Source: a virus
Taxonomy: Duplodnaviria; Heunggongvirae; Uroviricota; Caudoviricetes
Reading direction: 5' to 3' (one strand)
Length of the DNA: 64,000 nt
IMG/VR virus record: IMGVR_UViG_3300029305_001878
Coordinates: 64,001-128,000 of that record
Part shown: piece after piece, positions 1 to 64,000 of the stretch
Layout: every line of letters starts with the position of its first letter
How positions within the stretch are numbered: position 1 is the stretch's first letter
Made by a program: the position numbers and the translations under genes
The notes under the pieces: model-generated
Told to the model about the DNA's origin: nothing
What the model saw: only the letters and a program-made list of their open reading frames with translations
The model's database searches: none

Positions 1-346
1 ACTTTATGATGGAGAAGAGAAAAAAGCAATTGACAAAGCAATTGATAAAAAACTCGAACCAATAGTTGAAGAGTTAGATGAATTACGCATGGCCCTTCAA
101 AAGAATAAGGATTTAGAAGAATCTCATTTAAGGATAATTCTTTCTTCTTATCGTTACCGCTTAATGTCTTTATGTAAGCAGTATATAAAACAGGGCTATA
201 TTACTCCAGAACAATATGACCAATTAACTGAATTTTATAAAGTTTATCACGATTTAGGTGGTAATGGTCAAGCAAAAGAATTCTACGATAAAGCGTTAAG
301 TCTTCCTTGTCACGGAGACGCTACAGTGGAAGTATATCACGAATAA
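1..346 (+). CDS. hypothetical protein, 5'-partial (runs off window start)
   Basis: Frame of ORF 89..346 is open back to nt 2. It ends at TAA 344-346 and is followed by a hairpin terminator. Confidence 0.5.
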   Translation, partial: LYDGEEKKAIDKAIDKKLEPIVEELDELRMALQKNKDLEESHLRIILSSYRYRLMSLCKQYIKQGYITPEQYDQLTEFYKVYHDLGGNGQAKEFYDKALSLPCHGDATVEVYHE

Positions 347-390
347 AAAAAATAGGGAAAGTGAATTAATTCACTTTCCCTATTTTTTAT
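347..390. terminator. bidirectional intrinsic terminator between convergent genes
   Basis: Inverted repeat atagggaaagtgaat/attcactttccctat (352-383) flanked by A-run and T-run. Confidence 0.6.
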
Positions 391-391
391 T

Positions 392-706
392 TTAACAACC
401 TTTTATATCACAAAAAGTTTGATTAGTAATATCAATAATTTCTTGACCGTAAGTTGCAATTAAATCTGCTACTATTTCTTCGAAATATATATCCATAAGA
501 ATACCATAACTAAACATTGCCGCGTGTACTAATTCGTGACATAAAACTTTTTTAAACATTTCTCTATCTAATGATTCATAAATATAAATAGTTTTATCAA
601 TATCATCACAACATCCAATAGTAACAGAACCATCACTTCGAATTAACGTTGGATGATTGGTAGAAACCAGGATAATTTGCCAATATTCACCATTAATAAC
701 AAACAT
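392..706 (-). CDS. small HExxH metallopeptidase-like protein (ImmA/SprT-like fold?)
   Basis: Intact 104-aa ORF with motif LCHELVHAAM (HExxH). TAA stop at 392-394. Confidence 0.5.
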   Translation of the reverse strand: MFVINGEYWQIILVSTNHPTLIRSDGSVTIGCCDDIDKTIYIYESLDREMFKKVLCHELVHAAMFSYGILMDIYFEEIVADLIATYGQEIIDITNQTFCDIKGC

Positions 707-1254
707 TATTTAACCTAACCGATTTTAGATGCTAAAGCCGAAACTCGTTTTTCAAGATATTGTCTTTCTTCTGGTGAAGCATCTTCAATCATTTCTACCA
801 TATCCTGTGTTAATTCTTGCATATATTTTTCTAATTCTTTAATTTGAGATGCTTTATCTCGATGCATCTCTTTTGATTCCATATAAGTTTTTCTTGTCTA
901 ATGACTGCGGCCTTCGCGTGGGTCACGCATCATCATATCATATTCAGTATAAGAACGATTACTGCCGCCATTTGAAGAACTACTACGACCACTTTGTCCA
1001 GAAGAAGAAGAGGATGAAGAGGAAGGAGTATAATACATTCTACCCTTTTCTCTGTCCATATCTCTTTCATTATACATTGGTTGAGTATAGTAATGATACT
1101 CCTTTTCTTTCTCTTTTCCTTTTTCTTTCATCGCTTCAGTAATAGTGCAATAATACATTGCTTCTTCTAAATCTTTCAACATATCAATTGCTTCTCCAAG
1201 TTCTTTAGCATCAACATCTTTTAAATTACCCATTTGACTTTGAACGCAAGCCAT
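706..1254 (-). CDS. hypothetical Ser-rich/coiled-coil protein with in-frame TAG codons
   Basis: Frame-1 ORF 898..1254 ends at TAG (898-900). The same frame stays open for ~60 more codons (…TRKTYMESKEMHRDKASQIKELEKYMQEL…) through a second TAG (715-717) to TAA at 706-708. The true 5' end may lie further upstream. Confidence 0.35.
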
Positions 1255-1307
1255 TAAGGACTATTTCATCATTTCATATTGACTCATACACATATTAATC
1301 CTCCTTT

Positions 1308-1730
1308 TTATGCCACACGTTCAACAATCAAATTGGCATTCTGAACATTGATTGGTTGAGTACTTACATTTCTTACACTAACGCTCATACAGCAATTGCG
1401 CGGAACATCAATAAATATAGCGCTAAATACATTAAAAAATTCTTCAACGGCTGCAGGAGTAACTATCATAGTAGTTGTTCCAATTGCCTCTCCTTCAATA
1501 GCAATTGCTAAAGAGATTGCTTCAACGGTACCACCAGTAGGAATTGAAATATTGCCGCCGAAACTCACTTTAAAGCGAGCCCGACTTTGGCAATTAGTAA
1601 TTCCTCTTAAAGTAATAAGACCACTACCATCACGATGGACTATGGAGCAATTCCCGCAAGTTACAGTATCAGTAAATTGAACATTCTGATTCACAGGGAC
1701 AACCTGTAATACATTAGCAGTTATTTCCAT
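1308..1730 (-). CDS. hypothetical beta-rich protein (GC-rich, TAG-free)
   Basis: Intact 140-aa ORF, TAA stop, RBS GGAGG upstream. Confidence 0.5.
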   Translation of the reverse strand: MEITANVLQVVPVNQNVQFTDTVTCGNCSIVHRDGSGLITLRGITNCQSRARFKVSFGGNISIPTGGTVEAISLAIAIEGEAIGTTTMIVTPAAVEEFFNVFSAIFIDVPRNCCMSVSVRNVSTQPINVQNANLIVERVA

Positions 1731-1764
1731 TTATTTTCCCTCCAATATAGTGTTTTATTACTTA

Positions 1765-2541
1765 TTAACCAAAATAGTTACTTCCTTCGCAGCATCCGCT
1801 ACTTCTAAAACCATAACCATAAGGACTATAGCAGCAGTTAGGATTTGGTACAAAGTACGCAGGAATTGGGCAAGGATCACTTAATTTACTTACCAAATAG
1901 GCGTTCTGGGCTTGCTGGGAAGCAGCAAATTTTAGTGACTGATTCTCGGCCTGTAAAGCAGAAATTCTATCTTGTGTTAAGAAATCTAAAATAGAACGAA
2001 CACCTGCATTCTGATTATCAATAATATCACGAGTAGAATCGCTAATAACGTGGCGAGTATCACAAGACTGAGTTGCTAAATTATAATTGGTATCAGAGAA
2101 GCCACGTTCAATGGCTCTTTGAGTTCCACAGCAACAGTCGCTTATTTGATGAGATAAACTATTCATTGCCTGCGCTTCTTGGTAGCCTAAAGTACAAATA
2201 GCATTATCAATTCCGTGGAAACCACTCATTAAAGCATTATTTAATGCATAAGTACTATCTGCTAAACCATAAGTCTGCTGGTCTAATTTAGAAATTAAAG
2301 TCTGCTGGTCAACAGCAGCACGCACATCTTCTTGAGTGGCAGGGAGTCCATAACGCATTCCACCACCACCACCAAAACCACTACCGCCGAAGCCCCATCC
2401 GCCGGCAAATAAGAATAATAAAATTATCCACCAACCATTGTCGCCAAATAATCCATCACCATTTCTACTGGAGCCACTGGTGACAGCGGCAATGTCGGCT
2501 AAACTATACATACTATTTCCAAACATTTTCATTTCCTCCAA
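1765..2541 (-). CDS. hypothetical Gly/Cys-rich protein with N-terminal membrane anchor
   Basis: Intact 258-aa ORF with hydrophobic segment WWIILLFLFAGGWGFGG, poly-Gly tract and several CC/CCC motifs. TAA stop. GC-rich. Confidence 0.5.
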   Translation of the reverse strand: MEEMKMFGNSMYSLADIAAVTSGSSRNGDGLFGDNGWWIILLFLFAGGWGFGGSGFGGGGGMRYGLPATQEDVRAAVDQQTLISKLDQQTYGLADSTYALNNALMSGFHGIDNAICTLGYQEAQAMNSLSHQISDCCCGTQRAIERGFSDTNYNLATQSCDTRHVISDSTRDIIDNQNAGVRSILDFLTQDRISALQAENQSLKFAASQQAQNAYLVSKLSDPCPIPAYFVPNPNCCYSPYGYGFRSSGCCEGSNYFG

Positions 2542-2553
2542 TTAATTTAAAAA

Positions 2554-2799
2554 TTATTTAAAACCATATTGGGCTTTAAATTTTGCAAATTCTGTATCGA
2601 AATCTAATCCTCTTTGAGCAACTAAATTTCGAGCAATTTTTTCAATCTCACTCGTTTGTCCAGTCCGTGCGAGATTTAGGAGATTTTCTCCCATTGGGGT
2701 TCCTTTCATTTGATTTTCTAATACACTCATTACTAACTGTTGTGGATTATATCCTTGCTTAATCATCCCAATCAACTAATTGGGGTCTACGTAGAACAT
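2554..2799 (-). CDS. hypothetical protein (81 aa) with TAG at codon 8
   Basis: ATG at 2797-2799 preceded by AAGGAGG (revcomp of 2807-2814). TAG at 2776-2778 lies in frame between the ATG and the body of ORF 2554..2775. TAA at 2554. Confidence 0.55.
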
Positions 2800-2820
2800 T
2801 GGAAGATACCTCCTTTAAAA

Positions 2821-3222
2821 TTAAAATTTAAAAACTGGTTGCGATTGCTGTGCCGCAGGCTATGACATTTCTAATAATTTACCCTCATATGTTTTTATTA
2901 ATTGATTAATTACTTCTTCAAATTCTTCACGGGTAACATAAGAAGAGTCATTAGACTGGTCAGCAGGTTTAATTTGGCTTAATTCGTATAAATTTATACA
3001 AACCGTGCCATCCATATTTATAGATTTAGTATAAATTTTTTTATTTGCTACATCTGGAAAATAAAACACTGAACCATCAAAATCAATAGGAGAGGCTTTC
3101 ACTTCTTCAATAGAAGAAACAGGCCTAACCTATGATATTACTTGAGGATTTATGTTCCAGTTTGTATATGGCTACTATCTATAATTAGGAATAAATTGCT
3201 ATTGCTGATAGGGGTAATTCAT
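2821..3222 (-). CDS. hypothetical protein (133 aa) containing 5 in-frame TAG codons in Gln-rich context
   Basis: ATG 3220-3222 with AGGAGG RBS (3231-3238 revcomp). Frame 1 is open to TAA 2821-2823 and includes ORF 2860..3102. TAGs fall in contexts such as YQQ-TAG-QF and R-TAG-TAG-P. Confidence 0.5.
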
Positions 3223-3362
3223 AAATAGGCGCCTCCTTTACATTTTCATTTTCCTTACCTCTTCATTACTATATAATTTTTAAGTCAAATAAATAAATAA
3301 AAGAAACTCACACATTTTTTGATAAATTTTTCGTTGCTGCGTTTTTAATTAAATTTTTCAAA

Positions 3363-3431
3363 CTCACAATTTTAATTGAAAAAATTTTTCTCACAATTTT
3401 AGTTGATTTTTTCACAAAAATATGTTATAAT
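3363..3431 (+). promoter_or_regulatory. sigma70-like promoter (TTGATT-N17-TATAAT) with two upstream direct repeats CTCACAATTTTA
   Basis: -35 at 3403-3408 and -10 at 3426-3431. Direct repeats at 3363-3374 and 3390-3401. An AAAGGAG RBS precedes ATG 3468. Confidence 0.45.
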
Positions 3432-3467
3432 ATAATAAAATAATAAATAAATAAAAAGGAGAAATCA

Positions 3468-4172
3468 ATGTTATCGATTGCTATTTACAGTGACAATTTA
3501 AATGACGCACGACTTCTTCAATCAAAAATTTAGGATTTTCTTGTAGAGAATAAAATTTTAGCAAAAACTAAAGTATTTGATACAATGGAAAAATTTATTA
3601 CAGTACCTGATACTTTCGATATTTATTTTATGGATATGGACTCAAAAGATGATGTATTAAGCATTGGAAGCCAAATGATAGATATTGACCAACAAAGTTA
3701 TTTTGTATATTGGAGCAGTGATAAAGCATCTGCATATGATGTAACAAAAATTCGTGCAAATTACTTCTTATTAAAACCCATAGAACCTGGAGACTTGGAA
3801 GGTATTATGAATAGTATCAAGAAAAGAATTAAAAAAGATACTGTTATAATAAAAACTCCAGAAGGAGATAGAAGAGTATACACCAATGATTTAAATTATG
3901 TTAATATTGTAAAAAGGTGTACGTGTTATCATTTAGTAGACGGTGCAGTATTTGATGGATAGACACTGCGCGGCGCATTTGAAAAAGAAATATATCCATT
4001 ACAAGAACATCCTAAATTAGCATTTATTCCACCAAGTTTATTAGTTAATATGACAAATATTAAAATATTAAACAAAGAAAGTGCAACTTTTGACAATGAT
4101 GATGTTATATATTTGCCAAAGAAAGCATATGATATCATAAAAAACAAATGGTTTTTATATAACCAAATATAA
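3468..4172 (+). CDS. LytTR-family (AgrA/ComE-like) response-regulator-type transcription factor, with 2 in-frame TAG codons
   Basis: ATG 3468 with a strong SD. The N-terminal region is REC-like (…YFLLKP…). TAG at 3531-3533 and 3960-3962. The C-terminal continuation TLRGAFEKEIYPLQEHPKLAFIPPSLLVNMTNIKILNKE… is a LytTR DNA-binding domain. TAA at 4170-4172. Confidence 0.6.
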
Positions 4173-4214
4173 AAAAAATAAGGCTCGTATCAATTAAGAT
4201 ACGAGCCTTATTTT
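4173..4214. terminator. bidirectional intrinsic terminator
   Basis: aaggctcgtatc…gatacgagcctt hairpin flanked by A-run and T-run. Confidence 0.6.
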
Positions 4215-4604
4215 TTATTTTTTATTAAGATTTACACTTGCTTCAATTTTTTTACTTATATAAGTATCTAAATCTCCAACTACTGTTGCTAAATATTCTT
4301 TAGCATCATCTGTTAGAATTAACATAACCGCGTCGGCTGACTTTTTAAAAGCCTCTTTTTGCGCTTCAATAGTAAATTCGCCTTTACTTTTTAAACTTTC
4401 AACATAAGTTTGATTTGTAGCAATAACGCAATCAGTAATTGTCTTTTCTAATAATGTCATATACTTATCATATTGAGCATTATTAGTTTTTTCTTTTACT
4501 TCTTTCATATGAGTATTTAACCATTTAATAAAATAAGTAGTTAAAACTCCTAACAGAGGTATAATACATACTTCAAAAATTTGAGCAATTAATCCAATTT
4601 CCAT
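4215..4604 (-). CDS. membrane protein with N-terminal TM helix and coiled-coil (holin/XhlA-like?)
   Basis: Intact 129-aa ORF with GGAGG RBS and TAA stop. Hydrophobic N-terminus IAQIFEVCIIPLLGVLTTYF. Confidence 0.4.
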   Translation of the reverse strand: MEIGLIAQIFEVCIIPLLGVLTTYFIKWLNTHMKEVKEKTNNAQYDKYMTLLEKTITDCVIATNQTYVESLKSKGEFTIEAQKEAFKKSADAVMLILTDDAKEYLATVVGDLDTYISKKIEASVNLNKK

Positions 4605-4620
4605 ATATTATTCCTCCTTA

Positions 4621-7600
4621 TTAATAATAACTTTCAGTATCCCATACAGGGATTATTTTATTTAAATAACTTGCAGTATAAGTAATTTCTTTAGCATATA
4701 TATCATCTTCAACAATAGAGTCACTTAATACGGCTTCACCAGTTAATAACATTAATGACCAATTGTTATTAACATATTGACCCCACCAGGTTTCTTCAGC
4801 AACTAGTTTAGTAGCATCTTCCTTATCGATGTGATATATATTCATAGTATATACTTCACCATTTTGGCTATTAGGTACTCCATTCGCAATATCATATTGA
4901 GAAATAATATCATTTAATTCATCTATCTTACTAATATAATAAACAGACGAATTATTTTCATCTTTCTCTAATGAGCCTACTTCAACATTGTCTTTACGAA
5001 TAAATTGTAAAGTCTTTACACTTTGAGGGGTGCCAACAGGACCTAAAATAGAACCTTGCTTTATCCATTTTCCATTTATATACATAAATACCCAGCCACG
5101 GCAAGGGTCATCTACTCGAGTTACAGTATGAATATAAATATCATTTTCACTTAAATCTCTATCTTCTAAAATATTAGGCTAATAAGAGTTTGTGTCTGCG
5201 TTCCAAGATAAATCTTTATCTTTAAGGTCTGAAGCAGTAAAAATATGAATTGCTTTTGGTAAATAGAAACTAAATAATTGAACATCTTGATTTCTAATTG
5301 ATTCCTCTATTTGAATCTCTTCTCTATTATTTATTTCTATTTTTTCACTTCTAAAGTAAGGAATATTTGGAATATGAAAAATAAATTTTTCTCGATATCC
5401 ATTATCTTTTTCTCCTATTAATAAATTAGTTGATAATTCAACTTTTGAACGTGTATATTTCTAAATATTATCTACTGAATCTTTATAAAGTTCAAAAGCA
5501 GATTTTTCTTGAATTTCAACTTCTGGAGAAGGTGCTGTTATAATTCCTATATATCTTACACTTAATAAATTTTCTTTTTTACTCTTAAATTGATATAATC
5601 TACCTGAAGGCTTATTAATATACATATCTCCAGGTAATACGTCCTATTCTAATAAAGCAAAATGATATCTTAAATTAGATAATAAATAAGTATATTTTTG
5701 AATATATTTTATTATATCATAAGAATAAATAAGATATTCTCTTTCAACACTTTCTTCTAATAAATTATCTTCATTATGCAATTTAATATAAATCCATCTT
5801 AAATCAATAACTGAATCATAAGAATTATATAAATTTAATAAAGTAGATAAATTTGAATTCCACATATAACCTTTATAATACTAATAACAATATTCATACT
5901 ATTTATCAGTATTTAAAGTATTAAAATATTCTTTACTATAAAAATTATTTTTATTCCAACAATCATTTAAGAGATTTAAATCATTAATTGTATTAGGTCT
6001 ATAATTAGAGATAAAATTTTCTAATGGTTCTTTCATTTGATATAATTCTGAATAAATTGCATCACAATAGTCTTCTAATTTATCTTTATATTCATATTTT
6101 AAAGTATTTTTATTAAAACCATATAAGCCCCAAGGAATTTTATTTTCTAAATCATCTACTTCAGAAGTATTACTTAAAATATTAAGCAAACTTTTATCTT
6201 TGTAATAATAATTTTTGATAGAAGGATAATTATCAATATTATTATTTATATAATCAGTAAATAATCTTACACTAAATATTTTATCAGTATCATCTACTGT
6301 CATAATTTCAACAGAACCATTACCACCATCAAAATATAAAATAGTTCCTTTAACTTCGTTAATAGGACATAATTTTGCATATACTCTAATAAAATTATCT
6401 AATATTTCGACTCTAAAGAAATCTTCTTCATAAGGATTGCTCATTGTAAGAATTGCAGAGTGAGAAGTTGTTATTCCTTCTACTGGAATGTCAACATAGA
6501 ACTAATAACTTTCAGTAGCATAATTAGGATTAACTTCCCAATTTCCAAGAGTATCAATACTATATTTTCCCGCTGGTTCTATCCCTTCGCCAATCTATAC
6601 TGCAATCATTCCATCACGAGTATTAACTGTTTCATCTTGATTTAAATCAGCATACATTAATTCGACTTCATCTTCTATGCCAACTAAAGATTCTGTTATA
6701 ATTCTTCCATCTTCAGAATCAATCTTTCCATCACCGTTAACATCACCACGCATACGACCGGCCGGAATGGTAATTTCCTAATTCTCACTATTATTACTTA
6801 TATCCGCCGCGCTTAATGCGCCGCGCAGTAAACTAGTTAAATCAACTATTTTATTAATATCTTCACTACTACAACTATAAATAATATCATCAAAAGACCA
6901 AGGATGTTCTGCAGTATAACTAAATGGAAATTCATTTAAATCGCCTTGCCCAAATAAAGGACCAGAGAAATACTTTACTTCTCTTGGTAACTAAAAATCT
7001 AAAATAGGTTTAGTTAAAGTTGCTTCAACTAATTTACCATCAATTTCTCTAACTTCACCACTTACTAACAAATCAACATCTGGGTCTCTAGTAGGCCCTA
7101 GAACTGTATTATAAATATTTTCAATTCTCTATGCTCTTTGCTAATAAAATTTAATCTGTGGTTTATCAGGGTTAGTTAAATCATAGGTCACATAAGGATC
7201 TCCATCTTCAATATCAATAGTCTAATGGAAAACTTGAATTCTTGGAGTTTGACCTGTAACACAAGCAATTAAACGATAACCAAAGCCAAAATTCTCTTCA
7301 GAATAAATATCAGAAGTTTCTTTTAAACTTTCACCAGGTATCTATCTAAATCTAATAATAGTACCATCAGGATTAATCCAGTTACCATCTTTATCACAAG
7401 GAACATTTTGATTTAAACTTGGAGAATAAATAGAGTATGTTCCATCTCCATTAGGATTTACTTCTCCAACATCTTCAAAATTAATAAAAACATAAACATT
7501 TTCTTCCGAATTGGGAAAGTCAGGAGATACTTCTTTACTATCTTCTACATAAATCTTCTACCAAATAGAGTTAGTATAAGATTTACCACAATTCATTAAG

Positions 7601-7836
7601 TCAATATTTAAATTCTATTCATAAGTAGAAGGCTCAACAATTGTTTCACCATTTTCATTTTTATATATTTTATTTAATTCAGCAATATCGCCATAACTAA
7701 TAAAAACATAATCGCCAACATTAATAGGAGAATACCAACGAGCCTATAAGTCTTTTAATAAATCTTCAGAGCGATTCGAGAAGATTTGAGAAATTCTAAA
7801 ATCTTGACCTTTCTATCCACCATAAAAACTATACAT
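4621..7836 (-). CDS. tail fiber / receptor-binding protein (~1070 aa) carrying a type-I dockerin module; many in-frame TAGs
   Basis: ATG 7834-7836 with a G-rich RBS. Frame-1 ORF fragments 5899..6444, 5644..5865 and 4621..5085 are joined only by TAG (the 6445-6780 and 5086-5176 junctions were checked). TAA at 4621. The 5176-5644 stretch was not fully checked. Confidence 0.4.
6610..6750 (-). other. dockerin type-I module inside tail fiber
   Basis: Translation …GDVNGDGKIDSEDGRIITESLVGIEDEVELMYADLNQDETVNTRDGMIAV… contains two 12-residue Ca-binding loops (D-x-N-x-D-G-x-I-D-x-x-D and D-x-N-x-D-x-x-V-N-x-x-D) about 22 aa apart. Confidence 0.55.
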
Positions 7837-8540
7837 TAGATACTTCCCCCCTCAAATGTTGTAAACATAAAATCTATAATAACATTTTTCAAATCCTGTA
7901 AATAATCATTTTCAACATAAACACCCGCTAAACCTTTTATATATCTTGCTCTTGCGGCATTATACTCTGTTAAATATTTGTTATGGATTACTTCATATTG
8001 TTCCCAAAATTTTTCATTTGTTATTGTAGAATTTGGTGCCTCTTGTTCTAATTTTAACTATCTATAAGCCTTATCAAAATCAGTTTTTGCTTTTTCCATT
8101 TGACGAACTCCATCACTAACATAGTTATTAGTTTGATAAACATCAATAGTATACATTTTAGGACGTGCAAAAACCAATCTTTCCACTTTTATATCATCAT
8201 CCAATTCATAAATACCAGTACGACCAACAATAATCTCTTGCCCAGAATATTTAACAACTTTACCCTCTTCATCAACATCAATCTATCCATCTATATAAAA
8301 TTTTGTTCCAGGAGGGGCTTGAATACCTAATTTATAAATACTCTAACTAAAATTTTTAAATACATTTTCAGTATAAATATTAATTTTTTTTTCTTCATAA
8401 TCTTTAGATAAAGATGAAATTATATAGTTATTATTATTAGGATTTGAGGCTTCATTAGAGGGTTTAATGTCTTTAGTACTGGAAATTAATCCACCGGTTC
8501 CGCCATAATCTTCTAAATTATATATAATTTGGCCTATCAT
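7836..8540 (-). CDS. tail/baseplate protein (234 codons, TAG-containing)
   Basis: ATG 8538-8540 with AGGAGG RBS. Frame 0 is open through TAGs (8343, 8292…) to TAA 7836-7838, overlapping the next ATG. Confidence 0.4.
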
Positions 8541-8556
8541 ATATATATTAACCTCC

Positions 8557-11500
8557 TTATACTCTTACCATTGCTTGATTAGTAGTAATAGACATATTAC
8601 CATTATATCCCAATGGTAATGTATATTGAGTAATAATGTAATCTCCATATATATTACTCTTACTATCACTAACATAAATAATATTATTTGGTTCTAAATA
8701 ATATTTTGGTACACAATTTATATTAACAGAAATATTATAATATAAATTACTATATAACATTTCTCGAATTAAATCAAAAGCCGTAGTTCCAGTAGAACTT
8801 GAAGCAAAGTATTTCATTTGAGAAGGCTTAATAGCACAATACTATTGTCCTAAAATTTGATACTCTTCTATCTACTGTAAAACTTCAGCAGTACCTGTAT
8901 TTTCAATAAAGACAATATCAGGTACTTCTAATTTATACAACATTTTAATATTTTCTTTAGTAATCGCTTTAGTGCGGCGACCTATCTAATTTACTGAATA
9001 AGTATTTATTAACTAAATACTATCAATAAAATCTAACCAAAATGTTAATAAACCTGGGTCCCTATATATCGCAGGATTCCAACCTTCCCAATTATCATCG
9101 ATATAATCTACCCATTCTTTTTTCCATTCTTCATTTAAAGTATCAAAATTCTAACGCCAAAACGCTAACAGTTCTTCATCATAATAGCCCGTTTCACCTG
9201 CACTCGATTGATTCAATAAGGCTTGACGATATAATTCTTCTCGCCACTCTTCGCAAGGATTACCAATTAAATCATAATAAAAATTATTTTCATAATCAAA
9301 ATCATTTTTTAATTCAGGGCTATAAGTAATAACTTCTTGTAAATAGTTCGCGGCCGGCGCACTTGATAAATCAACTTTATAATTATAATAATAATCAGCC
9401 ACTTCTAATAGTAACTAATTTACAAAATCATCTAATCCTGCAACTAAATAATAATCATAAATTAATTTACCATCTTCGACACTAACAATAGAAAACTATG
9501 TTTTTTCTTCCTCTTCTTTTTCTTCTTCTTTTGGTTGTTCATCATCGTACTTATTATCAGTATCCCGGTCTGGATCTATAGTTTCAGTCCAAGGCAATAA
9601 ATTATTATAATCTTCATTATTGGCTAAATCAACTATAACTCCTATATCATTAACTAAAGCAGTAGAATTTTGAGAATAATAAGATGTTAAATTTTTTATC
9701 ATTTTTTCTCTATTTTCTTTAGAGAACAATATTTTTCCTTCTGAATCAGTAACATCTTCAAAATTATAAATAAATTTAATATCAATCTTATCTCCGTTGC
9801 CTTGACGAATATCTTGAGGATTTGCGTCATTCATATATAAACCTGATGAATTATTTATTTTTGTAATTACTGATAAATTATTATATTCATCTACAAAATC
9901 ATTAGATACAAAAATTCTGATATTATGAGTTGTTTTAAAAAGTGAAGAAATACTTTCTAAATCTTCAATACTCATTTTAGAATCTTTTAAAGTATAGACA
10001 CTTATCCATTCTTCTTTTTCATCATAATATCCTAACTCTTTTTCTTTTAATTGTAATAAAATATAATATTTTTCAATTACTTCTTCCTCTTCTTCCTCTG
10101 CTAAAGTTTCTATACTAGAATCAACCTCTTCAGTCCAATCAAGAATATTATCTCCTTCAGAATCAGTATCTTCTTTTGGAGCATTATATATTCCTATTAA
10201 AAAAGATTGCTTTGATATAGTATCTGTATACATATCTAAATACTCGATATATTCAATAGCCTATTCTTTTATTGAAGCCTTATAATATCTAATCTCATTG
10301 CCCCAATAGACTCTTAAATATAGAATAAAAGAACTTTCATATGAAGAATAATTTACATAATTTTTTATTAAATAATCTGTGATATTGTCTATTATCTATT
10401 CTTCTTTTGTATTTGTTGAATCAAAATATAACTCAATAGGTTCTGGTTTAGGCACATTTATATAATCTTTATAAGTTGGCTCAAATAAATAATATAAATG
10501 TTCTTTTTTACCATTTTTATAATTTAATACTTCCCACATATATTGATTAGCCAAATCAATATAAGGTTTTTCATCTATTGCAACGTGATACTTTAAATTT
10601 TTTGTAACACCATTTGCATCTGTGCGACTTCCCCAAACAACAAAATCATTTTTAATATTATCATATCGAGGACTATTGTAATAAGATAAACTATCTTTAG
10701 CATTGTCTAATGTTTTATAATATTTAGTATCAGAAAAGGCTTTAATATAAAAATTATCATTTAATTCCATAACAGGAGTATAATAACTATTTAAATAATT
10801 TTTCTTTTCTTGAAAAACAAAATGCCCATCTAAATCATAAAAATATTCATAATTTCCAATAGTCTAAATGATTTTATCTAAAACTGCGGTGACTGGCTCA
10901 CCTGCAGAAAATACTAACTCTCCTGGATAAGTAAAATCAGTTTCCATATAACCAATATCTTGTCCATAGATAAATTTATGCGCTAAAAAATTTTCATTAT
11001 CTGGTGCTTTTTCACTAATCATAAAACTGCTATAATCATCAGTAAACCAAATAGGATAAGTACCCATATATTTCATACTTTGTTTAGCAACTAATTCTAC
11101 ATCATTAATGATAATATTTTGTTCAATCTCTTTACCATAATGACGTACTAATTCTTTTATAATAGTAAAAATTGGAATTTTTTCAATTTTTATATCGCCA
11201 AATTCATCTTCTATTTGCGCTTCGTGGAAAGTTACTGTAGCGGGTAAGGTGCCGCCGCAAGTACCATCAAGCATACACATTTTATCTTTGCCTTTTATGC
11301 TAATAGTAGCAGAAGTTGCAGTTGTTGAACTTGTTGCCTCTGTAATAACATATACTCCAATAGGAAACCAAATTATATCTCCGTAGTAAGCATATGTCTT
11401 AAAAGGATTTTTTATACCAATTTCAACTTTAATTTTTTTATTAGCAGAAATGATATTATCAATATTACTAATATCATTTTCATTTTCAGGAGCAACTAAA

Positions 11501-14500
11501 GTGAGTGCAAGAGTGCGGCGGACCGCAGATGCACCATTTACAGTTACAGTGCCTGCGGTCGCTATTCCTTGTATCTATCTAATAGGTTCTTCTTTAAAAT
11601 TTAAAACCTATAATCTAATAAAATGTTCTTTAATGCGCATTTCGTCTAATGTTCTTAAAAATTCTATATCATTTAAATATTCTCTTGACATTGAATTTTA
11701 CCTCCATTAACCTTGCCATATTCCTTTAATTTCCAAGGATGCAATGGCTCTATAATTTACTATACCGTAAGATGGCTTAGCAAAACGCAACTAATCAATA
11801 TTTCTATTAATTGTTTTTAATACAAATTTATTAGTTGGTCCAATTCGAGTTCTTGTACAATCTCCGGTCATTATAACTTCACCATCAACATATTTATCAC
11901 GCGCATTAAAAATAACTTCAACATTTTCATCTGCTTCAATTTCAATGGCTTCTAAACCATCAAAATGATAAATAACATAATGTCCTTCATTATCCATCCA
12001 TACATCAGTTGAACTATCTTGTTCTATTGTAGATAATGGATAATAGGTCTTTAAAATTTTATTAGCCTCTTCAACCTATTCTTCATAAGACATTAATAAT
12101 AAATTTTCTTCTTTTAAGAAATTATCAATTGTTTCCTCTAATTTATTACGAGTCATTTTCAATGTTATGCCATACATATCAAAAATTCTCTAACGAGTTT
12201 TTTCTTTTATAATATCCATAATATCTAATGACTAATATAAACGATAATTATATTTTTCAGAAACAGTTAAAATTTCAGGATTTCTTTCTACTTCGTGGTT
12301 ATCTAAAATTTTCTAATTAGTAGTAAATAATCCACCAACCTAACCCCAATTAGCCAATTCCTATTTTTCAATAGTAACTTTTGGTAAGAAATCAACTTCC
12401 TCTATTTCTGCTACATAATTAATTAATACAGGACGAGTATATTTTAAATATAAACTATCAATATCAACATTATCTAACTAATAAACTCTTCCTGGGAACA
12501 TAGTAATTTCTTTGCCATTTAATATCATAGTTATAATATTTGATTGACTTAACTCATACTATTTTAACATTAGTTCATATTTAGCAATCTATAACTATTT
12601 CTTTAGTTTATTAATTTTAGTATCATAAGTAATAGATTTTAAATTTTGTATTTCCTATTCAATATTATATTTAGGATATAACTCAACCCAAATCTATGAT
12701 ACTTTATTTAATTGATATTTCTTTTCATCACTTATTTCAATCTCTTCCTATTGGCGTATCCATTCAATAATATTATCCTATTCAGAGTCCCAATAGGGAT
12801 TTAATTTTTGAGAAAAATGTAAATCTTTTGATTTTAAATAAATAAAATTAACTATTTCAGAAGGTAATTTTTCATAAGTGATATATTCATTTTTTACCTT
12901 ATCAAAAAATCTCCAAGGCGCAAGCCCTTTATCCAACATTTCCATATATAAATCTTCTGGAATAGACATAGAATTTATATATTTACCATCGAATGCGCCG
13001 CGCACCTATCCGGGCACTATACGATATGCAGACTCAAATTGACCTATTTCATTAACTACATTATGAGAAATTGCGTCTAATGGATTAATATTATACAATT
13101 TCATATTAGCAACAGTATTTTCTGCCACTTCATAAACAGTTGAATTAAAATCAGCAATTAGACGTCCTAACTATTGATTAGGTACCAATGATACATTAAC
13201 AAAAGTAACTATCATATTGCCTTCAGTAGGAGATTTATATAGTTTATATCCACCATCATTTAAGAATGCTTCAACATATTCTCGATAAATACGTTCCATA
13301 AAAACATTATTATTTGTATGGTTAAAATCAAAAATAGAATTATCATATCCACTAGAAGATATTTGAATAATATCTTCAAGTCTTAAATGTCTATCGTAAG
13401 ATAAACAAAACTTTTCTGCGGGAATTACTATATTATTACCATAAATATATCCGCCCAAATAAACCTATTCCTTTGATTCAGGGTCAAAATCATATCCGAC
13501 TGATTTTCTAAAGAAAGTATTTTCATCACTATGTAAAGTAATTTTTGCTCCTAATGAAAATTCTCCATAATTTGCTAACCCATTTCTCAAGATAATAGGA
13601 TATTTAGAATTTAAACTATCTTGCTTTTGGAATAAACGAGTATGTTTAAATTGCTATATTTTTACATCTAAATCTAATTTTACTTGTACACCATTGCAAT
13701 AAACATAACAATGCTAGAAATTAGATTGATGCGCTGGAGATAAACCTAAATCACTTAATTCATATTTGGGCGCCGAGCGCAATCCAGACACACCTTGTCT
13801 TTGAATAGCATATTTATATTTAACGCCACTTTCAACAGTATAATCTTCATATAATAAAGTCAACTTTTCATTATAAGCATCTTCATTAAACCATTCAAAG
13901 CGCGCAATATCTTCCCAAATTGTATAATTTGTTTTTTCGCTTGCACGGCTAATAAAATATACGCCATCGAGATTTTGCAAAACTGTAGTCAATTCCCAAT
14001 CATAATATCCTGTTAAATCATCAAATTTTTGATATTCTCTTTGAGTAGGATTATTTTTAATATATAAACGAAGACATCCATTATCGTCAACAAAAGTATC
14101 ATTATCTAATGATTTTGCCCAATTTTGGCGTTCTTCTAAAGATAAAATTATATATTTTTCTTTTTCTTTATATACAATATCAGTATCTTTAACTTTTAAT
14201 CCAGTTTCTTCTTCAAAGACTTCTTTACTTTCAAAATCTCCATCATCTCCAAAACTGATAAAAGTAGCATCTATGGATAATCCAGCCAATCTCTAATAAG
14301 TTCTAAACACCGACCTAGTAGGAGCATAAAACTTATCAGCGTAGAAACCAGAATTAGTATTATCTTTTACAATAAAACTTAAATATTCTAAACTTTTTAA
14401 ATAAACCTCTGTAATAGTAAAAATATAAGGTTTAGAAGAACACTGATAACCATTTTTAGTTATTATATCAAAAACTAAAGTATAATATTCATCACCCATA

Positions 14501-15255
14501 TACTATAAAGGCTAATTGAATACTTGTTTAACTAAAGCAGTATAAGTTTCATTACCGCTTCCATTAAACTACATCCATTCAGTAGATAAATAACTATTAT
14601 ATTCTTCACCGACTTCTTTTCCTTCATATAATCTAAAACGATATTTATCTAAAGGTTCTTCGGCTACATTGGAATAGCCACCCTAAAATTCAGGAAAACG
14701 AGTTGATTCAACATTTTCGCTATGATTTAATATTATACTTGAAGATGCGATATTTGTTGATAAATTATTTAAAATATCAACTCGAGGCTCTGATATGGAT
14801 TTAGTGATTATAACATTAGACCATTCAGAATATCCACTTACTGAAGTTTGGGACTTTTTCCATTTAAAGAAGGATACTCTATCTGTATAATCAAGTTCAT
14901 TATATCCAAAACGAATTTGAATCTTATAGAACATATTATCAGCCCAACCTACTTTATCGGCTATTTTAATATCACTTCTATTAACTGTTAAAGAATAAAC
15001 ACCATAATTATCGACCGTTATATTGCTGTTAGTATTAGCAATGTAAATAATTCCATCATAATATCTATCTGTATCAACTACTGACTTATTATTACTTTGC
15101 TGTACAATGCGCACTGCCATATGTTTAACATTATCAAAATTAACCGTTAAAGGCAATGTAAAAGAAATTCTTAACCCTGCCGCCATTGATAAAAACGCAG
15201 GAATAGAACTTTCTACTATTGGGGGATAAATCGTATTTATATTTACAGTAGCCAT
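8557..15255 (-). CDS. giant tail/baseplate structural ORF (up to ~2230 codons; possibly more than one gene), densely TAG-containing
   Basis: ATG 15253-15255 with AAAGGAGG RBS. Eleven listed ORF fragments (14683, 14293, 13714, 13171, 12778, 11791, 10864, 10396, 9496, 9151, 8557) are all in frame 1. Every checked junction is TAG. The 8817-9150 and 13459-13716 stretches were translated without TAA/TGA. TAA at 8557. Confidence 0.3.
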
Positions 15256-15329
15256 ATTTTACCTCCTTTATCTCATATTATCTATTTAAATTTAAAAAAT
15301 AACTTTCTATAATGTGCGATATTTGCCCA

Positions 15330-15366
15330 AAAAGAAAAAGGATAAGGGTATATTTATACCCTTATC
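15330..15366. terminator. intrinsic terminator
   Basis: ggataagggtata…atacccttatcc hairpin plus T-run, directly after TAA 15368. Confidence 0.55.
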
Positions 15367-15367
15367 C

Positions 15368-18325
15368 TTACGTTAAAATACTTTTTAAAAATTCAGTAAA
15401 AGCATCGCTTGCGCTAAATTGCTATTTACCATTTTCGTCATAACTCATATTTATTGCGCCATTGCCTAATGAAAAACTACCATCTGATTTAATTGTATTA
15501 GTAGGAGTTCCGTCTACATCAAATCCAAATAAACCACTAATAGCACTCATAATTTCAGTACCAAATAGCATACCATTTGAAAATACTTCATTGGCTCCAT
15601 TAATAGAGCCAGCGCCAATAACTGAATTTATTAATTTAGTTTTTTCAATATTTTTATCATCGATAATAGTAATTACTCCGCCATTATATCCATCAATATT
15701 TTTATTCATATCAGTAGCCAATAGCATAGTAACTGGTTGAATAAGATATGATTCAGAAACACTTGATATTTTTATCTTTATCGCGCCCATTGGAATCATA
15801 GTTTCTCCACTTTCATCTATGGGGAAATTAGCACCTTTATAAATTTGTGCTGGATAGATATAATAATCTATTGAACCATTTGAATGATTTAAATAAGAAA
15901 TAAAAATATTATCATTTAATGATTGCGGTTTTGCTAAACTTACCTATTCTACTCCTTTATAAATTACTGAAATATATTCAGAACTATAAGAAGGAGTATC
16001 TCCATTTGCAGTATAAGTGACTAAATTAGGAATTTTAATTGCGGTTAAATCATCAATATTTATATCACCATATGCAATTAATATAGGTTGATAGTAATTA
16101 ATGATATGACTTGATTCTTCTTTATCACCATTCATAACTTTAATAGTGGTAACAAAACGAACAAAATATTGTCCTTGGTCATTCAATTCATCATTACCAG
16201 TTACCTCAAACAATGAATCATTTTTATTACTTGATCCAATAGAAGTAGTTTTTACATTAATGGACTAAACAACATAAGAAATTTTATAATATCTATTATC
16301 ATCTATTTTAGTATTATTATAAATAGTTTTACCATCAACAAAAATCTTTGGATGTAAATAAACTTTACCCCAAGTTTTTTTCTTATAAGTCAAAGGAATT
16401 GATTTTCCATATTCCTATCCTTTATCATCACTATAATTAACAATCATAGTATATGTTAAACCATTCGCGCCTTGACTGCCCTCTTTAATAAAATTAATTG
16501 TTTTATTAAAATAGTAAGTGCTACCTGTTGAAGTTTCAATTTTTAACTATAAAGTATTTAAATTTCTATTGCTATAAAATTTAGGACTTATAGTAAAATG
16601 AACTGCATTGGTCGCCGCATTAACTCGTATATTACGCATCATTGAATCTTCTGGAGACTGTTTAGCCTCAAAAATGCGGGCGCCGCTTGGCCCAAACCAA
16701 GTAACACCGGTAACTACTGTTGAAGCGTTAGTATTTATAATAGGAGTAATAACCATTTCTTTATCATAATCTGTATATGTAATATCTCCATTTACATCAT
16801 ATAAAAAAGTATCAATACCATTATAAAATACTCGAATATCAGTATCAATTAAAGTATTCTTTAATTCATAATCATATGGAATAACAGTATTATCATCTAA
16901 TTTTATAGCAGCCTAAAAAGACACTTCAGGATAATATAAAAATTCAGATACATTAATCTAGTTTGCGCCACTCGCATATTGATAATAACTACCATCGGGC
17001 AAGCGCACATACCAATCTGCAGTTTCTATTTTATCCTATGCATCAATTAATTCTAAAAAAGTTCCAGTAGCATCAGATACTTTATTAATAGCAAAACGAG
17101 AATTAAAATATTTAACTACTCTAACTTCATTTGAAAAAGTCATTGTATTATTATAAATTATTACTAACTTAACTCGCATTTGCTAATATACATCGGAGCC
17201 ACGCAAAGTTAATATATTATAATTTACTTTACTATCAATAATTTCTTCCCATCCACCACCGGCGTATTGATTATATAATTCGTGACCTGGGACAACTACT
17301 GGATTTTGTTTAAACCAATAGCATTGACAATTAGAAGGACTTAAAACATCTTTAAGAGCGTAATAAAATTTGCCTTCTAAAGTAATTGTATCAGTATCTT
17401 GCGCGAGCGACAAACCCTGAACCGCTTGAATGCCGCAATAATATAAAGAATCAGTATTATCTATATTATCAACAAAAGATATTTTAATATTCTTTACAAA
17501 AATATTAGGTTCAGTTTTATTTTCATAAATAATATTTCCTTCATTATCTTTTAAGTTGTCATATTCGGTATATCTTTCTTGGAATAAGGTAATCTTTTTT
17601 ACCGCAGTTAATTTTATATTCTCCACTTTATAAATTGCATATTGTGGAGAAAAAACTAAATACTAATGTAAACTACCAACAAAATTAGCGATTTCTAATT
17701 TGCGCGTATATGTAATATTTTCATTTTCTTTATCGGTATAAAATTCTACTTTTAAACCATAGTTGCCGCTTGTGGGGTCGCCCTTAAAATCGGTTTTAAA
17801 ATCTGCTGAAATTTTAATAGTTGGATATGCTAAAAAAGTACTAACAAAAGTAGCATCTTCTTTATTAGTTAAATTTTCATAAATAACTGATTCATAATAT
17901 TTATCTTCTTCACCTGCGCCCGCAAGTACTGAATATGTTTTATCTGTATCCTAAAAACCATATCCCATTTCAATTACATTAGAAGCCATAAAATCATATT
18001 CTTCTTCTGTAATGGTCGCCGCACTTGCTTTACCTTCTATTAATTTCTTCGCACTAAAATCCCCACCTGGAATTTTTACATATACATTAACACCCTCATT
18101 ATATACATAATTTAAATTGGTAGGAGCATAAGCCTTAAATTTACCTTGCTGATATGAAACATAATATTCACCAGTTTCGGCATTATTTAAACTAACTACT
18201 TCTGCGATAATTGTTTTATCAAAATTTAATTCACTATCACGAGCCTATGCAATTAAGTCTATTGTTTTTATTAACTCATCACTAATATATTTAGGCTTCT
18301 TTACTTTAGCCAAATAATTATCCAT
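15368..18325 (-). CDS. distal tail / tail-associated protein (~985 codons, TAG-containing)
   Basis: ATG 18323-18325 with GAGAAAGGAG RBS. Frame-2 fragments 17183..17626, 16547..16756, 15944..16213 and 15422..15799 are co-frame. TAA at 15368. Confidence 0.35.
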
Positions 18326-18337
18326 ATTTACTCCTTT

Positions 18338-18372
18338 CTCTCCCTAAAATAGGGGATAATATTATCCCCTAT
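18338..18372. terminator. intrinsic terminator after tape-measure gene
   Basis: aaaataggggataat/attatcccctatttt hairpin. Confidence 0.55.
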
Positions 18373-18373
18373 T

Positions 18374-21300
18374 TTAGATTTTACTTAAATTAAGATATTG
18401 AGAAGCGTTATTAGAAAGATTAGACAATGCTTCTTGAATTTCATATTGGTCAACAACATTCGGGAATTCAGCATTAATATGAACATTTTGTTCAATTGCT
18501 TTTTCATCGAATATTGGTAATTTAGTGCTACCTAACATACTTCTTAATTGATAGTCGGTATTAGCAGTCATCATAGAAATTTGATTATCAATAGAACGAG
18601 ATACTTTTACTGCGTCTAATATATTAGCAGTATCTTGTTTATTTAATACAAGTTCTTTTTCGTCTAATAAAGCCAAACGACCTTCAGAACCCCAAGAACC
18701 AGTGTATCCACCTGTATCAAATTTTTTAAGTTTATCAAGTTTGTCTGCAATAACTTCATCATTATAAGAGCCACCATCAGCAATATGTTTAACAACTTCA
18801 TTTGCAGTAGGATTTCCTTGAGACGCCTGAATTAAAACATTTTCTAAATCTTTATTGCTAATATATCCACTCTTTTCAGGATCTCTTTCTGCTCTATCTG
18901 CCATTAACTATTTATAATCATCAGACTATAAATAATTAATATCATTATACAATGCTTCAGTAACATCACGGCTAATATCTCCACTGCTTTTTTTAGCGCC
19001 ACCGCTGCCAGAAGTAATAGTATTATTAATATAAGCCTCATTTTTAGCAAGTTCTTCATCAGTACGTTTACTGTATTTAGCCTGCCATTCTTCAACCATT
19101 CCAATAGCCTAGGAGACATAAGACATTAATACATCGACCAATTCAGATATTTCATCACATAATTGTTGTACATAAGTTTCTAAAGAACCTAATGTGCCTT
19201 CAGTATCTGCGCCAAAGGTTTCCCAACTAGTTCCTGCAACATTCATTGCCTATTCAACGACACCTTGCCAATCTTTATAATTAACCATTAATTCAGAAAT
19301 AGTTAAATTAGAATTTTCCAAGAAATGATTATAAGCATCTTCATAATCATAAATATCAGTCATTTGACCATAAAGAGTATCGTGGAAAAGAATACCACTT
19401 TCTTCTACACCTTTGTTCAATTCATCTAATAAATAGCGTTGACGTTCAGTGTAATATTCTTGTAATGCGATTAATTGGTCTTGATAGTCAGCCGCATTTT
19501 TATCTAAATCCATTAAAGCATCTTTATACTCAATTTGATTTTCAATCAATTGTTGAGATACATCATCGATATAATCTTTAGCCAATTGGTCTAATTCAAA
19601 TAAAGCATCTTCATATTTCTATGTAGCATCTTCAATAGATTCTTCATCAGCGTCATATGCATAAGTCCAATTACCTGCGGCGTCGCGCACCAAGCGCATA
19701 GAGGTCTTACTATTTTGCGCTTCCATTAAAGCAATTTCAGCCAATTGTAAATCATATCTCTTTTGGAGAATATCTAAATCAAATTGACTCATATCTACGC
19801 CTGCTTTTTGCAGTTCGTAAATCTATTGCTGAATATCTCTTAATTTAGACTTTGCTAATAAATCATTTTCATCTTGGATAGCAGAATTTAATTGACGATT
19901 TAATTTATTTAATTCATAAAGTTTTGTAGCATCGTCTAAATATTCATCTTGAATAGTTTTAGCCTATTCATAATTTTGCTGGAATAATTCTAATGTAGAG
20001 AATGGACTTAAAGCGTCACTCATTGTATTGACTGCTAATTCCATTCGCATTTCAAATAATTCAGCCGCAGCATTTAAAGTTTCTTCCCAAGAGCCAAGAA
20101 ATTCTTCAGAAGCACTTTCTAATTCGTGCTTTAATTCTTCAACTTGGTTTTCCCAGAATTTAACAGATGTCTCGTCGTTGTCCGCCGCTCGGTTAGCCAA
20201 GGCCTCTTGCGCTTGTTTAGTGGCGGCCGCAAGCCCATCCATTTGCTGCTTTAAGATACCCATTTTATTAACCATAGTTTCGACTCTCATAGTACCAATG
20301 CGGACTTTTAAAGTCTAATCAAGCATTGTTCTACCTGACAAGTCGATTATGTTATTAAAATGGTCTAACATAGATACATATTTATCTAGCCTATCAGTTT
20401 GAATATCAATTTCTTCAAGTGCTAATTCAAGAACATTCTAAACTAATTCTTCCATCTCTTTACGAAGTTCTAGAATATCTTTATTAACATCAATTAAATC
20501 ACTTTGATATTCTAATATCTATTCATCAAACATTTGCTCATATCCCGGGTATTGCGCTTTCGCCGCATTTAATTCATCAATGCCTTGGCGCAATGTAGCA
20601 CCCTTTTCAAACAACTAAAGCATTTCTTGCTCTTGATACTGGAAACCTTCAAGCATTGCTTCAATTGTTTGTTTATTTCCGTGAGCCTGTAATAATAATT
20701 TTTCTTGATAATAATTTAATCTTTCAATCTGATAATCAATCTGTTTTACACGCCAATCAATTCTATTGGTAATATCTTCTAACGCTTTTTCAGCCTATTC
20801 ACGTTCCTTATCAGCAATTGAAGCAACATTATCATCAATTTTAGATTGTAATTCAGTAGCCTAATCTAAATCAAAACTTATATCTCTTAACCAAGCCTCT
20901 GCTTTATCTTCACTGCCGGTTTCCTGCAGAATTTCTTGGTATTTATCTTCCATTTGTGCATATAAATCACTTAAGTTAGCAATTTCACCATCATCAGTTA
21001 ACTTAATTTCAAATTCTGGATGTTTAGCATTAAATTCTTTAACTTTTTCCTTTAGAAGTTTCTTCCAAGTTTTAATTTGGTCTTCGAGGATTTTTTGCTC
21101 TTCTTCAAGAAGTTCAATTTCTTCTTTGATGTATTTACTTGCGTCTTCTGGATTTAGGCCTTCACGTTGAGCCTCCAAGCGTTTGCGTTTACTTTCGCTT
21201 GTTGACATGCGCTTATCTTGAAGTTCATCATAAGCAGAACCTGAGGAACCTCCTCCACCGCCACCTGAACCTTGATATGGGTTGGTTACTGGAGTACTAT

Positions 21301-24300
21301 TTCCTGGACCAGTAAGTATTTCCATATTAGATTTAGCATCACCAGGAATAAGTCCACTAAAGCCTAAATCTGCTAATTGATTTTCAGCCTATATTAATAG
21401 TTTTTCTGCCTAAAGAGGTCTTGAACTTGATAAAGCCAATCCTTGTTGCATTAAACTTAAAGCACTAATTAATTGCTAAAATCCCTCAGGGGACAATTTA
21501 GTTTCACCTATTGCTGCTAACCAAGTTGCAACTTTTTCAGCCTCAATATTTGATGTTAATAAGCCATTTAATAATTCATTAAAATCGCCTTTACCATTTA
21601 CATATAAATTTACGGCTTCTGTATTTTGAACTTCACTAATAATTTCCTAAAATTCTTCAAGGTTACCTTCAAAGCCTACTTTTAATCGAATTTCATTCTA
21701 AATATCTTCAAATAAATCTTCAGTACTAATTTCACCTTTACTCCAAGCATTTAGAATATGGTCACGATTTTTTATATATTCTTCACTAACTTTAACACCA
21801 AAAGCATTTTCTAATTGCTATTGTATATCGCGAATTGCATTATTATATTCGTCACCTTTTAAATCATCTAAAGATTCAGTTAATTTTCCAATGGCCTATG
21901 CTGCTTTATTAACTTCAATTTCTTTAATCTATTTAGAAAACTCTTCGGCCGCGGCAGCACACGCTTCAGTATTACCCTTATTATCATTAAGAGCCTTATT
22001 ATATTTCTAAAATGCCGTCGCATATTCTTCACTATCAGCACCTAATTTATACAAAGCATTTCTTGAAGTTTCATCGGAAAAATCAAAATCTTTATCAGAT
22101 GTTAAATCATTAATATTATTATAATTATATAATCTTTGCTCTTTATCTTTAGCAATAACTGCATTTAAATCAGCATTATGAGCATCTTTTAATTGCGTTA
22201 AATAATTAGCGGCTTCTGTTTCATTTAATTCTTCAAGATTAACATTTTTATCTATATCTAAAAACTGTTTTAAAGCATCACTGTCAGAACTTTGATCTAT
22301 AGCAAAATTTAAAAGCGCTTTTGCAGAAGTTTTACCAAGTTCTCCAGTATCAAAATAGTCTTGTACTACAATACTATTAATACCTTCTGTAAGTTCTTGT
22401 CCATATCTAGCCTTTTCTACAATTTCTTCTGAAACTTCTTCTGGAGATTTTTTATTCTACACCATAAATTCTTCAGAATTAATCCAAAAACCTTCAATAG
22501 CATCTCCAAGTTGCTCAACTTGTTCTTTAGAGATTATATCGCCAACTTTAACGTCGCCTAATAGTTTATATAGCGTTTCAAGACGTGAAATAAAATTATT
22601 GAGTTTATCAATAGGTAATTCACCGGCCACTTTAGCCATTTGGTTAACAAAAGTACTAATATCAATACTATCAAGAGTAATACCTAAAGCAAGCAATTCA
22701 TTTTTAAATCTATTAACTGCATCGGGTGATTCCCAATCAAAATTATTAATTAGATTAATAAAATCATCTTGCTAATCTTGGTCAATACTTCCCCACATTT
22801 CAGATAAAGTATTTTCTAATTGTCGCTTTCCATCTTCTCCCAAAGATAAATAAGCCTATCTTAATGCACCGGATAACCCTTTTGCAGCATAAAGTGAAAC
22901 ATTATCAAAAGTCTTTGATAAACCAAGGTCAGTAATAGCATTTGCTGTTTCCTCGGCTTTACCTAATATAAAACTTGTTAATGTGCCTTCTTCTATTTGG
23001 AAATAATTTTCTAATTCTTTTTGCTATTTCGTTGTTAATTTTCCTATATCTGTTTTTAATTTATCTCTTACTAACTAATCCTATGATACATTTTCAAAAT
23101 TTTTATTTTTAATAAAAGAAATAAGTCCTTCGCTTGCCGAATCTAAAATATTATTAGCAATATTGTTTGCGGTTCCCGCATTTTCTATAGCACGAGACGC
23201 AGCAACACTATCAATAATACTTTTCGTATCATAAACTTCTTCTTTATATTTACCATCTGCTTGTTTAACTTGGATAACAAAAGTTCCATCACTACGGACT
23301 ATATTGCCTTGATTTAACCAATTACCTTCACCAAAGAATTCATTTAAAATCTTTTCAGTTTCTGTACCTTCTTGTATGTTTGCATCACTGCCACTATATT
23401 TATTTAACTAGTCTTCAATAAATTTCTTATTGGTTTCAATCTCTTTATTGACAATGGCATTGGTTAATTGAACTTCACCATCTCTATCAGCAAATTTTTC
23501 ATCTAAATTTCTAATAGCATTTTCTTGTTCTAAAGTTAATAATTCATTATTTCTTTCTAATGTTTTATTATTATCTATTATTGCTTGTTGATTATTTTGA
23601 ATTGCTTCAACAATTTTATCAATATTAAAGTATTGTGTAAAATTATAACCTTTTCCAAATAAACTTTCAAGTTCACCTGAAGTTAATGAATCAAGTTTAT
23701 CATAATTATTTAATAAGGTTTCTCGCAAGTGTTCAAACGCAGAATTATAATTTTCATCATAATATTCCGCATATTCTGGAATAACCTAATTTATTATATT
23801 CGAAATATTATTATCTTTATTTAAATTATATCTATCCTAATTAGTTCTCTAATCGGCTTCTAAAACTCCATAAGTTTTACCGATAACACCTTTATTTATT
23901 TCAAACTAATGTTCTTTTCTGCTTTCTGGGTCAATATAAATTTCGCCAGTATCATAAACTTCATATTCTAATTCAGGAACTAATTTTAATAATTTTAAAG
24001 CCTCTTCATTTGCTGCACTTAAAGCATTTTTCCATTCTTCAGTACCTTTTGTACAACTTTCTAAAGCCTTTTGAGCATTATCATAAGAATTAAAAGCACT
24101 ATTTAATTCATTTGCTTTCTATTTAGTTTCTTCTAATTTAGTTCTTAAAGCCTCGGCAGATTCTTCAGAACTCTTTAATATTCCTTCTAAAGAATTCTTT
24201 TTAGCATTTTCAATTGCTTTAATTAAAAGAGCAATTGCGGCTGCTATAGCACCAATAATAATAATCCATTTTGCAACAGGTAATAATGCTTTTTTTAATG

Positions 24301-27010
24301 CAGCATTAAATAACTCTACATTAGTTGCTGCACCTGCATAACTCTCTCCTAAAAGTTTATTTGTAACTACTTGTCTTATAGTTTGACCTTCAGTTGCTTT
24401 AAGTCCAAAAACAGATGCTAATAAAGTAGGAATAAATCCTCCTTCAATAGATTTAGATATTGCTGAAATTCCAGTAGAAAGAGCAGAGAATCCATTAATA
24501 ATAGAAGGTAAAGACATACTAACAGATAACATTACACTACTAAATTTTTCACCAAAACTTAAATCTTCATTGTTTAAAACCTAAATTGCACTGTGTAATC
24601 CTATAAAACCTGCGGTTAAAGATGTTACGCCTTCTATAGTAGAAGATAATCCTTCTGAAAATATTTCAGTTGTATCTTTTTCATTAAAATTACCATTAAG
24701 ATTTTCATTTATGTCTTGGATGACTTTACCGTGCTCTTCATCTTTTTTCTTTTTTTCTGCATCTAAATCAGTACCTTCTTGCAGATTTCTTGCTAAATTG
24801 CGAGCCTCTTCTCGACCTTCAGTTAATCCATTAATATAATCATCTAATGCGTGAGACTGTTCTTTAAATCCGCCAGTTGTATTTTCTAATTCTTCATCTA
24901 ATTTTCTATTTGCTTCTGCTATTGCATCTACATCGCCTTTGGCTTCACGAACTTTTCTTTTATAATTTTCAATTATTTTTATCTACTCATCAGTTGCACC
25001 ATACTCTTGAAGTTTTGCTTTACCTAAGCCTTTAAAATCCTTGCTCATTACGCGTTTTCGTAATTCATCTTTTTTTGGATTATTACTATTTAAATCTTGC
25101 TAATATAAACTATTAATTTGTTCGATATAATCTTGATGACCTGACTAAATTAATCTATCTTCTATTGCTACTCTATCATTTTTATTATTAGATATATTCT
25201 AACTAATTGCTACACGCTATTCAGATAAATTATTAGCAACTCCCATTTTTTCTTTAATTAAATTTAAAGAAAATTCATCTATTTCATTATTATTTACCTT
25301 ATTTGCTAATTCGTTTGTCCACGCTGATTGATTCTGTAAATTAGCAAAAGCAATATCATTAGTTCGGCCAAAATCTGCATTTAACAAAGCCTCATTTGCT
25401 TCATCTTGCATACGTCTAGCCGTTCCTTTTACTCCATCTGTAATAATAGGTAAATTATTTATTGAACGACTAATTTCTTTAGTTAAATTCGGGCCTAATC
25501 CCCTTAATAATGCCGAACCTACGACTGCTAAAACTCCTGGTAAACCTCCAAGAGAGTCAATTAATTTTTCAATTATTCCTAAAGTTCCTTCTAAACCATT
25601 ATTAATACCTATAAAGAAATCTTCATCAATTAAACTATCATAAATGCCTTCTGCGGCCGCGCGCACACGCTTACTTGAGGCTTCCCAACTTTCAGCGTAA
25701 ACTTCCGCCTGTCTTTCTAATTCTCCAGTAGAAGAATAAGCAGTATTTAAATTTTCTTGGAATGTACTCCAATTATCCATTAATGCGATTAATTGAGCAT
25801 ATTGACGTACGCCTGCTACAGTTTGCGCGGTTGCGATTTGAGTATCTTTACTTAAAGTTCCCCATTTAGCACCTAATTCATTTAAAATAACATCCATTTG
25901 CTTTACTTCGCCATTGGCATCTTTAATACTGATACCAATCTTATCTAAAGCCTATGAATATTTATTTAAAGTAGTGCCATCATCCATAGTTTCTCCCAGA
26001 TTCAAACCTTGAACACGAGAGAATAATGTTTTTAAAGCGTTACCAACTACATCTGCGTTTTGACGAGTTTCGGCAGTGATAGTAGCAAGAGCAGTAGTTG
26101 CATATTCATAACTTAAACCTACAGTTTCTGCTACTGCTGCGAATTTCTCTAATCCAGTTGCAATTTCATCAGTACTAGAAGCGGTTGCCGCACCTAACGC
26201 AGTCATAACATCAGCATAGTATTCTAATGATTTACTGCCATTATCAAAGTTATTCCAAATAGCAGTCAGATAGTCAGATACTTCTTTTACAGATTCGCCA
26301 GTAACATTTGATACTTTTGTTGTAATATTAGTTCTTGCTTTTACTTCTGAATCACTTAAACCCTATTGATAGTAAATTAATGATGCATCAGTATAAGCAG
26401 TGGTAGTTACGCTTAATGCCTTTGCTGCTTTATTGGCTTCTTTAGCAAATTTAGCCATCTATTCAGCATTCTATCCACTAACAATTCTAATATTATTTAA
26501 TGATTTATTTAAATCTTGAGCATATCCATATGAAGTCTATAAAGCACCCATAAAGCCATGCATCATACTTGAAGAAAATTGCCACTTAATTGTATTTTTC
26601 ATAGTAGTGGCAAAATCCTATAGCATTTTATTACTCTTTTTTAAAGGTAATTCTGCCGTCGAAATTGACTGTGCTAATTTTAAAAAAGTTTTCTAGCCTT
26701 CAATACCTAGACTGGAAAGTTCTCTTGAATAATCACTTAAACTTTTTCCTGATTTGGATAAAGACTATGAAAATTTAGAAATATCTAATTTGCCAGTATT
26801 TACATTTGTCGCACTTTTTATAGCCGCTTTTAAAGAGGTTACTGTATTTAAAGCATCTTTAAAATCTGCGTTGATTTGCTATCCAGCACTATTTGTTGCT
26901 GGTTGTTTTAAAAGTGAATCAAGACTATGCTATAAATTTTCTAATTGCGCTTTAGCCTACTTTACGTCCGCAGTCATTACTAACTACGCACTATAAACCC
27001 TATCAGCCAT
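18374..27010 (-). CDS. tail tape measure protein (giant, up to ~2880 codons; TP901-type core, TM segment, coiled coils), TAG-rich
   Basis: ATG 27008-27010 with GAAAGGAG RBS. Ten frame-2 fragments (25952, 25217, 24119, 23408, 22457, 20861, 19964, 19250, 18374…) are separated by TAG. The hydrophobic block …IIIIGAIAAAIALLIKAI… lies in 24119..24532. TAA at 18374. The listed frame-1 ORF 18904..19119 is spurious. Confidence 0.45.
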
Positions 27011-27054
27011 ATAGATATTACTCCTTTCACTCTTTTATTTTTATATATAAAACG

Positions 27055-27096
27055 AAAAAGGGTTATGAGAATATAATTCCCATAACCCTTTATTAT
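27055..27096. terminator. intrinsic terminator
   Basis: aagggttatg…cataaccctt hairpin plus T-run. Confidence 0.5.
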
Positions 27097-27131
27097 ATTC
27101 CTATTAAAATTTAAAATATAATTTAGTAGTC

Positions 27132-27665
27132 TTATCCTAATTTGCTTAATACGTCTTTTAATAATGTAAGATTTTCAGGATTAGAAATATTCTTTTGTAA
27201 TTCATCAATATCAAAATTTAAATTATCATAATCAGTAGTCATAGCCTCTAAAATGCCGCGCACACTATTTTGCTATGCATAAATCTTATTAAGAATATCA
27301 ATAATCCAAGTTTGTAAAGCGTTATACTCTCTCTCGCATATTGCAAGAATTTGTCCTAATAAAGTAGAAGACACTAAAGCATCATATAATTTATAAGAAT
27401 TTTCTTTCTGTTTATCAGTAAAAGAAATATTAGTATAATTATAAACCATTTCTAATCCTAAATTTACTAAAACTTGAGGAATATTAAAATGCTTACTATC
27501 TGCTTCTAAAGTAGCACTTACTACTTTATTCATAATAGAAATCTTCTCTTGGATAGGTAAATATTTTCTTACTTCAATATTTTGCTCATTCCATTCAATA
27601 ATTTCTATACTTTCATCTATTTTTAATCCTAATTTACTATAAGAAATTTTTGCCAAATTAAACAA
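27132..27665 (-). CDS. hypothetical tail-assembly-region protein B (TAG-containing)
   Basis: Frame-0 ORF 27273..27665 continues through TAG 27273 to TAA 27132-27134. AAAGGAG RBS upstream. Confidence 0.35.
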
Positions 27666-27708
27666 CTCCTTTTACTCTATTATACAAAAAATTTTTATGT
27701 ATGTCAAA

Positions 27709-28770
27709 TTATTTATCCATTTTATCTAAAGCTTTTATAGATATTCTTGTTCTATGAGTCTTAAAAGGCTATGACAAAGAACTAAATATTCCAGTATTTT
27801 CACCATTAATATAATCATCTAAAATGGATTGTGTACTAAATACTTTTATACTTCCATTTAAAGTTGAATCGTTAACTATTAAGAAATCTACCATCTCTTT
27901 ATTACTATTACTATCTAACAAACCCAATCCAACTAATTCATAAGTTGAATAAATATGTCCTAAATGTTTCAAAATTAAACTTTTATGTTCATTATGAAAA
28001 TCATAACAATTTTTCATTCTATAATACTAATCATATATTCTTTTATAGCTATAATTTGTAACAGCTCCAACCACACTAGCATACATTCTAAAAGAATTTG
28101 TACGACCTAGTTTTGATGCCTCAAAATGTTTTGAATTTTTTAAAGAAAATCTAAATGCTTTTAATATAGAAAAAGCTCTCAAAGCTTTCGCACTAGCTTT
28201 ATAATCAATATTTATATGAATATTAAAATTTGAACCAGCGAAATCGGTTTTTCCATATCTTTCAACTAAAGCTTGCCTTGTTAATGTGTTATAATTATTC
28301 TAATCTTCTTTTACTATATTTTGAATTTCCTTTTGATAATCAGTAATTCTTTTTTTAGTCCCATTTTTATTTATATTAATAACAGCATTTGTTTTACCTA
28401 ATCCACCTAAATTAAAGCTCCCCTATAAATCTTTTAACTATAATCCTTGGTCAAAAAACTATTCAGCAATATTTTTATCTAAAATGCTAGCAATACTTAA
28501 CATTAAAGCCTCAAATTCATTTTCTAATTTATCGCCAGCAATGTTAGCGCTACTTCCTTCATATAAAAATAACTACTATCCACCCAATAAACTATTAACC
28601 CTTTCAGCTAAAAGTCTCATAATAGGGTCATTAGACTAATTAGCATATCTCAACTCATTTAAAAAATCTTCTAAAAACTAGGCAATATCACTTAAACCAT
28701 TATTTCTAGAGTATTTTGTAGCTAAAGATGGATGAACTATATTTTCTAAAAAAAAATCTGTACTTATAGT
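27709..28770 (-). CDS. hypothetical protein A between major tail and TMP genes (tail assembly chaperone candidate), TAG-containing
   Basis: ATG 28768-28770 with GAGAAAGGAGAAAAA RBS. Frame 1 is open through ORF 27769..28017 and TAG 27769 to TAA 27709-27711. Confidence 0.35.
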
Positions 28771-28801
28771 AGCCATATTTTTTCTCCTTTCTCTCAAAAG
28801 T

Positions 28802-28846
28802 AAAAAAAAGGAGAGGAAATTAAATTTCCTCTCCTTTTTTTTATTC
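28802..28846. terminator. strong bidirectional terminator
   Basis: ggagaggaaat…atttcctctcc hairpin flanked by A8 and T9. Confidence 0.6.
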
Positions 28847-29004
28847 TTTTACAGGGGCATTTGCCTCTATTGCGACTTTTTTCTCTTCCTGCTTTTTAAC
28901 AGGAAGTTTTTTTTCTTCAACCTTTTTCTGACGTTTTTCTACTTCTTTCTTTACAATAGTAGAAGCAGACTTTCGAGGGGTTGCATGAATAATCATATTA
29001 TTGA

Positions 29005-30120
29005 TTAGCCAACGAAACTATTTTCGTGTAAGGGTTCATGGAAGGTCTGTGTACGAACCATATCAGTAGACAGAACATCTTCGATGACCTGGATAGCAGC
29101 CATAACTTTCTTGGTGCTATCGAAACGAGTATAGCCGGGGAAAGCGTCAAGAGTAAAGGTGAAGGTTGAGGGGTCACCACTGGAAGCCATAGAGAAGGTG
29201 AAGTTAGACTGTACCTTGCAGTTAGGAATGATAAATTCAGCAGGCAGGTCAACACCGTCTTGGTTACGGAACAGAGTGGAGGCTTCTAAATAGAAGTTGC
29301 CGCCGAAGGATTCAGCAGTAATTTCAATCTGCTTTACGTTGGAAGCCTTTTCAGTATAATAGTCAACCAAGAAAGTAGAAACACCCTGAACGAACATATT
29401 GCTCATTAAATATTCATCATTAATTTCAGTGAGATTATGAATCTTATAATCTTTATCATCCTGATTAACATAATTATATTGAGATTCTTCAGAAGCATCT
29501 TTCTTCATAGGACTCTTTGGCTGAATAGTAATAGCATACTTTTCAGGTAATTTAGTTTCAGAAGCATCTTTAACATTTGCCCACTTGCTACCATCCCAAT
29601 AAACTTCAACAGGGTCAGCAACTACAGGTAAATAAGGTTCAGAAACAACTTCACCATTTCTCATAGCCATAACATAAACGTAAGACTCTTGTTTTAAATA
29701 TGCTCCACCAATCTTGGGTCCCATATAAGGCTTCTGACTTAAATAAATAGTAACGCCAGCAGTCTTATCTTCAGGGTTATAAGCAAAATCAGTAGTAGTT
29801 TCAGTAACGTGCTGCTTAATGGTGTTAGAAGAGTCGGCTTCAATCAGACCTGCGCCGGCCAGAATCATCAGACCTTCAGGAGAAATCAGAGCATCTTCCA
29901 TAGTGAAAGTTAAGGTCTTTTCGCCGTCCCAGGAAACTAAACGAGCATTGCCGCGTCCGCCCTGTGCATAAACAGTGGTAGAAGCGCCTTCTAAAGTAGA
30001 AGTCTTTAAAGTATCGAAATACATAACGGGTTCATCTTTATAAAAGATTTTATGGCCAATTTTCATAGGAGCCTTGGCTTTTAATACGACGTCGCATATT
30101 TCGCGAATACCATATTTCAT
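29005..30120 (-). CDS. major tail (tube/sheath-class) structural protein (371 aa), GC-rich, TAG-free
   Basis: Intact ORF with AGGAGG RBS and TAA stop. Positioned between the neck genes and the chaperone/TMP genes. Codon-optimised appearance. Confidence 0.4.
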   Translation of the reverse strand: MKYGIREICDVVLKAKAPMKIGHKIFYKDEPVMYFDTLKTSTLEGASTTVYAQGGRGNARLVSWDGEKTLTFTMEDALISPEGLMILAGAGLIEADSSNTIKQHVTETTTDFAYNPEDKTAGVTIYLSQKPYMGPKIGGAYLKQESYVYVMAMRNGEVVSEPYLPVVADPVEVYWDGSKWANVKDASETKLPEKYAITIQPKSPMKKDASEESQYNYVNQDDKDYKIHNLTEINDEYLMSNMFVQGVSTFLVDYYTEKASNVKQIEITAESFGGNFYLEASTLFRNQDGVDLPAEFIIPNCKVQSNFTFSMASSGDPSTFTFTLDAFPGYTRFDSTKKVMAAIQVIEDVLSTDMVRTQTFHEPLHENSFVG

Positions 30121-30149
30121 AAGTATTTTTCCTCCTTAAATTGTTTAAT

Positions 30150-33100
30150 GAATATTCTTCATCCAATTTTCAACTTTTTTGTCGCTTTTAGCGCCAGCAA
30201 GTTTTCCTCGGATATCAATATCCCAATTTATATATAACGAATATCTCTCAATTAAGTCATATAACTAATACATTGTCAGATTAATACAATCTTCTAGTGA
30301 CATTGAATTAAGCCCTACAGTAAGAGTGGAAAGATATTGGCTAAATATACTAACATTGGCAGAATCATTTAATTCAGCCACACGTTTGCGCCCGCGCATA
30401 AGTTTTTCAGCAATCTCTTTTGCTTTCTTATTCGCAGGATTAAAAGTATCTTCTTTTCGTTTTTCGCTATCAAAACAAAATACTTTTTCTAAAACTCCCT
30501 ATAATATTTCAAAATTATCCTCGTCTATCATAGCACCTTCTGGCTAAACTATTAAAGAACGAGGAGTAAAAACTACTTTACTATTTGGGAATAATAAGGT
30601 CAATACTTGCTAAACAGCCGCTTTTTTATCAGCAGTCTATTCATCTTTCATAACCATCATAAATATCTAAAAATTATTCGTATCTTCCGGTATAGAATTG
30701 TCCATTAAAATACTTTTATTTATACATAAACATTGCGCGCCAGTTAAAAAATCTTGTTCACCAATTAAAGCAATTTCTTTCATTTTTGGCTAATGCACAA
30801 CCAACTATAATTCGGGAATGGGTAAATCAGTCCCGCACATTAAACCTAATCTATAATCAATCATAAATAGGCATTTTCATAAAATTTTCAAGAAACTGCT
30901 ATTCATCCATTGGATTGGGCATAAATTTTTTATCTTCGCCACCGTGTACAACTCTATATCTTAAACACATACCTGCATATTCATCGTTTTCAATTAATTT
31001 AGAATCTAATGATAAAAATTCCATTTCACCCATATTAGTTAAATGCTTTTTATCAAGCATACTATCAAGTTCAGCCGCAATTCTAAAAGGTCTTAATTTA
31101 AAGTCTTTTAACATCCATTGGTCAACGTGACATATAATATCAAATTCAATTATATTATCTCTAAACTCTGGATTATAAGTTGTCTAAAAACCATCAAAAT
31201 TAATTAATAAATAATTTTCTACTAATTTATCTACTTTAATTTTTGGAACAAATTTAATATTATTTTCAATTAAACTTTGCATTTGTTCTTCATTTAAATC
31301 TTTACGATTTAATGCATCTGGCGTGTTATAATATAATAATTTTTGTAAACTACGATTTTCAAAAATTCTATCCATAATCAAAGCCGCGTCTTTTTCAACT
31401 GATAAAAAACTTGATTGTGGATTTTTTACATTTACAATATTCATACACCTTTTACTCCTTTTAAATTAAAACAATGACTCAACTACAATAGTTTTCTTTA
31501 TATCACCATAATATAAATCAAATTGTCCAGAATAAGAAGAACTCCATTTAATAATTATTTCTTTTCCTTTTGGAGCAGCCTAAATCGGCAATTTCTTATC
31601 CCAAGTCCAAGAGGAATCATTATTTCCTTGATAAGTATAAGTATGAGTTGTTTTAGGTTTTATAAAAGTATCTCCATCAATTAATTCAGTAATATTTGGG
31701 TCGTTCTATTCAGGAATTAAAGCACCCACTAAACCCTTTTCAATATCATCTTCGTGGTCATTTGAATAATATTCAACGGCATTTACTTCTATAATTCCAG
31801 GAGTACTATATCTATCAACAGCCTCAATACGCCAACACACATCATCACCCTTTAAATAAAATTTAGTATAACGCTAGAAGAATTTTTTATTTTCTTCATT
31901 ATAAGGTACTAAAAAATTTAAAGAATAATTAGGATTGTCTATACTTATTTCGTGCTTTTGAATATAATCTATTTTTGTTTCTACAGGACCTCTTAATGCC
32001 GCCATTGTGTTATGTAAACCATTATCGTCTTCCCAATTAATTTCATAACTACAACGTCTAATTTGTCCTCTAAAATAAGCCAATTCAGTCATATCTTGTA
32101 AATAAATTAACCAATAAGAATTAGTTCCAATCCATTCAAAAACATCACCGACTTGATAATTATATTCATAACCTATAGAAATAATTTTATCATCATAGTC
32201 TTGTTTTAATTTATTAGGGTTAATTAAAGCCTTATATTGTAATTCATCGTTTAGTTTTTTTACATAAGCACCCTAATAAGAATAGTTAACTGCGCGGCTC
32301 AATGTTTTGCGCTTATCAATAATCATTCGCTCTTGCTATAAAGATGTAAAAACATCAGGATTTTGATATTTATTTAACATCTCTGATTTAACTATTCTTT
32401 GTTTCATTAAATCTAAACTGTTAGCCAAGGTTTTAACCCCCTTAACAGGGTAATAGATTCAAAAACGGTTTTTCGATAAAAATCAAAATCCGTTTCAATA
32501 TTTTTTAAACCTTCTAATTTACTTAATAAAATTAAAAAGTTTTCATCAATATTAAATATATGATAAAGACCGGTAATTTCACAAATCACAGTATCTAACT
32601 GCAACTCCCAAGATTCTTCTTTTTCTCGCATTGGGATCAATTTCCATATTTGATTAGTTAGTCTATTTATATTTGTCTGAAAATTTTCATCTTCAACAAC
32701 AAAACCATATTTAGTCATCAAGGGCGCTAACCTCCCTCAATACAGACCAGTTAGATTCTATATAACCATCAGCAGTATATCTGCGACGTTTATATAAACG
32801 CTACATATGAAATCCCATTCTGCGAATTTCCGTTTTTAATGATAAAAGTTTTGCTAAATGATTTGCTTGGGAAGTCATTTTAAAATCACTTCCAGAGTAT
32901 TTCATTCTTGTAACTTCTATCGAAGCAATCTAGCGATTTATCCAAGCCTCTTCCATAAGTAAGGCCAAGATATTCATTTCTTCATCATTTAAATCAGCAT
33001 TAAAATAAGAAGTATTCTACGGAGAGAATACTTCTTCAAAGGCTTCATCTATATCTCCACCATCTAGAATTCCATCAGGTGTTAAATCTTTTATTGCGCC

Positions 33101-33307
33101 GCCATCTATAGCGTCTCTGATTGCGTTAGGCGCATCCAATCCGCTTAACACATAATCTAATCTTTTACGAGGAAATTCAAAGCCTGGAATTGCATCAATT
33201 AATAATTGACGCATATCTTGTAAAGTATCTTGAGGAGTTAATTCTAAATACATATCATCGGTAATTTTACCTAGAAATCTTTCATATATATAAAAGAAAG
33301 ATGTCAT
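30150..33307 (-). other. head-tail connector / neck gene cluster (several TAG-interrupted genes; starts at 33307 and 31444 have RBS)
   Basis: ORF fragments 33017..33307, 32413..32721, 31874..32092, 31184..31444 and 30899..31114. The frame of 33017..33307 continues past TAG 33017 for more than 80 sense codons. Confidence 0.3.
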
Positions 33308-33327
33308 ATGTATAAAGCCTCCTTAAA

Positions 33328-33897
33328 TTATTCAGCCTTACTTACTACATTATATTTAGTAGTGGTTCTGCGGCGAGTAGGAGCCTCTTCAGTCTTAACA
33401 CGACGTTCGAAAGCCGCAGGTTCGATTTGTCCAGCCTTACTTTCAGCCTTTTCTGCTTCTAAATTCTTTAAAGCAGTATCAACGTCAAATCCAGTCTTTT
33501 CTTTTAAAGCATTGCGCTTATCATAATCCATCAAAGGGACTGAAACCGCAAATTGCTTTAATAAATCAATTACTCCAATAGGAGCAAAATCTAAACAATC
33601 TAAAAATGCATCTAAAGAGCCATTTTTAATCAAATTAACAATATCTGCTTCGCTCATATAGTATTCATTTTCAGGTTGAATGTTTAATTCTTGGATTGCA
33701 GCATTTTCAGTAATTTGTAAAAAATTACGCATTAAAGTAGTACCGCCTTGTTGATAACTTAATTTTAAAAGTTCAACACAAGGAATTCTTTTAGTTTCAC
33801 CAGGCTGAAATTCTCTACGAATACCATCTTCTCTGATATTATAAACAACCATACTGGAACTTCTATTCTTTACATTGACAATTCTATTTTCATTCAT
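33328..33897 (-). CDS. hypothetical head protein (189 aa), GC-rich, TAG-free
   Basis: Intact ORF with TAA stop, immediately downstream of the capsid gene. Confidence 0.45.
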   Translation of the reverse strand: MNENRIVNVKNRSSSMVVYNIREDGIRREFQPGETKRIPCVELLKLSYQQGGTTLMRNFLQITENAAIQELNIQPENEYYMSEADIVNLIKNGSLDAFLDCLDFAPIGVIDLLKQFAVSVPLMDYDKRNALKEKTGFDVDTALKNLEAEKAESKAGQIEPAAFERRVKTEEAPTRRRTTTKYNVVSKAE

Positions 33898-33982
33898 TTC
33901 AATAATCTCCTTTTACTCAAAAACAATAAGGGGATGGGGAAATCCCCATCCCCAAATAAAATATATATTTAGTTAATTAAAA

Positions 33983-35122
33983 TTAGCCTTGAACGTCTCC
34001 GCCATCAACATCATCTTGAGAACCAGTGATGTTACCTGCGTAGTCACGAACATAACCAGTTACACCGTCTAAATGCCAGGTGACCATATCACCCAGTAAT
34101 TCGGTGTCACAGTAGCAGCAAATGTTGTTAGCCAGCATTGCTAAAACGCCAACCTTCTTGTAAACGTGGATTTCACGAGACCAGTCATAGTTGTTATCGC
34201 GTTCAGCAACTAAAGTGCCGCCTTCAAAAGCGATCTTAACAGGCTTGCTGTCAGCGCAGGAAGGAATAATCCAGCAATAACCGGGATCAATAACCTTGCG
34301 GCTATTGGTTCCATCTTCGAAGCCCTGCTCTAAAATAACAACCTTATGGCCCTTATAAGAAGCCAGACGACCAGTTCTCCACAATTCATCCTTCATTGCT
34401 TCAGTATAACGCCAAGCATCTTTGGGAATCATACGGACAGCAAATTCATAAGTACAATAAATAGTAGGAGTACCATAAGCGCCAGCAATCATCAGTAACT
34501 TGTCGAAAGCAGCCTCATCGAAACCATTAGTAGCAACACGGTTTGCAGGAGGTAACTGATTAATAGAAGCCTTCAGAGCAGCAGCAACTTCTTTATAAAT
34601 CAGTTCATCCATACCTTCCATAACAATGCGAGTGACAACAGAGAAGTCAACACGACCATCAAGGAATTCTTCGAAGCCGATTTGAGCGGCGCCGCCAATA
34701 GCACTAGTAGGTACCATAAAGGATTCTTCGCCAGCACTTAACTTAAATACTTCATAAACACCTGCTAAACCAATGCGAGTAACGAACTGCTTTGCACGAT
34801 GGTTGGAGCCGAGTTTTCTGCGGAAGACAGCACGGTCACCCTGTGCGAAAGTCTTAACTTCAGCAAACTGGGCATACTGTTCTTCAACTTTCTTAGGAAG
34901 AACTTCATTTAAAGTTTCTTCAATAATAGAGAAAATCAGGTTCTTATTTTCACGATATAATGCATAAGTACCTGCTAATTCATTAAATTCCTGACGTAAA
35001 GTCTCATTTAAAGCCTCGTAAGACAGAGACTGTCCATCAAAACTGTAAGCAACAGGAGCAGAAGGGTCAGCCTTTGCGACCTGTTTGGCAAGAGCAACTA
35101 AATTATTTCTATCTAAAGCCAT
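33983..35122 (-). CDS. major capsid protein (HK97-fold class, 379 aa), GC-rich, TAG-free
   Basis: Intact ORF with AAGGAGAG RBS and TAA stop. The ~380-aa size and its position after the scaffold gene are typical of HK97-type MCPs. Confidence 0.5.
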   Translation of the reverse strand: MALDRNNLVALAKQVAKADPSAPVAYSFDGQSLSYEALNETLRQEFNELAGTYALYRENKNLIFSIIEETLNEVLPKKVEEQYAQFAEVKTFAQGDRAVFRRKLGSNHRAKQFVTRIGLAGVYEVFKLSAGEESFMVPTSAIGGAAQIGFEEFLDGRVDFSVVTRIVMEGMDELIYKEVAAALKASINQLPPANRVATNGFDEAAFDKLLMIAGAYGTPTIYCTYEFAVRMIPKDAWRYTEAMKDELWRTGRLASYKGHKVVILEQGFEDGTNSRKVIDPGYCWIIPSCADSKPVKIAFEGGTLVAERDNNYDWSREIHVYKKVGVLAMLANNICCYCDTELLGDMVTWHLDGVTGYVRDYAGNITGSQDDVDGGDVQG

Positions 35123-35140
35123 TTTTCTTCTCTCCTTTCA

Positions 35141-35938
35141 TTAAGCGATACGCATTAATTTAACACCGCGCTGATGGTCGGGCATAGTATAAACTTTAAC
35201 AACCTGCCACTGGATAGAGCCATCGCCGGACTTGCTTAAAATACCATCAGCAGCACGAGGACTTAAAACGTCACCGACTACTAATTCTTTTTCCATAACC
35301 ATATTAGTGGTAAATAAATCACCAGGCATAGTCTTTAATACACGAGGAACCATAACAGTGCCTTCGGGCATTCTCTTTTCTCTATAAGGTCCTTCAATAT
35401 GGAAAGGATCTTCATTATAATGTAATTCATAAGGATCGGTAGCAGCAGGAGCAGTAACCTTATCGAAAGGATAAACCTTACCATTTAATTCAATAGAACT
35501 ATTGCCTTCTGCGTCGACGCCATTATAATATCTGGTCTGACGGTCCCAAGCAGTATCTAAATCAGCAGTGGGATTGCCATCCTTATCAACACCATAGCCA
35601 AATGGACTATAGATACGAGCGTTGTAATTGTGCTTTAACATAGCAAATTCGCAATCCATCTGCATTGGGTCACGATATAACTTAATTTCATTAAAGACCA
35701 TCATCCACTCGCCTGCGCCAGTGAAGTTAACAACACCATTAGCATAGTCATACTTAACGAACTGACCTTGCTCTAAAATCTGAATATCTTTATTAGCAGG
35801 TAACTGTGCATAAACCTGACCATTGCGCTGTGCACTTAAATGGTTGGGTTCTACCTGACCGAAACCATAATCAACATATCCGCCAGCGGCTTTAGAAGCC
35901 TGGGAGACGAAATGCTGACCAATGAAATCTTTTAGCAT
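35141..35938 (-). CDS. second abundant head protein (265 aa; decoration or capsid-associated), GC-rich, TAG-free
   Basis: Intact ORF with AGGAGG RBS and TAA stop. Confidence 0.4.
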   Translation of the reverse strand: MLKDFIGQHFVSQASKAAGGYVDYGFGQVEPNHLSAQRNGQVYAQLPANKDIQILEQGQFVKYDYANGVVNFTGAGEWMMVFNEIKLYRDPMQMDCEFAMLKHNYNARIYSPFGYGVDKDGNPTADLDTAWDRQTRYYNGVDAEGNSSIELNGKVYPFDKVTAPAATDPYELHYNEDPFHIEGPYREKRMPEGTVMVPRVLKTMPGDLFTTNMVMEKELVVGDVLSPRAADGILSKSGDGSIQWQVVKVYTMPDHQRGVKLMRIA

Positions 35939-35957
35939 TTTATATGTCCTCCTTAAA

Positions 35958-37481
35958 TTAATTTAAAGTTTTCGCAACTGACATTGCTCTCTTAACCCAA
36001 GCAGGAGTAGAACTATCATCAGTATCAGTTAGATTAAAAGTAGTAGGTTTATTATCTTTCTTATCTTCATCAAGATTGAAATTAACCTTGTTGCGAACAC
36101 AAATAATAGAAAGTTTTGCTTCAATATCATCTAAAGAATAAGTATCAATATTATCAATAACTTCTTTCTTATCTTCATCAGAAAGCATATAGAAGTTTTC
36201 AATCATTGCTTCTTTTTCTTTCTTCTCAATTTTAGCCTTAAAATCTTTTAAAGAAGAAATTTCAGTTTCTAAATTTTCTTTTTCAGTTACTAAAGCATTG
36301 TAATTTGCCTCTAATGCGCTATAACGGTTTAATAATTCAGTGTATTCTTCTACTTCTTCAAGAACATACTTTTTCTTTTTATCTTCGTCATTATGCTCAC
36401 AGGTGCATTCAGACTTTGGTTTGCCGCATTCAGGGCACTTTTCTTCTGATTTATTATCAGAATTCTCGGATTTAGTTTTTTCTTCTTTGCCCTAATTTTC
36501 TTCATCTTTTTTTGCTTTGTATTCAGCAATTGCTTCTGCACTGAATTGAGGCTCTTCTTCTGGAGTATACTCAATAACTTCAGTTTCTTCAGCAAAAGAA
36601 TAAGTATTAGTTTCAGCATCTAAAGAAAAACTTAATTTAACATACTCTTCACCATTTTTGAGAACAGCAAAAGTACTTTCATCCTCAAAAATTCCCTCAA
36701 TAGTCATTTGAGAAAGATTTGTTTCAACATAACTATAAAGAGCAGTCCATAAAGCGTCACCAATTTCAACACTATATCTGGAAAACACTTTTTCTCCTCC
36801 TTTATTATTTAATAACTCCCTCAATTCATCCATCATTGTACGAAGTTCATTTTTAAAACTATCATCAAATGAGAACTCTATTGTGGGCTTGGTAATTGTA
36901 GAACCTTCAAAACAAGGTTCTTCTTCATCACCTAATATACAAAGTTTTGAAATAATTGCTTCATTGATAATGAAGAATTCAGGCATACCATTATTATCTT
37001 CTGTCCAATAAGCATTTAAAGTTTCTTCATCTAATTCCATTGAATGATTATTTCCTTTATCAACACAGCGTTGACATTCTTTATACTATTTAGTCCATAA
37101 CCATCCTTCGGTCATTAAATATTCACGCTCAAATTGGTCATCATCAATGAATTTCTAAAACCACACCTTAGCATTTAAATCAACAAAACCATAAGGCTTA
37201 GTTTTATCAATAATTTTAAATTCTTTATTTGTGATTTTTATTTCTCTACTATGTTCTTCAAAATCTTCATTGTCTTCAATATAAAAACCAACAATAGGAC
37301 AACCAGGCAAACTATTAGCCATTTTAGTTGCTACTTCTTTTGTAATAATACTTCTATTACGATTTGGTTTATCACTGACATAACATACCTTAATTTCGCA
37401 TTTAGAAATTAAAGGATTATATGGAGTTATATTGATAAATTCAACAGGTGAAGATTCTAATCTAACACTTTTATGTCTCAT
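35958..37481 (-). CDS. scaffolding protein (possibly fused to a prohead-protease-like N-domain), ~507 codons with 3 TAG
   Basis: ATG 37479-37481 with AAGGAGG RBS. ORFs 37155..37481, 36492..37040 and 35958..36206 are co-frame (0). TAGs at 37155, 37086 and 36492. The acidic coiled-coil C-terminal half is typical of a scaffold. TAA at 35958. Confidence 0.4.
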
Positions 37482-37493
37482 TATTCATCCTCC

Positions 37494-39101
37494 TTAACTC
37501 ATTGATTCATTATTCTAAATGGTTTTTTCACTTTTTTCGCCTTCAGCCTTTTGCGGGCGTCCACCTTTGTTATCTCCAGTAGTAGACGCAGATGTAGAAG
37601 TAGAAGTTTTCTTCTACCCTAAAATATCCTCGCCGCTTAAAGTAGAACTCATAAGTGGAGGAATCATAATTTCGCTTAATTTTAAATTATCATTTTCAAA
37701 ATAAGCAGTATTTAAGATGAAACTCTATGAATGTCCAAGCGCAATTTGCGGCAACATTTTTGAATATCCTAATTGAGTTTGTTCTTTATACATTTTTGAT
37801 AAGTCTTTATAATTATATTGTGTAGTTTCAAGCATATAAAATTTAAAGACATATCCGCCTTTTTTAGAAAACTTTTTAGCAATAATATTATCAAAGAAAA
37901 TATGAAACTATAATAATAGATTACGCATTATAGATTCATCATTTAAAATAGATTTTTCAAGAGATAAATTACCATCAGTATTAAATAAGTTCTGTGAAAT
38001 ACCAAAAGCATTAAATAATGCTCTTTCTATTTTCTCTAAATCATCAGTAGTTGTTGAACTATTACTATCGTGCGTATCTATTGAATCAATATCAGCAAAA
38101 GTAGTTAATACATCAACACCCACTGAACGTTTTAACATCTGAACTGCGTTATTATGAATATCTCTTGCTTCATCAACGTCAAAAATCAAATCGCCATTCT
38201 TATCTCTTGGAAGTTTTTGAACTATAATTTTTAATAATCGTTGCATTTGTTTGCGACGGTCTAAATCTTGCGCTGCATCTAAATCTAAAATTGCGGGAAT
38301 AGCATTAATAAACATTGGGACATCACTATTGTTAAAATTAAATTTAATACTTGAACCTATATCTAATAAATACCAACTACCATATTTATCATTCATATTA
38401 TCTCTTGGTAATTTACCTTGTTTATAAAGCATATATCCTTTTTTAAATTCATCAGGAAAAAGATTTAATACTCGCATTCGATAATTAATATCGCTAAAAG
38501 TATCAAAAAAACGCATATCAAATTCAATAGCGGGCAATTGACCTACAAAATATCTTGAACGGCAATATTTAACAGGCAACTACTGTAAAACAATCTAATC
38601 ATTAGAAGGAACAAGATAAGCATAATATGCTCCATTCTTAATTACTTCTAAAGCAATGTCTCCGCATATCTTTTTAATATGGCTTGCATCTAAATATTCA
38701 AGAACTTTATTAAACTCTTTTAATATTTTTTCATCTTTAATTTTATCATCATAGATGGTCGGCGCAACATACCAATCATATCTATATAAAGAAGCAAAAT
38801 AATTACAAACTCTTTCATAAATACCATTTATATTATAATAAAAATTTGAAATATTTCGTAATTCTTCTAAATTGTGTTGTCCAATAGCCATCTAAATAAA
38901 AGCCTTATTAGTATATTGATGCCGAGGAAAAGATTTCTGTAAAGACCCTAAATCCAAAACCGCATCAGTTAAAGTTTTAGTGCCTACTTTTATTTTTCCA
39001 TAATCTAAAAATTCACTTATTTCATCACGTCTATTTAAATTATATTCAGCATAACTATCACTTATATTAAAGCCTTTAGCGTGAATAGATTCTTTATTCA
39101 A
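37494..39101 (-). CDS. portal protein (~535 codons, TAG-containing)
   Basis: TTG start 39099-39101 lies 9 nt after AAGGAGG. Frame 0 runs through ORFs 38892..39101, 38595..38891 and 37908..38579. TAGs at 38892, 38595, 37908, 37725, 37614 and 37515. TAA at 37494. Located directly downstream of terminase. Confidence 0.5.
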
Positions 39102-39113
39102 AACTCCACCTCC

Positions 39114-39470
39114 TTAATAACCAGCAAGTTTCATAATATAGTCATATGAAATGAGGTTTTCTTCTGTATATGGAATTTCAATTAAAGTAAAATCGTGAAG
39201 CGCGCAAAATCTTCGCTTTTGATTATCATTGTATTGCTATTGGTACAATCCTTTTTTACCACCAAATTTCTAACTTGCTTCATAATGCTATTTACCTTGA
39301 TATTCAATAATAAAATCAATATTACCATCATCATCAAATACAACAAAATCAAAACGAAGGGGTCTGCCGCCAGGACTATTTAATCCAGGAAAACTATATT
39401 CCATTTTAAAAGGCAATTCAGCATCAGTTAAAATTTCTTCTATTTTTAATTCGGCACGTGAGGCTCTCAC
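39114..39470 (-). CDS. small hypothetical protein between terminase and portal (2 TAG)
   Basis: GTG 39468-39470 after AAAGGAGG. Frame 0 is open to TAA 39114-39116. This real TAA separates it from the co-frame portal gene. Confidence 0.35.
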
Positions 39471-39535
39471 ACGACCCCTCCTTTCTATTAATTAAAAAAT
39501 TGCCAATCTTTTGCGTTAAATCGCTTTTTCTTCTT

Positions 39536-41230
39536 CTTATTGTCTTCTTCTTCTTTAATATAATACAATCCATATTCAAAAGCAGAAAACTTATCTTTCT
39601 TAATGCCTTTATTAGCCTATTTGAGAATAATGTTTACGCCTTCATTTTCTTCACGTAAATTCATCATCTCTTCTTTTAATATGGATGTTAAACTAAAAGG
39701 TTTTAAATATTCTGCCCTTTTTTCTGGAGTCATTTGCTAACCCATTTTTGTACCTAATAATTTTATTTTCGCGGCACGTTCATCAATAAGCATTTTAACC
39801 TTACCGGAAGAAAGTTGAGATTGTACATTCGCGTGCGCTTCTGTATTAATTGGCGCATTTGCTTTTATAATATAAACTGCGTCTTGTTCACAATTATTAG
39901 TTCTATATTTCTTATAATCTCCATCTGGGTCATTATAAATTCCAAAATCAGGATAAGTATCTCCATCATCTGGATTAATCTATGTTTTTACTAGATAATC
40001 TACTAATCCAATACCTAAACCATTACCGTCAATAATTAATCTTTTTGCATTATATTTATAAAATAATTTCTTTAATTCAATACACTGTTCTTCAAAATGT
40101 TCATTTGATATTGTATATATATTAACTAAAGTTTTAATAGATGCGCCTTGCGGCTATGGAGTGACCTTAAAAACGCATACGACAGTATCGCATCCTTTAC
40201 GTCCCACATCGCAAGATAAAATATAAAAACTATTTTTATTAGAACGTCCAGATGCTTCATATTCAGGTTGTTTTAATATTCTATTTCGTTCAAAAACTTC
40301 TGAACTGAAAAAAGCATCTTCTACAGTTCCAGACCATTTAGACTCATATTCTCTATCAAATGAAGCCTCGTTGTAAGTACCCTCATTTTTTTGGTCAGTA
40401 ATAAATGTTTTCTATTGTAATCCAACAGCAACAGGCGTTCGCCAAGTACCACCTAAAACTATACATCGGTCAGGTTGTGTAATCATACGAACTAATAAAC
40501 CAATTAATCTATCATAAGGGTAAGTATTTTTGTATCCAGCAGTAGTAATATAAATTTGACTTTTATTAACGGCCTCTTCCTCGTGCGTTGAACCATCAGC
40601 GGCACGTCTTGGGATAGCCATAACAGGAATAATAACTTCGCGCAATGTAGTATCATCGATACCAACACATTCTTCCATTAAACCCCCGTGTCTACGCTAA
40701 CCACGAGAACTCTCTCTCGCCGCAAGGTTATCAAGTTGAGAACCATTTTTAAATTTATAAACTACTCTATCTTTACCTTCTAAAGTTTTTCCTCGACCCC
40801 AATCAATTTCTCGAGAAAAACTTGGAATTAATCTACATATTTCTTGAACTTTATCGTGAAGAATACTAGCACCTTGTTCTTTACCTCCAGATGTAACAAA
40901 TAAATGTACTCCAGGATATAAAATACATCTAATCATAAGTGCCATAACTGATAGAAAAGATTTAGAGTAAGCGCGAGGGAATACCGCGTACACATACTAA
41001 AAACGCATAACGCAGCGCAAAAAAACTCTTTGATAAAAATAAAATTTAAATTCTCCTGGTTTTTCTTCTGTGCGCGTTCCTCGTACCATAAAATCAACAA
41101 ATAAATCTGGATATTCTCTCCAAAAGGCTGTATATTGTCTAATTACAGGTAAAACGGCTCGGACACGCTCTTCAGACAAACCAACCTTTTTTCGTTGGAC
41201 AGATAAATCTAATAAATTAGATAAAGCCAT
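39536..41230 (-). CDS. terminase large subunit (~564 codons, at least 4 TAG)
   Basis: ATG 41228-41230 with AAGGA RBS. Co-frame (2) ORFs 40997..41230, 40697..40993 and 40412..40678 are separated only by TAG (40997, 40697, 40412 verified). The frame continues with sense sequence (…KTFITDQKNEGTYNEASFDREYESKWSG…) to TAA 39536-39538. The C-terminal region has an RNaseH-like nuclease character. Confidence 0.55.
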
Positions 41231-42438
41231 TAAATTTCATCCTTTATCATAAACATATTTTCATCTTCTTCAATTTGTCCTTCGATAAATTCATTAAAAT
41301 CTTCAAAATCTTTATCAACAAGAGTTCTATCCAAATCTTCATAAGATAATTCAATATCATCTACGATATCAAACTCTTCATTTGCTTTTGCGTCTTCATC
41401 TTCTTTGGCATTTTGTTTTAATGCCATTTCAATCATACTACTTAAATTAGTTTCTTCTTCAATTAAAGTTCTTGTATATCTTTGCATATCTTGAATAGTA
41501 AAATCAACTTTGTCATTTGGCTATTCAATATAGTATCTTTCAATATATCCTTCTTTTTCACACATTTCAATTAATTCTCCAACAGAATCAACAAATTCAC
41601 CCTATTCGGCTTTGTTTTGAGCAGCAGTAAATTTACCAGACTTCATAAGTCCATCATACATTTTAATCATCTTTTGCGCTCCATCAACATCACCAAGGTC
41701 AAGTAGTTGATTTGCTTTAAGCGATGTTTTGCAAATTAATTTTAATGTATCAATATGACCTGCGGTTTGAATATCATATGACCCCATCATTTCTTCATAT
41801 AACTATTCAAGTCGAACCCATTCTTCAGGTCTATAAGTTTTTCCCCATTTTAATCTTAAATAAGTTCTATCTTCATCAGTTAAATCGTCATTAAAATTTG
41901 TTTCATTATCTCTATCAAAATAATCTTCTTCTTCAAAAGTTATATCATTTTGTTCTAAACGAGGAGAGGAAGGAGGTGGAGGCGGCAATAACTCTTCACT
42001 TGGTATAGCATAATCTTGACGGTCAAGCGCAAGCGCAATCTCATTATCATCATAACCTTGCTACATCATAGTGATTTTAAGTTTATTTGCGGCCATTTCT
42101 TTTAGATGTTCATTATCTTTCCATCTATAATCTTTATATTGTTTTAATTTCATCTTGGATAAATATCTACCAAGAATAGTTGTTCCTGTTAGTTTGGTTT
42201 TATCTTTGGCATATTTTACCATCAATTTCTACCATTCTTCTGGAACCCAAGGAATATCAACTTCCTATAAAATCCATAAAAAAGTTTCTGGATTAAAATT
42301 ATCAACGTGTCTTGTTATACATTTCTTACATTCGGGTAATTTACCATTTGGCGGATATTTTTCAGTGTTATATGAAGTGTAAAACTGTTCTTCCGCCATT
42401 GTTCTATTACAAGTTTTACAATAACATTGATTTGACAT
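41230..42438 (-). CDS. terminase small subunit candidate (~400 codons, N-terminal zinc ribbon, acidic C-terminus, 7 TAG)
   Basis: ATG 42436-42438 with AAGGAAAGTAGGG RBS. Frame 1 was translated continuously through TAGs at 42223, 42265, 42061, 41803 and 41602 into ORF 41230..41487. N-terminus MSNQCYCKTCNRT…CKKC. Confidence 0.45.
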
Positions 42439-42440
42439 AA

Positions 42441-43500
42441 TTATCCCTACTTTCCTTTAGAATTGCGGCAACATTTACAAATACTATATAAATTATCTTT
42501 GCTGGTTTTATTTTTACTAAAATATTTATTATGGGCTAATTTAATTTGCCCACATCTAGAGCATTTCTTAAATTTACCTTTTTCAACATTAGTATAGTAC
42601 CAATACAAATATTCATCTTCTGCGGTCGACGCAATTAATTTAGGAATTTTATTTCGCCATAAACTTGAAATATACTCAAGACTATGTTTAATACCAAATT
42701 CCATTTGTAAAATTTGCTAAATATCAATATTTTGCATACCATCGATTTTACATTCAACAATTCTCATATATAAAGGATAGTCGGCTAATGCTTTATCACA
42801 TATATTTTCAAAATCATAAATGAGATACCAAGTATCTCCTTCAAACTAATCCCAACTATCTTGCTTTAAACGAGAATAATTGCAAAGTATTGCTGAACAA
42901 ATTTCTGGATTTAATAAACTAACTCCTTCTGGAATTGGATATCCGTCTTCATCAAAACGATAAGTAGTATCTTCTAATTTTAATGAGTATTTAGAACGAG
43001 TTAATTTAGTAGGAATAATAGGTTGTCTATAAGAATTTTTTATTAAATATTGGTCTTTGCGCATTTCAATTAATGCTTTTTTTATTGTAAAGGCATCTTT
43101 ACCTTCAGTTACTTTGAGTTTCGCATCCCAAACATCTATGGCTTCGCGCAATTGTTTTAATGGAGGAATTTCTTCTATATCTTTTTTAGTTATTGTTATC
43201 TTTGGTTGAAATATTACATTTTTATTATTAGTTATTAAATTATATATACCATCTTCGCCATTTTCAAGTTGGGAAACAAGACCCTCAAAAGAAGTTTCTC
43301 TTTTATTAACAGTAGTCATTCTATTGTCAGTGAGAATTTTCTTTTCTTTTTTTTCTTGTTTCTCCATACAAAGAATTAAGTAGTCTGCTAAAATCTCCAA
43401 ATATTTTTCATTTGGTTCAGGATTTTCTTCCAAAATCTTTTTGACTAATTCGTTTCTTTCTTCAGGAGTCTATAAAGAATAATCTAATTTAATCAATTTT
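42441..43500 (-). CDS. first gene of the leftward late operon: hypothetical protein with C-terminal Cys4 zinc ribbon (TAG-containing)
   Basis: ORFs 42846..43433 and 42447..42704 are co-frame (0) and joined by TAG. Likely start near 43490-43500, after a GGGAGG RBS. TAA at 42441. Confidence 0.35.
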
Positions 43501-43519
43501 TTATTCGCCTCCCAATCTA

Positions 43520-43600
43520 TGGTTATTTTATCACAAAAAAATAGAAATGTCAAATTTTACGTTGACTTTTTTTAGAAAAAATGTTATAATATTTGTATAA
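43520..43600. promoter_or_regulatory. divergent promoter pair at the module boundary
   Basis: Minus strand: TTGACA-N17-TAAAAT (read from ~43560 leftward). Plus strand: TTGACT-N17-TATAAT (43566-43596), feeding gene 43624. Confidence 0.45.
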
Positions 43601-43623
43601 AATAATGAAGGAAGTTTAAATTA

Positions 43624-44055
43624 ATGTTTTTTTTAATTGCGGTTTTTATACTTTTATTGTTAGGTATAATTTTATATAATATAGATAAAATAGTCTATGA
43701 AGAAATAGAAATAGATGCGGTTTATGGTGAAGTAATATATGGAAATGAGTTTAAAAAGATTGTTATAGATTTAACAAAATTGCCCAAAGACAAAATAGTA
43801 GGAGTCACGTATTTTGTAAAAGAGGACGAGCAATCTATGACAGATAAAATCGCAAACGGCATTTTGAATACTTTAGAAAAAGAATATAACTATAAATTTA
43901 ATGCTGAAGATAGGATAGGGGCTTTAGCAGAAATTAAAAGTTTTAAAAAAGTATCCGCTCCTAAATTATTTTATATGAAAAATGCGGTTTTATTATAGAA
44001 TCGTTTTACAAAAAGATATGTTTTGGAAGGAGAAACTAGAGAATGGACCCAGTAA
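43624..44055 (+). CDS. membrane protein (N-terminal TM), with TAG at 43996 read through to TAA 44053
   Basis: ORF 43624..43998 ends in TAG, and the frame continues for 19 codons. If TAG is a stop here, the gene ends at 43998 instead. Confidence 0.4.
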
Positions 44056-44246
44056 TTGGCCTTTTATGGTGCATTATGGCTCTCTTAATTGGAACGCAAT
44101 ACGCGCAAGTATGTGCTGGATTAAAATGGTATATGGCAATATTTGTATGTGTAATATTTTTTGTATGCGCTCCTGCGTTTATTATTGTACAAATTGCTGA
44201 AGCAATACTCGATGCTATTTTACCGGAAGGATGGGATGAGCAATGA
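44043..44246 (+). CDS. small two-TM membrane protein (67 aa)
   Basis: GAAGGAG RBS and an intact ORF. Hydrophobic segments. TGA stop overlaps the next ATG (ATGA). Confidence 0.45.
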   Translation: MDPVIGLLWCIMALLIGTQYAQVCAGLKWYMAIFVCVIFFVCAPAFIIVQIAEAILDAILPEGWDEQ

Positions 44247-44629
44247 AAAAACCATATGCAATAATTGAAGTAGGTATAGATAGTGGGCGATTGGCTTATT
44301 TTGAAGATGACCACCCTGAAATATGGTATAATTCTGATATCTACTGGTTTAATAAAAGAGATGAAATGAGCGAGGAAGAATATTAGGAATATCATTTTAC
44401 TATTTATGATTTGACTAAATATTATGATGAAGTTTTTGTTTGCAGTTTTCGTTCAGTTTTAAGATTTGTTGAAGGCGAAGAAAATCCGATAGTGGTGGAT
44501 AGTTTATCAAGACGTGGTGTTGCAGTGCGTTATGGTACTGAAGATACAAAGATTATTCTTAATCCTATGAAAGAACCTTATAAGTCACCTTATGAGGATG
44601 ATGATGAAGAAGAAAACAGTTGTTGTTGA
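44243..44629 (+). CDS. hypothetical protein (128 codons) with in-frame TAG at 44384
   Basis: ATG 44243 is in the same frame as ORF 44411..44629, which has only a TTG pseudo-start. They are separated only by TAG. Confidence 0.45.
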
Positions 44630-44894
44630 GGTTGGTGTATGGGCAGATAGATTAACCTATTTTGCCCAAAACCACCATATTTTAGAAACTGCAGATTTTA
44701 GAACGTTTCCCTCATCTTATAGAATGACGAAAGCGCAAGAAGATGAGTATTATGAATTTTGTAAAAAAATAGATGATGAATATGTTGAACAATATATCTG
44801 TAAACCGCAATATATTTATCATATTTGTTTTAAAGAAGGATATGATTGTACCTATTCTTGTGGAGAAATAGTATGGCAAAGAGATGGTGGTTAA
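44598..44894 (+). CDS. hypothetical Cys-containing protein
   Basis: ORF 44592..44894 with TAA stop. Confidence 0.35.
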   Translation: MMMKKKTVVVEVGVWADRLTYFAQNHHILETADFRTFPSSYRMTKAQEDEYYEFCKKIDDEYVEQYICKPQYIYHICFKEGYDCTYSCGEIVWQRDGG

Positions 44895-45558
44895 TTACAG
44901 AAGGATATCAGGATGATTTTAGAGAGGAATGGCGAAAAGCGCATCCTAATGAATAGACTCCTGGATATCGATTATATAAATTGCGCGCAAAACAGTATCG
45001 CCAAGGAGAACATGAATATAATGGGGTTAAAGTTCCTTGTACTTTTCTTGATCCATTAAGTGAAGAAGATTTAAAATTAGAAAAAGAACTCGAAAAAGCG
45101 CAAGCAGATTATAGACTTCAAGAAGAGTTGTATATTGTTGATAGGGTTTATAGTGAAATTGGCTGGGAAGAGTTTTTATTAGATAGAGATAACTGTTATT
45201 ACAGGGATATGATAAAAGTTTTAACTGATTATTATATCCCATGTGGGAGCGCAGACGCACAATGTAGTTTTAATTGTCCAGTATATGGGGTGTGTAAAGG
45301 CAATGTCGAGGAAATGTAGAAACGTAAAGAAACAATTATCGAAAAGTTTGTGGCGGCAGGACTTAAAAATGAAGTATTTGTACCCGAGCAAGGAAGATAA
45401 TTGGGAAGTTTTTCAAAGAGTTGCTAATGGTGGTGGCTATTATTGTCCCAGAGATAGACATAGTATATTTGATATTATATATGATATTGTAGATAAACAT
45501 TTAAATGGATTAGAATGCGAGCATAGTATAGATGGAATAAAGGAGTTATATTTCAAGA

Positions 45559-45870
45559 ATGGCTAAGAAGATTTATAAATATGAACTTGGGGTCGATGGC
45601 GGTATAGTCACTATTAAGAATTGTTTTAGTAGGATTATTAAAGTAATGGCGCAAAATGGTTGGCCCTACATTTGGATGGAGATTGATGAAGAAAACTATG
45701 ATGAAAGTGAAATTAATATCACCGCCATTGGGACTGGATGGGACTACGATGATGATGCCGGCGTCTATGTTGATTCTGTTATTGATAGAAGCGGCTATGT
45801 ATGGCATTACTTTGTGGATAATCCCATGTTTTTAAGTAAACAAGAAAAAAGTAGATGGAATAGTATTTAA
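45559..45870 (+). CDS. hypothetical acidic protein (103 aa)
   Basis: AAGGAG RBS, intact ORF and TAA stop. A strong terminator follows downstream. Confidence 0.5.
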   Translation: MAKKIYKYELGVDGGIVTIKNCFSRIIKVMAQNGWPYIWMEIDEENYDESEINITAIGTGWDYDDDAGVYVDSVIDRSGYVWHYFVDNPMFLSKQEKSRWNSI

Positions 45871-45967
45871 GTTATCAAAAAGCTATGAATAATTTATTTA
45901 CTGGTGGATATGTGGAAAATGGTAGTAGTGGAATCTTAATAAAAGAGCCGAACATAATCCTATAACG

Positions 45968-46000
45968 GTCTCGTGGGTGTGTGCCCACGAGATTTTTTTA
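45968..46000 (+). terminator. intrinsic terminator ending the 43.6-45.9 kb plus-strand module
   Basis: ctcgtgggtgtgtgcccacgag hairpin plus T7. Confidence 0.6.
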
Positions 46001-46297
46001 TCGTTATTCGAAATTTAAAATAATTTCTCGTAATCCGAAATCTAAAAATGATTTCAAGATTGTTTTGGTCAGGCGAAAGACTTTAACACATTAAAGAAAA
46101 AAATTTTCACGAAACCCACCCCCCCCTGTATCTGAAAAAACTATACAAAAAGTATTGACAATATTTCAGAAAAAACTATGCTTCCTTTCACCTAGCACCC
46201 CTATCAATCAGCGGCGCGTCCAGGGGCCACACGCGCCGAATTTCAATAGTTTAAACGATTTCCCACTTTTCTTTAACGAATTAAAGTGCTAAAGTCA

Positions 46298-46485
46298 AAC
46301 AAACGTTTTTCCCGAATCCGCACTTCATTTGACTAAATCGTTAAAGAATACACTAAAAACTAAAACAAACGATTTTCCCGATTCCAAACTTCATTTGACT
46401 AAATCGCTAAAGAATACGCTAATTATTAAAACAAACGATTCTCCCCTTTTTCTTTATTTGACTAAATCGTTAAAGTCGCGCACGA
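46298..46485. repeat. about 63-bp tandem repeat x3 (core TTCATTTGACTAAATCGYTAAAG) in a ~1-kb non-coding region
   Basis: Units at about 46298-46364, 46365-46430 and 46431-46485. The listed ORF 46329..46586 is just a translation of this repeat. Confidence 0.6.
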
Positions 46486-46582
46486 GCCTTGAGTGCCCTA
46501 ACTTTAGCGAATTAAAGTGCTACAGCAATAAATCGCTAAAGCGTTTGCAGGAAAACTTGCAAAAAAATTTTCCTAAAACCTC

Positions 46583-46698
46583 TTGACAAAAAGCGCACGA
46601 TGTGATACAATAAAGACAGTTAAGAGAGGTACACAAAATAAAAAAAAGAAAAAAAAATAAAAAAAACTCTTGACAAAGTAAACACCATTTGATATAAT
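46583..46698 (+). promoter_or_regulatory. two tandem consensus sigma70 promoters plus the start of a ~150-nt T-poor purine-rich leader
   Basis: TTGACA 46583-88 with TACAAT 46606-11. TTGACA 46670-75 with TATAAT 46693-98. Both have 17-nt spacers. Confidence 0.55.
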
Positions 46699-46857
46699 AA
46701 AGACAGATAAAAGAGATGAGCCAAGGCGGACGAAGTAAGCGAGAGCCGAACCAAGAACGCAAGGTAAAAACAAGACAGGATGTGCCGAGAGTGAGAGGGC
46801 AAAGCCTAAGATGCACAAAGCCACTTGTTGCTCACCAAATGAAAGGAAGTAATTACT

Positions 46858-47235
46858 ATGATGCATACTATTAACGAACTGTACAAAATCGATGGCGCAA
46901 AGTTCTACACCGCCGACTACATCATCAAGCACAACATCCCCAAGGCTAAGTCTTATAATGACACTAATGGCTGGAGCAAGTGTTATGGTTTGGGAACAGA
47001 CAGAGGCACAAAGAACATTCACACTGCTGATGGTGTAAAGGTTGTCTACACCTACGGTGAAAAGACCTACTTTGACACAGCAGAAGAGAGAGATGCCTAC
47101 AGAGTACAGCAGAACATCGCAAGGGCAGAACTTAACAAAAAGAACAAACTGCTCAAGGCTATCAACAGCCATTATCAGACTATGAGCGTTGAAGAACTTG
47201 AGGAAGTGCTAAACAACATCAAAGAGAGAGGTTGA
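46858..47235 (+). CDS. early hypothetical protein (125 aa)
   Basis: AAAGGAAG RBS. TGA stop lies inside a terminator hairpin (gagagagg…cctctctc). Confidence 0.55.
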   Translation: MMHTINELYKIDGAKFYTADYIIKHNIPKAKSYNDTNGWSKCYGLGTDRGTKNIHTADGVKVVYTYGEKTYFDTAEERDAYRVQQNIARAELNKKNKLLKAINSHYQTMSVEELEEVLNNIKERG

Positions 47236-47424
47236 TAAAAACCTCTCTCTTTCTTTGTCTGCGTGAGCGGTCGCCGCACTCCTAAATTCACTACGCTAAA
47301 GTGCTAAACAAATAAAGAGAGAAAAAATATGTAAAAAAAAATAAAAAAAATTTTCCCAAAACTATTGACAAATCCAGAAGTAAATGATATAATAAAGACA
47401 CAAAGAACAAAGGAGAGATACACA

Positions 47425-47664
47425 ATGTATACTATCACCGACACAATGGCAAGACACATCGAATACATCAAGCAGAGCGCAAAGAACTGCGCACTCTATC
47501 TGCGCAAGGACGCTATGGATATTCTGCTCGACAAGGCTTTTCACGCTTACCTTTTTGTATGCTGTGCAAACAACAAGTCTGTTGACTTCACACCTGCTGA
47601 ATTTATCCAGGAGTGCAAGGCAAATGAAAACTTCTTCAATTACTATCTGGCTTACGCTGAATAA
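47425..47664 (+). CDS. early hypothetical protein (79 aa)
   Basis: Promoter TTGACA 47365-70 / TATAAT 47388-93, AAAGGAGAG RBS and ATG 47425. TAA plus hairpin terminator. Confidence 0.55.
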   Translation: MYTITDTMARHIEYIKQSAKNCALYLRKDAMDILLDKAFHAYLFVCCANNKSVDFTPAEFIQECKANENFFNYYLAYAE

Positions 47665-48031
47665 GAGAGTGTGAAAAACACTCTCTTTTCTTTTGTCAGC
47701 GTGATCGGCCACCACAGCCCATACTTCACCCAATTAAAGTGCTAAACAAATAAAGAGAAGAAAAATATGCGGAAAAATAGTTAAAAAAATTTCCTGAAAC
47801 CCCTTGACAACAAGACCATCTTGTGATATACTTAATACATCCAATAGAGAAAGGAACACGAACTATGAAGAAACTAATTCTCGATATCATTACTATTATT
47901 GCGCGATCTGCTTGACTTGGGTTGCGTGGTCTTTCGTGGACATTGTCAGCGATAACTGCGACCCCAATCCACAACACGCAAACATCAATGCTTTTGTGCT
48001 ACTGGTTGATTAAGAAAGAGAGGTAAAAAAA

Positions 48032-48466
48032 ATGAAAGAAATGCTTTTCATCCTTGGTTGTGTATTTGTTACGGTCTTGTTCTTCGCTGCAATCATTTTC
48101 TTCACTGATAGGATTACTGGATGGTACTATGATAATCGGAATAAGAAGCGTGAAAAAGAACATCCTGAATTGTACAAGTTGTTTGATGCGGTCAATGAAA
48201 AATGCAGAGATTGTTGCCGTTGGTATAATGAACAGATTGCACCCAAGAAAAGAGAGATTGACAACATTCTCAAAGATTGGAATTATTACACTAATGAAAG
48301 AAGAGCGCAAAAAGAAGCAGAATTGAAGAAATTGCGCGCAGACCTTCAAATCGCTGAAACAATCGACAAAACTTTGGAAAGTGAACTTGTTGAACTGCGG
48401 GAGCAAACAAAGGACTATGTAAAAGAACATAATGTTGAATGGGCAAAGAAAATGGGCTGGACTTGA
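48032..48466 (+). CDS. early membrane-anchored coiled-coil protein (144 aa)
   Basis: AGAGAGG RBS. N-terminal TM helix FILGCVFVTVLFFAAIIFF. TGA inside hairpin atgggctgg…cagcccat. Confidence 0.5.
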   Translation: MKEMLFILGCVFVTVLFFAAIIFFTDRITGWYYDNRNKKREKEHPELYKLFDAVNEKCRDCCRWYNEQIAPKKREIDNILKDWNYYTNERRAQKEAELKKLRADLQIAETIDKTLESELVELREQTKDYVKEHNVEWAKKMGWT

Positions 48467-48623
48467 CAGCCCATTTTTTTCGTAGTCGGTCACTGACCCC
48501 GGAACTTCAGCGAACTAAAGTGCTAAAGAAAAATAATTGCAAAATATTGAAAAATAGTTGTTGACAAATGCTTCCTAATAGTGTATACTATAGACAGATA
48601 GAAAAGCAAAGGAGATAATAAAA

Positions 48624-48821
48624 ATGATGGATTACAGACACAGCGCATACAATATCTACACCGGCGAGATTATCAACTGCGAGAAGCCCAACTACTTGAA
48701 GCGACAGGTTGCCTACACCGGCAAGGTCAACAAGGACTATTTCAATACCAATAAAGGTGGTTGGAGATGGTCACACGACTTCGGCAAGAAGTGGGAAAGC
48801 GAAGGTTTTCCGACTAAGTGA
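48624..48821 (+). CDS. early small protein (65 aa)
   Basis: Promoter TTGACA ~48562, AAAGGAGA RBS, TGA and a terminator (aaaagggga…tcccctttttt). Confidence 0.5.
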   Translation: MMDYRHSAYNIYTGEIINCEKPNYLKRQVAYTGKVNKDYFNTNKGGWRWSHDFGKKWESEGFPTK

Positions 48822-48922
48822 AAAAGGGGATAAAAAAAATCCCCTTTTTTCTAAAAAAGGTATTGACAAATCAATCAATTGGGTGTATAATAAAGACAGA
48901 TAAAAGAAAGGGGAACACCAAA

Positions 48923-49078
48923 ATGAAAAACAACTACTTCGACACTCTCAACTGGAACTACATCGAAACCTGCGCCGAAGCAGGCATTTCCGTAGACTGC
49001 TACATCGATGATAGCCGCACTTGGATGAAGCAGATCTGGAATGATGGATTTGTAGAAATCCACGAAATTGGGGCTTGA
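48923..49078 (+). CDS. early small protein (51 aa)
   Basis: Promoter TTGACA ~48853 / TATAAT, AAAGGGGAA RBS and ATG 48923. The TGA stop lies inside the ggggcTTGACAaaagcccc hairpin, which is also the next promoter's -35. Confidence 0.45.
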   Translation: MKNNYFDTLNWNYIETCAEAGISVDCYIDDSRTWMKQIWNDGFVEIHEIGA

Positions 49079-49127
49079 CAAAAGCCCCAAGGTATGATAT
49101 ACTTAATACAACAAATAAAGAAAGGAA

Positions 49128-49433
49128 ATGAAAATAATGAAAACTAATAACACTATCAACTTTACCGAAATTTGTAAACTGGATGATATGCTTTGTTTGG
49201 CTGATCTGCCCCACACTTTCTCCCACCTGCACGATGGCTATCAGATTAAGTTCTATGCCGACGGGATGAAAACTATTTATCTTGATGATGTAGTCATTCA
49301 TTCTAGCTCCCACGGTCACGAAAAAGGATTACTTGAAACCTACAATTTGAATGCTTGCTCTGGTTATGAAACCGCTGAACAGGTTTTCAAAAGTTGGGTC
49401 AGATGGTATAAGAAAGCAAATAAAAAGGGTTGA
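49128..49433 (+). CDS. early hypothetical protein (about 98-101 aa)
   Basis: AAAGGAAATG RBS. The second ATG, at 49137, is the likelier start. The TGA stop sits inside the agggTTGACAacttcaaccct hairpin. Confidence 0.5.
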   Translation: MKIMKTNNTINFTEICKLDDMLCLADLPHTFSHLHDGYQIKFYADGMKTIYLDDVVIHSSSHGHEKGLLETYNLNACSGYETAEQVFKSWVRWYKKANKKG

Positions 49434-49492
49434 CAACTTCAACCCTTTATGCTATAATAAAACCATCCAATAGAGAAAGGAAATAAATAAAA

Positions 49493-49708
49493 ATGGAAAA
49501 AATGGTAATGACTGAAACCCTCGCTAATACACTGATGGATGCGCTTGCCTGCGTTGCGCTTTCTGCTACTGGCGGAGTTGATCCCGACAACATCAATGAT
49601 GAACAAGTAGAGTATGCTCAAGAATACGCAAGAAAGACTTTCTGCGAACTGCTCGACGCTTGGGAAGAATCGACTGGCAAAGAATGGGACATTGAAGTAG
49701 AAAATTAA
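49493..49708 (+). CDS. early acidic small protein (71 aa)
   Basis: Promoter TTGACA ~49432 / TATAAT, AGAGAAAGGAAA RBS, TAA and a terminator (gcgagggg…ccctcgc plus T-run). Confidence 0.5.
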   Translation: MEKMVMTETLANTLMDALACVALSATGGVDPDNINDEQVEYAQEYARKTFCELLDAWEESTGKEWDIEVEN

Positions 49709-49799
49709 GCGAGGGGAAACCCTCGCTTCTTTTTTTCTAAATTAAAAAATTACCTATTGACAAATTTATAAAAATATGATATAATATATATATAAAAAA

Positions 49800-49900
49800 T
49801 AAAAAATTTATTTTACTTTAGCGATTTAATTGACTAAAGTAAAAATAAAAAATTTATTTTGAAATTTTATTTACTTTAGCGATTTAATTGACTAAAGTGC
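49800..49900. repeat. 60-bp direct repeat x2, each containing the palindrome ACTTTAGCGATTTAATTGACTAAAGT
   Basis: Copies at about 49812-49840 and 49871-49898. A hairpin cggctcgct…agcgagccg follows at 49903-49945. Confidence 0.55.
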
Positions 49901-50129
49901 GGCGGCTCGCTACCGGGCGCCCTTTCCCTGCAGCGAGCCGAGTTTCACAAAGCAGGGCATTCACACTTTAAATCGTTGAAGTAGGCACTTTCACACATTA
50001 AAGCGCTAATTCCCAAAACTCCCCCAAATTTTTGTGCATTTTGACGAAAACTATTTTTTCAAAATCGGTTGACAAATCCGCATTTATCGAGTAAAATAAG
50101 GTATAACCTAAATCAAGGAGGTCACTACA

Positions 50130-50315
50130 ATGACTACTCTGTTAACTGCTGATTTTGATACCTACACTGCTATTGAAGGTTATGTATTCGATCTTCTGGC
50201 AGACGAAGAAACTGAAGTTGTTCTCTCTGAAATTCAGACTTTTGCTGCTGACCTCGGTGTAGCCTTTACTGAATGGGATTTGACTTCCTTGATGATGGAT
50301 TTTGAAGAAATTTAA
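50130..50315 (+). CDS. early acidic small protein (61 aa)
   Basis: Promoter TTGACA ~50069, CAAGGAGG RBS and TAA. Confidence 0.5.
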   Translation: MTTLLTADFDTYTAIEGYVFDLLADEETEVVLSEIQTFAADLGVAFTEWDLTSLMMDFEEI

Positions 50316-50332
50316 TTTTGGGGGTAATAATT

Positions 50333-50524
50333 ATGTATAAGTACTATTTCCACATTATTGATAACGAATTCAATTCTGAATACGACTATGAGGGTTATTT
50401 TGATAACCACGAAGAAGTCGAACCTTTCATTCAAGATAATGAAAAGGTTGGTAATATTATTACCATTATTTCTCCCTATTATGAATATGTAGACAAGGCA
50501 GATTGCCCGTCTTGTTATCTTTAA
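50333..50524 (+). CDS. early small protein (63 aa, C-terminal CPSC)
   Basis: GGGGG RBS and ATG 50333. The ORF track begins at an upstream TTG. TAA stop. Confidence 0.45.
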   Translation: MYKYYFHIIDNEFNSEYDYEGYFDNHEEVEPFIQDNEKVGNIITIISPYYEYVDKADCPSCYL

Positions 50525-50532
50525 TTTCTCTT

Positions 50533-50575
50533 TTCGTCAAAATGCACAAAAATTTTATTTGTGCATTTTGACGAA
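50533..50575. repeat. perfect ~40-bp palindrome TTCGTCAAAATGCACAAA-N-TTTGTGCATTTTGACGAA
   Basis: Seen directly. Belongs to an 18-mer family also found at ~50028, 50940, 50975, 51018 (inverted), 55285 and 55322. Confidence 0.6.
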
Positions 50576-50599
50576 AATTGGGCCGGCCGGAGACGAACG

Positions 50600-51045
50600 C
50601 GCAGAGGTAGTTGTAGGCCGAACTTTCACACGCTAAAGCGTTAGCGAATTAAAGCGTGAAAGCGGCACTTCATCGATGTAAAGCGCTAAATCCCGAAAGC
50701 GCACTTCATTTGACTAAATCGCTAAAGTGATTGTTTATTTAACTTTTCACTTTTCTTTATTTGACTAAAGCGCTAAATCGGTAAAGTGATTGTTTGTTTA
50801 ACTTTTCACTTTTATTCATTTGACTAAAGCGCTAAAGTCCGAAAGTGCCCAAGGGCCCCGGAACTTTCACGAATTAAAGTGCTACAGAATTAAATCGCTA
50901 AAGTGGCACTTCATTACGCTAAAGCGCTAATTCCCTAAAGTTTTGTGCATTTTGACGAATTTATTTGACTAAATCGCTAAATTTGTGCAATTTGACGAAT
51001 TCATTTGACTAAAGTATTAAATTCGTCAAATTGCACAAACTTTTC
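50600..51045. repeat. ~450-bp non-coding repeat field (TTGACTAAAG/CGCTAAAG units, a direct repeat TTAACTTTTCACTTTT(C/A)TTTATTTGACTAAAGCGCTAAA x2, three TTTGTGCA(A/T)TTTGACGAA copies)
   Basis: No ORF with an RBS. Shares its core with the 46298-46485 repeats. Confidence 0.55.
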
Positions 51046-51113
51046 AAAATCGCTTGCAATTCGTAAAATATGTAGTATAATAGTACCATAAGATAAAGAA
51101 AGGAATTGATACT

Positions 51114-51590
51114 ATGAAGAACTTGCCGAAGATGATTTGTTTCGATATGGATGGAACGATTGCCGACCTGTACTCTGTCAGTGGATGGCTTGAGGACTTG
51201 AGAGCGGAAAACCCTAGACCCTACCTTGAAGCCACCCCAATGTGCGATATGTGCGCACTGCGTGAAGTGTTGGAGCAGTTCCGCCAGATGGGAACAGAAA
51301 TTCGTATCATCACTTGGCTGTCTATGAACAGCACCGAAGAATACAAGGAAGCAGTACGAACCGCAAAGTTGGCTTGGCTTAACAAGTGGAATTTCCTGTT
51401 TGACAATTTCCACGGCGTGCAGTATGGAGCAACAAAGGCAGACAGTATTCGCAAGTATTTGTCCGATGGTGAAACTGCTATTTTGATTGACGATAACGCA
51501 AAGGTAAGAAGCGGTTGGCATATGGGCGAAGCAGTAAACCCGATCGAAACTGATATCGTTGCTTTCCTGCGTGGACTTTTGGAAGATTAA
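51114..51590 (+). CDS. HAD-superfamily phosphatase / 5'-nucleotidase-like protein
   Basis: Motif I FDMDGTIADL (DxDGT) and motif IV ILIDDNAK. Promoter TTGCAA-N-TATAAT ~51048-51078. Conserved translation-initiation region GAAAGGAATTGATACTATG. Confidence 0.6.
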   Translation: MKNLPKMICFDMDGTIADLYSVSGWLEDLRAENPRPYLEATPMCDMCALREVLEQFRQMGTEIRIITWLSMNSTEEYKEAVRTAKLAWLNKWNFLFDNFHGVQYGATKADSIRKYLSDGETAILIDDNAKVRSGWHMGEAVNPIETDIVAFLRGLLED

Positions 51591-51710
51591 AAAAAATCTT
51601 CCAAAATTCCGTTGAAGTGGTTGACAAGCGGCGGATTATGTGATATCATATAAGAGCAATCAAGAGCGATGGCAAACTTGATTGACATTATAAAAAGGAT
51701 CTGATAATTT

Positions 51711-52463
51711 ATGAACATTGACCGCAGAAAGCACTATCTTTTGTGCGTGGACACCGAAGCTGCAAATTGCATCCAAGAGGGATGGAAAATTAGCAAGAAC
51801 TCGCTTCCATATGACATTGGTTTTGCAGTGATGGATACACACGGGATGATTTATGACAAGTTTTCCTATGTCAATTCTGATGTGTTCTATGGTATGCCCG
51901 AACTGATGGAAAGCGCATACTATGCGAAGAAGTTGCCCCGATACCGTGAAGAAATCGCTTGCGGTTTGCGGACTGTGGCTGATACTTGGACAATTCGCAG
52001 AAAGATGCTTGAAGTCTGCGAAACATACGGAATTAAAGAGGTCGTAGCGCATAACGCAAGTTTTGACTATGACACACTAAATAACATTGTTCGATATCTG
52101 ACTGGTTCTAAAGTTCGGTATTGGTTTCCGTTTGGGACTGTCGAATGGTGGGACAGTATGAAAATGGCACAATCGGTTATTTGTAAAATGCCGATGTACA
52201 AAGAACACTGCAAAGATGTACTCGGACTGAGCAGAGCAAGCGCAAAAGCGGAAAATCTTTACAGATGGATTATTCAAAATCCCGATTTCACAGAAGCGCA
52301 TACAGGACTTGAGGATGTTCTCATTGAAAGTCAAATCGTTGCATACTGTTACAGACAGCACAAGACAATGAACAAGCGACTTTTTGCGAATGATTTTCCC
52401 GAAGCAACGGACTTCCAAATTGCGCTGATGCGCTCCATCAAAGACCACCCGATGCTTTACTGA
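51711..52463 (+). CDS. DEDDh (DnaQ/RNase T-like) 3'-5' exonuclease
   Basis: Exo I LLCVDTEA, Exo II VVAHNASFDYDTL and Exo III HTGLEDVLIESQI. Two upstream TTGACA promoters (51632, 51693). TGA plus terminator (ggggagaaaaaaatctccccc). Confidence 0.65.
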   Translation: MNIDRRKHYLLCVDTEAANCIQEGWKISKNSLPYDIGFAVMDTHGMIYDKFSYVNSDVFYGMPELMESAYYAKKLPRYREEIACGLRTVADTWTIRRKMLEVCETYGIKEVVAHNASFDYDTLNNIVRYLTGSKVRYWFPFGTVEWWDSMKMAQSVICKMPMYKEHCKDVLGLSRASAKAENLYRWIIQNPDFTEAHTGLEDVLIESQIVAYCYRQHKTMNKRLFANDFPEATDFQIALMRSIKDHPMLY

Positions 52464-52617
52464 TCGAAATATGGGGAGAAAAAAATCTCCCCCAATTTCA
52501 AAAATATTTCTTGACTTTTGAAAGTCTATCGCTTATAATAGTTAGTGTAAGGGATAACCCCTCACAAAATAAATCAAAGACAGGTTCAAGTCTTAAAAAC
52601 CGAAAGGAATTGATACT

Positions 52618-53037
52618 ATGAAAAAGTTCACTAAGAGAGAAAGCCTGACTGCCATTTCCAATGTCCTGAATGAACTGCTTGTCGCAGAGGGCAACACGGT
52701 TCTCGCCAATGTCAAGGACAAGGAATACACCGTACAGGATGCATTGGAATTTTGTTCCAACGAAATCAGCCTGTTGGACAAGAAGAACGGCACGGTAAAG
52801 AAGCCGACCGACAAGCAGATGCAGAACGAAAACTACAAGGAAGCAATTCTGCGTTATCTGCGAGAGGTTGCCCCGGAACACAAGGCAATCGCCGAAATTT
52901 GGGATAGCGTGGAAATGCTCGCAAGTAATCCCGATATGACCGGTCAGAGAATTTCCGCTCTGATTACACAGTTGAAGAACGAGAACAAGATTGTTCGAGT
53001 TGAGGAAAAGCGGAAAGCCTATTTCAAGGCAGTATAA
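52618..53037 (+). CDS. winged-helix DNA-binding protein, paralog A (139 aa)
   Basis: C-terminal ~70 aa (…YLREVAPEHKAIAEIWD…PDMTGQRISALITQLKNENKIVRVEEKRKAYFKA) are near-identical to 54407..54817, including at the DNA level. Promoter ~52510 contains the palindrome GACTTTTGAAAGTC. Conserved translation-initiation region. Confidence 0.55.
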   Translation: MKKFTKRESLTAISNVLNELLVAEGNTVLANVKDKEYTVQDALEFCSNEISLLDKKNGTVKKPTDKQMQNENYKEAILRYLREVAPEHKAIAEIWDSVEMLASNPDMTGQRISALITQLKNENKIVRVEEKRKAYFKAV

Positions 53038-53140
53038 TTTGAAGCGGTGGGGATTGAAAAAATCCCCACCGACCCCTTGACAGCAACGGAAATATTTGCT
53101 ATAATTAAGGGGCAAGATAACTAAAGGAGATGAAAACCGA

Positions 53141-53500
53141 ATGACAAACGAACAGAAAAAGCGTTTGGAGTTTACAATGAAAACTCTGAATATGACCGAA
53201 GCCGAAGTGCTTGCAATGTGGGAAGAGGACAAAGCAATCGACAAGGGCGAAAAACTTTATGAACTTGACCCCGAACTGGAAGCAGGAGCGAAAAAGGCTC
53301 GGCAGGCTGATCGCAAGAAGAACAGCGAACCTACCAAGAGAGAGCGCAAAGAGGACACCGACAAAACGGAAATCCTAAATGCTCTAATGGATAGCGTAAG
53401 TTCCAAAGCGGAGAAAATCGAAAAGACCAAAAGCGGCGAATTTGAATTTGTTTTCAATGGTCGCAAATTCAAGGTCGTACTTTCTGCCCCTCGCAAGTGA
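53141..53500 (+). CDS. early basic/acidic hypothetical protein (119 aa)
   Basis: Promoter TTGACA ~53075 / TATAAT, AAAGGAGATG RBS and TGA. Confidence 0.5.
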   Translation: MTNEQKKRLEFTMKTLNMTEAEVLAMWEEDKAIDKGEKLYELDPELEAGAKKARQADRKKNSEPTKRERKEDTDKTEILNALMDSVSSKAEKIEKTKSGEFEFVFNGRKFKVVLSAPRK

Positions 53501-53529
53501 GGGGCAGAAAAGAAAGTGAGGTAAAAAAA

Positions 53530-53715
53530 ATGACAAGGGAAATGCTAGAAATTGAATACCAGACTGCTTGGGAAACAATGCAGGAAGCAGAGCGAAATTA
53601 TAAAATGGCTCGCGCAAACTTTCACGATGTTGCAGGATTGCTAATGGAAAAGTTGATGCTTGAAAATGTGGATGTGCTTGCGCGATTGCGCGAAGCAGAC
53701 ACCCCTACGATTTAA
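53530..53715 (+). CDS. early small coiled-coil protein (61 aa)
   Basis: GTGAGG RBS and ATG 53530. TAA, followed by the bidirectional terminator gtgtgcgcggctggcgcacac. Confidence 0.45.
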   Translation: MTREMLEIEYQTAWETMQEAERNYKMARANFHDVAGLLMEKLMLENVDVLARLREADTPTI

Positions 53716-53760
53716 CCAATTAAAGTGTGCGCGGCTGGCGCACACTTTATTTTATTAAAG

Positions 53761-53816
53761 TTATCGATATACTTTTATCGATATATTTCATTTTTATCGA
53801 TATATTTTTATCGATA
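53761..53816. repeat. four iterons of the palindromic 9-mer TTATCGATA at 15-18-bp spacing
   Basis: Copies at 53761, 53775, 53794 and 53808. Flanked by two hairpins and the motif TTTAGTCAAATGAAG. Confidence 0.6.
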
Positions 53817-53835
53817 ACTTTAACGCTTTAGTCAA

Positions 53836-53915
53836 ATGAAGCGCCGGGCGCTGACGTACGATGCTCCCACGTCAGCGCCGGAATTTCCATTATACCACAC
53901 CGCCAGCATTTTGTC
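53836..53915 (-). promoter_or_regulatory. leftward promoter (TTGACA-N17-TATAAT on the minus strand) firing through a 12-bp-stem hairpin and the iteron array
   Basis: Revcomp of 53880-53912 is gcTTGACAaaatgctggcggtgtggTATAATgg. Hairpin cgggcgctgacgt…acgtcagcgccgg at 53840-53880. No minus-strand ORF downstream. Confidence 0.4.
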
Positions 53916-53923
53916 AAGCAAAA

Positions 53924-54035
53924 AGTTGCACAAAAATAAATAAATTATTTATCCCGAAATTGTGCAACTTTTTCTGCAAAAGTTACAAATTGTAATTGAC
54001 TTCCTATGAGGTCGGTGTTATAATGTTAGTGTCAA
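53924..54035 (+). promoter_or_regulatory. 13-bp-arm palindrome AAAAGTTGCACAA-N25-TTGTGCAACTTTT plus GTTACAAATTGTAA palindrome overlapping promoter TTGACT-N17-TATAAT
   Basis: An almost identical copy of the whole unit lies at 55452-55535. Confidence 0.55.
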
Positions 54036-54150
54036 GGGGAGATACCTCTGAGCCACATCTATGGTGTGGGGCTACGGTTGGAAGTAGCAATAGACCTTGG
54101 TGCTCATAAAATTGCAATAGATGAGTTGCATAGGAACGCACGAGGATGTG
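54036..54150 (+). ncRNA. candidate small non-coding transcript 1 (promoter-proximal, conserved 5' GTTAGTGTCAAGGGGA leader)
   Basis: A consensus promoter immediately upstream and a second full promoter (TTGACA 54165) downstream. No RBS-led ORF. Contains the hairpin gtgaaaaaattttcac. Confidence 0.25.
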
Positions 54151-54195
54151 AAAAAATTTTCACAGAAACCCCTTGACAAACTCCACCAAGTGTGG

Positions 54196-54310
54196 TACAA
54201 TAAAGGTGTCAAGGGGAATGAGAGACTATCGTCCCCAGTTACAAGGGAGACCACAGGGGATTACATCGGCCGAGTAAGTGGTGTTGCTTGAAAAGAAATT
54301 TGAGAAAATT
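54196..54310 (+). ncRNA. candidate small non-coding transcript 2 (5' GGTGTCAAGGGGAATG)
   Basis: Lies between promoter TTGACA 54165 / TACAAT and promoter TTGACA 54325 / TATAAT. No RBS-led ORF. Contains the hairpin ggggaatgagagactatcgtcccc. Confidence 0.25.
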
Positions 54311-54406
54311 TCTGAAAACCCCTTGACAAATCACCAAGTCTATGATATAATATCAATGTAATCAAGGGAAGGAAAACCCTTAAAAAACCAGAAAGGAATT
54401 GATACT

Positions 54407-54817
54407 ATGGCTAACAAGATGGTAAAGAGAGATTATTTCACTGCTCTGCGTGGCTTCATCGAAGCCCATCCCGAAGTGCATTTCGGCACTGATAAGCATC
54501 CCGACATCCCTATCGGTGATATGCTTGCGTTCGTGGATAACGAACTGACCCTGCTTGCTTCCAAGTCTGGGGCAATCAAGAAGCCCACTGAAAAGCAGAC
54601 TCAGAATGAGGTTTACAAGACCGCTATTCTGCAGTATCTGCGCGAAGTGGCTCCCGAGCATAAGTCCATCGCTGAAATTTGGGATGGCGTGGAAGCCCTT
54701 TCCACTAACCCCGATATGACGGGTCAGAGAATTTCCGCTCTGATTACGCAGTTGAAGAATGACAATCTGATTGTCAGAATCGAAGAGAAGCGCAAGGCTT
54801 ACTTTAAGGCTGCGTAA
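54407..54817 (+). CDS. winged-helix DNA-binding protein, paralog B (136 aa)
   Basis: Same C-terminal domain as 52618..53037. Conserved translation-initiation region GAAAGGAATTGATACTATG. TAA plus terminator (ggggggctaagccccccg). Confidence 0.55.
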   Translation: MANKMVKRDYFTALRGFIEAHPEVHFGTDKHPDIPIGDMLAFVDNELTLLASKSGAIKKPTEKQTQNEVYKTAILQYLREVAPEHKSIAEIWDGVEALSTNPDMTGQRISALITQLKNDNLIVRIEEKRKAYFKAA

Positions 54818-54872
54818 ATGGGCTAACGCCCATTCGGAAATCGGGGGGCTAAGCCCCCCGAAACTTTAATCA

Positions 54873-55289
54873 ATGAAAGGACAAGAAATGTTAACAACTG
54901 AAAAAATTAAAGCCATGGACAAAAAGGCTCAAGAAAAAGGCAAGGAATTTTTTTATTGGGGCTTTTACATTGATTATCTCGGCAATATTATTTGGAAGCC
55001 CGGCACAGCTGCAATTCTGTGGAGACGCAAGAAACAACATGACCGAGATTATTTGAAACCCACGTGTAACCACCGCATGATGGACGGCACAGAATTCCAT
55101 TATTTGTGGGCTATTCCTTTGGCAAAATGGACAACCCGCAAAGTCGAAGAATCTACAATCAACAGACTGAAAGCCGAAAATTTTGGCGAATACATTCTGA
55201 ATGACCGTTTTGTTGATGTAAATCACGCTGAAAGCGTTGATATTATCGTCCGCAAAACCTATACAATTCCCCTTTGTTGTGCAATTTGA
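54873..55289 (+). CDS. early hypothetical protein (133-138 aa)
   Basis: AAAGGACAAGAAATG: the second ATG, at 54888, is the better start. TGA stop. Confidence 0.45.
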   Translation: MKGQEMLTTEKIKAMDKKAQEKGKEFFYWGFYIDYLGNIIWKPGTAAILWRRKKQHDRDYLKPTCNHRMMDGTEFHYLWAIPLAKWTTRKVEESTINRLKAENFGEYILNDRFVDVNHAESVDIIVRKTYTIPLCCAI

Positions 55290-55336
55290 CGAATCCGCCC
55301 CGTAGAAAATGGGGCGGATTTTTTGTGCATTTTGCC

Positions 55337-55440
55337 TATTGACAAATCCAAGCAGATGTGGTATAATGGCCGGCCCTCCACGTGCGCTCGGGCCGGTTTT
55401 TCCATTATACCACGCCTCCCGCATTTTTGTCAAGCGTTTT
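55337..55440. promoter_or_regulatory. face-to-face consensus promoters sharing a GC hairpin (plus: TTGACA-N17-TATAAT 55340-55368; minus: revcomp of 55400-55432)
   Basis: The ggccggccc…gggccgg hairpin plus T5 sits between the two convergent -10 boxes. The minus copy matches the 53880-53912 promoter. Confidence 0.45.
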
Positions 55441-55451
55441 TATAAAAAAAG

Positions 55452-55535
55452 TTGCACAAAATAAAATCCCGAATTTGTGCAACTTTTTCTTGAAAAGTTA
55501 CAATTTGTAATTGACTTCTATGGCTTCTGGATGTA
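55452..55535 (+). promoter_or_regulatory. second copy of the TTGTGCAAC palindrome plus promoter cassette
   Basis: aaaaagttgcacaaa…aatttgtgcaactttt, then gttacaatttgtaattgactt…TATAAT. Confidence 0.5.
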
Positions 55536-55575
55536 TAATGTTAATGTAATCAAAAGAGAGTTCTAGAGGATACCA

Positions 55576-55833
55576 ATGAAAATAATGTCGTTTTGGGTTG
55601 AAAGGGTGGTAAAAATGAAAGAAAAGTTGATCAGACTGTGGGAACGCAAAGAGCGCTACATCATCAATGAATTTTTATTGGAAAACCGCAAAATACTCTT
55701 TTCTCAGGCTTTTGGTGCTTTGGAGTTCGCTATGGAAATGCTTGATAACTGGGATGAAGAGTCCAAACTTATCGATCTGTGGGAAAATGAATGGAAAGCA
55801 AGACTGGAGGATAAAATCTATGAAGTGCGTTGA
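55576..55833 (+). CDS. early hypothetical protein (72-85 aa)
   Basis: Two candidate ATGs (55576, 55615). TGA stop. Confidence 0.4.
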   Translation: MKIMSFWVERVVKMKEKLIRLWERKERYIINEFLLENRKILFSQAFGALEFAMEMLDNWDEESKLIDLWENEWKARLEDKIYEVR

Positions 55834-55945
55834 TTGTGTAATGAGTTGGATAGACCCCGGCGAAGAATACCCCACTTGTCACGCAGACCCTAACTGGCCT
55901 GCACCTTGTGAATATGACGATTATGAAGAAGAGAGGGAATATTAA
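55820..55945 (+). CDS. small Cys-rich zinc-ribbon-like protein (41 aa)
   Basis: GGAGGA RBS and ATG 55820. MKCVDCV…PTCH…PCEY. Confidence 0.35.
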   Translation: MKCVDCVMSWIDPGEEYPTCHADPNWPAPCEYDDYEEEREY

Positions 55946-55946
55946 G

Positions 55947-56105
55947 ATGGAAATTAAATGTCCTTATTGCGGAAGTAAAGAGTACGAATGTTATGATAGA
56001 GTCGGTGATGGAACAATGCAGCCTGAAGACTTATGCGTTTGTGAGGCGTGTGATAAAGAATTTTCCATAGTCTATGCGGTTGACTATATCAAGAAAGAGA
56101 GTTGA
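55947..56105 (+). CDS. small zinc-ribbon protein (52 aa; CPYC…CEAC)
   Basis: AGAGGGAA RBS and ATG 55947. TGA inside a terminator (gagagtt…aactctc). Confidence 0.45.
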   Translation: MEIKCPYCGSKEYECYDRVGDGTMQPEDLCVCEACDKEFSIVYAVDYIKKES

Positions 56106-56172
56106 AAAAACTCTCTTTTTTTTATGCAAATTGACTATTGACAAATTGCGGCGACCTGTGGTATAATAAAGA

Positions 56173-56335
56173 GATAGGGCTTGCCTTCGGCGGGTCGGCC
56201 GCGGCAGCAAGGACCCGAATTCCCGATCGGGTAACCATATGCAAATTTTTCTGTGCATCAAGCGATATATGCCTTTATTCCCGTGCATCCCGAAACCTTA
56301 ATCTACTTAATGGGCGTTTTACGCCCATTAAAGAA
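56173..56335 (+). ncRNA. candidate GC-rich structured sRNA (~160 nt) with its own extended -10 promoter and terminator
   Basis: Promoter TTGACA 56140 / TGgTATAAT. Stems gccTTCGgc, ggccgcggc and cccgatcggg. Ends at aatgggcg…cgcccatt. The only internal ATG ORF is 20 aa and lacks an RBS. The listed ORF 56138..56347 starts at the TTG of the -35 box. Confidence 0.3.
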
Positions 56336-56346
56336 ATCCACACTTG

Positions 56347-56540
56347 ACTTTTTTTAAAAAATATGATATAATATTAAAAAAAACCTAAATTTTTGCCGCT
56401 TTTCCGCCCTTTTTGCCTAATCCAGAAGCAGAAAACTTGACTTTTCTTAAAAAATATGATATAATTATAAAAAAAACCTAAAAATTTCGCGCAAAAACGC
56501 ACTTTTCTTGACAAAATTAAAAAAAAATGGTATAATATTT
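56347..56540 (+). promoter_or_regulatory. three tandem near-consensus promoters upstream of gene 56575
   Basis: TTGACT-N17-TATAAT at ~56347 and ~56437. TTGACA-N-TGgTATAAT at ~56508. Confidence 0.5.
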
Positions 56541-56574
56541 ATAGAAAATAAGAAAAAAATGGAGGATTTATTAA

Positions 56575-56954
56575 TGTTTAACTATGAAGATATCCTGGCT
56601 ATGATGCAGAATGGTGCTAGTGCAGAAGATGTAGCAAAGGAATTCACCGATTCTCTGAATCAGGCTATTAAGGTCCAGGAGGCAGAGAAGGAAAAGATTG
56701 CGGCCAAGGCTGCGGTGACCGCTGACGCGCAGAAGGTGGCTGACGCATTCAACGAGTTTACTGCCAAGCACTATGCCGACGTTGCGTCCGGTGCGAAGAT
56801 TACTGCTGAAGATGTTCTTACTATTTATGATTTGGTATCTAGTCTTAATATTAATTTTAATAAGTTAAAGAACGGCGTTGCTGTTACTTATCATAAAATG
56901 GACGATGCAGTAGATGAAATTATCGAAAAATTCTTCGATAAGTATGGTCTGTGA
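56575..56954 (+). CDS. early hypothetical protein (126 aa)
   Basis: GGAGGA RBS, ATG 56575 and TGA. Twin strong hairpins follow. Confidence 0.5.
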
Positions 56955-56987
56955 TATTATACTCATCTCTTATATAGAAGTATTAAA

Positions 56988-57178
56988 ATAACCTACCTCC
57001 TAGTTAGCCCAGTTATGAGGACAGGAGGTAGGACGGAGACGGAAAATTTTATAGTGGGTAGGTGTCCCGATCGGGGCCACACCTACCCACTCATTTTTTT
57101 TATTTATTCACTCATTTTTTTTATTTATTCACTCATTTTTTTTATTTATCTACTTATTTCTTTTTATTTATTTTATAT
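56988..57178. terminator. twin GC hairpins (bidirectional terminator) followed by three 22-bp tandem repeats ACTCATTTTTTTTATTTATTC
   Basis: acctacctcct…aggaggtagg and gggtaggtgtcccgatcggggccacacctaccc. The repeats lie at 57095-57178. Confidence 0.5.
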
Positions 57179-57211
57179 CCAATAGCAAAGTAATTATAAT
57201 CTTTTTTAATC

Positions 57212-57670
57212 TTACTACCCGTTGTGCGGAGCACAACACAATACCTGCGCTCTCTCTTGCTCTTCCTTTAACAACTTATTTCCAATAGCAAGTCCATTCT
57301 TTATAAGTTCACTTGCCTTCTGCGCTAATACCTCAATATTCAAAAATTCTTCCTTACTTAATTGTGGCGCGTCCTTCATAGTATATGTATATTCTTTTTC
57401 ATCTGCATTTGCGCTCGTGTTCCTGTATGTATTTAAACGCACATAAGGAATCTGCATATTATAAATCTTAATTCCACCATCATTCCTACAATGACCTGTT
57501 ATATTATTATTTCGCACTAACGTAGGATATCCTTCTACTGTAGGAAAGTCTTTTATTACATAATATGAATTGCTATCGCAAGTCATTCTTTCGAACTGTT
57601 CTCTTGTTACTACATACACATCTTTATTACTATACTTACCAATTAATCCACTACTATTTGCAATATCCAT
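57212..57670 (-). CDS. hypothetical protein (152 codons; TAG as penultimate codon, then TAA)
   Basis: ORF 57215..57670 ends in TAG 57215-17, followed in frame by TAA 57212-14. AT-rich. Confidence 0.4.
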
Positions 57671-57776
57671 TTTTCAATTCAACTTTCTATTTCAATTTTT
57701 GGATTGAAAATCCATTTTGGATTTTCAATCCAATTTTCTATTTTAATTATACCATAATTTTTTAAATAAATCAACT

Positions 57777-58010
57777 TTATAATGTAAACATATTATTTTC
57801 TAATAAACTATCCAATTTTTTCATTTCATTTTCTACAATATAATCATATCTAGTAACCGTATCATTAGGATCATAAACTAATACCGTCTCAAATGTATCC
57901 ATATTAATATATACATCTTTAGCCCTATAATATCCATTTTTTGATAAAAGTTTATCTCTAAATTCTTCTTCTGTTACTCTCTTTAAACAAATTCTTGTTT
58001 CAATGCTCAC
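57777..58010 (-). CDS. hypothetical small protein (77 aa)
   Basis: Intact ORF with TAA stop. Confidence 0.4.
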   Translation of the reverse strand: MSIETRICLKRVTEEEFRDKLLSKNGYYRAKDVYINMDTFETVLVYDPNDTVTRYDYIVENEMKKLDSLLENNMFTL

Positions 58011-58335
58011 TATAATATCTCCAATTCAACTCTATTAATATCTTCTTTAGATATTCCTCTTCAGTATCTCCTTTATTCCATTCTACTCCATAATCTTTTC
58101 CTATCATTTTAACTATATGCTTTGGTATTTCCATTATTTATATCTCCCCGTATAGAAAAAATAAATGATATTGAGACGAGCGAAGCGAAGTCGATTATAT
58201 CATTTATTTTTTCCAATAATTATTTAGTCGTTTCTTTATTTAGTATTATTTAGATAATCTATGATTTTTTACCTAAAAGTATATGGAAGCATCTATGAAA
58301 TTTTACCTAAAAGCGTGTAGATAAAATTACCTACC

Positions 58336-58968
58336 TCACTTTTTTATATAATCGAAACTAAATTTTGTAAGTTTCTTTTTCTATTGCTACCCATTAAAAT
58401 ATTCACAATAATCTATTAAACCTGAATTACATAATAAATCTAACGCATTATTAACAATAGAATATCCGCGTGTATTATTCTTTACTCTAATACCTATATG
58501 ATTACCTAATTCTTCTAAATTAAATTCATACTAACGACCCTAACTTAACGCATACTTATATCTCTATCCTAAATAAATATAAATCTTAAATATATGTTCT
58601 CGGCAATTATCTTTTAAATACTATATAGTATCCAAAGGAATATAAAAGAACATACTTTCCATCTCTGGTAAAATATAATCTCCTTCTTCGGTTAATATTA
58701 CATATCCTTTTTCAATTAAATAATTCAAATGTGCTCTTAATGTTTTAGGACTTTTAATTCCTAATTTTTCACACACAATAGATTGTTTTGGAAATTTATC
58801 TTTATATACAATAGTATAATGATTACCTTCATCATCTTTTAAACCCATTGATATCTACTGCAAATAAGCATAAAGTTCTCCATCTATGTTTTTATCATTT
58901 AAAAAAGTTAAATAATCTAAACCAGTATCAGCAGGAAATCTTTTTGATATAGTTTTATCATCCAAAAT
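58336..58968 (-). CDS. double winged-helix protein (replication-initiator / regulator-like, ~200 codons) with at least 7 in-frame TAG
   Basis: ORFs 58855..59037 and 58621..58848 are co-frame. The frame was translated on through TAGs at 58855, 58621, 58564, 58540, 58531, 58387 and 58381 to TGA 58336-38. The second HTH-like segment is ELGNHIGIRVKNNTRGYSIVNNALDLL. AGGAGG RBS ~58969-74. Confidence 0.4.
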
Positions 58969-59029
58969 CATACACCTCCTACTATACTTAAAACTTAAAT
59001 AGGTAAAATTTTTCCATTTTACCCAAAAT

Positions 59030-59200
59030 ATAACCAACTATTAAATTTTACCTTTTTGTATTACAAAATTCTTATCGGCAACTATTAAAAATTACCTACA
59101 AATTTCAAATAAAAATAGGGAACTATTAAAAATTACCTCGTTTTTTTACCTATTTTGTTTCCCACTTAACATTTAGAGCCAACTATTAAATTTTACCTTT
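59030..59200. repeat. four direct repeats CAACTATTAAA(A/T)TTTACCT plus additional TTTTACCT copies (also at 58262-58340)
   Basis: Copies at ~59034, 59081, 59121 and 59183. These iterons flank gene 58336..58968. Confidence 0.55.
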
Positions 59201-59352
59201 TTTAATTAGATGTATAAAATTTTAACACAATTTTTAACATTTATCCAGATGTACAAAATTTTAACTTCTGGACTAACAATTACTAAATTGATTTTTAATA
59301 AAAAATATGATAAAATATATTTGTAAATAAAAAGAAATAAGGATGATATAGA

Positions 59353-59817
59353 ATGATTCATCTAAAACAATGTAAGACTTGCGGTTTTCGCATTAGCGAA
59401 TCGGGTAAGTGTAGACTAACCGGGCAGGTTAAACGGGAAACCGCATTTTGCGCCGACCACAATTATAACCCATCTATTTGTTCCAGATGTGGAGCATATA
59501 CTTTAAAACCAATTATTGAAGATAACAAAATCTACTGCCAGAAGTGCGCAGAAGAAATCGAATCTTGTATGGGCTGCGCCCATACAAACTGCGAATTTGA
59601 ACAAAATCCGTCACCAATTCCCAAATATATTCAAAAACAAATCCGTCAGGGGCCAATGATTAGTCAAATGACCGTAAAAAGTCAGAAAAGAATCGACGAA
59701 TTCTGCACAAAATGCATTTGCTGGAACGCTGAAATAAATGATTGCGGCAGGCAATTTAATTGGTGCGCTAATCACACTGACTATAGAAAGGAGATTATAA
59801 TCGAAGATGCTAACTAA
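59353..59817 (+). CDS. multi-CxxC zinc-finger protein (154 aa)
   Basis: AAGGATG RBS. At least 8 CxxC pairs. TAA overlaps the next ATG. Confidence 0.5.
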   Translation: MIHLKQCKTCGFRISESGKCRLTGQVKRETAFCADHNYNPSICSRCGAYTLKPIIEDNKIYCQKCAEEIESCMGCAHTNCEFEQNPSPIPKYIQKQIRQGPMISQMTVKSQKRIDEFCTKCICWNAEINDCGRQFNWCANHTDYRKEIIIEDAN

Positions 59818-60187
59818 ATGCCCTTTACCTTATTGCCAATATCCTGATTGTCCGTCAGGAAAAATTAGAAATTGCGGCCACCTACACGAAGACCTACTCG
59901 CAGAAGTAGTGGCCGAGCGCAATGAACTTCTAAATATTACACGACATACAGAACGCATTCTTAAAGATACTTTAAATCTTTATAAAGGAATTGCATTGAG
60001 CGAACCTGACTTCGATGCTTGTCCCTTCGGGCGCACTGATTGTATTAACAATCCTCAATATCGAAAAGAAACTGATTATAATGAATGGGCGGAGAATGAT
60101 TATCCTATGACCTGTTGGTATGTAGAAAATAATTATGTCTCCGTTGAAAAAGGTTATTGCGGTCACTATGACGATGAAGATAAGTGA
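59807..60187 (+). CDS. Cys-rich protein (126 aa)
   Basis: Translationally coupled to the preceding gene. TGA stop. Confidence 0.45.
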   Translation: MLTKCPLPYCQYPDCPSGKIRNCGHLHEDLLAEVVAERNELLNITRHTERILKDTLNLYKGIALSEPDFDACPFGRTDCINNPQYRKETDYNEWAENDYPMTCWYVENNYVSVEKGYCGHYDDEDK

Positions 60188-60196
60188 GGAAAATAA

Positions 60197-60409
60197 ATGG
60201 TTATGTTTAAAATTCATAATAATGCTTATATTAAATGGGATATAATTCGTGAAATTGAGATTAAACCTAACATTAATTTAGGAGAAGAATATCCTCACGA
60301 TATAGAAATAGATTTCATAGGCGGAGGGCACGACGTTTGGATGGTTGACGATGAATCCTTGGCTGAAATTTATAAACAATTAAATTCATCTACTATTCTT
60401 GGAGGATAA
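60197..60409 (+). CDS. hypothetical small protein (70 aa)
   Basis: GAGGAAAATAAATG RBS and TAA stop. Confidence 0.45.
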   Translation: MVMFKIHNNAYIKWDIIREIEIKPNINLGEEYPHDIEIDFIGGGHDVWMVDDESLAEIYKQLNSSTILGG

Positions 60410-60411
60410 TT

Positions 60412-60597
60412 ATGCCTAAATATGAAATTTTTGCCGGCATTTGGAACTTACACTCGCACGGCATTTATGAATATGACAATATTCACGAAGCGGAAAAAGA
60501 TGCCTATGAAAAAGCAATAGAAGAATATCATTCTTATGAGGGTTCTCACGGCATTCTTGACTATGATGAATGTTGCGAAGATGCTCGTGAATCTTGA
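60412..60597 (+). CDS. hypothetical small acidic protein (61 aa; the frame stays open 31 codons past the TGA to TAA 60692)
   Basis: GGAGGA RBS. Sequence after the TGA reads GCEDWTEEDFENFYNETIQLTIQYAVEEVSE. Confidence 0.4.
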   Translation: MPKYEIFAGIWNLHSHGIYEYDNIHEAEKDAYEKAIEEYHSYEGSHGILDYDECCEDARES

Positions 60598-60741
60598 GGT
60601 TGTGAGGATTGGACCGAAGAAGACTTTGAAAACTTTTATAATGAAACAATTCAATTAACTATCCAATATGCGGTAGAAGAGGTATCTGAATAATTTCTTA
60701 CTAAATATATTATATCATAAAAAGAAAGGAAAATCAACTAA

Positions 60742-61275
60742 ATGCGCACAGAGTATAAAGAAGTGTCTTGGCGGAATATGCGCCCGGGTGATATTATACA
60801 CCAATTCAAGTGCGGCAATAAAACCGCAATGGGAAGTTATAAAGTGTTAAGCGCAAACGTAGGAAATATTGTACTTCAATCTACATATCACGAAAACGCG
60901 ATTCCAGAAACTTATAATCCAGAAGAGTTCAAGTTGGTTATAGAATGTACTGAAGAGGAATTGCGCGAACGCTATCATAAGGCGGCGAGTGAGGCCGTTG
61001 AAGCGCTCAAAAACACAATCTCCCACGATGCTATTGGAGAACACGAAATGTGGAATGGTTGGCTTGGTGTAGACGCTTACGAATTCGCGCAAATTATTTC
61101 TAAAGAAGATTTTAAAATTATTGGTGTTTGTTATGATATTCCTATCAAACACGGTCTCTTTGATGATTTTGATATCGCTGTTGTAATTGAATACTCTGAT
61201 GGAGAAAGATTTTGGTGTCATTATAAATCTCAATGGTTATCTGATATCTTTAAAGATTGGGGTGCTAGTAAATGA
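60742..61275 (+). CDS. hypothetical protein (177 aa)
   Basis: AAAGGAAAA RBS. TGA overlaps the next ATG. Confidence 0.5.
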   Translation: MRTEYKEVSWRNMRPGDIIHQFKCGNKTAMGSYKVLSANVGNIVLQSTYHENAIPETYNPEEFKLVIECTEEELRERYHKAASEAVEALKNTISHDAIGEHEMWNGWLGVDAYEFAQIISKEDFKIIGVCYDIPIKHGLFDDFDIAVVIEYSDGERFWCHYKSQWLSDIFKDWGASK

Positions 61276-61745
61276 TGTTCTGGTTTGTTACTATTATACT
61301 TCTTGCTATCTTTTTTACCTGGGGTATTGTTCACAAAGAAAAAGATATTGAAGCGTATCTTTGTTTTATTCTTATTGCGCCATTTATTGGATTTATAGTC
61401 ACAAGTATTGGTTCACTAATTCTAATGCATAGTGCGCCGACCGCAATCATAACCGAAATTAATGAACCTATTGTTGAACTTGAAGATGGTATTTATGCCT
61501 ATTCTCAAAAAAATAGTGATTATTATTATGATGTTTTTACCGAAGATGAAAATGGTCTCCCACAAAAACGTACTTTTCATATTACACGGAATGATGTAAT
61601 TTATAGCAATAAGTATGAACCTACATATTATTATTGTGATAGAGATTATGAAGATGAAATTCTGCGCAAACTATTTTGGAAATGTAGTTGCGATGATGAA
61701 TTAAGAGTAATTCTTCCGCCCAATTCTTTAAAGGAGATTGATTAA
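61272..61745 (+). CDS. membrane protein (two N-terminal TM helices)
   Basis: ATGA overlap with the preceding gene. TAA, then terminator aaacctctttga…tcaaagaggttt. Confidence 0.5.
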   Translation: MMFWFVTIILLAIFFTWGIVHKEKDIEAYLCFILIAPFIGFIVTSIGSLILMHSAPTAIITEINEPIVELEDGIYAYSQKNSDYYYDVFTEDENGLPQKRTFHITRNDVIYSNKYEPTYYYCDRDYEDEILRKLFWKCSCDDELRVILPPNSLKEID

Positions 61746-61783
61746 ATATATAAAACCTCTTTGATAAAATCAAAGAGGTTTTA

Positions 61784-61812
61784 TTGATTTTTATAAAAAA
61801 ATATATTATAAT
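61784..61812 (+). promoter_or_regulatory. promoter cassette copy 1 (TTGATT-N17-TATAAT); identical 40-mers at 62715-62743 and 63761-63789
   Basis: TTATTGATTTTTATAAAAAAATAT(A/G)T(A/T)TAATATATATA occurs three times, each directly after a terminator hairpin. Confidence 0.55.
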
Positions 61813-61850
61813 ATATATACAAAGTAAAGATAAAGAAAGGAATTGAAACT

Positions 61851-62030
61851 ATGAATTGGAAAGATGCTGCTCTGTATTGTCGAAAGACCTTTGGTTCTCA
61901 CATTGACTGGGAAGAAGAATTCTTCGAGTGCCCTGAATGCGGCGAGCCCGTTTATAAGATCGATTGGGAAGACCACGACGATTGGAATATCTGCCCTATC
62001 TGCGAAATTGAGTGGGAGTGTGTTGAATGA
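61851..62030 (+). CDS. zinc-ribbon protein (59 aa; CPEC…CPIC)
   Basis: Conserved translation-initiation region GAAAGGAATTGAAACTATG. TGA overlaps the next ATG. Below the ORF-track size cutoff. Confidence 0.45.
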   Translation: MNWKDAALYCRKTFGSHIDWEEEFFECPECGEPVYKIDWEDHDDWNICPICEIEWECVE

Positions 62031-62350
62031 AACCTTATAATGAATTAGTTAAATCCTATAAATTTATTGAGTTCGATGATTTATGTGAACTGATTGGTGT
62101 AAAAAATGGTTTACGCTCATTTTGTTTTCCAGTAGAGCAAGGTAATGATACATTTGTTCCTATTCATTGTGATGATTATAGTCTAGAAGAATTGTATAAT
62201 GAATTGAATATTAATGATAATGACATTCTTTATACAAAATACTATGAAAAAAATTGGCGCGAACGATACAAAAATGAAATCAAACTCATTGAAACTCTGC
62301 GCGACACCTACGGCATTCGTGATACTGTATTGACTTATATTTCTTGGTAA
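62027..62350 (+). CDS. hypothetical protein (107 aa)
   Basis: Intact ORF with TAA stop. Confidence 0.45.
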   Translation: MKPYNELVKSYKFIEFDDLCELIGVKNGLRSFCFPVEQGNDTFVPIHCDDYSLEELYNELNINDNDILYTKYYEKNWRERYKNEIKLIETLRDTYGIRDTVLTYISW

Positions 62351-62353
62351 GGA

Positions 62354-62608
62354 GTGGTAAATATGATTAAGATGACTACTGCTAGTAAGGCTCGCGCTAA
62401 AACCGAGTTTGCACGAAGCATTGGAGAATATATTGAATCCTTTAACGAAGCAATTGAATACCGTACTTCTCGAGGGGAAGACCATATGAAAGCCCAGAAA
62501 GCACCTAAAATGAATATTGGACAGTGGAATATATTCCTTGATATGATTGAGAATGCGGGTTATCGCATTGTTAAGGATAATGATACTACAATTGATGTAT
62601 ATTGGTAA
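62354..62608 (+). CDS. hypothetical protein (84 aa)
   Basis: AAGGAGTGG RBS and TAA. Terminator ccgtggatg…catccacgg. Confidence 0.45.
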   Translation: MVNMIKMTTASKARAKTEFARSIGEYIESFNEAIEYRTSRGEDHMKAQKAPKMNIGQWNIFLDMIENAGYRIVKDNDTTIDVYW

Positions 62609-62775
62609 TTATGTTATTTGCTGAAATTGTCAGTGTAATCAGTTTTCTACTAATCCTTCTATTTGTTATTGTTAAATTTGTAAACCGTGGATGATTACAT
62701 CCACGGATTTTTTATTGATTTTTATAAAAAAATATATTATAATATATATAGAAGATAAGGAAAGGGAAATGAATA

Positions 62776-63024
62776 ATGGCTATTAAAATTTACAAGTGGC
62801 GATGTAAAGTCGCTGACCCTATGATTAATGAAGAGGGTGTCGCATCCAGTAGAGGATTAGTGGCAGCAGAAAGTTATACTGACGCCGTTGCTCGTGTATT
62901 TGAATATATGTGCTGTGGCAATGATGATGCAGTTTTTGATATTTATCTCGAATCTTGGGATACCGATATCCTTGGTATGGAAAAAGAAGTGCTGAAAGCA
63001 GTAGAGGAGGATCACATATTTTGA
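62776..63024 (+). CDS. hypothetical protein (82 aa)
   Basis: AAGGAAAGGGAAATG RBS and TGA stop. Confidence 0.45.
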   Translation: MAIKIYKWRCKVADPMINEEGVASSRGLVAAESYTDAVARVFEYMCCGNDDAVFDIYLESWDTDILGMEKEVLKAVEEDHIF

Positions 63025-63275
63025 CTACTAAATTTGTTCTTGCTGAGGATCCTCGTTATGGTGGAGAAGATATCCTCGGTATCTATTTTGATAGAGCAGA
63101 TGCCGAAGAAGCATTTTATGAAACCTGCGCTGACTGGGTTTATGAAACTATGATGACCGCAGACCCTCTCGATGTATTTGGTCTACCTGAATGGGATTGG
63201 AAGATTGACTATAAGTGGTTGATGGAAGATTGCGCTCGCACCTTAATTATCGTAGAGGTTCCTTGCTATGATTAA
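63021..63275 (+). CDS. hypothetical acidic protein (about 84 aa, TTG start after GGAGGA)
   Basis: The ORF-track entry 62955..63275 begins inside the previous gene. A TTG at 63021 lies 9 nt after GAGGAGGA. Confidence 0.35.
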   Translation: MTTKFVLAEDPRYGGEDILGIYFDRADAEEAFYETCADWVYETMMTADPLDVFGLPEWDWKIDYKWLMEDCARTLIIVEVPCYD

Positions 63276-63525
63276 ATACTATTGTATTACTGCATTTACT
63301 TCTTTCTGCGGTGAAGAAACAAATCATTATCTAGCAATTGAAAGCGATGATTGTCTTGATAATTATGACGCAGAAATTGATGATTGGGTTTGCGATAATG
63401 CTGAATCTTATTGGGATTATCACGAAGATGAATATGAATGTTTTGAAGATTATCTCGCTGAATGTTCTTGGGAAGAGTATGAGATATCTGAAGCAGAATA
63501 TATTTATTGTACAAAGGGTGAGTAA
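63268..63525 (+). CDS. hypothetical acidic Cys-containing protein (85 aa)
   Basis: Overlapping start. TAA overlaps the next ATG. Confidence 0.45.
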   Translation: MIKYYCITAFTSFCGEETNHYLAIESDDCLDNYDAEIDDWVCDNAESYWDYHEDEYECFEDYLAECSWEEYEISEAEYIYCTKGE

Positions 63526-63726
63526 ATGAACATCTTTAAAAATTGGTTTAATTCTTTTCTTTTGATTCTTTCTAATATGGGTGTCGTTTTTAGTCTATGC
63601 GGTGGTTTGGTGTATTCTGTAATTTTCATTTGTAATGCAAATCTGTTAGGTTTCGTTCTTTCCGGTTTTATCTCTGTTTTCTTGGCTTCTATTTTTAAGG
63701 CTATTAACGACAATTTGCCCATTTAA
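63526..63726 (+). CDS. small membrane protein (66 aa, 2 TM)
   Basis: Hydrophobic. TAA, then terminator gcctacctag…taggtaggc. Confidence 0.45.
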   Translation: MNIFKNWFNSFLLILSNMGVVFSLCGGLVYSVIFICNANLLGFVLSGFISVFLASIFKAINDNLPI

Positions 63727-63820
63727 TATATAAAGCCTACCTAGTTTTAGGTAGGCTTTATTGATTTTTATAAAAAAATATAGTATAATATATATATAAA
63801 AGTTGGAAGGAGTAAATAAA

Positions 63821-64000
63821 TTGGATAGAGATACCCTTGAAAATATGCCTATGGAACGGCTTGCCGAAGTCCATATGCTCATAAATACTATTTATAATGA
63901 AAGACAGGCTTCTCGTAAACAGAAACTTATTGAAAATCTATGTAAGGCTTATAATGACCTGCGTTGCGCTTATCCTGACCTGGGTTATTTCCCCATTAAT
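63821..64000 (+). CDS. hypothetical protein, 3'-partial (TTG start after GGAAGGAG)
   Basis: Open frame to the window end: LDRDTLENMPMERLAEVHMLINTIYNERQASRKQ…. Confidence 0.35.
   Translation, partial: MDRDTLENMPMERLAEVHMLINTIYNERQASRKQKLIENLCKAYNDLRCAYPDLGYFPIN

Follow-up and report, generated by a model that had tools for sequence, protein, structure and literature searches.

A conserved 18-bp operator-like site in the early region of a large uncultured gut phage, probably the target of a host regulator of Clostridia

Sites for a host regulator in a lytic phage have been described in phi29, where the 0A boxes of Spo0A are placed at the early promoters and near both DNA ends, so that phage development is coupled to the state of the host (PMC2731898); Spo0A suppresses the lytic cycle in cells entering sporulation. 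The 0A box reads TGTCGAA, relaxed to TGNCGAA, with G2, C4 and G5 as the contacted bases (PMC2731898, PMC3485338), and paired boxes lie 3 bp apart with a period of 10 bp. The sites reported here resemble those of phi29, which belong to a host regulator, in standing beside sigma-A early promoters and near genome ends (PMC2731898). Here the end-proximal sites are those of phi29-like phages and the early-promoter sites those of a large phage; unlike in the phi29-Spo0A system, the core TGTGCAA is not a 0A box, canonical boxes are not enriched and the host genes involved are not sporulation genes.

Other described systems share parts of this arrangement. The class I and class II sites of CRP lie at -41.5, -61.5 and -71.5. 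Like them, the sites found here are dimer-type sites at discrete upstream positions, mostly about one helical turn apart, which either abut the -35 hexamer or stand beyond an UP-like tract; unlike CRP sites, most copies are asymmetric and keep one orientation, their promoters are already of consensus strength, and the symmetric form has an N7 rather than an N8 centre. Contact with RNA polymerase at strong promoters reportedly represses transcription in the case of phi29 p4 at A2c and of KorB at its class I operators. In the phi29 p4 and RK2 KorB systems, as here, many near-consensus promoters share an operator at a fixed place just upstream of the -35 hexamer, but p4 and KorB are encoded by their own element, whereas the operator described here is also present in unrelated phages and host chromosomes, and its sequence is unrelated to theirs. 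Rep-type iterons are tandem direct repeats placed beside an A/T-rich unwinding region and an initiator gene. The RepE-type systems combine, as is seen here, an asymmetric repeat of ~18-19 bp with a symmetric operator that has one half-site in common with it, and form tandem arrays; in contrast, the present sites lie mainly at a fixed distance from the promoters of many genes and occur singly in hosts, and an initiator gene was not found. For the large stop-codon-recoded gut phages almost nothing is known about early-gene control, and cultured hosts are absent.

The window, that is, the whole stretch of 64,000 nucleotides that was analysed, comes from a large uncultured phage that reads TAG as an amino acid in its late genes. 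Six exact and two near-exact matches to TTTGTGCAWTTTGACGAA (up to 3 mismatches) were found in these 64 kb, compared with 0.29 expected from 100 dinucleotide-preserving shuffles, in which the maximum was 2 and none reached 8. The claim of a preliminary description that at least 8 copies occur, above chance, is thus borne out; the copies it listed are the same ones, with the positions given as 50028, 50975, 51018 and 55285 displaced by 3-9 bases. A shorter 9-base core, TTTGTGCAW, occurs near the 18-mers in at least 5 extra copies, each of them preceding a promoter, and 10 of the 12 exact cores in the window lie at 48-56 kb. All of the 18-mer sites and the nearby core copies (Table 1) are confined to 50.0-56.2 kb, the standard-code early region of the phage.

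Table 1. Sites, promoters and candidate binders in the early region of the window.
Feature	Position	Strand	Remarks
Full 18-bp site, exact	50031-50048	+	ends 20 bp before -35 of P50069
Sigma-A-type promoter P50069, TTGACA-17-TAAAAT	50069-50097	+	precedes ORFs 50130-50315 and 50333-50524
Inverted pair of full sites	50531-50577	.	arms 50531-50550 and 50558-50577, spacer AATTTTA
Full 18-bp site, exact	50533-50550	-	left member of inverted pair
Full 18-bp site, exact	50558-50575	+	right member of inverted pair
Full 18-bp site, exact	50942-50959	+	unit 1 of 40-bp composite repeat
Full 18-bp site, exact	50982-50999	+	unit 2 of 40-bp composite repeat
Full 18-bp site, exact, inverted orientation	51022-51039	-	14 bp before TTGCAA (-35-like) of P51054
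Promoter P51054, TTGCAA-16-TATAAT	51054-51081	+	serves HAD-type phosphatase gene 51114-51590
Winged-helix protein, 139 aa, candidate binder	52618-53037	+	alignment and structure prediction
Core-only site TTTGTGCAA	53926-53934	-	8 bp before -35 of minus-strand P53917; -17 class
Core-like site ATTGTGCAA	53959-53967	+	28 bp before -35 of P53996; core start about -37
Winged-helix paralogue, 136 aa	54407-54817	+	
One-mismatch site GTTGTGCAATTTGACGAA	55276-55293	+	45 bp before -35 of P55339
Three-mismatch promoter-proximal site TTTGTGCATTTTGCCTAT	55322-55339	+	second half degenerate; abuts -35
Promoter P55339, -35 TTGACA	55339-55367	+	
Core-only site TTTGTGCAA	55452-55460	-	18 bp before -35 of minus-strand P55433
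Core-only site TTTGTGCAA	55474-55482	+	28 bp before -35 of P55511
Variant proximal site TTTATGCAAATTGACTAT, with core TTTATGCAA at 56121-56129	56121-56138	+	abuts -35 of P56138

Most of the full sites fall in a 1.3-kb stretch (49.8-51.1 kb) that is mostly non-coding and dense in several repeat families, such as the (C/G)TAAAG(C/T)G units; past promoter P49757 it includes a segment extremely rich in A/T, and it adjoins nucleotide-metabolism and exonuclease genes. The 40-bp composite repeat, represented by the 50942 and 50982 units, consists of the 18-mer and a TTTGACTAAAKCGCTAAA-type element; its second site converges on the inverted copy at 51022-51039 with 22 bp between them, a layout that is also seen in a relative (L069). 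Further downstream, the core-only site at 55474-55482 is part of a module of divergent promoters of which a second copy lies 1515 bp upstream, and the site 55322-55339 ends on the T that opens the -35 hexamer (TTGACA) of P55339.

A closer view of the promoters showed hexamer matches of 11-12 out of 12, at or near consensus. Both ORFs behind P50069 are small and acidic, and the gap between its -35 hexamer and the site at 50031-50048 is UP-element-like (ATTTTTTCAAAA); where an early promoter of the window has no motif, the corresponding zone holds an UP-like A/T tract. The phosphatase gene served by P51054 has a homologue in relatives that likewise stands behind an 18-mer promoter, with a gap of ~10 bp. 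The sites had been described as lying immediately upstream of early promoters, which is correct for those at 50031, 51022 and 55322 and incorrect for the inverted pair (50533/50558), beside which no promoter was found on either side. In viral loci with sigma-A promoters, the core takes discrete positions and starts at -17/-18, -27/-28 or -38 as counted from the -35 hexamer. Among 243 forward cores situated at most 110 bp upstream of strict promoters (set of 1789), for which a uniform spread would give ~2.4 per position, 76 start at -17, 22 at -18, 27 at -27/-28 and 16 at -38, and these cases represent 58, 19, 26 and 15 groups, respectively, with unrelated downstream sequence. The gaps to the -35 hexamer of the 48 sites with a strict promoter no more than 60 bp downstream are -1 (10 sites), 10-11 (13), 20 (14) and 30-31 bp (3), and the strong half of the site usually points away from the promoter. 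Full 19-mers show extra gap classes of ~14 and ~24 bp and a best periodicity score of 0.27, which led to the rejection of a clean 10.5-bp ladder; the claim is therefore limited to discrete preferred positions and does not extend to strict periodicity. The preferred spacings are missed by 5 of the 8 window sites.

The 18-mer could be taken for a promoter in its own right, with TTGACG as the -35 hexamer, but in the copies checked by eye there is no -10 hexamer at 16-18 bp. The UP element, to which the alpha C-terminal domain of RNA polymerase binds, is an A/T-rich tract at -40 to -60 without conserved G/C. The motif shares this position, but it has invariant G/C (TTTGTGCA) and is also found far from promoters and in palindromic form.

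The exact 18-mer was retrieved from 104 IMG/VR stretches, whereas the reversed-sequence control was present in none. Its conservation in relatives, which the preliminary description had suggested checking, is clear: the exact sequence is retained by related phages that match the window at only 63-77% in their conserved late-gene DNA. A perfectly symmetric 19-bp form, TTTGTGCAANTTGCACAAA, occurs in 94 IMG/VR stretches, and symmetric and half-variant forms co-occur with the 18-mer in the same loci. This symmetry points to a dimeric DNA-binding protein, and the dyad or pseudo-symmetry, the conservation and the fixed promoter positions together have the appearance of a generic dimeric helix-turn-helix operator. 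Megablast of the 49.5-52.5 kb region against phage records gave no match, and a search for distant relatives gave one weak match, to Phage Phass-1.

Sites are also present in complete contigs of 13-14.5 kb with inverted terminal repeats (L048, L102, L260, L286 and L287), where they lie 16-130 bp from both ends. The two of these contigs that were scanned, L102 and L287, encode a phi29-type protein-primed DNA polymerase, and L102 also a phi29-type packaging ATPase and capsid protein; these large phi29-type proteins are shared by L048, L260 and L286 according to BLASTP. The comparison of these contigs with the early region of the window gave no significant protein match at BLAST level, where a small DNA-binding protein that the two lineages have in common could go unseen.

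Among the bacterial matches listed, 80 of 122 lie outside long ORFs and, going by the record titles, most are from Clostridia. Since an estimated 100-300 chance matches are possible for the pattern in bacterial genomes, the raw count was dropped as evidence, and orthologous and unselected loci were used instead. Within the matches listed, 6 species have the motif in front of an EF-G paralogue, 3 have it before rpsJ and 2 before glgB, and it is also adjacent to ackA, gdh and hpf; one of the glgB loci (L202) is that of the cultivable species Ruminococcus bromii. When 10 EF-G-paralogue loci were picked by protein identity alone (59-88%), 3 carried the full motif (at most 1 mismatch) and 4 more a core or palindrome-like form; the loci with the motif or its core are L312-L316, L318 and L321, whereas L317 and L319 (Petroclostridium) lack it and L320 is doubtful. 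On a hand reading, the motif spacings at the host EF-G and S10 promoters appear to be shared with the phage classes. A literature search with the motif strings returned primer matches only, and the motif is not in a Clostridium thermocellum DAP-seq paper.

Judged from sequence comparison, the 18-mer would be a real binding site and its binder is probably a host regulator, because the site is common to unrelated phages and to the upstream regions of host Clostridia genes. The proposal that these sites are operators, bound either by a regulator of the phage or by a factor of the host, is supported by their conservation, symmetry, promoter positions and host copies, and can be narrowed in that a host factor appears more likely than the winged-helix proteins of the window. 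We consider the chances about even that the 18-mer is the operator of a dimeric, host-encoded regulator of gut and rumen Clostridia that makes sigma-A early transcription in the phage depend on its own activity. In this scenario the 18-mer would be the usual, asymmetric form of the operator of a sequence-specific dimer, with one strong half, TTTGTGCA, and another, TGACGAA, that would be an altered version of the mirror half (TGCACAA); with full symmetry the operator would read TTTGTGCAA-N-TTGCACAAA. The putative binder would most likely be encoded by the host and act as a regulator in these Clostridia. The sites occupy the zone of UP elements and of class I/II activators, abutting the -35 hexamer or lying upstream of it by roughly one, two or three turns of the helix. 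A protein bound there may touch RNA polymerase at the alpha C-terminal domain or at region 4 of sigma, and sigma-A-dependent transcription of the early phage genes would thereby follow the activity of the host regulator. As no site overlaps the -10 hexamer or the start site, stimulation or conditional control would be favoured over simple occlusion; promoters this close to consensus should not need an activator, which counts against the reading. The inverted pair at 50531-50577 and the array at 50942-51039 may represent high-affinity clusters that could allow cooperative binding, looping between sites 400-500 bp apart or titration of the factor.

A bolder form of the host-regulator reading, plausible although we would give it somewhat less than an even chance, is that an undescribed global regulator of Clostridia, with the operator TTTGTGCAA-N-TTGCACAAA and its asymmetric form TTTGTGCAWWWTGACGAA, has had its operator captured independently by at least two unrelated phage lineages. 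The operator would precede genes of translation and central metabolism in the hosts (EF-G paralogue, S10 operon, glgB, ackA, gdh, hpf), would provide phased pre-promoter sites in the TAG-recoded phages and would be set in both terminal repeats, beside the origins, in the phi29-like ones. Such a system would amount to a general host-state sensor of uncultured gut phages, comparable to that of Spo0A and phi29 but built on another factor and spread far wider. If the binder is a host regulator, several phage lineages would read one host signal to time early expression or replication, and the phi29-Spo0A paradigm would be generalised to the gut virome. An operator with an exact sequence, preferred positions and a symmetric form is a concrete handle on early control; the motif may help to link uncultured phages to Clostridia hosts, the host regulon could be predicted by genome scanning and the binder could be retrieved with a 19-bp probe.

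Among the alternatives, the main rival binder is the family of winged-helix proteins encoded in the window (52618-53037 and 54407-54817). Made early, these proteins would modulate the strong early promoters through the sites as their own operators, may shut them by holding or hindering RNA polymerase, as p4 of phi29 reportedly does at A2c and KorB at RK2 promoters, and would be in part autoregulated, a reading that we regard as possible but unlikely. Pfam and PHROGs scans of ~40 early ORFs gave no helix-turn-helix family, and it took alignment and structure prediction to recognise the winged helix. A confident model (pLDDT 90) predicts it at the C-terminus, and the best PDB matches are the DNA-binding domains of forkhead, PadR/LmrR and Fur/PerR proteins. 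The family comprises 80 homologues, all of them metagenomic, and the longest contig with an identical winged-helix protein measures 185,543 bp. In an alignment of 39 sequences the recognition helix and the wing (QRISAL..QL...V.RVEEKRKAYF) do not vary, as would suit a DNA target that does not vary either. The gene is part of an early module (phosphatase, exonuclease, winged-helix protein and a 119-aa protein) that is conserved in 15-31 of the 104 motif loci, and in L030, L067 and L098 it stands behind an 18-mer promoter with a gap of ~20 bp. Given these invariant contact elements and the 18-mer promoters of its gene in some relatives, a phage binder would also explain the conservation within the lineage, and a repressor would naturally act on promoters of consensus strength. 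However, the motif stands in both terminal repeats of complete phi29-like genomes, in which an HMM search (E <= 1e-3) found no winged-helix homologue and which have no significant protein match to the early region of the window, and the motif is kept upstream of chromosomal genes in many Clostridia, whereas none of the 80 homologues has an NCBI or UniRef source. Moreover, in the window neither winged-helix gene has the motif at its own promoter, and other repeat families of the region, e.g. (C/G)TAAAG(C/T)G, could be the winged-helix target instead.

We consider it extremely improbable that Spo0A is the host factor and that the sites correspond to the 0A boxes of phi29, even though the half TGACGAA fits TGNCGAA and keeps the contacted G2, C4 and G5 (PMC3485338), the phi29-like contigs carry the motif near both ends as phi29 carries 0A boxes, and Clostridia are the likely hosts. 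In TGTGCAA, the half that is conserved best, the contacted positions 4 and 5 show G and C in exchanged order, the spacing between the halves is 2 bp (TGTGCAW-TT-TGACGAA) instead of 3, and the symmetric form, which is about as common, is an inverted and not a direct repeat and has no CGAA. The position equivalent to G5 after the core is G in only 144 of 293 sites, and among the four TGNCGAA variants TGTCGAA is the least frequent in the viral loci (88 per Mb versus 320 for TGACGAA). The 0A box was rejected as an explanation of the core; none of the loci collected happened to contain spo0A itself. Spo0A targets in hosts are sporulation and transition-state genes such as spo0A, spoIIA, spoIIE, spoIIG and abrB. 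An eye reading of the 92 proteins neighbouring the intergenic copies of the motif among the matches listed, a small sample limited to exact 18-mers, found no spo0A or spoII products; these neighbours include an EF-G paralogue, S10, GlgB, AckA, GDH, HPF and CtsR. Iteron- or centromere-like repeats of an origin or partition locus at 49.8-51.1 kb, bound by an initiator or partition protein, would account for the clustering of sites in a mostly non-coding repeat stretch with an extremely A/T-rich segment, for the tandem array in L210, which has a period of 25 bp (L210 is among four bacterial-MAG contigs that show a protein match to the window phage), and for the conserved distances from both ends in the phi29-like genomes, where protein-primed replication starts. 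The asymmetric and symmetric forms have one half-site in common, and could be the iteron and the dimer operator, respectively, as for RepE of plasmid F. Such an origin is nevertheless improbable: about 40% of the forward cores at most 110 bp upstream of strict promoters lie exactly 17-18 bp before the -35 hexamer of many unrelated genes, which is promoter logic and not origin logic, single copies precede host genes in many species, and the domain scans recognised no initiator gene in the window.

Several operators of known regulators were compared with the motif by eye, comparisons to be read as leads, and none fits in both spacing and sequence. CRP/FNR and Rex operators have a TGTG-N8-CACA spacing (TGTGA-N6-TCACA or TTGTGAA-N4-TTCACAA), whereas the symmetric form has an odd centre, TGTG-N7-CACA, in all 94 stretches, as dictated by the search pattern, and its variants have the same length. 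The CtsR operator is a direct repeat of (A/G)GTCAAA with a 3-nt spacer; the other strand of the motif reads TTTGTGC-AW-TTTGACG, with a spacer of 2 nt and 5 of 7 matches in the first heptad, and the inverted form does not fit a direct repeat. The consensus sequences of DnaA, cre, CodY, Fur-family and LysR-type boxes do not fit in both spacing and sequence either.

The element previously described as a perfect palindrome of ~40 bp has two perfect arms of 20 nt, but these are separated by a 7-nt spacer, AATTTTA, that is not self-complementary, and the whole measures 47 bp. The two sites face away from each other across this A/T spacer, and the element lies 7 bases past the stop codon of the ORF 50333-50524. 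It may conceivably be a cruciform or origin element, as the preliminary description suggested; its folding energy in single-stranded form, -21.8 kcal/mol (z = -7.3), is expected anyway from two back-to-back copies of a binding site. We consider it quite unlikely that the pair acts in RNA, where a 20-bp hairpin closing the P50069 transcript would serve as processing site, stabiliser or terminator; its place just behind the stop codon and the perfect 20-bp stem it could form would suit such a role. An intrinsic terminator consists of a G+C-rich stem followed by a T-run. Here the stem is A/T-rich, the bases after it (AATTGGGCC on the plus strand, GAGAAATTAAAG on the minus strand) contain no T-run on either strand, and the pair is absent from the terminator-like sites listed. 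The search of 43.5-64 kb for Rfam families yielded 7 weak matches, hairpin look-alikes that are all far under the gathering scores, so no family reached its threshold. Each arm, moreover, is a complete DNA motif that is found singly at promoters elsewhere. The palindrome is two back-to-back sites and not an intrinsic terminator. Divergent pairs of the motif are present in relatives as well, where their spacers differ, from ~6 to 13 bp.

The family of 18-bp sites put forward in the preliminary description is real, with six exact and two near copies in the window against 0.29 expected, and its conservation in relatives could be followed widely: the exact 18-mer is present in 104 IMG/VR contig stretches, whereas the reversed sequence, of equal composition, is found in none. 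Five extra copies of the core (TTTGTGCAW, the first nine bases of the site) all lie ahead of promoters, and 10 of the 12 exact cores of the 64-kb window are located at 48-56 kb. About half of the 104 stretches encode proteins resembling those of the window, and the alignable DNA, in late genes, is only 63-77% identical to it. Since the 18-mer is exact despite this divergence, the site has been held fixed while the genomes diverged. In 15-31 of the 104 loci the motif comes with a conserved early module (HAD-type phosphatase, DEDD-type exonuclease, winged-helix protein and 119-aa protein). One further group of large phage contigs (L008, L015, L022, L024, L041, L044, L050, L060, L070 and L073; 23-222 kb, several above 200 kb, about 30-34% G+C in the fetched stretches) has a single 18-mer each, in the near-identical context GGTCATTTT-18-mer-AAGTTCAAAAAACAGCC.... 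No protein similarity to the window was found in their fetched stretches, and they may represent either a separate lineage or sections of related genomes that lie outside the window's coverage.

The window is part of the genome of a large uncultured phage, and a 185,543-bp contig encodes a protein identical to one encoded in the window. The minus-strand genes up to 43,556 are long and unbroken only when TAG codes for an amino acid; that reading gives 32 ORFs of 200 aa or more, the standard code 14, and TAA ends all the long ORFs checked there. No tRNA gene was found by ARAGORN in the 64-kb window. The terminase (TAG read as Q) aligns over its full length with large Firmicutes phage terminases: that of an uncultured faecal phage is 60% identical, those of Enterococcus phages VRE9_4, H1 and EF1 and of Geobacillus virus E3 are about 46% identical. 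From 43.6 kb on the genes are small, mostly on the plus strand and in standard code, with about 25 sigma-A-type promoters close to consensus (TTGACA-17-TATAAT, many having an extended -10) between 46 and 57 kb; on these promoters and the code we infer that this is the early region.

Positions of the features in window coordinates
Feature	Position (strand)	Remarks
Late genes	1-43556 (-)	TAG-recoded
2886-aa ORF	18374-27034	52 in-frame TAG codons
Terminase gene	39488-41236	7 in-frame TAG codons
(C/G)TAAAG(C/T)G repeats, examples	46328, 46394, 46457, 50709, 50760, 50819, 50964, 51004 (+); 53836 (-); 49815-49898	span 46328-53836
G+C-rich islands	49901-49945, 50581-50620, 50845-50860	short, include GGCCGGCC
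Acidic ORFs	50130-50315; 50333-50524	61 aa; 63 aa
Inverted pair of 18-mers	50531-50577	
Tandem 59-bp units	50714-50831	two units, 93% identity, non-coding
Alternating array	50942-51039	18-mer, 22-bp element, 18-mer, 22-bp element, inverted 18-mer; no promoter
Winged-helix protein genes	52618-53037; 54407-54817	paralogous products
Extra core copies	53926(-), 53959(+), 55452(-), 55474(+), 56121(+)	TTTGTGCAW, exact or one mismatch
Duplicated module	53889-54024; 55404-55539	1515-bp spacing

A core-anchored alignment gave the consensus tTTTGTGCAAtTTGaC.Aa. The nine bases after the core are TTTGACGAA in 86 of 293 distinct cores and (N)TTGCACAA in about 10, the latter producing a palindrome. This perfect palindrome, TTTGTGCAANTTGCACAAA, was recovered from 94 IMG/VR stretches, about as frequently as the 18-mer, which argues for the element being a dyad operator. 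Its commonest version combines one strong half, TTTGTGCA, with an altered but constant other half (TTCGTCA, opposite strand). This anatomy points to a dimeric helix-turn-helix-type protein as the probable binder.

The sites keep preferred positions and orientation with respect to promoters. In a first set (the window and 104 loci), a strict sigma-A promoter follows on the same strand, no more than 60 bp downstream, at 48 of 145 distinct sites, the gaps between site and -35 including -1 bp (10 sites), 10-11 bp (13), 20 bp (14) and 30-31 bp (3). A second, larger set comprised 1789 distinct strict promoters; within the 110 bp ahead of them 243 forward cores were counted, where a uniform spread would place about 2.4 per position. 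Cores start at -17 (76 cores; 58 groups with unrelated downstream sequence), -18 (22; 19), -27/-28 (27; 26), -38 (16; 15) and -42 (7; 6), and so many unrelated groups mean that the pattern does not stem from one promoter copied repeatedly. Complete 19-mers do not form a clean helical ladder and show extra gap classes of about 14 and 24 bp, so that the claim is one of preferred discrete positions. Conservation of the sites abutting the -35 is limited to their first half, and those at a 20-bp gap are separated from it by an UP-like A/T tract. The early promoters of the window without the motif carry the tract GAAAAAATTTYCnnAAAACCCC directly ahead of the -35; given this UP-like tract in the equivalent place, the motif occupies the zone in which RNA polymerase makes its upstream contacts.

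The motif is also present at host genes. A scan of 185,579 bacterial species genomes with the pattern TTTGTGCAWWWTGACGAA returned at least 120 loci, a raw count that means little because an estimated 100-300 chance matches are possible. Among the matches listed, most belong to Clostridia (judged from record titles), 80 of 122 lie outside long ORFs and only 4 of 120 are related to this phage; the motif stands upstream of an EF-G paralogue in six species, of rpsJ in three and of glgB in two, including Ruminococcus bromii. In an unselected test, the upstream regions of ten EF-G-paralogue homologues, picked by protein identity only (59-88%) and sitting in differing gene neighbourhoods, contained the exact 18-mer in two cases, a one-mismatch form in one and a core or palindrome-like form in a further four, the estimated chance of a core being about 0.02 per 400 bp; three, including Petroclostridium, showed no convincing motif. 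Read by hand, host EF-G promoters have the motif about 31 bp ahead of a weak -35-like hexamer and a core-like ATTGTGYRW near -17, and S10 promoters have it inverted, with the core at about -71, -71 and -49, close to the reverse-orientation classes of the phage loci. In one Bacillota MAG (L107, L116 and L205) and in another MAG (L173 and L186) the 18-mer lies within a longer element, CTACATCACTT..TAGTAG-18-mer-GCTA.ATT.TTCGAGGGGCTTTTGACAC, with several copies per genome. In L116 this element precedes a small sigma-70-like gene, and it resembles a regulatory cassette that is mobile or repeated.

The window itself encodes a candidate binder, the two winged-helix proteins, whose gene follows an 18-mer-bearing promoter in three relatives. 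The family has no Pfam or PHROGs match, and its 80 homologues are all metagenomic. Its invariant C-terminal segment (QRISAL..QL...V.RVEEKRKAYF) is modelled as a winged helix (pLDDT 90), closest in the PDB to forkhead, PadR/LmrR and Fur/PerR DNA-binding domains, with weak E-values near 0.01. Against this phage protein as binder argue, independently of the host loci, five complete linear contigs of 13.1-14.5 kb with inverted terminal repeats (L048, L102, L260, L286 and L287), unrelated to the window, that are phi29-like podoviruses. Genes for a phi29-type protein-primed B-family DNA polymerase are present in L102 and L287, L102 additionally encodes a phi29-type (Gp16-type) packaging ATPase and major capsid protein, and the other three share these large proteins with them (BLASTP); the terminal repeats measure about 100-400 bp in L048, L102, L260 and L287. 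Arrays of motif and core lie 16-130 bp from both ends of all five, their distances from the ends (about 16-21, 38-53 and 88-130 bp) being conserved, and in none was a winged-helix homologue (HMM search) or a significant protein match to the window early region found. Another eight contigs are related to them (L053, L226, L231, L236, L249, L269, L271 and L291). The winged-helix proteins may instead bind another repeat family within 49.8-51.1 kb.

Occurrence of the motif in unrelated phages and at host genes makes a host-encoded regulator the most economical putative binder, and we give a host origin, Spo0A counted in, even or slightly better chances. Spo0A suggests itself by analogy, since phi29 has 0A boxes at early promoters and close to both of its ends (PMC2731898). 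The conserved core, however, is not a 0A box (PMC3485338), and the half-sites are spaced by 2 bp, not 3. The symmetric form lacks CGAA, and of the TGNCGAA variants in viral loci TGTCGAA is the least common. Those neighbouring host genes that were read are not sporulation genes. The spacing TGTG-N7-CACA is one base off that of Rex and CRP sites. CtsR recognizes a direct repeat with a 3-nt spacer, unlike the motif. String searches of the literature gave no match to the motif. Once bound, the host regulator would contact RNA polymerase. Activation is suggested by the placement in the UP-element zone together with the weak -35 hexamers of host EF-G promoters; the consensus-strength phage promoters would equally suit repression through an over-stabilised or hindered polymerase, resembling the way in which phi29 p4 represses A2c. 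The operator set proposed at the outset appears to be a genuine operator family reaching beyond what the first reading could see, and it fits a known category, that of sites for a regulator carried within the early regions of phages.

Some sites lack a promoter. The inverted pair, described before as a perfect palindrome of about 40 bp, does have perfect arms of 20 nt each, separated by a 7-nt spacer. The converging part of the alternating array (two 18-mers facing across 22 bp) recurs in viral locus L069. The pair and the array are best read as candidate clusters of high affinity that would serve cooperative binding, looping or titration, and may have an origin role. The acidic ORFs, small and very acidic, are bracketed by 18-mers (50031 upstream, 50533/50558 just past the second stop codon); they have no family match, and tblastn found no homologues in the 104 motif-bearing loci. 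The tandem 59-bp units lie between the inverted pair and the array. A second repeat family, of 8-bp units (C/G)TAAAG(C/T)G (e.g. CATTTGACTAAAKCGCTAAAG), is interleaved with the 18-mers and adjoins them in relatives too (L032, L043, L061, L069 and L178); a near-palindromic form, ACTTTAGCGATTTAATTGACTAAAGT, occurs twice and CACTTTCACACNTTAAAGCG is a related element. These repeats may be the target of the winged-helix proteins. The G+C-rich islands stand in very A/T-rich non-coding DNA and have no Rfam family match; similar GGCCGGCC-containing sequences lie 3' of the -10 at several motif-bearing promoters in relatives (L046, L051, L058 and L114). Each copy of the duplicated module holds back-to-back predicted promoters (P53917-/P53996+ and P55433-/P55511+, named by -35 position) with a divergent core-site pair between them. 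P55433(-) faces P55339(+), with a predicted transcript overlap of about 20 nt. No obvious ORF lies behind the minus-strand promoters of the module, which may give short antisense or non-coding RNAs.

Follow-up and report, generated by a model that had tools for sequence, protein, structure and literature searches.

Two repeated elements stand before small genes in the early region of the window (the whole 64,000-nucleotide stretch analysed): a 19-nt translation-initiation region (TIR) and a module in which a promoter is fused with the T-tract of a putative terminator (Table 1). The window is part of a phage of >185 kb with an SPbeta/phAss-1-like terminase (SPbeta/YonF-type). Its terminase, portal and capsid proteins have matches in SPbeta/phAss-1-like phages of Bacillota and did not match T4-likes; the phage is neither crAss-like nor T-even. 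Among named phages, the closest are those of Enterococcus, Geobacillus and Bacillus and the gut phage phAss-1, whose predicted host belongs to Eubacteriales (PMC10607447). TAG is a sense codon in the late genes. The clade is large and consists of uncultured gut phages with TAG-recoded late genes; its hosts are probably Clostridia-type Bacillota. At least 10 independent samples gave assemblies of the window sequence at 99.7–100 per cent identity.

Table 1. Coordinates of promoters, modules, TIRs and core genes in the window.
Feature	Position	Strand	Details
Sigma-A consensus promoter array	46583–56536	+	28 promoters, mostly class I TTGACA(A)-N17-(TG)TATAAT
TIR copy 1	51098–51116	+	SD GAAAGGA, spacer ATTGATACT, ATG; HAD-like gene 51114–51590
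Conserved early core genes	51114–53500	+	HAD-like 51114–51590, exonuclease-like 51711–52463, wHTH-A 52618–53037, g53141 53141–53500
TIR copy 2	52602–52620	+	wHTH-A (52618–53037)
TIR copy 3	54391–54409	+	wHTH-B (54407–54817)
Three tandem promoters, A/T spacers	56344–56536	+	Starts 56344, 56437, 56508; feed gene 56574–56954
Class II-like promoter TTGATT-17-TAAAAT	59288–59316	+	Heads six-gene operon 59353–61745, ending at module 1
Module 1	61750–61819	+	Hairpin 61750–61784; -35 TTGATT 61784; -10 TATAAT 61807–61812
TIR copy 4 (A variant)	61835–61853	+	59-aa zinc-ribbon gene 61851–62030
Module 2	62685–62750	+	Hairpin 62685–62706; promoter 62715–62743; heads four-gene operon
Module 3	63730–63796	+	Hairpin 63730–63761; promoter 63761–63789; one T>G in spacer

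Promoters, modules and initiation regions

Between 46.5 and 56.6 kb, TTGACA-N17-TATAAT occurs 12 times perfectly and 12 times with one base off (in sum 24 sites in 10 kb that agree at 11 or 12 of the 12 positions). Each promoter of the array heads one to three small open reading frames (ORFs) or an ORF-less stretch. Over the mapped units, a Shine–Dalgarno sequence (SD) and an ATG lie 16–62 nt 3' of the -10 hexamer, and a T-tract or A-tract lies 5' of the -35. Class I promoters vary freely in the spacer but not in the hexamers, and the TIR is likewise constant. Several array promoters carry a GAAAAAATTTTC/AAACCCC element upstream and AAAGACA downstream, and the AAAAC(C)CTTGACAAA...GATATAATAAAGACA promoters that a preliminary description of the locus had listed elsewhere among the early genes were recovered as families D1, D4 and D9. 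Tandem duplication of one promoter unit could account for the three promoters at 56344–56536.

In the class II module, a TTGATT-N17-TATAAT promoter is joined to the T-tract of a putative terminator. The preliminary description had placed 40-bp copies of it after hairpins and before three genes. The three copies are present, with -35 hexamers starting at 61784, 62715 and 63761 as given there, but the pattern as written was one base off and has no match. In its corrected form, TTATTGATTTTTATAAAAAAATATATTATAATATATATA matches exactly at 61781 and 62712 and with one mismatch at 63758, against a chance expectation of 0. A stretch of 41 nt is the same in copies 1 and 2 (61779–61819 and 62710–62750), and copy 3 differs at two positions. 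Every copy abuts a hairpin, with a T-tract next; because the hairpin sequences differ among copies, module identity is limited to the T-tract and the promoter. In module 1, which heads a three-gene operon, the hairpin T-tract continues into the -35, and the 17-bp spacer consists of A/T. The modules at 61–64 kb mark off operons of three to six genes, not single genes. Outside the window, in window-equivalent coordinates, an exact copy lies at 71436 and copies with 4–6 mismatches lie at 64568, 67828 and 70475.

The 19-mer GAAAGGAATTGAWACTATG has four exact matches, all on the plus strand and ending at the start codons originally named, whereas none of 100 shuffled sequences had four (mean 0.01). 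It was said to precede four unrelated genes; it does precede four, but wHTH-A and wHTH-B are paralogs (60 per cent identical, E = 5e-58), and the 19-mer therefore heads three unrelated families. An 8-nt SD complementary to the 3' tail of Firmicute 16S rRNA is followed by an invariant TGATAC. Copy 1 lies 16 nt 3' of the -10 of a weak promoter (51054–51081), and copy 4 lies 22 nt 3' of the -10 of module 1. Upstream of wHTH-A are a promoter (52511–52539) and two leader hairpins (52546–52566 and 52577–52594), and upstream of wHTH-B are a promoter (54323–54351) and one leader hairpin (54364–54381; stem AAGGG/CCCTT, loop AAGGAAAA). The leader hairpin stems covary (AAGGG/CCCTT, AAGAC/GTCTT, AAGTG/CACTT, AAGAG/CTCTT, GAGG/CCTC); Rfam covariance models searched against 43–64 kb gave no match near any gathering score.

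With the Bacillus subtilis 16S tail GAUCACCUCCUUUCU, which may differ from that of the host, the TIR is predicted to form a duplex of -13.3 kcal/mol, made up of 8 bp, a 2x2 internal loop and 4 bp. With this tail as a stand-in for the host's, the tail-to-start distance is 17 nt, within the 15–21 nt reported as the optimum between tail end and start codon (PMC5732282). TGATAC is not accounted for by anti-SD pairing, and about 10 per cent of random spacers pair equally well.

Conservation and gene exchange among relatives

Repeats confined to this genome would, according to the preliminary description, have spoken against its reading, but they occur in other genomes as well. The exact 19-mer occurs in more than 114 IMG/VR viral stretches, before genes of the wHTH family and exonuclease, HAD, AbrB-like, SSB, kinase-like and other genes. 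Relaxed matches yield the consensus GAAAGGA-A-(T/A/C)-TGATAC-N-ATG, with mismatches clustered at few positions. A promoter lies within 120 nt upstream of 129 of 154 unique TIR sites (84 per cent), compared to 17 of 91 control ORFs, and promoter-to-TIR distances are bimodal (10–19 and 30–39 nt). The module is found in about 50 unrelated contexts (the exact 36-mer in 36 further ones, a close variant in 13 viral stretches), counts in which exact-match searching picks the conserved tail of the distribution, unbiased class II promoters lying about 8 positions from the window 36-mer. The flanks of exact 36-mer copies are unrelated to each other, and relatives also have the arrangement of hairpin and module, with different hairpin sequences. 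Variants can recur within one genome: this genome has ATATATTATAAT four times, and IMGVR 3300024270_000013 has ATATGATATAAT at least four times. Four class II copies in this genome are at most one mismatch apart and lack the clade-consensus TG; only one of 107 unbiased class II sites is so close to the window variant.

In orthologous cassettes, the 19-mer and the 36-bp promoter are retained where the proteins are 25–60 per cent identical; in one relative, for example, the exact 36-bp promoter precedes a zinc-ribbon ortholog with 56 per cent identity. Among wHTH cassettes, median identity is 68 per cent in the upstream 100 nt, 55 per cent in coding DNA (random baseline 48 per cent) and 35 per cent in the proteins. 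Because the signals were kept while the proteins diverged, they appear to be selected and functional, which indicates that repeat identity would not be primarily a recombination footprint.

Homologs of the early core genes are present at 44–61 of about 160 diverged loci, usually in the order of the window, whereas most accessory ORFs at 43.6–50.5 kb and 59.8–63.7 kb have no homolog among about 160 related loci. In the comparison of gene content that the preliminary description had suggested, what sets diverged relatives apart is entire promoter-led ORF units, whose number between core genes varies (six extra units separate the HAD and exonuclease genes at one locus) while core order is kept, with some order changes. 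Among distant relatives, these differences are resolved as whole units, and breakpoints are not mappable to the base. In contig L131, the 36-bp repeat links the sequence upstream of the copy at 71436 (window-equivalent) with that downstream of the copy at 61784; L131 is a single independent contig of 3.7 kb and possibly a chimera. Such an order, from the distal upstream flank through the module into the proximal downstream flank, would be expected of a circle or a tandem duplication. Since the close relatives are exclusively clonal (at least 99.7 per cent identical) and colinear with the window, the case for recombination at modules is drawn from L131 and distant relatives. Recombination at these boundaries in the manner of promoter early stem-loop (PeSL) elements, as originally proposed, is retained in part, on indirect support: whole units vary, four copies in this genome share a variant that departs from the consensus, and L131 has a junction, but close relatives are colinear and repeat identity would be primarily functional.

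Interpretation of the repeats

The repeats appear to be what the preliminary description took them for, namely regulatory boundaries (promoter, terminator, SD, start codon) reused before unrelated small early genes. Starting from the directly observed sequences, their gene-relative positions, their clade-wide conservation and the covarying leader hairpins, we propose, with a probability of roughly 0.65, that they serve a phage clade as standardised expression signals for its early, host-transcribed region and only secondarily as PeSL-like boundaries. A unit would begin with a sigma-A promoter, either class I (TTGACAA-N17-TGnTATAAT, spacer free) or class II (TTGATT, a constrained T-run/A-run spacer and TATAAT), the -35 of class II being predicted to fuse with the U-tract of a preceding intrinsic terminator. 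Next would come either a 5' hairpin whose loop is of the AAGGA type or only a very short leader, and then the fixed TIR, in which GAAAGGA would pair with the extreme 3' end of a Firmicute-type 16S rRNA and so place the AUG at 17 nt from the rRNA tail, with the invariant TGATAC spacer next. Judging from the consensus matches, host RNA polymerase and ribosomes would use these parts for early expression that is strong and insulated; an SD or hairpin so near the mRNA 5' end may shield that end, and purifying selection would keep the parts nearly invariant. As they stand at gene boundaries dozens of times in each genome, the parts would also act as PeSL-like portable boundaries: genes may come, go and change place as promoter-led units, copies may be homogenised or duplicated inside one genome, and recombination between copies could link distant segments.

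The near-invariance of TGATAC and of the distance to the ATG, though unneeded for SD pairing, could instead mean that the 19-mer, perhaps with the GGA-loop hairpin, is conserved mainly as the site of a trans-acting factor that would co-regulate the early gene set: a RegA/RegB-type phage repressor or RNase, a host CsrA-like protein or the wHTH protein acting on DNA. The commonest TIR gene indeed encodes a conserved winged-helix protein, with two to three paralogs per phage, and the loop GGA lies about 22 nt from the SD GGA; two GGA sites so spaced resemble the two-site arrangement of CsrA, and the TIR sites can be likened to those of T4 RegA and CsrA. However, no candidate RNA-binding regulator was identified, the GGA-loop hairpin is absent from two of the four window copies, and most GGA motifs of the ORF-less, GGA-rich transcripts are predicted to lie inside stems. 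We regard such a factor, which would be compatible with standardised expression signals, as unlikely to be the main cause of conservation. It is similarly doubtful that the 19-nt TIR and GGA-loop hairpin are the site of a dedicated factor governing a clade-wide early regulon while the modules are active recombination substrates; if true, this would be a Gram-positive counterpart of PeSL shuffling that carries a transcription, mRNA-stability and translation package and makes circles or duplications.

A pure mobile cassette or recombination footprint, its full sequence unselected and its copies arising by recent duplication, gene conversion or horizontal spread, would fit the several exact copies of genome-specific variants per genome, the unrelated flanks around exact copies and the L131 junction. 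It is made quite improbable by the retention of the elements in orthologous cassettes despite change-saturated coding DNA, by the functional pattern of the free class I spacers against the fixed hexamers and TIR, and by the few positions at which TIR mismatches cluster. The density of promoters (28 in 10 kb; relatives reach 23 per 8 kb), the ORF-less promoter-led stretches and the convergent promoter pairs across hairpins might suggest that array and strong SDs mainly deprive host genes of RNA polymerase and ribosomes by titration; yet most promoters head conserved or plausible ORFs with good TIRs, and a sink would leave the fixed TIR spacer unexplained, so that we consider this a very remote prospect. 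Chance matches in AT-rich, low-complexity DNA, to which the A/T-only class II module might lend itself, or an assembly artefact are refuted by the shuffles (0 to 0.01), at least 10 independent assemblies and the fixed gene-relative positions.

Comparison with known systems

The locus can be compared with the host-takeover module of Bacillus phage SPO1, reportedly described by Stewart et al. in 1998, and with the early regions of SP82 and T5. As there, many small early genes are clustered in a Firmicute phage, singly or in small groups behind unusually strong sigma-A promoters and strong ribosome-binding sites; the elements here are, however, far more uniform and common to a whole metagenomic clade. 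Near-identical promoters before non-homologous genes, within and between genomes, also recall the putative mobile promoters of bacterial chromosomes that Matus-Garcia et al. are said to have presented in 2012 as promoter propagation in prokaryotes, but here the elements are the early-gene system of a phage clade and include a terminator and a TIR.

Bacillus mRNAs such as hbs have 5' stabilisers (STAB-SD or 5' hairpin), and in B. subtilis RNase J1 is blocked by ribosomes bound at a strong SD (PMC5737220). A GAAAGGA-type SD or a hairpin likewise lies a few to about 30 nt from the predicted mRNA 5' end in our units, in which, by contrast, the SD is the functional start-site SD and the stabilising role is putative.

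PeSL cassettes, described in T4-like phages (Arbiol et al. 2010, PMC2839356; Comeau et al. 2014, PMC4122927), comprise a sigma-70-like promoter, an AT-rich region, a stem-loop and an SD with start codon upstream of ORFans (PMC2839356). Both systems have a composite intergenic unit (upstream stop, AT-rich region, sigma-70-type promoter, stem-loop, SD, start codon), in tens of copies upstream of ORFans in plastic regions, and both are proposed substrates of modular shuffling; a PeSL mini-circle or a duplication would have the topology seen at the L131 junction. The window has a sigma-A consensus promoter, a predicted terminator stem-loop, the AT-rich/SD/start layout and hyperplastic ORFan-rich regions, but its terminase, portal and capsid do not belong to the T4-like myovirus lineage. 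Here the stem-loop is either 5' of the -35, as in class II, or within the transcribed leader, unlike that of PeSL, which is mostly between or over the hexamers, and no clade-wide fixed 19-nt TIR has been described for PeSL. Because this phage, with its SPbeta/phAss-1-like terminase, probable Bacillota host and TAG-recoded late genes, is unrelated to the T-evens, the resemblance is one of analogy and not of family membership by descent. The architecture resembles T4-like regulatory cassettes; it is real and not fundamentally new.

Coding layout and affinity of the phage

The window has a G+C content of about 30 per cent, with an island of 37–44 per cent at 46–57 kb, and contains only nine standard-code ORFs of at least 200 aa. 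When TAG is read as sense, long minus-strand ORFs cover 39.7 of the first 43 kb (see the table below) and encode capsid, portal, terminase and a sigma-factor-like protein, the last of which suggests that late transcription depends on the host's RNA polymerase guided by a phage sigma factor. A tRNA search returned none, and the window contains no suppressor tRNA. From 43.5 kb on, transcription runs in the opposite direction and the standard code applies. This presumed early region, set beside the TAG-recoded late region, fits the published idea that recoding is restricted to late genes (bioRxiv 10.1101/2021.08.26.457843). One early ORF is broken by TGA, a codon different from the TAG recoded in late genes. 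Homology to the related locus L151 runs past this codon, and the aligned residue in L183 is Trp; a TGG>TGA nonsense mutation has become fixed here, or else the TGA is read through.

TAG recoding and a 2,887-aa ORF had raised the suspicion of a crAss-like phage, which is ruled out by terminase, portal and capsid matches to SPbeta/phAss-1-like (Bacillota) phages; because of these matches, the phage is neither crAss-like nor T-even-like. Its terminase is nearest to those of SPbeta-type (YonF), Enterococcus and Geobacillus phages and of the gut phage phAss-1, a described TAG-recoding phage with Eubacteriales as predicted host (PMC10607447). The source contig is 185.5 kb long, and copies at 99.7–100 per cent identity occur in at least 10 samples.

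A fixed, predicted translation-initiation region and two predicted promoter classes

The preliminary description placed a 19-mer, GAAAGGAATTGAWACTATG, before four unrelated genes. The 64-kb window contains four exact copies, all on the plus strand, a number reached by no shuffle of the window, and chance matches are a less likely explanation. The final three bases of each copy are the start codon of the gene that had been named. There are indeed four such genes, but they represent three unrelated families, since wHTH-A and wHTH-B are 60 per cent identical paralogs.

The 19-mer is a predicted translation-initiation region (TIR). The GAAAGGA within it can base-pair with the very 3' terminus of a 16S tail of the B. 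subtilis type (5'-GAUCACCUCCUUUCU-3'), which may not be the host's. The predicted duplex with this tail consists of 8 bp, a 2x2 internal loop and 4 bp (TGAT), has an energy of -13.3 kcal/mol, and leaves 17 nt between the rRNA tail and the AUG, within the published optimum of 15–21 nt (PMC5732282). Anti-SD pairing is insufficient as the whole account of the 19-mer: 9.5 per cent of random spacers pair equally well, so the invariant TGATAC is unexplained by rRNA pairing, and there is therefore room for a sequence-specific factor.

Built only from matches that were not used for fetching sequences, a relaxed consensus reads GAAAGGA-A-(T/A/C)-TGATAC-N-ATG and varies chiefly at positions 7–9, 15 and 16. 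The 19-mer is the first start site after a promoter in all four window copies, and a near-consensus promoter lies at most 120 nt upstream of 129 of the 154 unique TIR sites and of 17 of the 91 ORFs taken as controls. Distances from the -10 element fall into two groups, 10–19 nt and 30–39 nt. Longer leaders contain a small hairpin, in which the loop AAGGA(A/C)A is retained and the stem covaries (AAGGG/CCCTT, AAGAC/GTCTT, AAGTG/CACTT, AAGAG/CTCTT and GAGG/CCTC).

The gene most commonly linked to the TIR encodes an uncharacterised protein with neither a Pfam domain nor a given name. Its predicted model is confident (pLDDT 90) and matches winged-helix DNA-binding domains, which makes this a putative winged-helix (wHTH) family. 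This is the clade's most conserved early gene, invariably preceded by a consensus promoter, a leader hairpin and the fixed TIR of its own.

The promoters described as repeated among the early genes, TTGACAAA...TATAATAAAGACA, were recovered. A scan of 46.5–56.6 kb for TTGACA-N17-TATAAT (class I) yielded 12 perfect and 12 one-off sites, and 28 plus-strand consensus promoters were mapped in this interval, 15–65 nt 5' of a small ORF or an ORF-less stretch. Two ORF-less stretches are candidate small RNAs or, alternatively, long tandem-promoter leaders feeding wHTH-B; a CsrB-like sponge role for these GGA-rich transcripts is unsupported, as folding puts most GGA motifs in stems. The two direct-repeat arrays resemble operators or iterons to which a DNA-binding protein would attach, and the palindromic repeat cluster may likewise be an iteron or operator cluster.

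At 59–64 kb, operons of 3–6 genes are separated by 40-bp modules. Three copies had been reported; all three exist, but the pattern written for them contained a one-base slip and has no match. The true sequence, TTATTGATTTTTATAAAAAAATATATTATAATATATATA, occurs twice exactly and once with one mismatch (chance expectation zero), and copies 1 and 2 are identical across 41 nt. Each copy directly follows a hairpin, as had been stated. Because the hairpin sequences differ, the identical part of the modules comprises the T-tract and promoter only. The module constitutes a second promoter class (class II), in which a T-run/A-run spacer of 17 bp separates a TTGATT -35 element from a TATAAT -10 element, and its -35 element is fused with the U-tract of the preceding predicted terminator. 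At least four additional copies, one of them exact, lie beyond the window.

Features of the window and its immediate continuation
Feature	Position (strand)	Observation
Late block	1–43556 (-)	long ORFs only with TAG recoded
Longest recoded ORF	18374–27034 (-)	2887 aa, 52 in-frame TAGs
Capsid-type genes	29005–30135, 33983–35137 (-)	highly expressed type; no in-frame TAG
First late-block gene	42441–43556 (-)	phage sigma-factor family phrog_5767, E=1e-45
Direct-repeat arrays	46246–46545, 50612–51021	bracket first half of promoter array; repeats include TTTGACTAAATCGCTAAA, AATTAAAGTGCTA, TTTGTGCATTTTGACGAA, 5–8 copies each
19-mer	51098, 52602, 54391, 61835 (+)	exact
wHTH family	52618–53037, 54407–54817	115–145 aa, 2–3 paralogs per phage; also L001–L114
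Palindromic repeat cluster	53757–53825	four units of TTATCGATA(T/A) in 70 bp, just after terminator 53721–53754
Perfect consensus promoter	53917–53889 (-)	reads into very stable hairpin 53884–53838 (-27 kcal/mol, z=-4.9)
ORF-less stretch	53996–54165 (+)	~135 nt after consensus promoter; folds well (z=-3.7), no Rfam match; L051 homolog 85% identical, compensatory changes in two hairpins
ORF-less stretch	54173–54320 (+)	~114 nt after consensus promoter
Perfect consensus promoter	55433–55404 (-)	opposes perfect promoter 55339–55367 (+) across hairpin 55369–55401; convergent, ~35 bp apart
20-bp tandem repeat	~57083–57150	many assemblies end there
AT-rich module	57215–59205 (-)	breaks into plus-strand early region; small HTH_36-like gene at 58621–58848
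AACTATTAAAWWTTACCT	~59044–59200	four copies, between minus-strand module and divergent + promoter at 59288
Interrupted early ORF	60412–60690 (+)	in-frame TGA at 60595–60597
40-bp module	61781, 62712, 63758	exact, exact, one mismatch
L128 17087–20180	~68.9–72 kb (window-equivalent)	just beyond window; phosphoribosyltransferase-like and isochorismatase (nicotinamidase-like) genes, the latter directly 3' of fourth exact promoter module; possible NAD-salvage auxiliary genes

Distribution, selection and exchange

In IMG/VR, exact copies of the 19-mer turn up in more than 114 contig stretches (the contigs mostly measure 90–240 kb), where it precedes a 115–140-aa family homologous to the window wHTH genes, as well as exonuclease-like, HAD, AbrB-like, SSB, P-loop kinase and other genes. 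Thirteen viral stretches exactly match a module variant in which two positions are left free, and the window's own 36-mer promoter recurs without mismatch in 36 metagenomic stretches whose flanks are unrelated. No nucleotide match to the early region, its leaders or its modules was found among GenBank phages, Rfam had no match in the region, and an IMG/VR search with the accessory proteins returned no closer relatives. In 596 Gb of bacterial genomes there are 99 occurrences of the 19-mer: approximately half lie in phage-like loci that carry as many as 23 consensus promoters in 8 kb and are mostly binned into Clostridia-type MAGs, and the others lie at scattered ordinary genes, roughly at chance level. 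These matches give no clean host call. MAG labels of contigs with the TIR and dense promoters (L198–L287) include Clostridia, Lachnospiraceae and Acutalibacteraceae, and also Treponema, Bacteroidales and Nanosyncoccus; such contigs are probably phage DNA wrongly sorted into bacterial genome bins.

The evidence best supports a reading of the repeats as selected, standardised early-expression parts; a pure recombination footprint is less likely. Orthologous cassettes retain their signals while all else diverges, which is evidence for selection. Median identity to the window is 68 per cent (up to 82 per cent) across the 100 nt 5' of wHTH genes, 55 per cent for the coding DNA (little more than the random baseline of 48 per cent) and 35 per cent for the proteins. 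In L153, a related locus, the identical 36-bp promoter precedes a zinc-ribbon ortholog that is only 56 per cent identical, and the upstream hairpin is different. Among 723 promoter sites sampled without bias, class I hexamers are fixed and the spacers carry no information except an extended -10 TG; class II sites in the unbiased sample are typically about 8 positions off the window's 36-mer, with 1 of 107 within one mismatch. Evidence for copying comes from this second class. This genome has four module copies within one mismatch of each other, all without the clade-consensus TG, and another phage repeats a variant of its own exactly, four times or more. Such genome-specific variants are concerted evolution, which could stem from inter-module copying or from selection for a co-regulated subclass. 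As for what standardised expression parts would do, ribosomes at a strong SD block RNase J1 in Bacillus (PMC5737220), and here a 5'-proximal SD or hairpin may protect the mRNA; a polymerase or ribosome sink is less likely.

Since the parts repeat at gene boundaries, a secondary role as portable boundaries, like the promoter-early stem-loop (PeSL) cassettes of T4-like phages, is plausible. Close relatives are clonal and colinear with the window and are therefore uninformative on cassette exchange. Approximately 160 diverged loci share a recurring order of core early genes (HAD, exonuclease-like, wHTH, g53141, wHTH2, g54873, g56574, g59353) at 25–60 per cent protein identity, with some order changes and widely variable spacing. 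Most small window ORFs have no homolog in these loci, and in L017 six extra promoter-plus-ORF units separate the HAD and exonuclease genes, which are neighbours in the window. Variable small ORFs between core genes are the pattern reported for the hyperplastic regions in which PeSLs occur (PMC2839356).

From 61779 onward the sequence of one independent contig, L131, is the same as that of the window; 5' of that point it has the flank that belongs to the module at window-equivalent 71436, and the repeat common to both is the 36-bp promoter. A swap with another phage was rejected, as the 'foreign' flank belongs to the same genome, 9.6 kb downstream, and the junction is thus intragenomic; a circle, a tandem duplication or some other rearrangement would be expected to show this topology. 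L131 is a single short contig that runs correctly through the two other module copies, which points to assembly with k-mers that exceeded the repeat in length. A search of IMG/VR and of JGI metagenomes found neither its junction nor its flank, and no reciprocal product was seen. Variant ends of L134 and L146 lie within or at genes rather than modules, one flank looks bacterial, and both are possible chimeras. The preliminary observation of reused parts is confirmed, and its interpretation holds in part: the boundaries are PeSL-like and reused, and whole units vary among diverged loci, but exchange is indirectly supported, with close relatives colinear.

Significance and relation to known systems

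We found no description of promoters or regulatory architecture for this phage group in the literature, and the phAss-1 paper does not mention promoters. The present map is a first regulatory map for a widespread, uncultured group of large TAG-recoding gut and rumen-type phages. As practical markers, its fixed TIR and promoter motifs can locate the early regions of these phages in metagenomes and reveal phage contigs that were wrongly binned with bacterial MAGs, and they are candidate strong expression parts for Clostridia. A recombination role, if true, would explain the turnover of small accessory genes in these phages.

Among known systems, PeSLs of T4-like phages come closest, and SPO1-type host-takeover modules and mobile promoters are further analogs. 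The window modules share with PeSLs a composite anatomy, genomic distribution and proposed role, and differ in the phage lineage, the stem-loop position, and the clade-wide fixed TIR and leader. PeSLs were defined by comparative and mini-circle evidence, whereas the window modules are likened to them from sequence anatomy and distribution; on this likeness, PeSL-like standard parts are not limited to T4-like phages.

Follow-up and report, generated by a model that had tools for sequence, protein, structure and literature searches.

The DNA analysed here, referred to as the window, was a stretch of 64 kb from a TAG-recoded phage of about 185 kb. PHROG matches to a portal, a tape-measure protein, a sigma-like factor and virion proteins supported the phage origin of the window. 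On its minus strand, the genes for late and structural functions (1-43400) were TAG-recoded: ORFs of at least 200 aa in the first 43.4 kb summed to 2,448 aa under the standard code versus 12,638 aa, the longest being 2,886 aa, when TAG was not counted as a stop. The standard code was used in the early region (43.6-57 kb), which contained the repeat array described below and had a higher GC content. No suppressor tRNA was found within the 64-kb window. Perfect sigma-70 promoters were dense in the early region (16 observed versus 4.6 expected in 3 kb), and the GC skew of the window followed gene orientation only. The same phage was present on a 185.5-kb metagenome contig (Ga0318466_10001127) and on nine others; all ten carried the 119-aa ORF preceding the array and were 100% identical over the locus, so that they provided no variation for comparison. 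A blastn search with positions 53300-54700 gave no match among GenBank phages, no close relatives of the 250-aa exonuclease were found in viral contigs, and the six ORFs nearest to the array had no Pfam or PHROG match.

Between positions 53700 and 53930, a short rightward ORF ended with its stop codon at 53715; next came a terminator able to form a stem-loop, then the four repeats, then a hairpin rich in GC and finally a promoter directed leftward. Promoters and terminators are called here and below by consensus matches only. The intrinsic terminator (53721-53749) serves the rightward operon formed by the ORFs at 53141-53500 and 53531-53715. It consisted of a GC-rich stem of 12 pairs, conserved in the nearest relative of the locus (L101), and a T-tract on the + strand (TTTTATTAAA, with a TTTTATT tail). 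An earlier, sequence-only reading of this DNA had placed a bidirectional terminator at 53725-53755; the terminator was confirmed at the shifted coordinates, but a good T-tract accompanied it only on the + strand, and the stem-loop of the - strand, with its poor T-tail, was the weaker one.

The 9-mer TTATCGATA pointed out by that reading was indeed present in four exact copies on the + strand (53761, 53775, 53794 and 53808) and in no other exact copy in the window. The repeat was palindromic as proposed, although the true palindrome was the 8-mer TATCGATA and not the 9-mer, and the copies started 14, 19 and 14 bp apart instead of the 15-18 bp given previously. The four cores, located at 53762-69, 53776-83, 53795-802 and 53809-16, were the sole exact copies of TATCGATA in the window, and the whole array formed a palindrome with 29-nt arms (53755-53783 and 53795-53823). 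The concern that the motif could be common by chance in AT-rich DNA did not hold: four copies were found versus 1.9 expected per 64 kb, all of them within 55 nt, and chance was excluded because the cores cluster and are conserved in L101. The array was abutted by one minus-strand copy of another repeated motif, TTGACTAAAKCGYTAAAG (53835..53818). This motif occurred eight times in the window versus 0.13 expected, in non-coding DNA of the early region (+ strand: 46329, 46395, 46458, 50710, 50761, 50820 and 50965; - strand: 53835..53818), and many TTTGTGCAWWWTGACGAA motifs were present in the same regions.

The hairpin with a 12-bp stem noticed earlier was borne out, with the coordinates corrected to 53847-53879, so that it would span nucleotides of about +4 to +36 in the leftward transcript; GGAATTTCC came next on the + strand. 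Hairpins of different sequence occupied this position in the second copy of the module in the window and in the relative L065. The leftward sigma-70-type promoter on the - strand (-35 at 53917..53912, -10 at 53894..53889) matched TTGACA-17-TATAAT at 12 of 12 positions (53917..53889), as claimed, and additionally had a TG extension, with the start predicted at about 53882. It was duplicated at 55433..55404 and had a homologue in L065, and it was absent from L101. The leftward unit, predicted to be non-coding and about 160 nt long (53721-53882, - strand), comprised the hairpin, a TTGACT motif, two putative protein-binding sites discussed below and the terminator. No ORF of at least 30 aa started between the predicted start and the terminator, in agreement with the earlier description of a promoter lacking a downstream gene; the single ATG in this interval opened 14 codons and had no RBS. 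The predicted RNA folded into three hairpins with a dG of -72.9 kcal/mol (z -9.8).

On the other side of the leftward promoter, and apart from the array, an operator-like inverted repeat, AAAAAGTTGCACAA-N26-TTGTGCAACTTTTT (53920-53973), was located between divergent promoters. It was duplicated at 55446-55488 and recurred, its arms again 26 nt apart, in L120, a distant relative; it is probably the operator of a phage or host regulator. The rightward promoter of the divergent pair (53996-54024, + strand) matched the consensus at 11 of 12 positions with TG and led into an apparently non-coding stretch. The region 53877-54003, encompassing the leftward promoter, the inverted repeat and the rightward promoter, was duplicated at 55392-55518, where the array was lacking.

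Several other features of the early region were observed. At 55339-55433, two perfect consensus promoters (+ strand, 55339-55367; - strand, 55433..55404) were convergent and 37 nt apart, with a CCGGCCC..GGGCCGG hairpin between them; a transcript from the rightward one would measure no more than about 30 nt. Three near-identical tandem promoters (CTTGAC..TATGATATAAT), spaced by 93 and 71 nt, were located at 56343-56547 upstream of the ORF 56508/56575. Downstream of strong promoters, three GC-rich and apparently non-coding stretches were detected (54025-54170, 54202-54320 and 56168-56340), two of which began with GTGTCAAGGGGA. Parts of them were about 80% identical in L053 and L065 and no Rfam match was obtained; they may represent a family of phage small RNAs. 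Two paralogous ORFs of 139 aa (52618-53037) and 136 aa (54407-54817), 73% identical in nucleotide sequence over the 3' 279 nt, were each located downstream of a strong promoter; they had no Pfam or PHROG match, and by eye the C-terminal half resembled a winged helix.

The pattern of three TATCGATA cores separated by N6 was searched for in 185,579 bacterial and archaeal genomes (596 Gb). It was detected at 38 bacterial loci (L063-L100) versus about 0.002 expected for 24 fixed bases by our own arithmetic, in Clostridia, Ignavibacteria, Spirochaetes, Planctomycetes, Chloroflexi and others. Rex is the NADH/NAD+ sensor of anaerobic bacteria, and rex, hydC, adhE and ldh constitute its classic regulon. 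In 29 of the 38 loci, the array was located directly upstream of a gene of this regulon (rex in 20, hydC in four, adhE or Fe-ADH in four and ldh in one). The gene following the array within 0-100 nt coded for 211-255 aa in 20 loci, and all four genes downstream of arrays that were scanned against Pfam contained the Rex domain pair PF06971 and PF02629. The hydC of the array loci was NuoE-like, and in many rex loci NuoE-like, NuoF-like and [FeFe]-hydrogenase genes or adhE came next. These bacterial arrays, with three to four cores at a 14-bp period on promoters of rex, hydrogenase, adhE and ldh genes, had a TTGAC -35 element on one side and the RBS on the other, the position expected of an operator. 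In the window, repeats with this core had been interpreted as iterons of a replication origin, an assignment that is not upheld by these data. DnaA-box, Fur-box, parS and cre were also considered as the identity of the motif and rejected, since the sequences do not fit.

The array-adjacent regulator of L074 matched solved Rex structures (3wg9, E=1e-33). The regulators beside the arrays carried the signature IQVRKDLA..GKPKxG[FY] as opposed to QIRxDL..FG..G..GxGY of canonical Rex and, judged by gene neighbourhood in MAGs, appear to be a distinct subfamily of Rex with the wing motif GKPKxG[FY], spread over many phyla; examples are the L074 gene (7160-7807) and Clo1313_1799 of C. thermocellum. The literature searched contained no description of the TATCGATA motif, of the operator of this subfamily or of a second Rex paralogue, or of Rex sites in phages. 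A second, divergent Rex has been reported for C. thermocellum, with no binding motif described in that study (PMC8457756). In two Planctomycete loci, a canonical-looking Rex box adjoined the array. In a Bacteroidales MAG contig (L063, 4272-5676), the TATCGATA clusters lay within a longer repeat (..GGCGAATATCGATAGGGCGAA..) at 15-17-bp spacing and differed from the operator arrays.

The ends of arrays were informative about the unit that is bound. The inner half-core was kept in 36 of 117 cases and the outer half-core in 13 of 117; owing to this difference, the unit is probably TCGATA-N6-TATCGA, an 18-bp palindrome of Rex-like geometry suited to a dimer. Neighbouring predicted sites in arrays at the 14-bp period would then probably share one core. 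With this unit, the window has two perfect sites 33 bp apart from centre to centre: site A (53764-53781, TCGATA-TACTTT-TATCGA), kept in L101 with a diverged spacer, and site B (53797-53814, TCGATA-TATTTT-TATCGA). Other matches in the 64-kb window were weaker and at chance level. Both sites showed the geometry of a Rex operator, i.e., a palindrome of about 18 bp with half-sites roughly one helical turn apart, and in bacteria the motif was found on the promoters that drive rex and genes for NADH recycling. For canonical Rex, the operator published is TTGTGAAN4TTCACAA (PMC2883068, PMC6391272). No cluster of such canonical boxes was present in the window and, due to the absence of a canonical match, the two sites were classified as putative non-canonical sites of the Rex subfamily and not as canonical Rex operators (ROP). 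Counted from the leftward promoter, the sites fell at about +77 and +110, and neither overlapped a good promoter. A weak promoter within the array (TCGATA-17-TATATT, 9/12) and the TTGACT 13 nt from core 4 were examined as a Rex-controlled promoter and discarded, the -10 being poor and nothing lying downstream. Neither the window nor any of the phage loci was found to encode a homologue of Rex. Overall, the comparative evidence makes it likely that the window sites are operators of a host Rex-family protein.

Viral contigs were also scanned for two or three TATCGATA cores. As the sequence-only reading had suggested looking for, the motif recurred in other phages: strict arrays at the 14-bp period were present in unrelated phages, with about 24 cores in L053, 12 in L056, 13 in L058, six to seven in a group of 140-156-kb phages and eight in the T7-like contig L019. 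The phage loci were fragments and the site counts are therefore minimum values. No protein family was common to all array-bearing phage loci. The family of 211-258 aa encoded beside arrays in L033, L035, L043, L062 and L053 was considered as the binder and rejected, as it had no homologue in the window and no Pfam match. In L019, which encodes a single-subunit RNA polymerase and a large terminase, the eight cores (9005-9110) lay between the terminase gene and the early genes, the place of the concatemer junction in T7-type genomes.

To follow the locus itself, twenty relatives of the upstream 119-aa ORF were compared. The array was at the same place in only one of them, the nearest (L101, 72% identity), in which three cores were conserved, the spacer and an outer base differed, and the leftward promoter was not found. 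In the other 19, neither these repeats nor any others were present downstream of the ORF. In L065, seven sites (7-9 cores) were located at a different place, and the homologous promoter-hairpin module had no sites. L065 (JAGBXW010000022.1) is a 56.9-kb contig from yak colon binned as Treponema sp. that has promoters, modules and ORFs in common with the window phage, and is probably a mis-binned contig of a related phage. The sites without the promoter in L101 and the module without the sites in L065 indicate that array and promoter are separable modules, and this separability, together with the absence from 19 relatives, argues against the array being a fixed cis-element such as an origin.

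Further relatives revealed operators of more than one host repressor. TCGATA-N6-TATCGA sites were found in L053 (21) and L065 (7), and canonical Rex boxes in L139 (31), L185 (9) and L218 (5); a relative had either TATCGATA-type sites or canonical Rex boxes, never both. Such mutual exclusion is predicted by a matching of sites to the host, and no other internal evidence speaks as strongly for the TATCGATA sites having the function of canonical Rex boxes. Relatives with canonical boxes often had LexA boxes and CIRCE, the HrcA operator, too, and in L053 a perfect CIRCE adjoined the array of 21 contiguous sites. A scan of viral contigs for CIRCE (L121-L240) yielded at least 120 stretches with perfect elements, which may include host contamination, and there were 13 further relatives of the window phage among the 120 matches listed. 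Four or five tandem CIRCE with a 49-nt period were observed in L177 (5375-5548), and two CIRCE with three copies of ATGAAACGTTTCAT in L200 (7037-7200).

Two of these relatives were particularly rich in sites. L185 was 60-72% identical to the window phage in the region of the sigma-like gene and carried seven perfect canonical Rex boxes, two CIRCE and four copies of the palindrome AGTTAGTTAGTCTAAACTAACT in 900 non-coding nt (4300-5250); its first early promoter was followed by a CIRCE at about +5 and then by four Rex boxes. In L139 (1-12459), 31 Rex boxes (0.06 expected), nine perfect LexA boxes (0 expected) and one CIRCE were found in 12.5 kb. The Rex boxes formed runs at 33-35 bp spacing, after terminators and before early promoters. 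Two leftward units of L139 had the layout of the window, i.e., a promoter, then three or six Rex boxes 33-35 bp apart, then a terminator. The gene-less arrangement of a strong leftward promoter, repeated sites and a terminator, first noticed in the window, is thus real and recurs twice in this relative.

These observations could be explained by host Rex operators that act as an NADH-sensitive roadblock or insulator. The array would be a pair of operators, 33 bp apart, for a host Rex of the non-canonical subfamily, used by a phage without a Rex of its own. At a low NADH/NAD+ ratio in the host, dimers of host Rex would occupy both sites, which lie where no gene is present, with the terminator of the rightward operon on one side and the strong leftward promoter on the other. 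The bound protein would act as a roadblock and halt RNA polymerase coming from that promoter as well as read-through from the rightward operon. A rise in NADH would release Rex and open the block. The placing of operators of host stress repressors (Rex, LexA and HrcA) between and downstream of early promoters would then be a habit of the lineage. The sequences themselves establish the motif, its link to the Rex regulon in bacteria and the layout that recurs in relatives; Rex binding, the roadblock effect and its dependence on redox state are inferred. The roadblock is favoured because the unit holding the sites has no gene and is predicted to be transcribed across them, because this layout recurs in L139, and because in L185 a host operator (CIRCE) has the classic repressing position. 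Against it, the window sites overlap no good promoter and have only a terminator beyond them, which leaves gating without an obvious benefit, L101 has the sites but no leftward promoter, L065 has the promoter-hairpin module without sites, and arrays of 21 sites (L053) far exceed what a roadblock needs. The identity of the sites and the mechanism taken together are proposed tentatively, with slightly less than an even chance that both parts are correct.

The main rival is a sink, in which the sites of the replicating phage genome would titrate host Rex. The fermentation genes by which the host regenerates NAD+ (hydrogenase, AdhE and LDH) would be derepressed, with the nearby phage promoters being incidental, and the LexA boxes and CIRCE of the relatives would likewise turn on the SOS and chaperone regulons. 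The arrays are much larger in phages (6-24 cores) than in bacteria (3-4), as illustrated by the 21 contiguous sites with a perfect CIRCE in L053, the 31 Rex and nine LexA boxes in 12.5 kb of L139 and the seven perfect Rex boxes with two CIRCE in 900 nt of L185. Their position also differs among relatives, and engineered decoy arrays do titrate transcription factors (PMC7826281, PMC3322331). Two sites in 64 kb, however, would make the window a weak sink, transcription from the strong promoter would strip bound protein, the CIRCE just after the promoter in L185 points to regulation, and no natural phage sink was found in the literature searched. Titration explains the very large arrays (L053, L139 and L185) better than the roadblock does and the two-site window less well. 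It is regarded as possible, though doubtful, and the sites could serve as roadblock and sink at once.

Binding of a phage-encoded protein to the sites, as the operator of a repressor or as a partition or packaging site, is unlikely. The adjacent ORFs have no known function, the array follows the operon of the 119-aa and 61-aa ORFs in both the window and L101, and in L019 it lies near the concatemer junction, between terminase and early genes; the 119-aa or 61-aa neighbours or the 139/136-aa paralogues could be the binder. The same core and period, however, were found in unrelated phages and, across many bacterial phyla, beside rex; no array lay downstream of 19 relatives of the 119-aa protein, and the array-bearing phage loci had no family in common. 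As to partition, no ParA, ParM or TubZ-like match was present among the 10 neighbouring ORFs.

A transcription-activated origin, in which an initiator would bind the repeats and the leftward promoter would open or prime AT-rich palindromic DNA, appears still less probable. In its favour, a cruciform could form from the palindromic, AT-rich repeats, a strong promoter with no gene downstream is aimed at them, and promoter-dependent origins occur in T7, T4 and lambda. Iterons, on the other hand, are several direct repeats, usually of 17-22 bp, that bind an initiator and lie in helical phase; the window has 8-bp palindromic cores at 14/19/14, and a 14-bp spacing is out of phase. No initiator-like (Rep-like) gene was found nearby, the neighbours having no Pfam or PHROG match. 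Moreover, the motif is an operator motif in bacteria, 19 of 20 relatives lacked the sites at this place and had no other iterons instead, L101 lacked the promoter, and L139 had more than 10 equivalent clusters in 12.5 kb, too many for origins.

A functional small RNA, or the cis-acting antisense RNA proposed earlier, is similarly improbable: the promoter is perfect, the predicted 160-nt leftward transcript with three hairpins is strongly structured (z = -9.8) and would end opposite the 3' end of the upstream operon, but the structure follows from the DNA palindromes, no Rfam match was obtained at gathering level (only sub-threshold chance matches at E<1), and a product of specific sequence is disfavoured because what relatives have in common is limited to the protein-binding motifs, and even the type of motif varies (different boxes in L139, no promoter in L101, no sites in L065).

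With host Rex operators as the preferred reading of the window sites, a broader view of the lineage can be put forward as a possibility. The TAG-recoded phages might take over host physiology, or time their own programme, without proteins, by means of host-repressor operators in the early region, namely those of Rex (two types matched to the host), LexA and HrcA. It is conceivable, if uncertain, that the replicating genome drains these repressors and thereby switches on the fermentation, SOS and chaperone regulons; the TATCGATA pair of the window would then perhaps be a small member of a DNA sponge, and the motif may be a previously undescribed operator for a Rex subfamily widespread in anaerobes. 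If true, a phage would need nothing more than borrowed DNA sites to read or rewire the redox state of its anaerobic host, and its relatives would do the same for DNA damage and protein-folding stress. This would provide a handle on how the early programme is coupled to host physiology in large phages of gut and rumen whose stop codons are recoded. In addition, TCGATA-N6-TATCGA at a 14-bp period is a candidate operator for the Rex paralogue encoded beside hydrogenase and adhE operons in many phyla, whose bearers include organisms of biofuel interest with a second Rex that has no known site (PMC8457756). For annotation, the case calls for caution, since AT-rich palindromic phage repeats are easily called iterons or origins and may be sites of host transcription factors.

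Compared with known systems, the predicted sites share with the canonical ROP a palindromic organization over 18 bp, with about 10-11 bp from the centre of one half-site to that of the other, a location on promoters of rex, hydrogenase, adhE and ldh in bacteria, and an adjacent regulator with the Rex domain pair that matches Rex crystal structures. They differ in that TCGATA-N6-TATCGA has only six of 14 specified positions in common with the canonical sequence (own alignment of the 18-mers), TATCGATA-type sites abut at a 14-bp period and share a palindromic core, the wing motif of the array-adjacent regulator is different, and the window sites are on a phage, distant from any gene of the regulon. 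The origins of lambda (ori), T7 (primary origin) and T4 (oriF/oriG) resemble the locus in that a promoter fires across short repeats within non-coding, AT-rich DNA. In contrast to them, the window has no cognate initiator gene, its repeats are palindromic operator cores at 14-bp spacing, and their place is not conserved, with one relative having many clusters.

Decoy arrays likewise consist of tandem high-affinity sites (affinity being predicted here) that are not tied to a regulated gene, but they are engineered (PMC7826281, PMC3322331) or chromosomal, whereas those of the window are phage-borne. Titration of a response regulator by decoy sites has been described (PMC8599769); a natural phage-borne sink for Rex, LexA or HrcA was not found in the literature searched. 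A parallel in phages is provided by LexA. Host LexA boxes control phage promoters, e.g., in CTXphi and GIL01, and in these phages, too, a host stress repressor is borrowed via an operator on the phage; perfect LexA boxes were in fact found beside Rex boxes in relatives of the window phage. To our knowledge, the LexA-borrowing cases are single operators on the switch promoter of a temperate phage. For the window phage, the sensor proposed is one of redox and not of DNA damage, and the sites of its lineage stand in runs, in many intergenic gaps and in some gene-less units of a large TAG-recoded phage.

Follow-up and report, generated by a model that had tools for sequence, protein, structure and literature searches.

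Promoter arrays with putative built-in leader modules, and a conserved non-coding element, in the early region of a TAG-recoded phage

Two small early genes, encoding proteins of 136 and 126 aa, lie behind stacked promoters in the window, a 64,000-nucleotide stretch of DNA from the early region of a TAG-recoded gut phage of ~185 kb (Table 1). TAG is read as an amino acid in the late genes of this phage, and we infer that its host belongs to the Bacillota. The 136-aa protein has 71 homologues and a structure model (pLDDT 89.7), which matches Fur/PerR/MarR/SmtB-like folds weakly (E about 5e-3), while the model of the 126-aa protein (pLDDT 57) is too poor for structure search. Pfam and PHROGs assigned no function to the neighbouring genes.

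Table 1. Coordinates of promoters, leader features and genes at the two loci, numbered from the first base of the window.
Feature	Position	Strand	Description
Promoter P1	53996..54024	+	TTGACT-17-TATAAT, TG extended, 11/12
Leader motif 1, GTTAGTGTCAAGGGGA	54025..54040	+	discriminator and first transcribed bases, SD-like purine tract
Non-coding segment 1 (P1 cassette)	54031..54168	+	GC-rich, lineage-specific
CCCC and promoter P2	54169..54201 (promoter 54173-54201)	+	TTGACA-17-TACAAT, 11/12
Leader motif 2 (GGTGTCAAGGGGA, 54205-54217) and non-coding segment 2	54205..54318	+	
CCCC and promoter P3	54319..54351 (promoter 54323-54351)	+	12/12
mRNA leader of 136-aa gene	54357..54409	+	5' hairpin AAGGG-N8-CCCTT, shared initiation region GAAAGGAATTGATACTATG (family D11)
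136-aa early protein, predicted C-terminal winged-helix fold	54407..54817	+	paralogue of 52618-53037
Face-to-face consensus promoters	55339..55433	+ (55339-55367) and - (55433-55404)	GC hairpin 55370-55396 between them
Promoter of element (a)	56138..56167	+	TTGACA-18-TGgTATAAT, 12/12
Variable 5' segment with 'UUCG' stretch	56168..56190	+	not conserved
Conserved non-coding element (a)	56186..56302		
Hairpin H1 (CGGGTC...GACCCG), variable loop	56191..56217	+	covariation
Conserved linker TTCCCGATCGGG	56220..56231	+	CCGATCGG at 56223-56230
Conserved 3' half of (a) core	56236..56296	+	sequence conservation
Clade-specific hairpin	56309..56329	+	no U tract
Three AT-rich tandem promoters of 126-aa gene	56344..56536 (56344, 56437, 56508)	+	families D7, D9
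126-aa early gene	56574..56954	+	always linked to (a)
Terminator hairpin of 126-aa gene	57054..57101	+	CCGATCGG (57067-57074) at top, then T run

A consensus sigma-70 promoter is found at nearly every small gene of the window. Between 50 and 60 kb there are 60 promoter-like sites, against 33.9 ± 5.3 in shuffled sequence, and 15 of them score at least 11/12; the window and its relatives together contain 216-223 distinct promoters at or above that score. A 5' hairpin was considered as a general rule for early promoters, and it holds in part only, with a stable 5' fold in 29% of early transcripts and in 15-17% of controls. Units consisting of a terminator hairpin and a promoter recur (e.g. 56100-56167 and 55295-55367). 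In the convergent module, the hairpin at 55370-55396 is followed by TTTTT on the + strand, giving a predicted transcript of about 35 nt; the module is kept in L015, L038, L034 and phAss-1, with differing hairpin sequences. A minus-strand promoter at 53917 points through a GC hairpin into TATCGATA repeats at 53755-53823.

Relatives were reached by profile search only, with 198 tblastn matches in IMG/VR, and L001-L010 are uninformative because they are exact copies of the window. Three scans for relatives with viral-contig DNA or single proteins gave no matches, and a metagenome pattern scan gave 12 chance matches and one true, incomplete match (L026). Among GenBank phages, blastn returned phAss-1 alone, over the convergent-promoter module; the paper describing that phage mentions neither promoters nor non-coding RNA (PMC10607447).

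The three tandem promoters originally predicted upstream of the 136-aa gene, P1 to P3, are real by their match to consensus, and P1 is found at the same position in L012, L032, L033, L034 and L036. Small A/T hairpins upstream of each -35 box look like UP elements. In the relatives, array content varies in mosaic fashion: promoters number 2-4 and the cassettes differ. Segment 1 folds with z = -2.7 on the + strand versus -2.0 on the - strand, and segment 2 with z = -2.5 versus -0.9. The former is 96.6% identical in L032 and absent elsewhere; for the latter blastn found no relative, and its hairpin (54231-54251, GTCCCC-AGTTACAA-GGGAGAC) has a CCC-N-ACAA-GGG form common to the P2 segment of L038 and to tRNA-like cassettes. 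An own function of the two RNAs is unproven, because their bodies are lineage-specific. A search for antisense targets of the P1, P2 and (a) RNAs within the 64 kb gave chance-level matches only. The terminator scan listed no + strand terminator in 54025-54406 or in 56168-56573, and each transcript would run on through the following promoter to the gene behind it; the discrete small RNAs of ~115 nt (array) and ~160 nt (element (a)) of the original prediction are not borne out.

The shared leader motif, TGTCAAGGGG, does hold up: it lies 5-6 nt past the -10 box, at a fixed offset, at the promoters at 52511, 53996, 54173, 54323 and 55511. It forms the 5' strand of a predicted helix, the opposite strand being made of CCCC and the -35 box of the promoter that follows, and the two strands co-vary across phages. 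Leader motif 1 thus pairs with 54169-54178 (-18.4 kcal/mol), CCCCTTGACA at P2 supplying the 3' strand of the closing helix for segment 1, and the CCCC of P3 closes segment 2 in the same way (-21.2 kcal/mol). With the motif paired to the next -35 region, every transcript would therefore start base-paired. Duplexes between adjacent leaders and -35 regions are stronger than non-adjacent ones (0/2000 permutations), and in a set of 61 distinct tandem pairs CCCC accompanies GGGG in 8/9 and CCTC accompanies GAGG in 22/34 (0/5000), with GAAG:CTTC and GAGGGA:TCCCTC pairings also found. Matched variants occur even inside single phages (L038, L041). This co-variation could be inherited through duplication of whole promoter units. 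Within ~20 nt of the transcript start there is an SD-like tract, a paired 5' end or both, while a start codon is lacking, and at one gene in L015, L034 and L038 the motif is the true SD. The motif had been proposed as a possible binding site for a translational regulator; it is better explained as a strand of a predicted 5'-terminal RNA helix, and a protein partner is conceivable.

Arrays of the relatives carry recognizable RNAs between their promoters. In L032, L033 and L034 one segment is tRNA-like, with acceptor, D and T arms and an encoded CCA, and the L033 cassette (2409-2490) scores 29.0 bits with the Rfam tRNA model, exactly at the gathering score. The 'anticodon' arm of this RNA consists of a long hairpin whose loop has 5 nt, so a role as a decoding tRNA is out; ARAGORN rejects it. 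A ~190-nt 'type B' cassette is about 100% identical over its 3' 110 nt in L032, L036, L038 and L043 (one mismatch, in L036) and shows compensatory changes in its 5' part. Neither ARAGORN nor Rfam detects a tRNA or tRNA-like cloverleaf in the window.

Element (a), upstream of the 126-aa gene, is conserved. Its extended -10 promoter had been predicted correctly, and most relatives have a 12/12 promoter directly upstream of the element (not L045, L039 or L059). With a covariance model, R1, a single copy per locus was detected in about 30 related phages, and it invariably lies ahead of the AT-rich promoters that precede a homologue of the 126-aa gene; those promoters are kept in all relatives. Nucleotide identity in the core is 80-86%, versus 63-67% (about 50% at the aa level) for the adjacent 126-aa gene, and substitutions fall 17/14/13 over the three codon positions, with no codon periodicity. 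Purifying selection on the element is supported. Rfam has no family for it, in the window or at 25 relatives' loci; Rfam 15 at the gathering threshold gave 0 matches in the 64-kb window and 0 in 17 relatives (142 kb), and at E<=10 nothing credible in 53600-56700. We regard the element as a new RNA family of known kind, with a putative function.

Of the several strong stems described in (a), H1 alone stands. Its covariation score is 0.163 against 0.090 ± 0.016 (0/500 shuffles), with five pairs changed on both sides and many G-U pairs on the + strand. The fold of the whole element barely beats shuffles (z = -1.9). We rejected the ATGCA/TGCAT and CGG/CCG helices, invariant in close relatives (87/500 shuffles) and lost in distant ones, and a CATATG/CATATG helix, whose flanks pair in 43% of cases only; the two CATATG copies are themselves invariant. 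The conserved 3' half comprises CATATG (56236), an A/T run, ATCAAGC, TATATG (56266) and TCCCGAAAC (56288-56296). The supposed UUCG tetraloop falls in the variable 5' segment, which relatives lack or replace by other sequence, and the loop is not formed in the minimum free energy fold. What had been taken for the element's own terminator is the hairpin at 56309-56329, which the terminator scan does not list and which is confined to the clade of the window, with compensatory changes in L032 and a degraded form in L017; in L033, L034 and L093 the element abuts the next promoter directly.

The linker of (a) contains the octamer CCGATCGG, a palindrome found twice in the 64 kb versus 0.17 copies expected (GATC is depleted to 0.16x). 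The second copy caps the hairpin that terminates the 126-aa gene (-29 kcal/mol, z = -6.05), where it can self-fold. Linker positions 56221-56231 are complementary to 57066-57076 (duplex -28.4 kcal/mol), a match of leader and 3' UTR in the range expected of hbs- and icaR-type interactions (8-14 nt or more); 95% of cells are paired in 10 phages. The upstream/downstream arrangement is the same in all relatives, and the complementarity is longer in L050. The covariation between the two sites consists of one variable pair (12-49; UA 4, UG 3, CG 3 in 10 related sequences), for which the lack of C-A or mismatch has a chance of about 0.17; the overall score is equalled in 20/500 shuffles. The recurrence of the octamer points to a 5'-3' RNA contact, with operator sites as the alternative. 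Literature searched for CCGATCGG and for RNA arrays behind tandem promoters offered nothing relevant.

We tentatively favour, as plausible, a reading in which both loci are promoter arrays with built-in leader modules, to which a 5' helix and a 5'-3' contact are proposed additions; transcription itself, the stabilising role and the contact are all predictions from sequence. Host-type consensus promoters would stand in tandem before two small early genes, and the stretches between them would be transcribed non-coding leader modules rather than free-standing terminated sRNAs. Transcripts of the array would begin (U)GUCAAGGGG, pairing with a nearby CCCC(U) in the mRNA leaders at 52540 and 54357 and with CCCCUUGAC at the next -35 box in segments 1 and 2. 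No matter which promoter is used, the transcript would start inside a helix beside an SD-like purine tract, and the enclosed segments would be free to vary, as with the cargo RNAs, including tRNA-like ones, in relatives. Element (a) would be a leader module of ~110 nt, made up of H1, the CCGAUCGG linker and the conserved 3' half; transcription would begin at its own promoter and continue past the three AT-rich ones into the 126-aa gene. The linker may contact the identical or complementary octamer atop the terminator hairpin, 840 nt downstream, tying the mRNA ends together and so tuning stability or expression. The claim of promoter-driven, non-coding and functional sequences is supported, with transcription as a prediction, and of the two options originally offered, regulatory RNAs or a conserved 5'-leader element, the latter comes closest to the evidence, while the idea of discrete, terminated sRNAs falls away.

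Free-standing trans-acting sRNAs, released by inefficient termination or RNase processing and acting on host or phage targets, are possible but doubtful. Such RNAs would be compact, with ends protected by the closing helices; the P1 and P2 segments outdo shuffled sequence in folding, more so on the + strand; the relatives' arrays contain clear RNA genes (the tRNA-like and ~190-nt cassettes), and in most phages a consensus promoter belongs to (a) itself. The (a) RNA could then act in trans, by pairing with the terminator loop of 126-aa mRNA that the downstream promoters produce. Against this are the lack of terminators, the non-conservation of the P1 and P2 bodies, the chance-level antisense matches within the 64 kb and the strict cis linkage of (a) to one gene.

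It is rather unlikely that these are elements acting at the DNA level, with CCGATCGG and CATATG as operators of a regulator controlling the locus of the 126-aa gene, inverted TGTCAA...TTGACA repeats as a side effect of, or substrate for, recombination among promoter modules that are almost identical, as in PeSLs of T4-type phages, and the inter-promoter segments as junk from shuffling. The placement of CCGATCGG in the L093/L088 subclade, in a promoter spacer and in coding sequence as well, with 2-5 copies per locus, looks like that of a candidate DNA operator; the CATATG copies are invariant with unpaired flanks, adjacent genes encode predicted winged-helix proteins (136 and 139 aa), and the mosaic arrays, with 2-4 promoters and different cassettes, have a precedent in PeSLs (PMC2839356, PMC4122927). 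However, H1 covaries through G-U pairs, which are mismatches in DNA, the site is non-palindromic in 6/10 close relatives with the variant in the orientation needed for RNA pairing, the core of (a) is conserved over ~110 nt, far beyond the needs of a few operators, and GGGG:CCCC and GAGG:CCTC are matched within single genomes.

More boldly, and in our judgement improbably, the stacked promoters of large TAG-recoded gut phages could be a modular system by which small structured RNAs are produced in abundance soon after infection, the modules being closed by a helix built into the next promoter and swapped between phages. The cargo, including the tRNA-like, 'type B', P1 and P2 RNAs, would then serve host takeover or anti-defence as decoys or regulators, and (a) would be an RNA dedicated to the 126-aa gene, whose terminator loop it would meet in a kissing contact. 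A transcription-activated replication origin or similar cis DNA function, with promoters firing into GC hairpins near AT-rich repeats, is very improbable: the minus-strand promoter at 53917 and its TATCGATA repeats, and the AT-rich tandem repeats downstream of (a), would suit it, but no replication gene or skew signal tied to these loci was found and the same modules occur several times per genome. Translation of tiny ORFs is hardly tenable, as had been anticipated: open frames exist (20 aa at 56239, 19 aa at 54219, and TAG-readthrough ORFs, TAG being sense in late genes), but they have no SD at a workable distance, no third-codon-position bias in substitutions, mostly non-synonymous changes in the 20-aa frame, and start codons that are not conserved; the start of segment 1's only TAG-readthrough ORF, ATG 54061, is GCG in the closest relative, L032, and the ORF at 54219 is missing from the L038 homologue.

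TAG-reassigning phages are common in animal guts, and their early gene expression is undescribed. The analysis yields a new conserved RNA element of about 30 members with a usable covariance model, a testable design rule (the 5' end of an early transcript paired to sequence inside the next promoter) and a candidate 5'-3' mRNA contact. If the leader-module reading is true, it would account for how host RNA polymerase is made to give early expression that is very high as well as stable, and would offer compact parts, strong promoters with stabilising leaders, for use in Gram-positive gut bacteria. The variable segments, including the tRNA-like RNAs, are candidate host-takeover or anti-defence RNAs.

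Tandem strong host-type promoters at the start of an early unit are familiar from phage T7, whose early promoters A1, A2 and A3 are three strong host-RNAP promoters about 100 nt apart; neither closing helices nor cargo RNAs are known from the T7 inter-promoter segments. Likeness to phage tRNA or tRNA-like genes is seen in the arrays of L032, L033 and L034 only, and not in the window. Pairing of 5' and 3' UTRs has precedents in the hbs mRNA of B. subtilis (PMC5737220) and the icaR mRNA of S. aureus (PMC3868564), which the 126-aa locus resembles: its gene encodes a small protein that is probably abundant, more than one promoter serves it, and its leader is long and structured, with 10-11 nt complementary to the 3' UTR. 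In contrast to those mRNAs, the sequence here is palindromic, its covariation is suggestive only and an operator role is also possible; the 3' partner lies atop the terminator hairpin, so the contact would be of the kissing type.

The leader motif resembles the Gram-positive 5' mRNA stabilisers of ermC, cryIIIA (STAB-SD) and SP82 (polypurine), with AAGGGGA or AAGAGGA within about 10 nt of the 5' end and no usable start codon, a likeness at the sequence level, in a presumed Bacillota host. B. subtilis mRNAs are stabilised by 5' occlusion or by an SD without a start codon, and an SD-like tract near the 5' end, beside or within a 5' stem, is reported to suffice for stabilising downstream RNA (PMC3997798). 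Unlike in those stabilisers, the 3' strand of the stem can here be 100-130 nt away, overlapping the next -35 box. The PeSL cassettes of T4-type phages (PMC2839356, PMC4122927) also offer a parallel: in them dense, near-identical, strong sigma-70-type early promoters and stem-loops flank small genes without known function, and the content is mosaic among close relatives. The present phage belongs to a different group (code 15, Gram-positive-type signals) and stacks its promoters without intervening genes. Its strong sigma-70-like early promoters with stem-loops are likewise repeated in regions of small variable genes, and the mosaic arrays of its relatives are compatible with PeSL-type gain, loss and replacement.

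We regard two gaps in the early region of this phage, a conserved element upstream of the 126-aa gene (56574-56954) and a tandem promoter array ahead of the 136-aa gene (54407-54817), as real non-coding, promoter-driven, functional sequence, inferring each functional step. The promoters of the original prediction stand far above chance: 15 sites scoring at least 11/12 fall within 50-60 kb, most with the TG extension, and the window and its relatives together hold about 220 distinct promoters at that threshold, roughly one per small gene, with UP-like A/T-rich sequence upstream. The shared leader motif, (T/G)TGT(C/A)A..AAGGGGA, was likewise recovered, 5-6 nt past the -10 at 52511, 53996, 54173, 54323 and 55511. 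As had been proposed, neither region holds a credible ORF, even if TAG codes for an amino acid; in the element, substitutions fall 17/14/13 by codon position, and in the nearest relative GCG replaces the ATG at 54061, putative opener of a TAG-readthrough ORF. Other details fell away: the supposed terminator (56309-56329) lacks a U tract, is uncalled by a terminator scan and is clade-specific, the 'UUCG' stretch belongs to a segment that is not conserved, and, since no terminator intervenes between the tandem promoters, the proposed RNA lengths are unsupported.

By its sequence the phage is TAG-recoded (code 15), since its long late minus-strand ORFs (700-43556; up to 2,886 aa, with at most 52 in-frame TAGs) are open only with TAG readthrough; no tRNA, hence no suppressor tRNA, was found within the 64-kb window. 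The plus-strand block at 43.6-57 kb that contains both regions has small SD-led genes in the standard code and a G+C content of 38-42% vs ~29%. JGI contig Ga0318466_10001127 (185.5 kb) includes a stretch identical to the window, and among GenBank phages the block matches phAss-1 alone, a member of the 'code 15 clade' whose description leaves promoters and non-coding RNA unmentioned and predicts Clostridia as hosts (PMC10607447); the bin of a sheep-colon Bacilli MAG includes a related 158-kb contig. Short palindromes are strongly avoided window-wide (CATG 0.06, AGCT 0.07 and GATC 0.16 of expectation; 10 of 14 AGCT sites cluster at 27730-28720), and GCGC is ~4-fold enriched. Exact-protein look-ups returned identical copies only; syntenic contigs (L012-L045) were reached by tracing homologues of the two proteins (136 aa and 126 aa), and a profile search turned up 64 IMG/VR loci in phages of 100-200 kb. 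Both gaps remain gaps in all of these loci. A confident structure model, with weak fold matches, places a C-terminal winged helix in the 136-aa protein and in its paralogue at 52618; the 126-aa model is poor.

The ~110-nt core of the element is alignable across nine close relatives. With a covariance model made from 12 copies, exactly one strong copy turns up at each locus, and ~25 IMG/VR phages yield copies of 36-62 bits; AT-rich tandem promoters and a homologue of the 126-aa gene invariably lie downstream of the copy. In most phages a 12/12 promoter immediately precedes it (L045, L039 and L059 are without this promoter). Nucleotide identity is 80-86% in the core vs 63-67% in the 126-aa gene, whose protein is ~50% identical. 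Covariation in the hairpin H1 is genuine (score 0.163 vs 0.090 ± 0.016; 0/500 shuffles), with both partners altered in five pairs and with many G-U pairs, possible on the plus strand only. Further helices proposed were invariant or unsupported. The covariation and Rfam search suggested originally yielded the covariation and no matching Rfam family. The element is a new RNA family.

Its linker includes the octamer CCGATCGG, found twice in 64 kb vs 0.17 expected, despite the scarcity of GATC. The second copy tops the terminator hairpin of the 126-aa gene, and this up/down arrangement is present again in every relative. At the variable position, ten close relatives have U-A (4), U-G (3), C-G (3) and C-A (0), and in L050 the complementarity stretches to ~20 bp. 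We read this as a leader that may touch the terminator loop, on weak statistics: one pair varies, and the overall score is matched or exceeded in 20/500 shuffles. Alternatively the octamer may be a DNA operator, which fits its extra places in one subclade, within the promoter spacer and inside coding sequence. Directly past the terminator, where the genes change over to the minus strand, come three 21-nt tandem repeats (CACTCATTTTTTTTATTTATT).

Coordinates of features in the window and in related phage contigs (L numbers)
Feature	Location	Remark
Core of the conserved element	56186-56302	
Hairpin H1	56191-56217	
Two tandem element-like copies, one degenerate, in distant relatives	L045 (JAFVUY010000119.1) 4018-4240; L039 13712-13960	no consensus promoter in front
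Very stable terminator hairpin, 126-aa gene	57054-57101	-29 kcal/mol, z = -6
Tandem repeats CACTCATTTTTTTTATTTATT	57088-57164	
Array segment P1	54031-54168	
Array segment P2	54205-54318	
Promoter-driven tRNA-like RNA	L032 2033-2117; L033 2409-2490; L034 3851-3935	
~190-nt non-coding cassette	L032 1594-1783; L036 898-1088; L038 3104-3299; L043 9699-9891	
Consensus promoters aimed directly at GC-rich hairpins	55339-55433; 53844-53917; L011 4025-4115; L015 8684-8778	
AT-rich inverted repeat with four TATCGATA boxes	53755-53823	just downstream of minus-strand promoter 53917
Bidirectional terminator adjoining these boxes	53721-53749	
Repeated boxes TTTGTGCATTTTGACGAA (x6), TTTGACTAAAGCGCTAAA (x5)	50000-51050; 55267-55339	TTTGTGCATTTTGACGAA often immediately 5' of a -35 box
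Identical translation initiation region GAAAGGAATTGATACTATG, three genes	51098-51116; 52602-52620; 54391-54409	common to many genes in relatives

In eight relatives the gap equivalent to the array has 2-4 tandem promoters, with a GC-rich segment of 90-200 nt after each; segments differ between phages and reappear in varied combinations. Two types in relatives are clearly RNAs. The tRNA-like type combines acceptor, D and T arms with an encoded CCA, and reaches the Rfam tRNA gathering score (29.0 bits); ARAGORN rejected it, making no call. Its long 'anticodon' hairpin has a 5-nt loop, YACAA; the closing pair covaries (C-G/U-A). The ~190-nt type has compensatory changes in its 5' part, and its 3' 110 nt are ~100% identical (L036 has a single mismatch) across four phages with ~60% identity in their flanking proteins, a sign of either very strong selection or recent exchange. 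In the window itself the segments are lineage-specific (P1 only in L032, at 96.6%; P2 with one faint relative) and fold moderately better than shuffles, the plus strand better than the minus.

The leader motif TGTCAAGGGG and its counterpart at the promoter that follows, CCCCTTGACA, are reverse complements, with window duplexes of -18.4 and -21.2 kcal/mol. Across 61 distinct tandem pairs, matches between the 4 bases past GTCAA and the 4 ahead of TTGAC are far commoner than under permutation of the pairs (0/5000): GGGG:CCCC in 8/9 cases, GAGG:CCTC in 22/34, and also GAAG:CTTC and GAGGGA:TCCCTC, matched variants coexisting inside single genomes. Part of this matching could stem from duplication of whole promoter units. 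The mRNA leaders at 52540 and 54357 have the partner only a few bases 3' of the motif, giving a local 5' hairpin, and in L015, L034 and L038 the motif is the true SD of a gene. Because the motif is complementary to the next promoter or to nearby bases, each array promoter would yield a transcript whose 5' end is paired and adjoins an SD-like tract. Leader modules tied to downstream genes seem likelier to us than free-standing sRNAs.

Other signals mark the early block. At 55339/55433 two promoters flank one hairpin and converge on it, the plus transcript predicted at ~35 nt and ending at a T run; this module, kept as far as phAss-1 with differing hairpin sequences, may be an insulator, antisense RNA or tiny hairpin RNA. 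The TATCGATA array, replaced in relatives by ACTTTAA-type repeat arrays, could be an operator array or origin, and the TTTGTGCATTTTGACGAA and TTTGACTAAAGCGCTAAA boxes are candidate sites for winged-helix proteins encoded nearby. Upstream of 52618, distant relatives share the 5' UTR hairpin AGACAGGTTCAAGTCT at 96% identity, against only ~43% for the protein.

Among the closest known systems are the T7 A1-A3 tandem promoters. Others are Gram-positive mRNA 5' stabilisers, the hbs and icaR 5'/3'-UTR interactions (PMC5737220, PMC3868564) and the PeSL promoter/stem-loop cassettes that drive module shuffling in T4-type phages (PMC2839356, PMC4122927). The predicted paired 5' end beside an SD-like tract in the array is the recipe of these stabilisers (PMC3997798).
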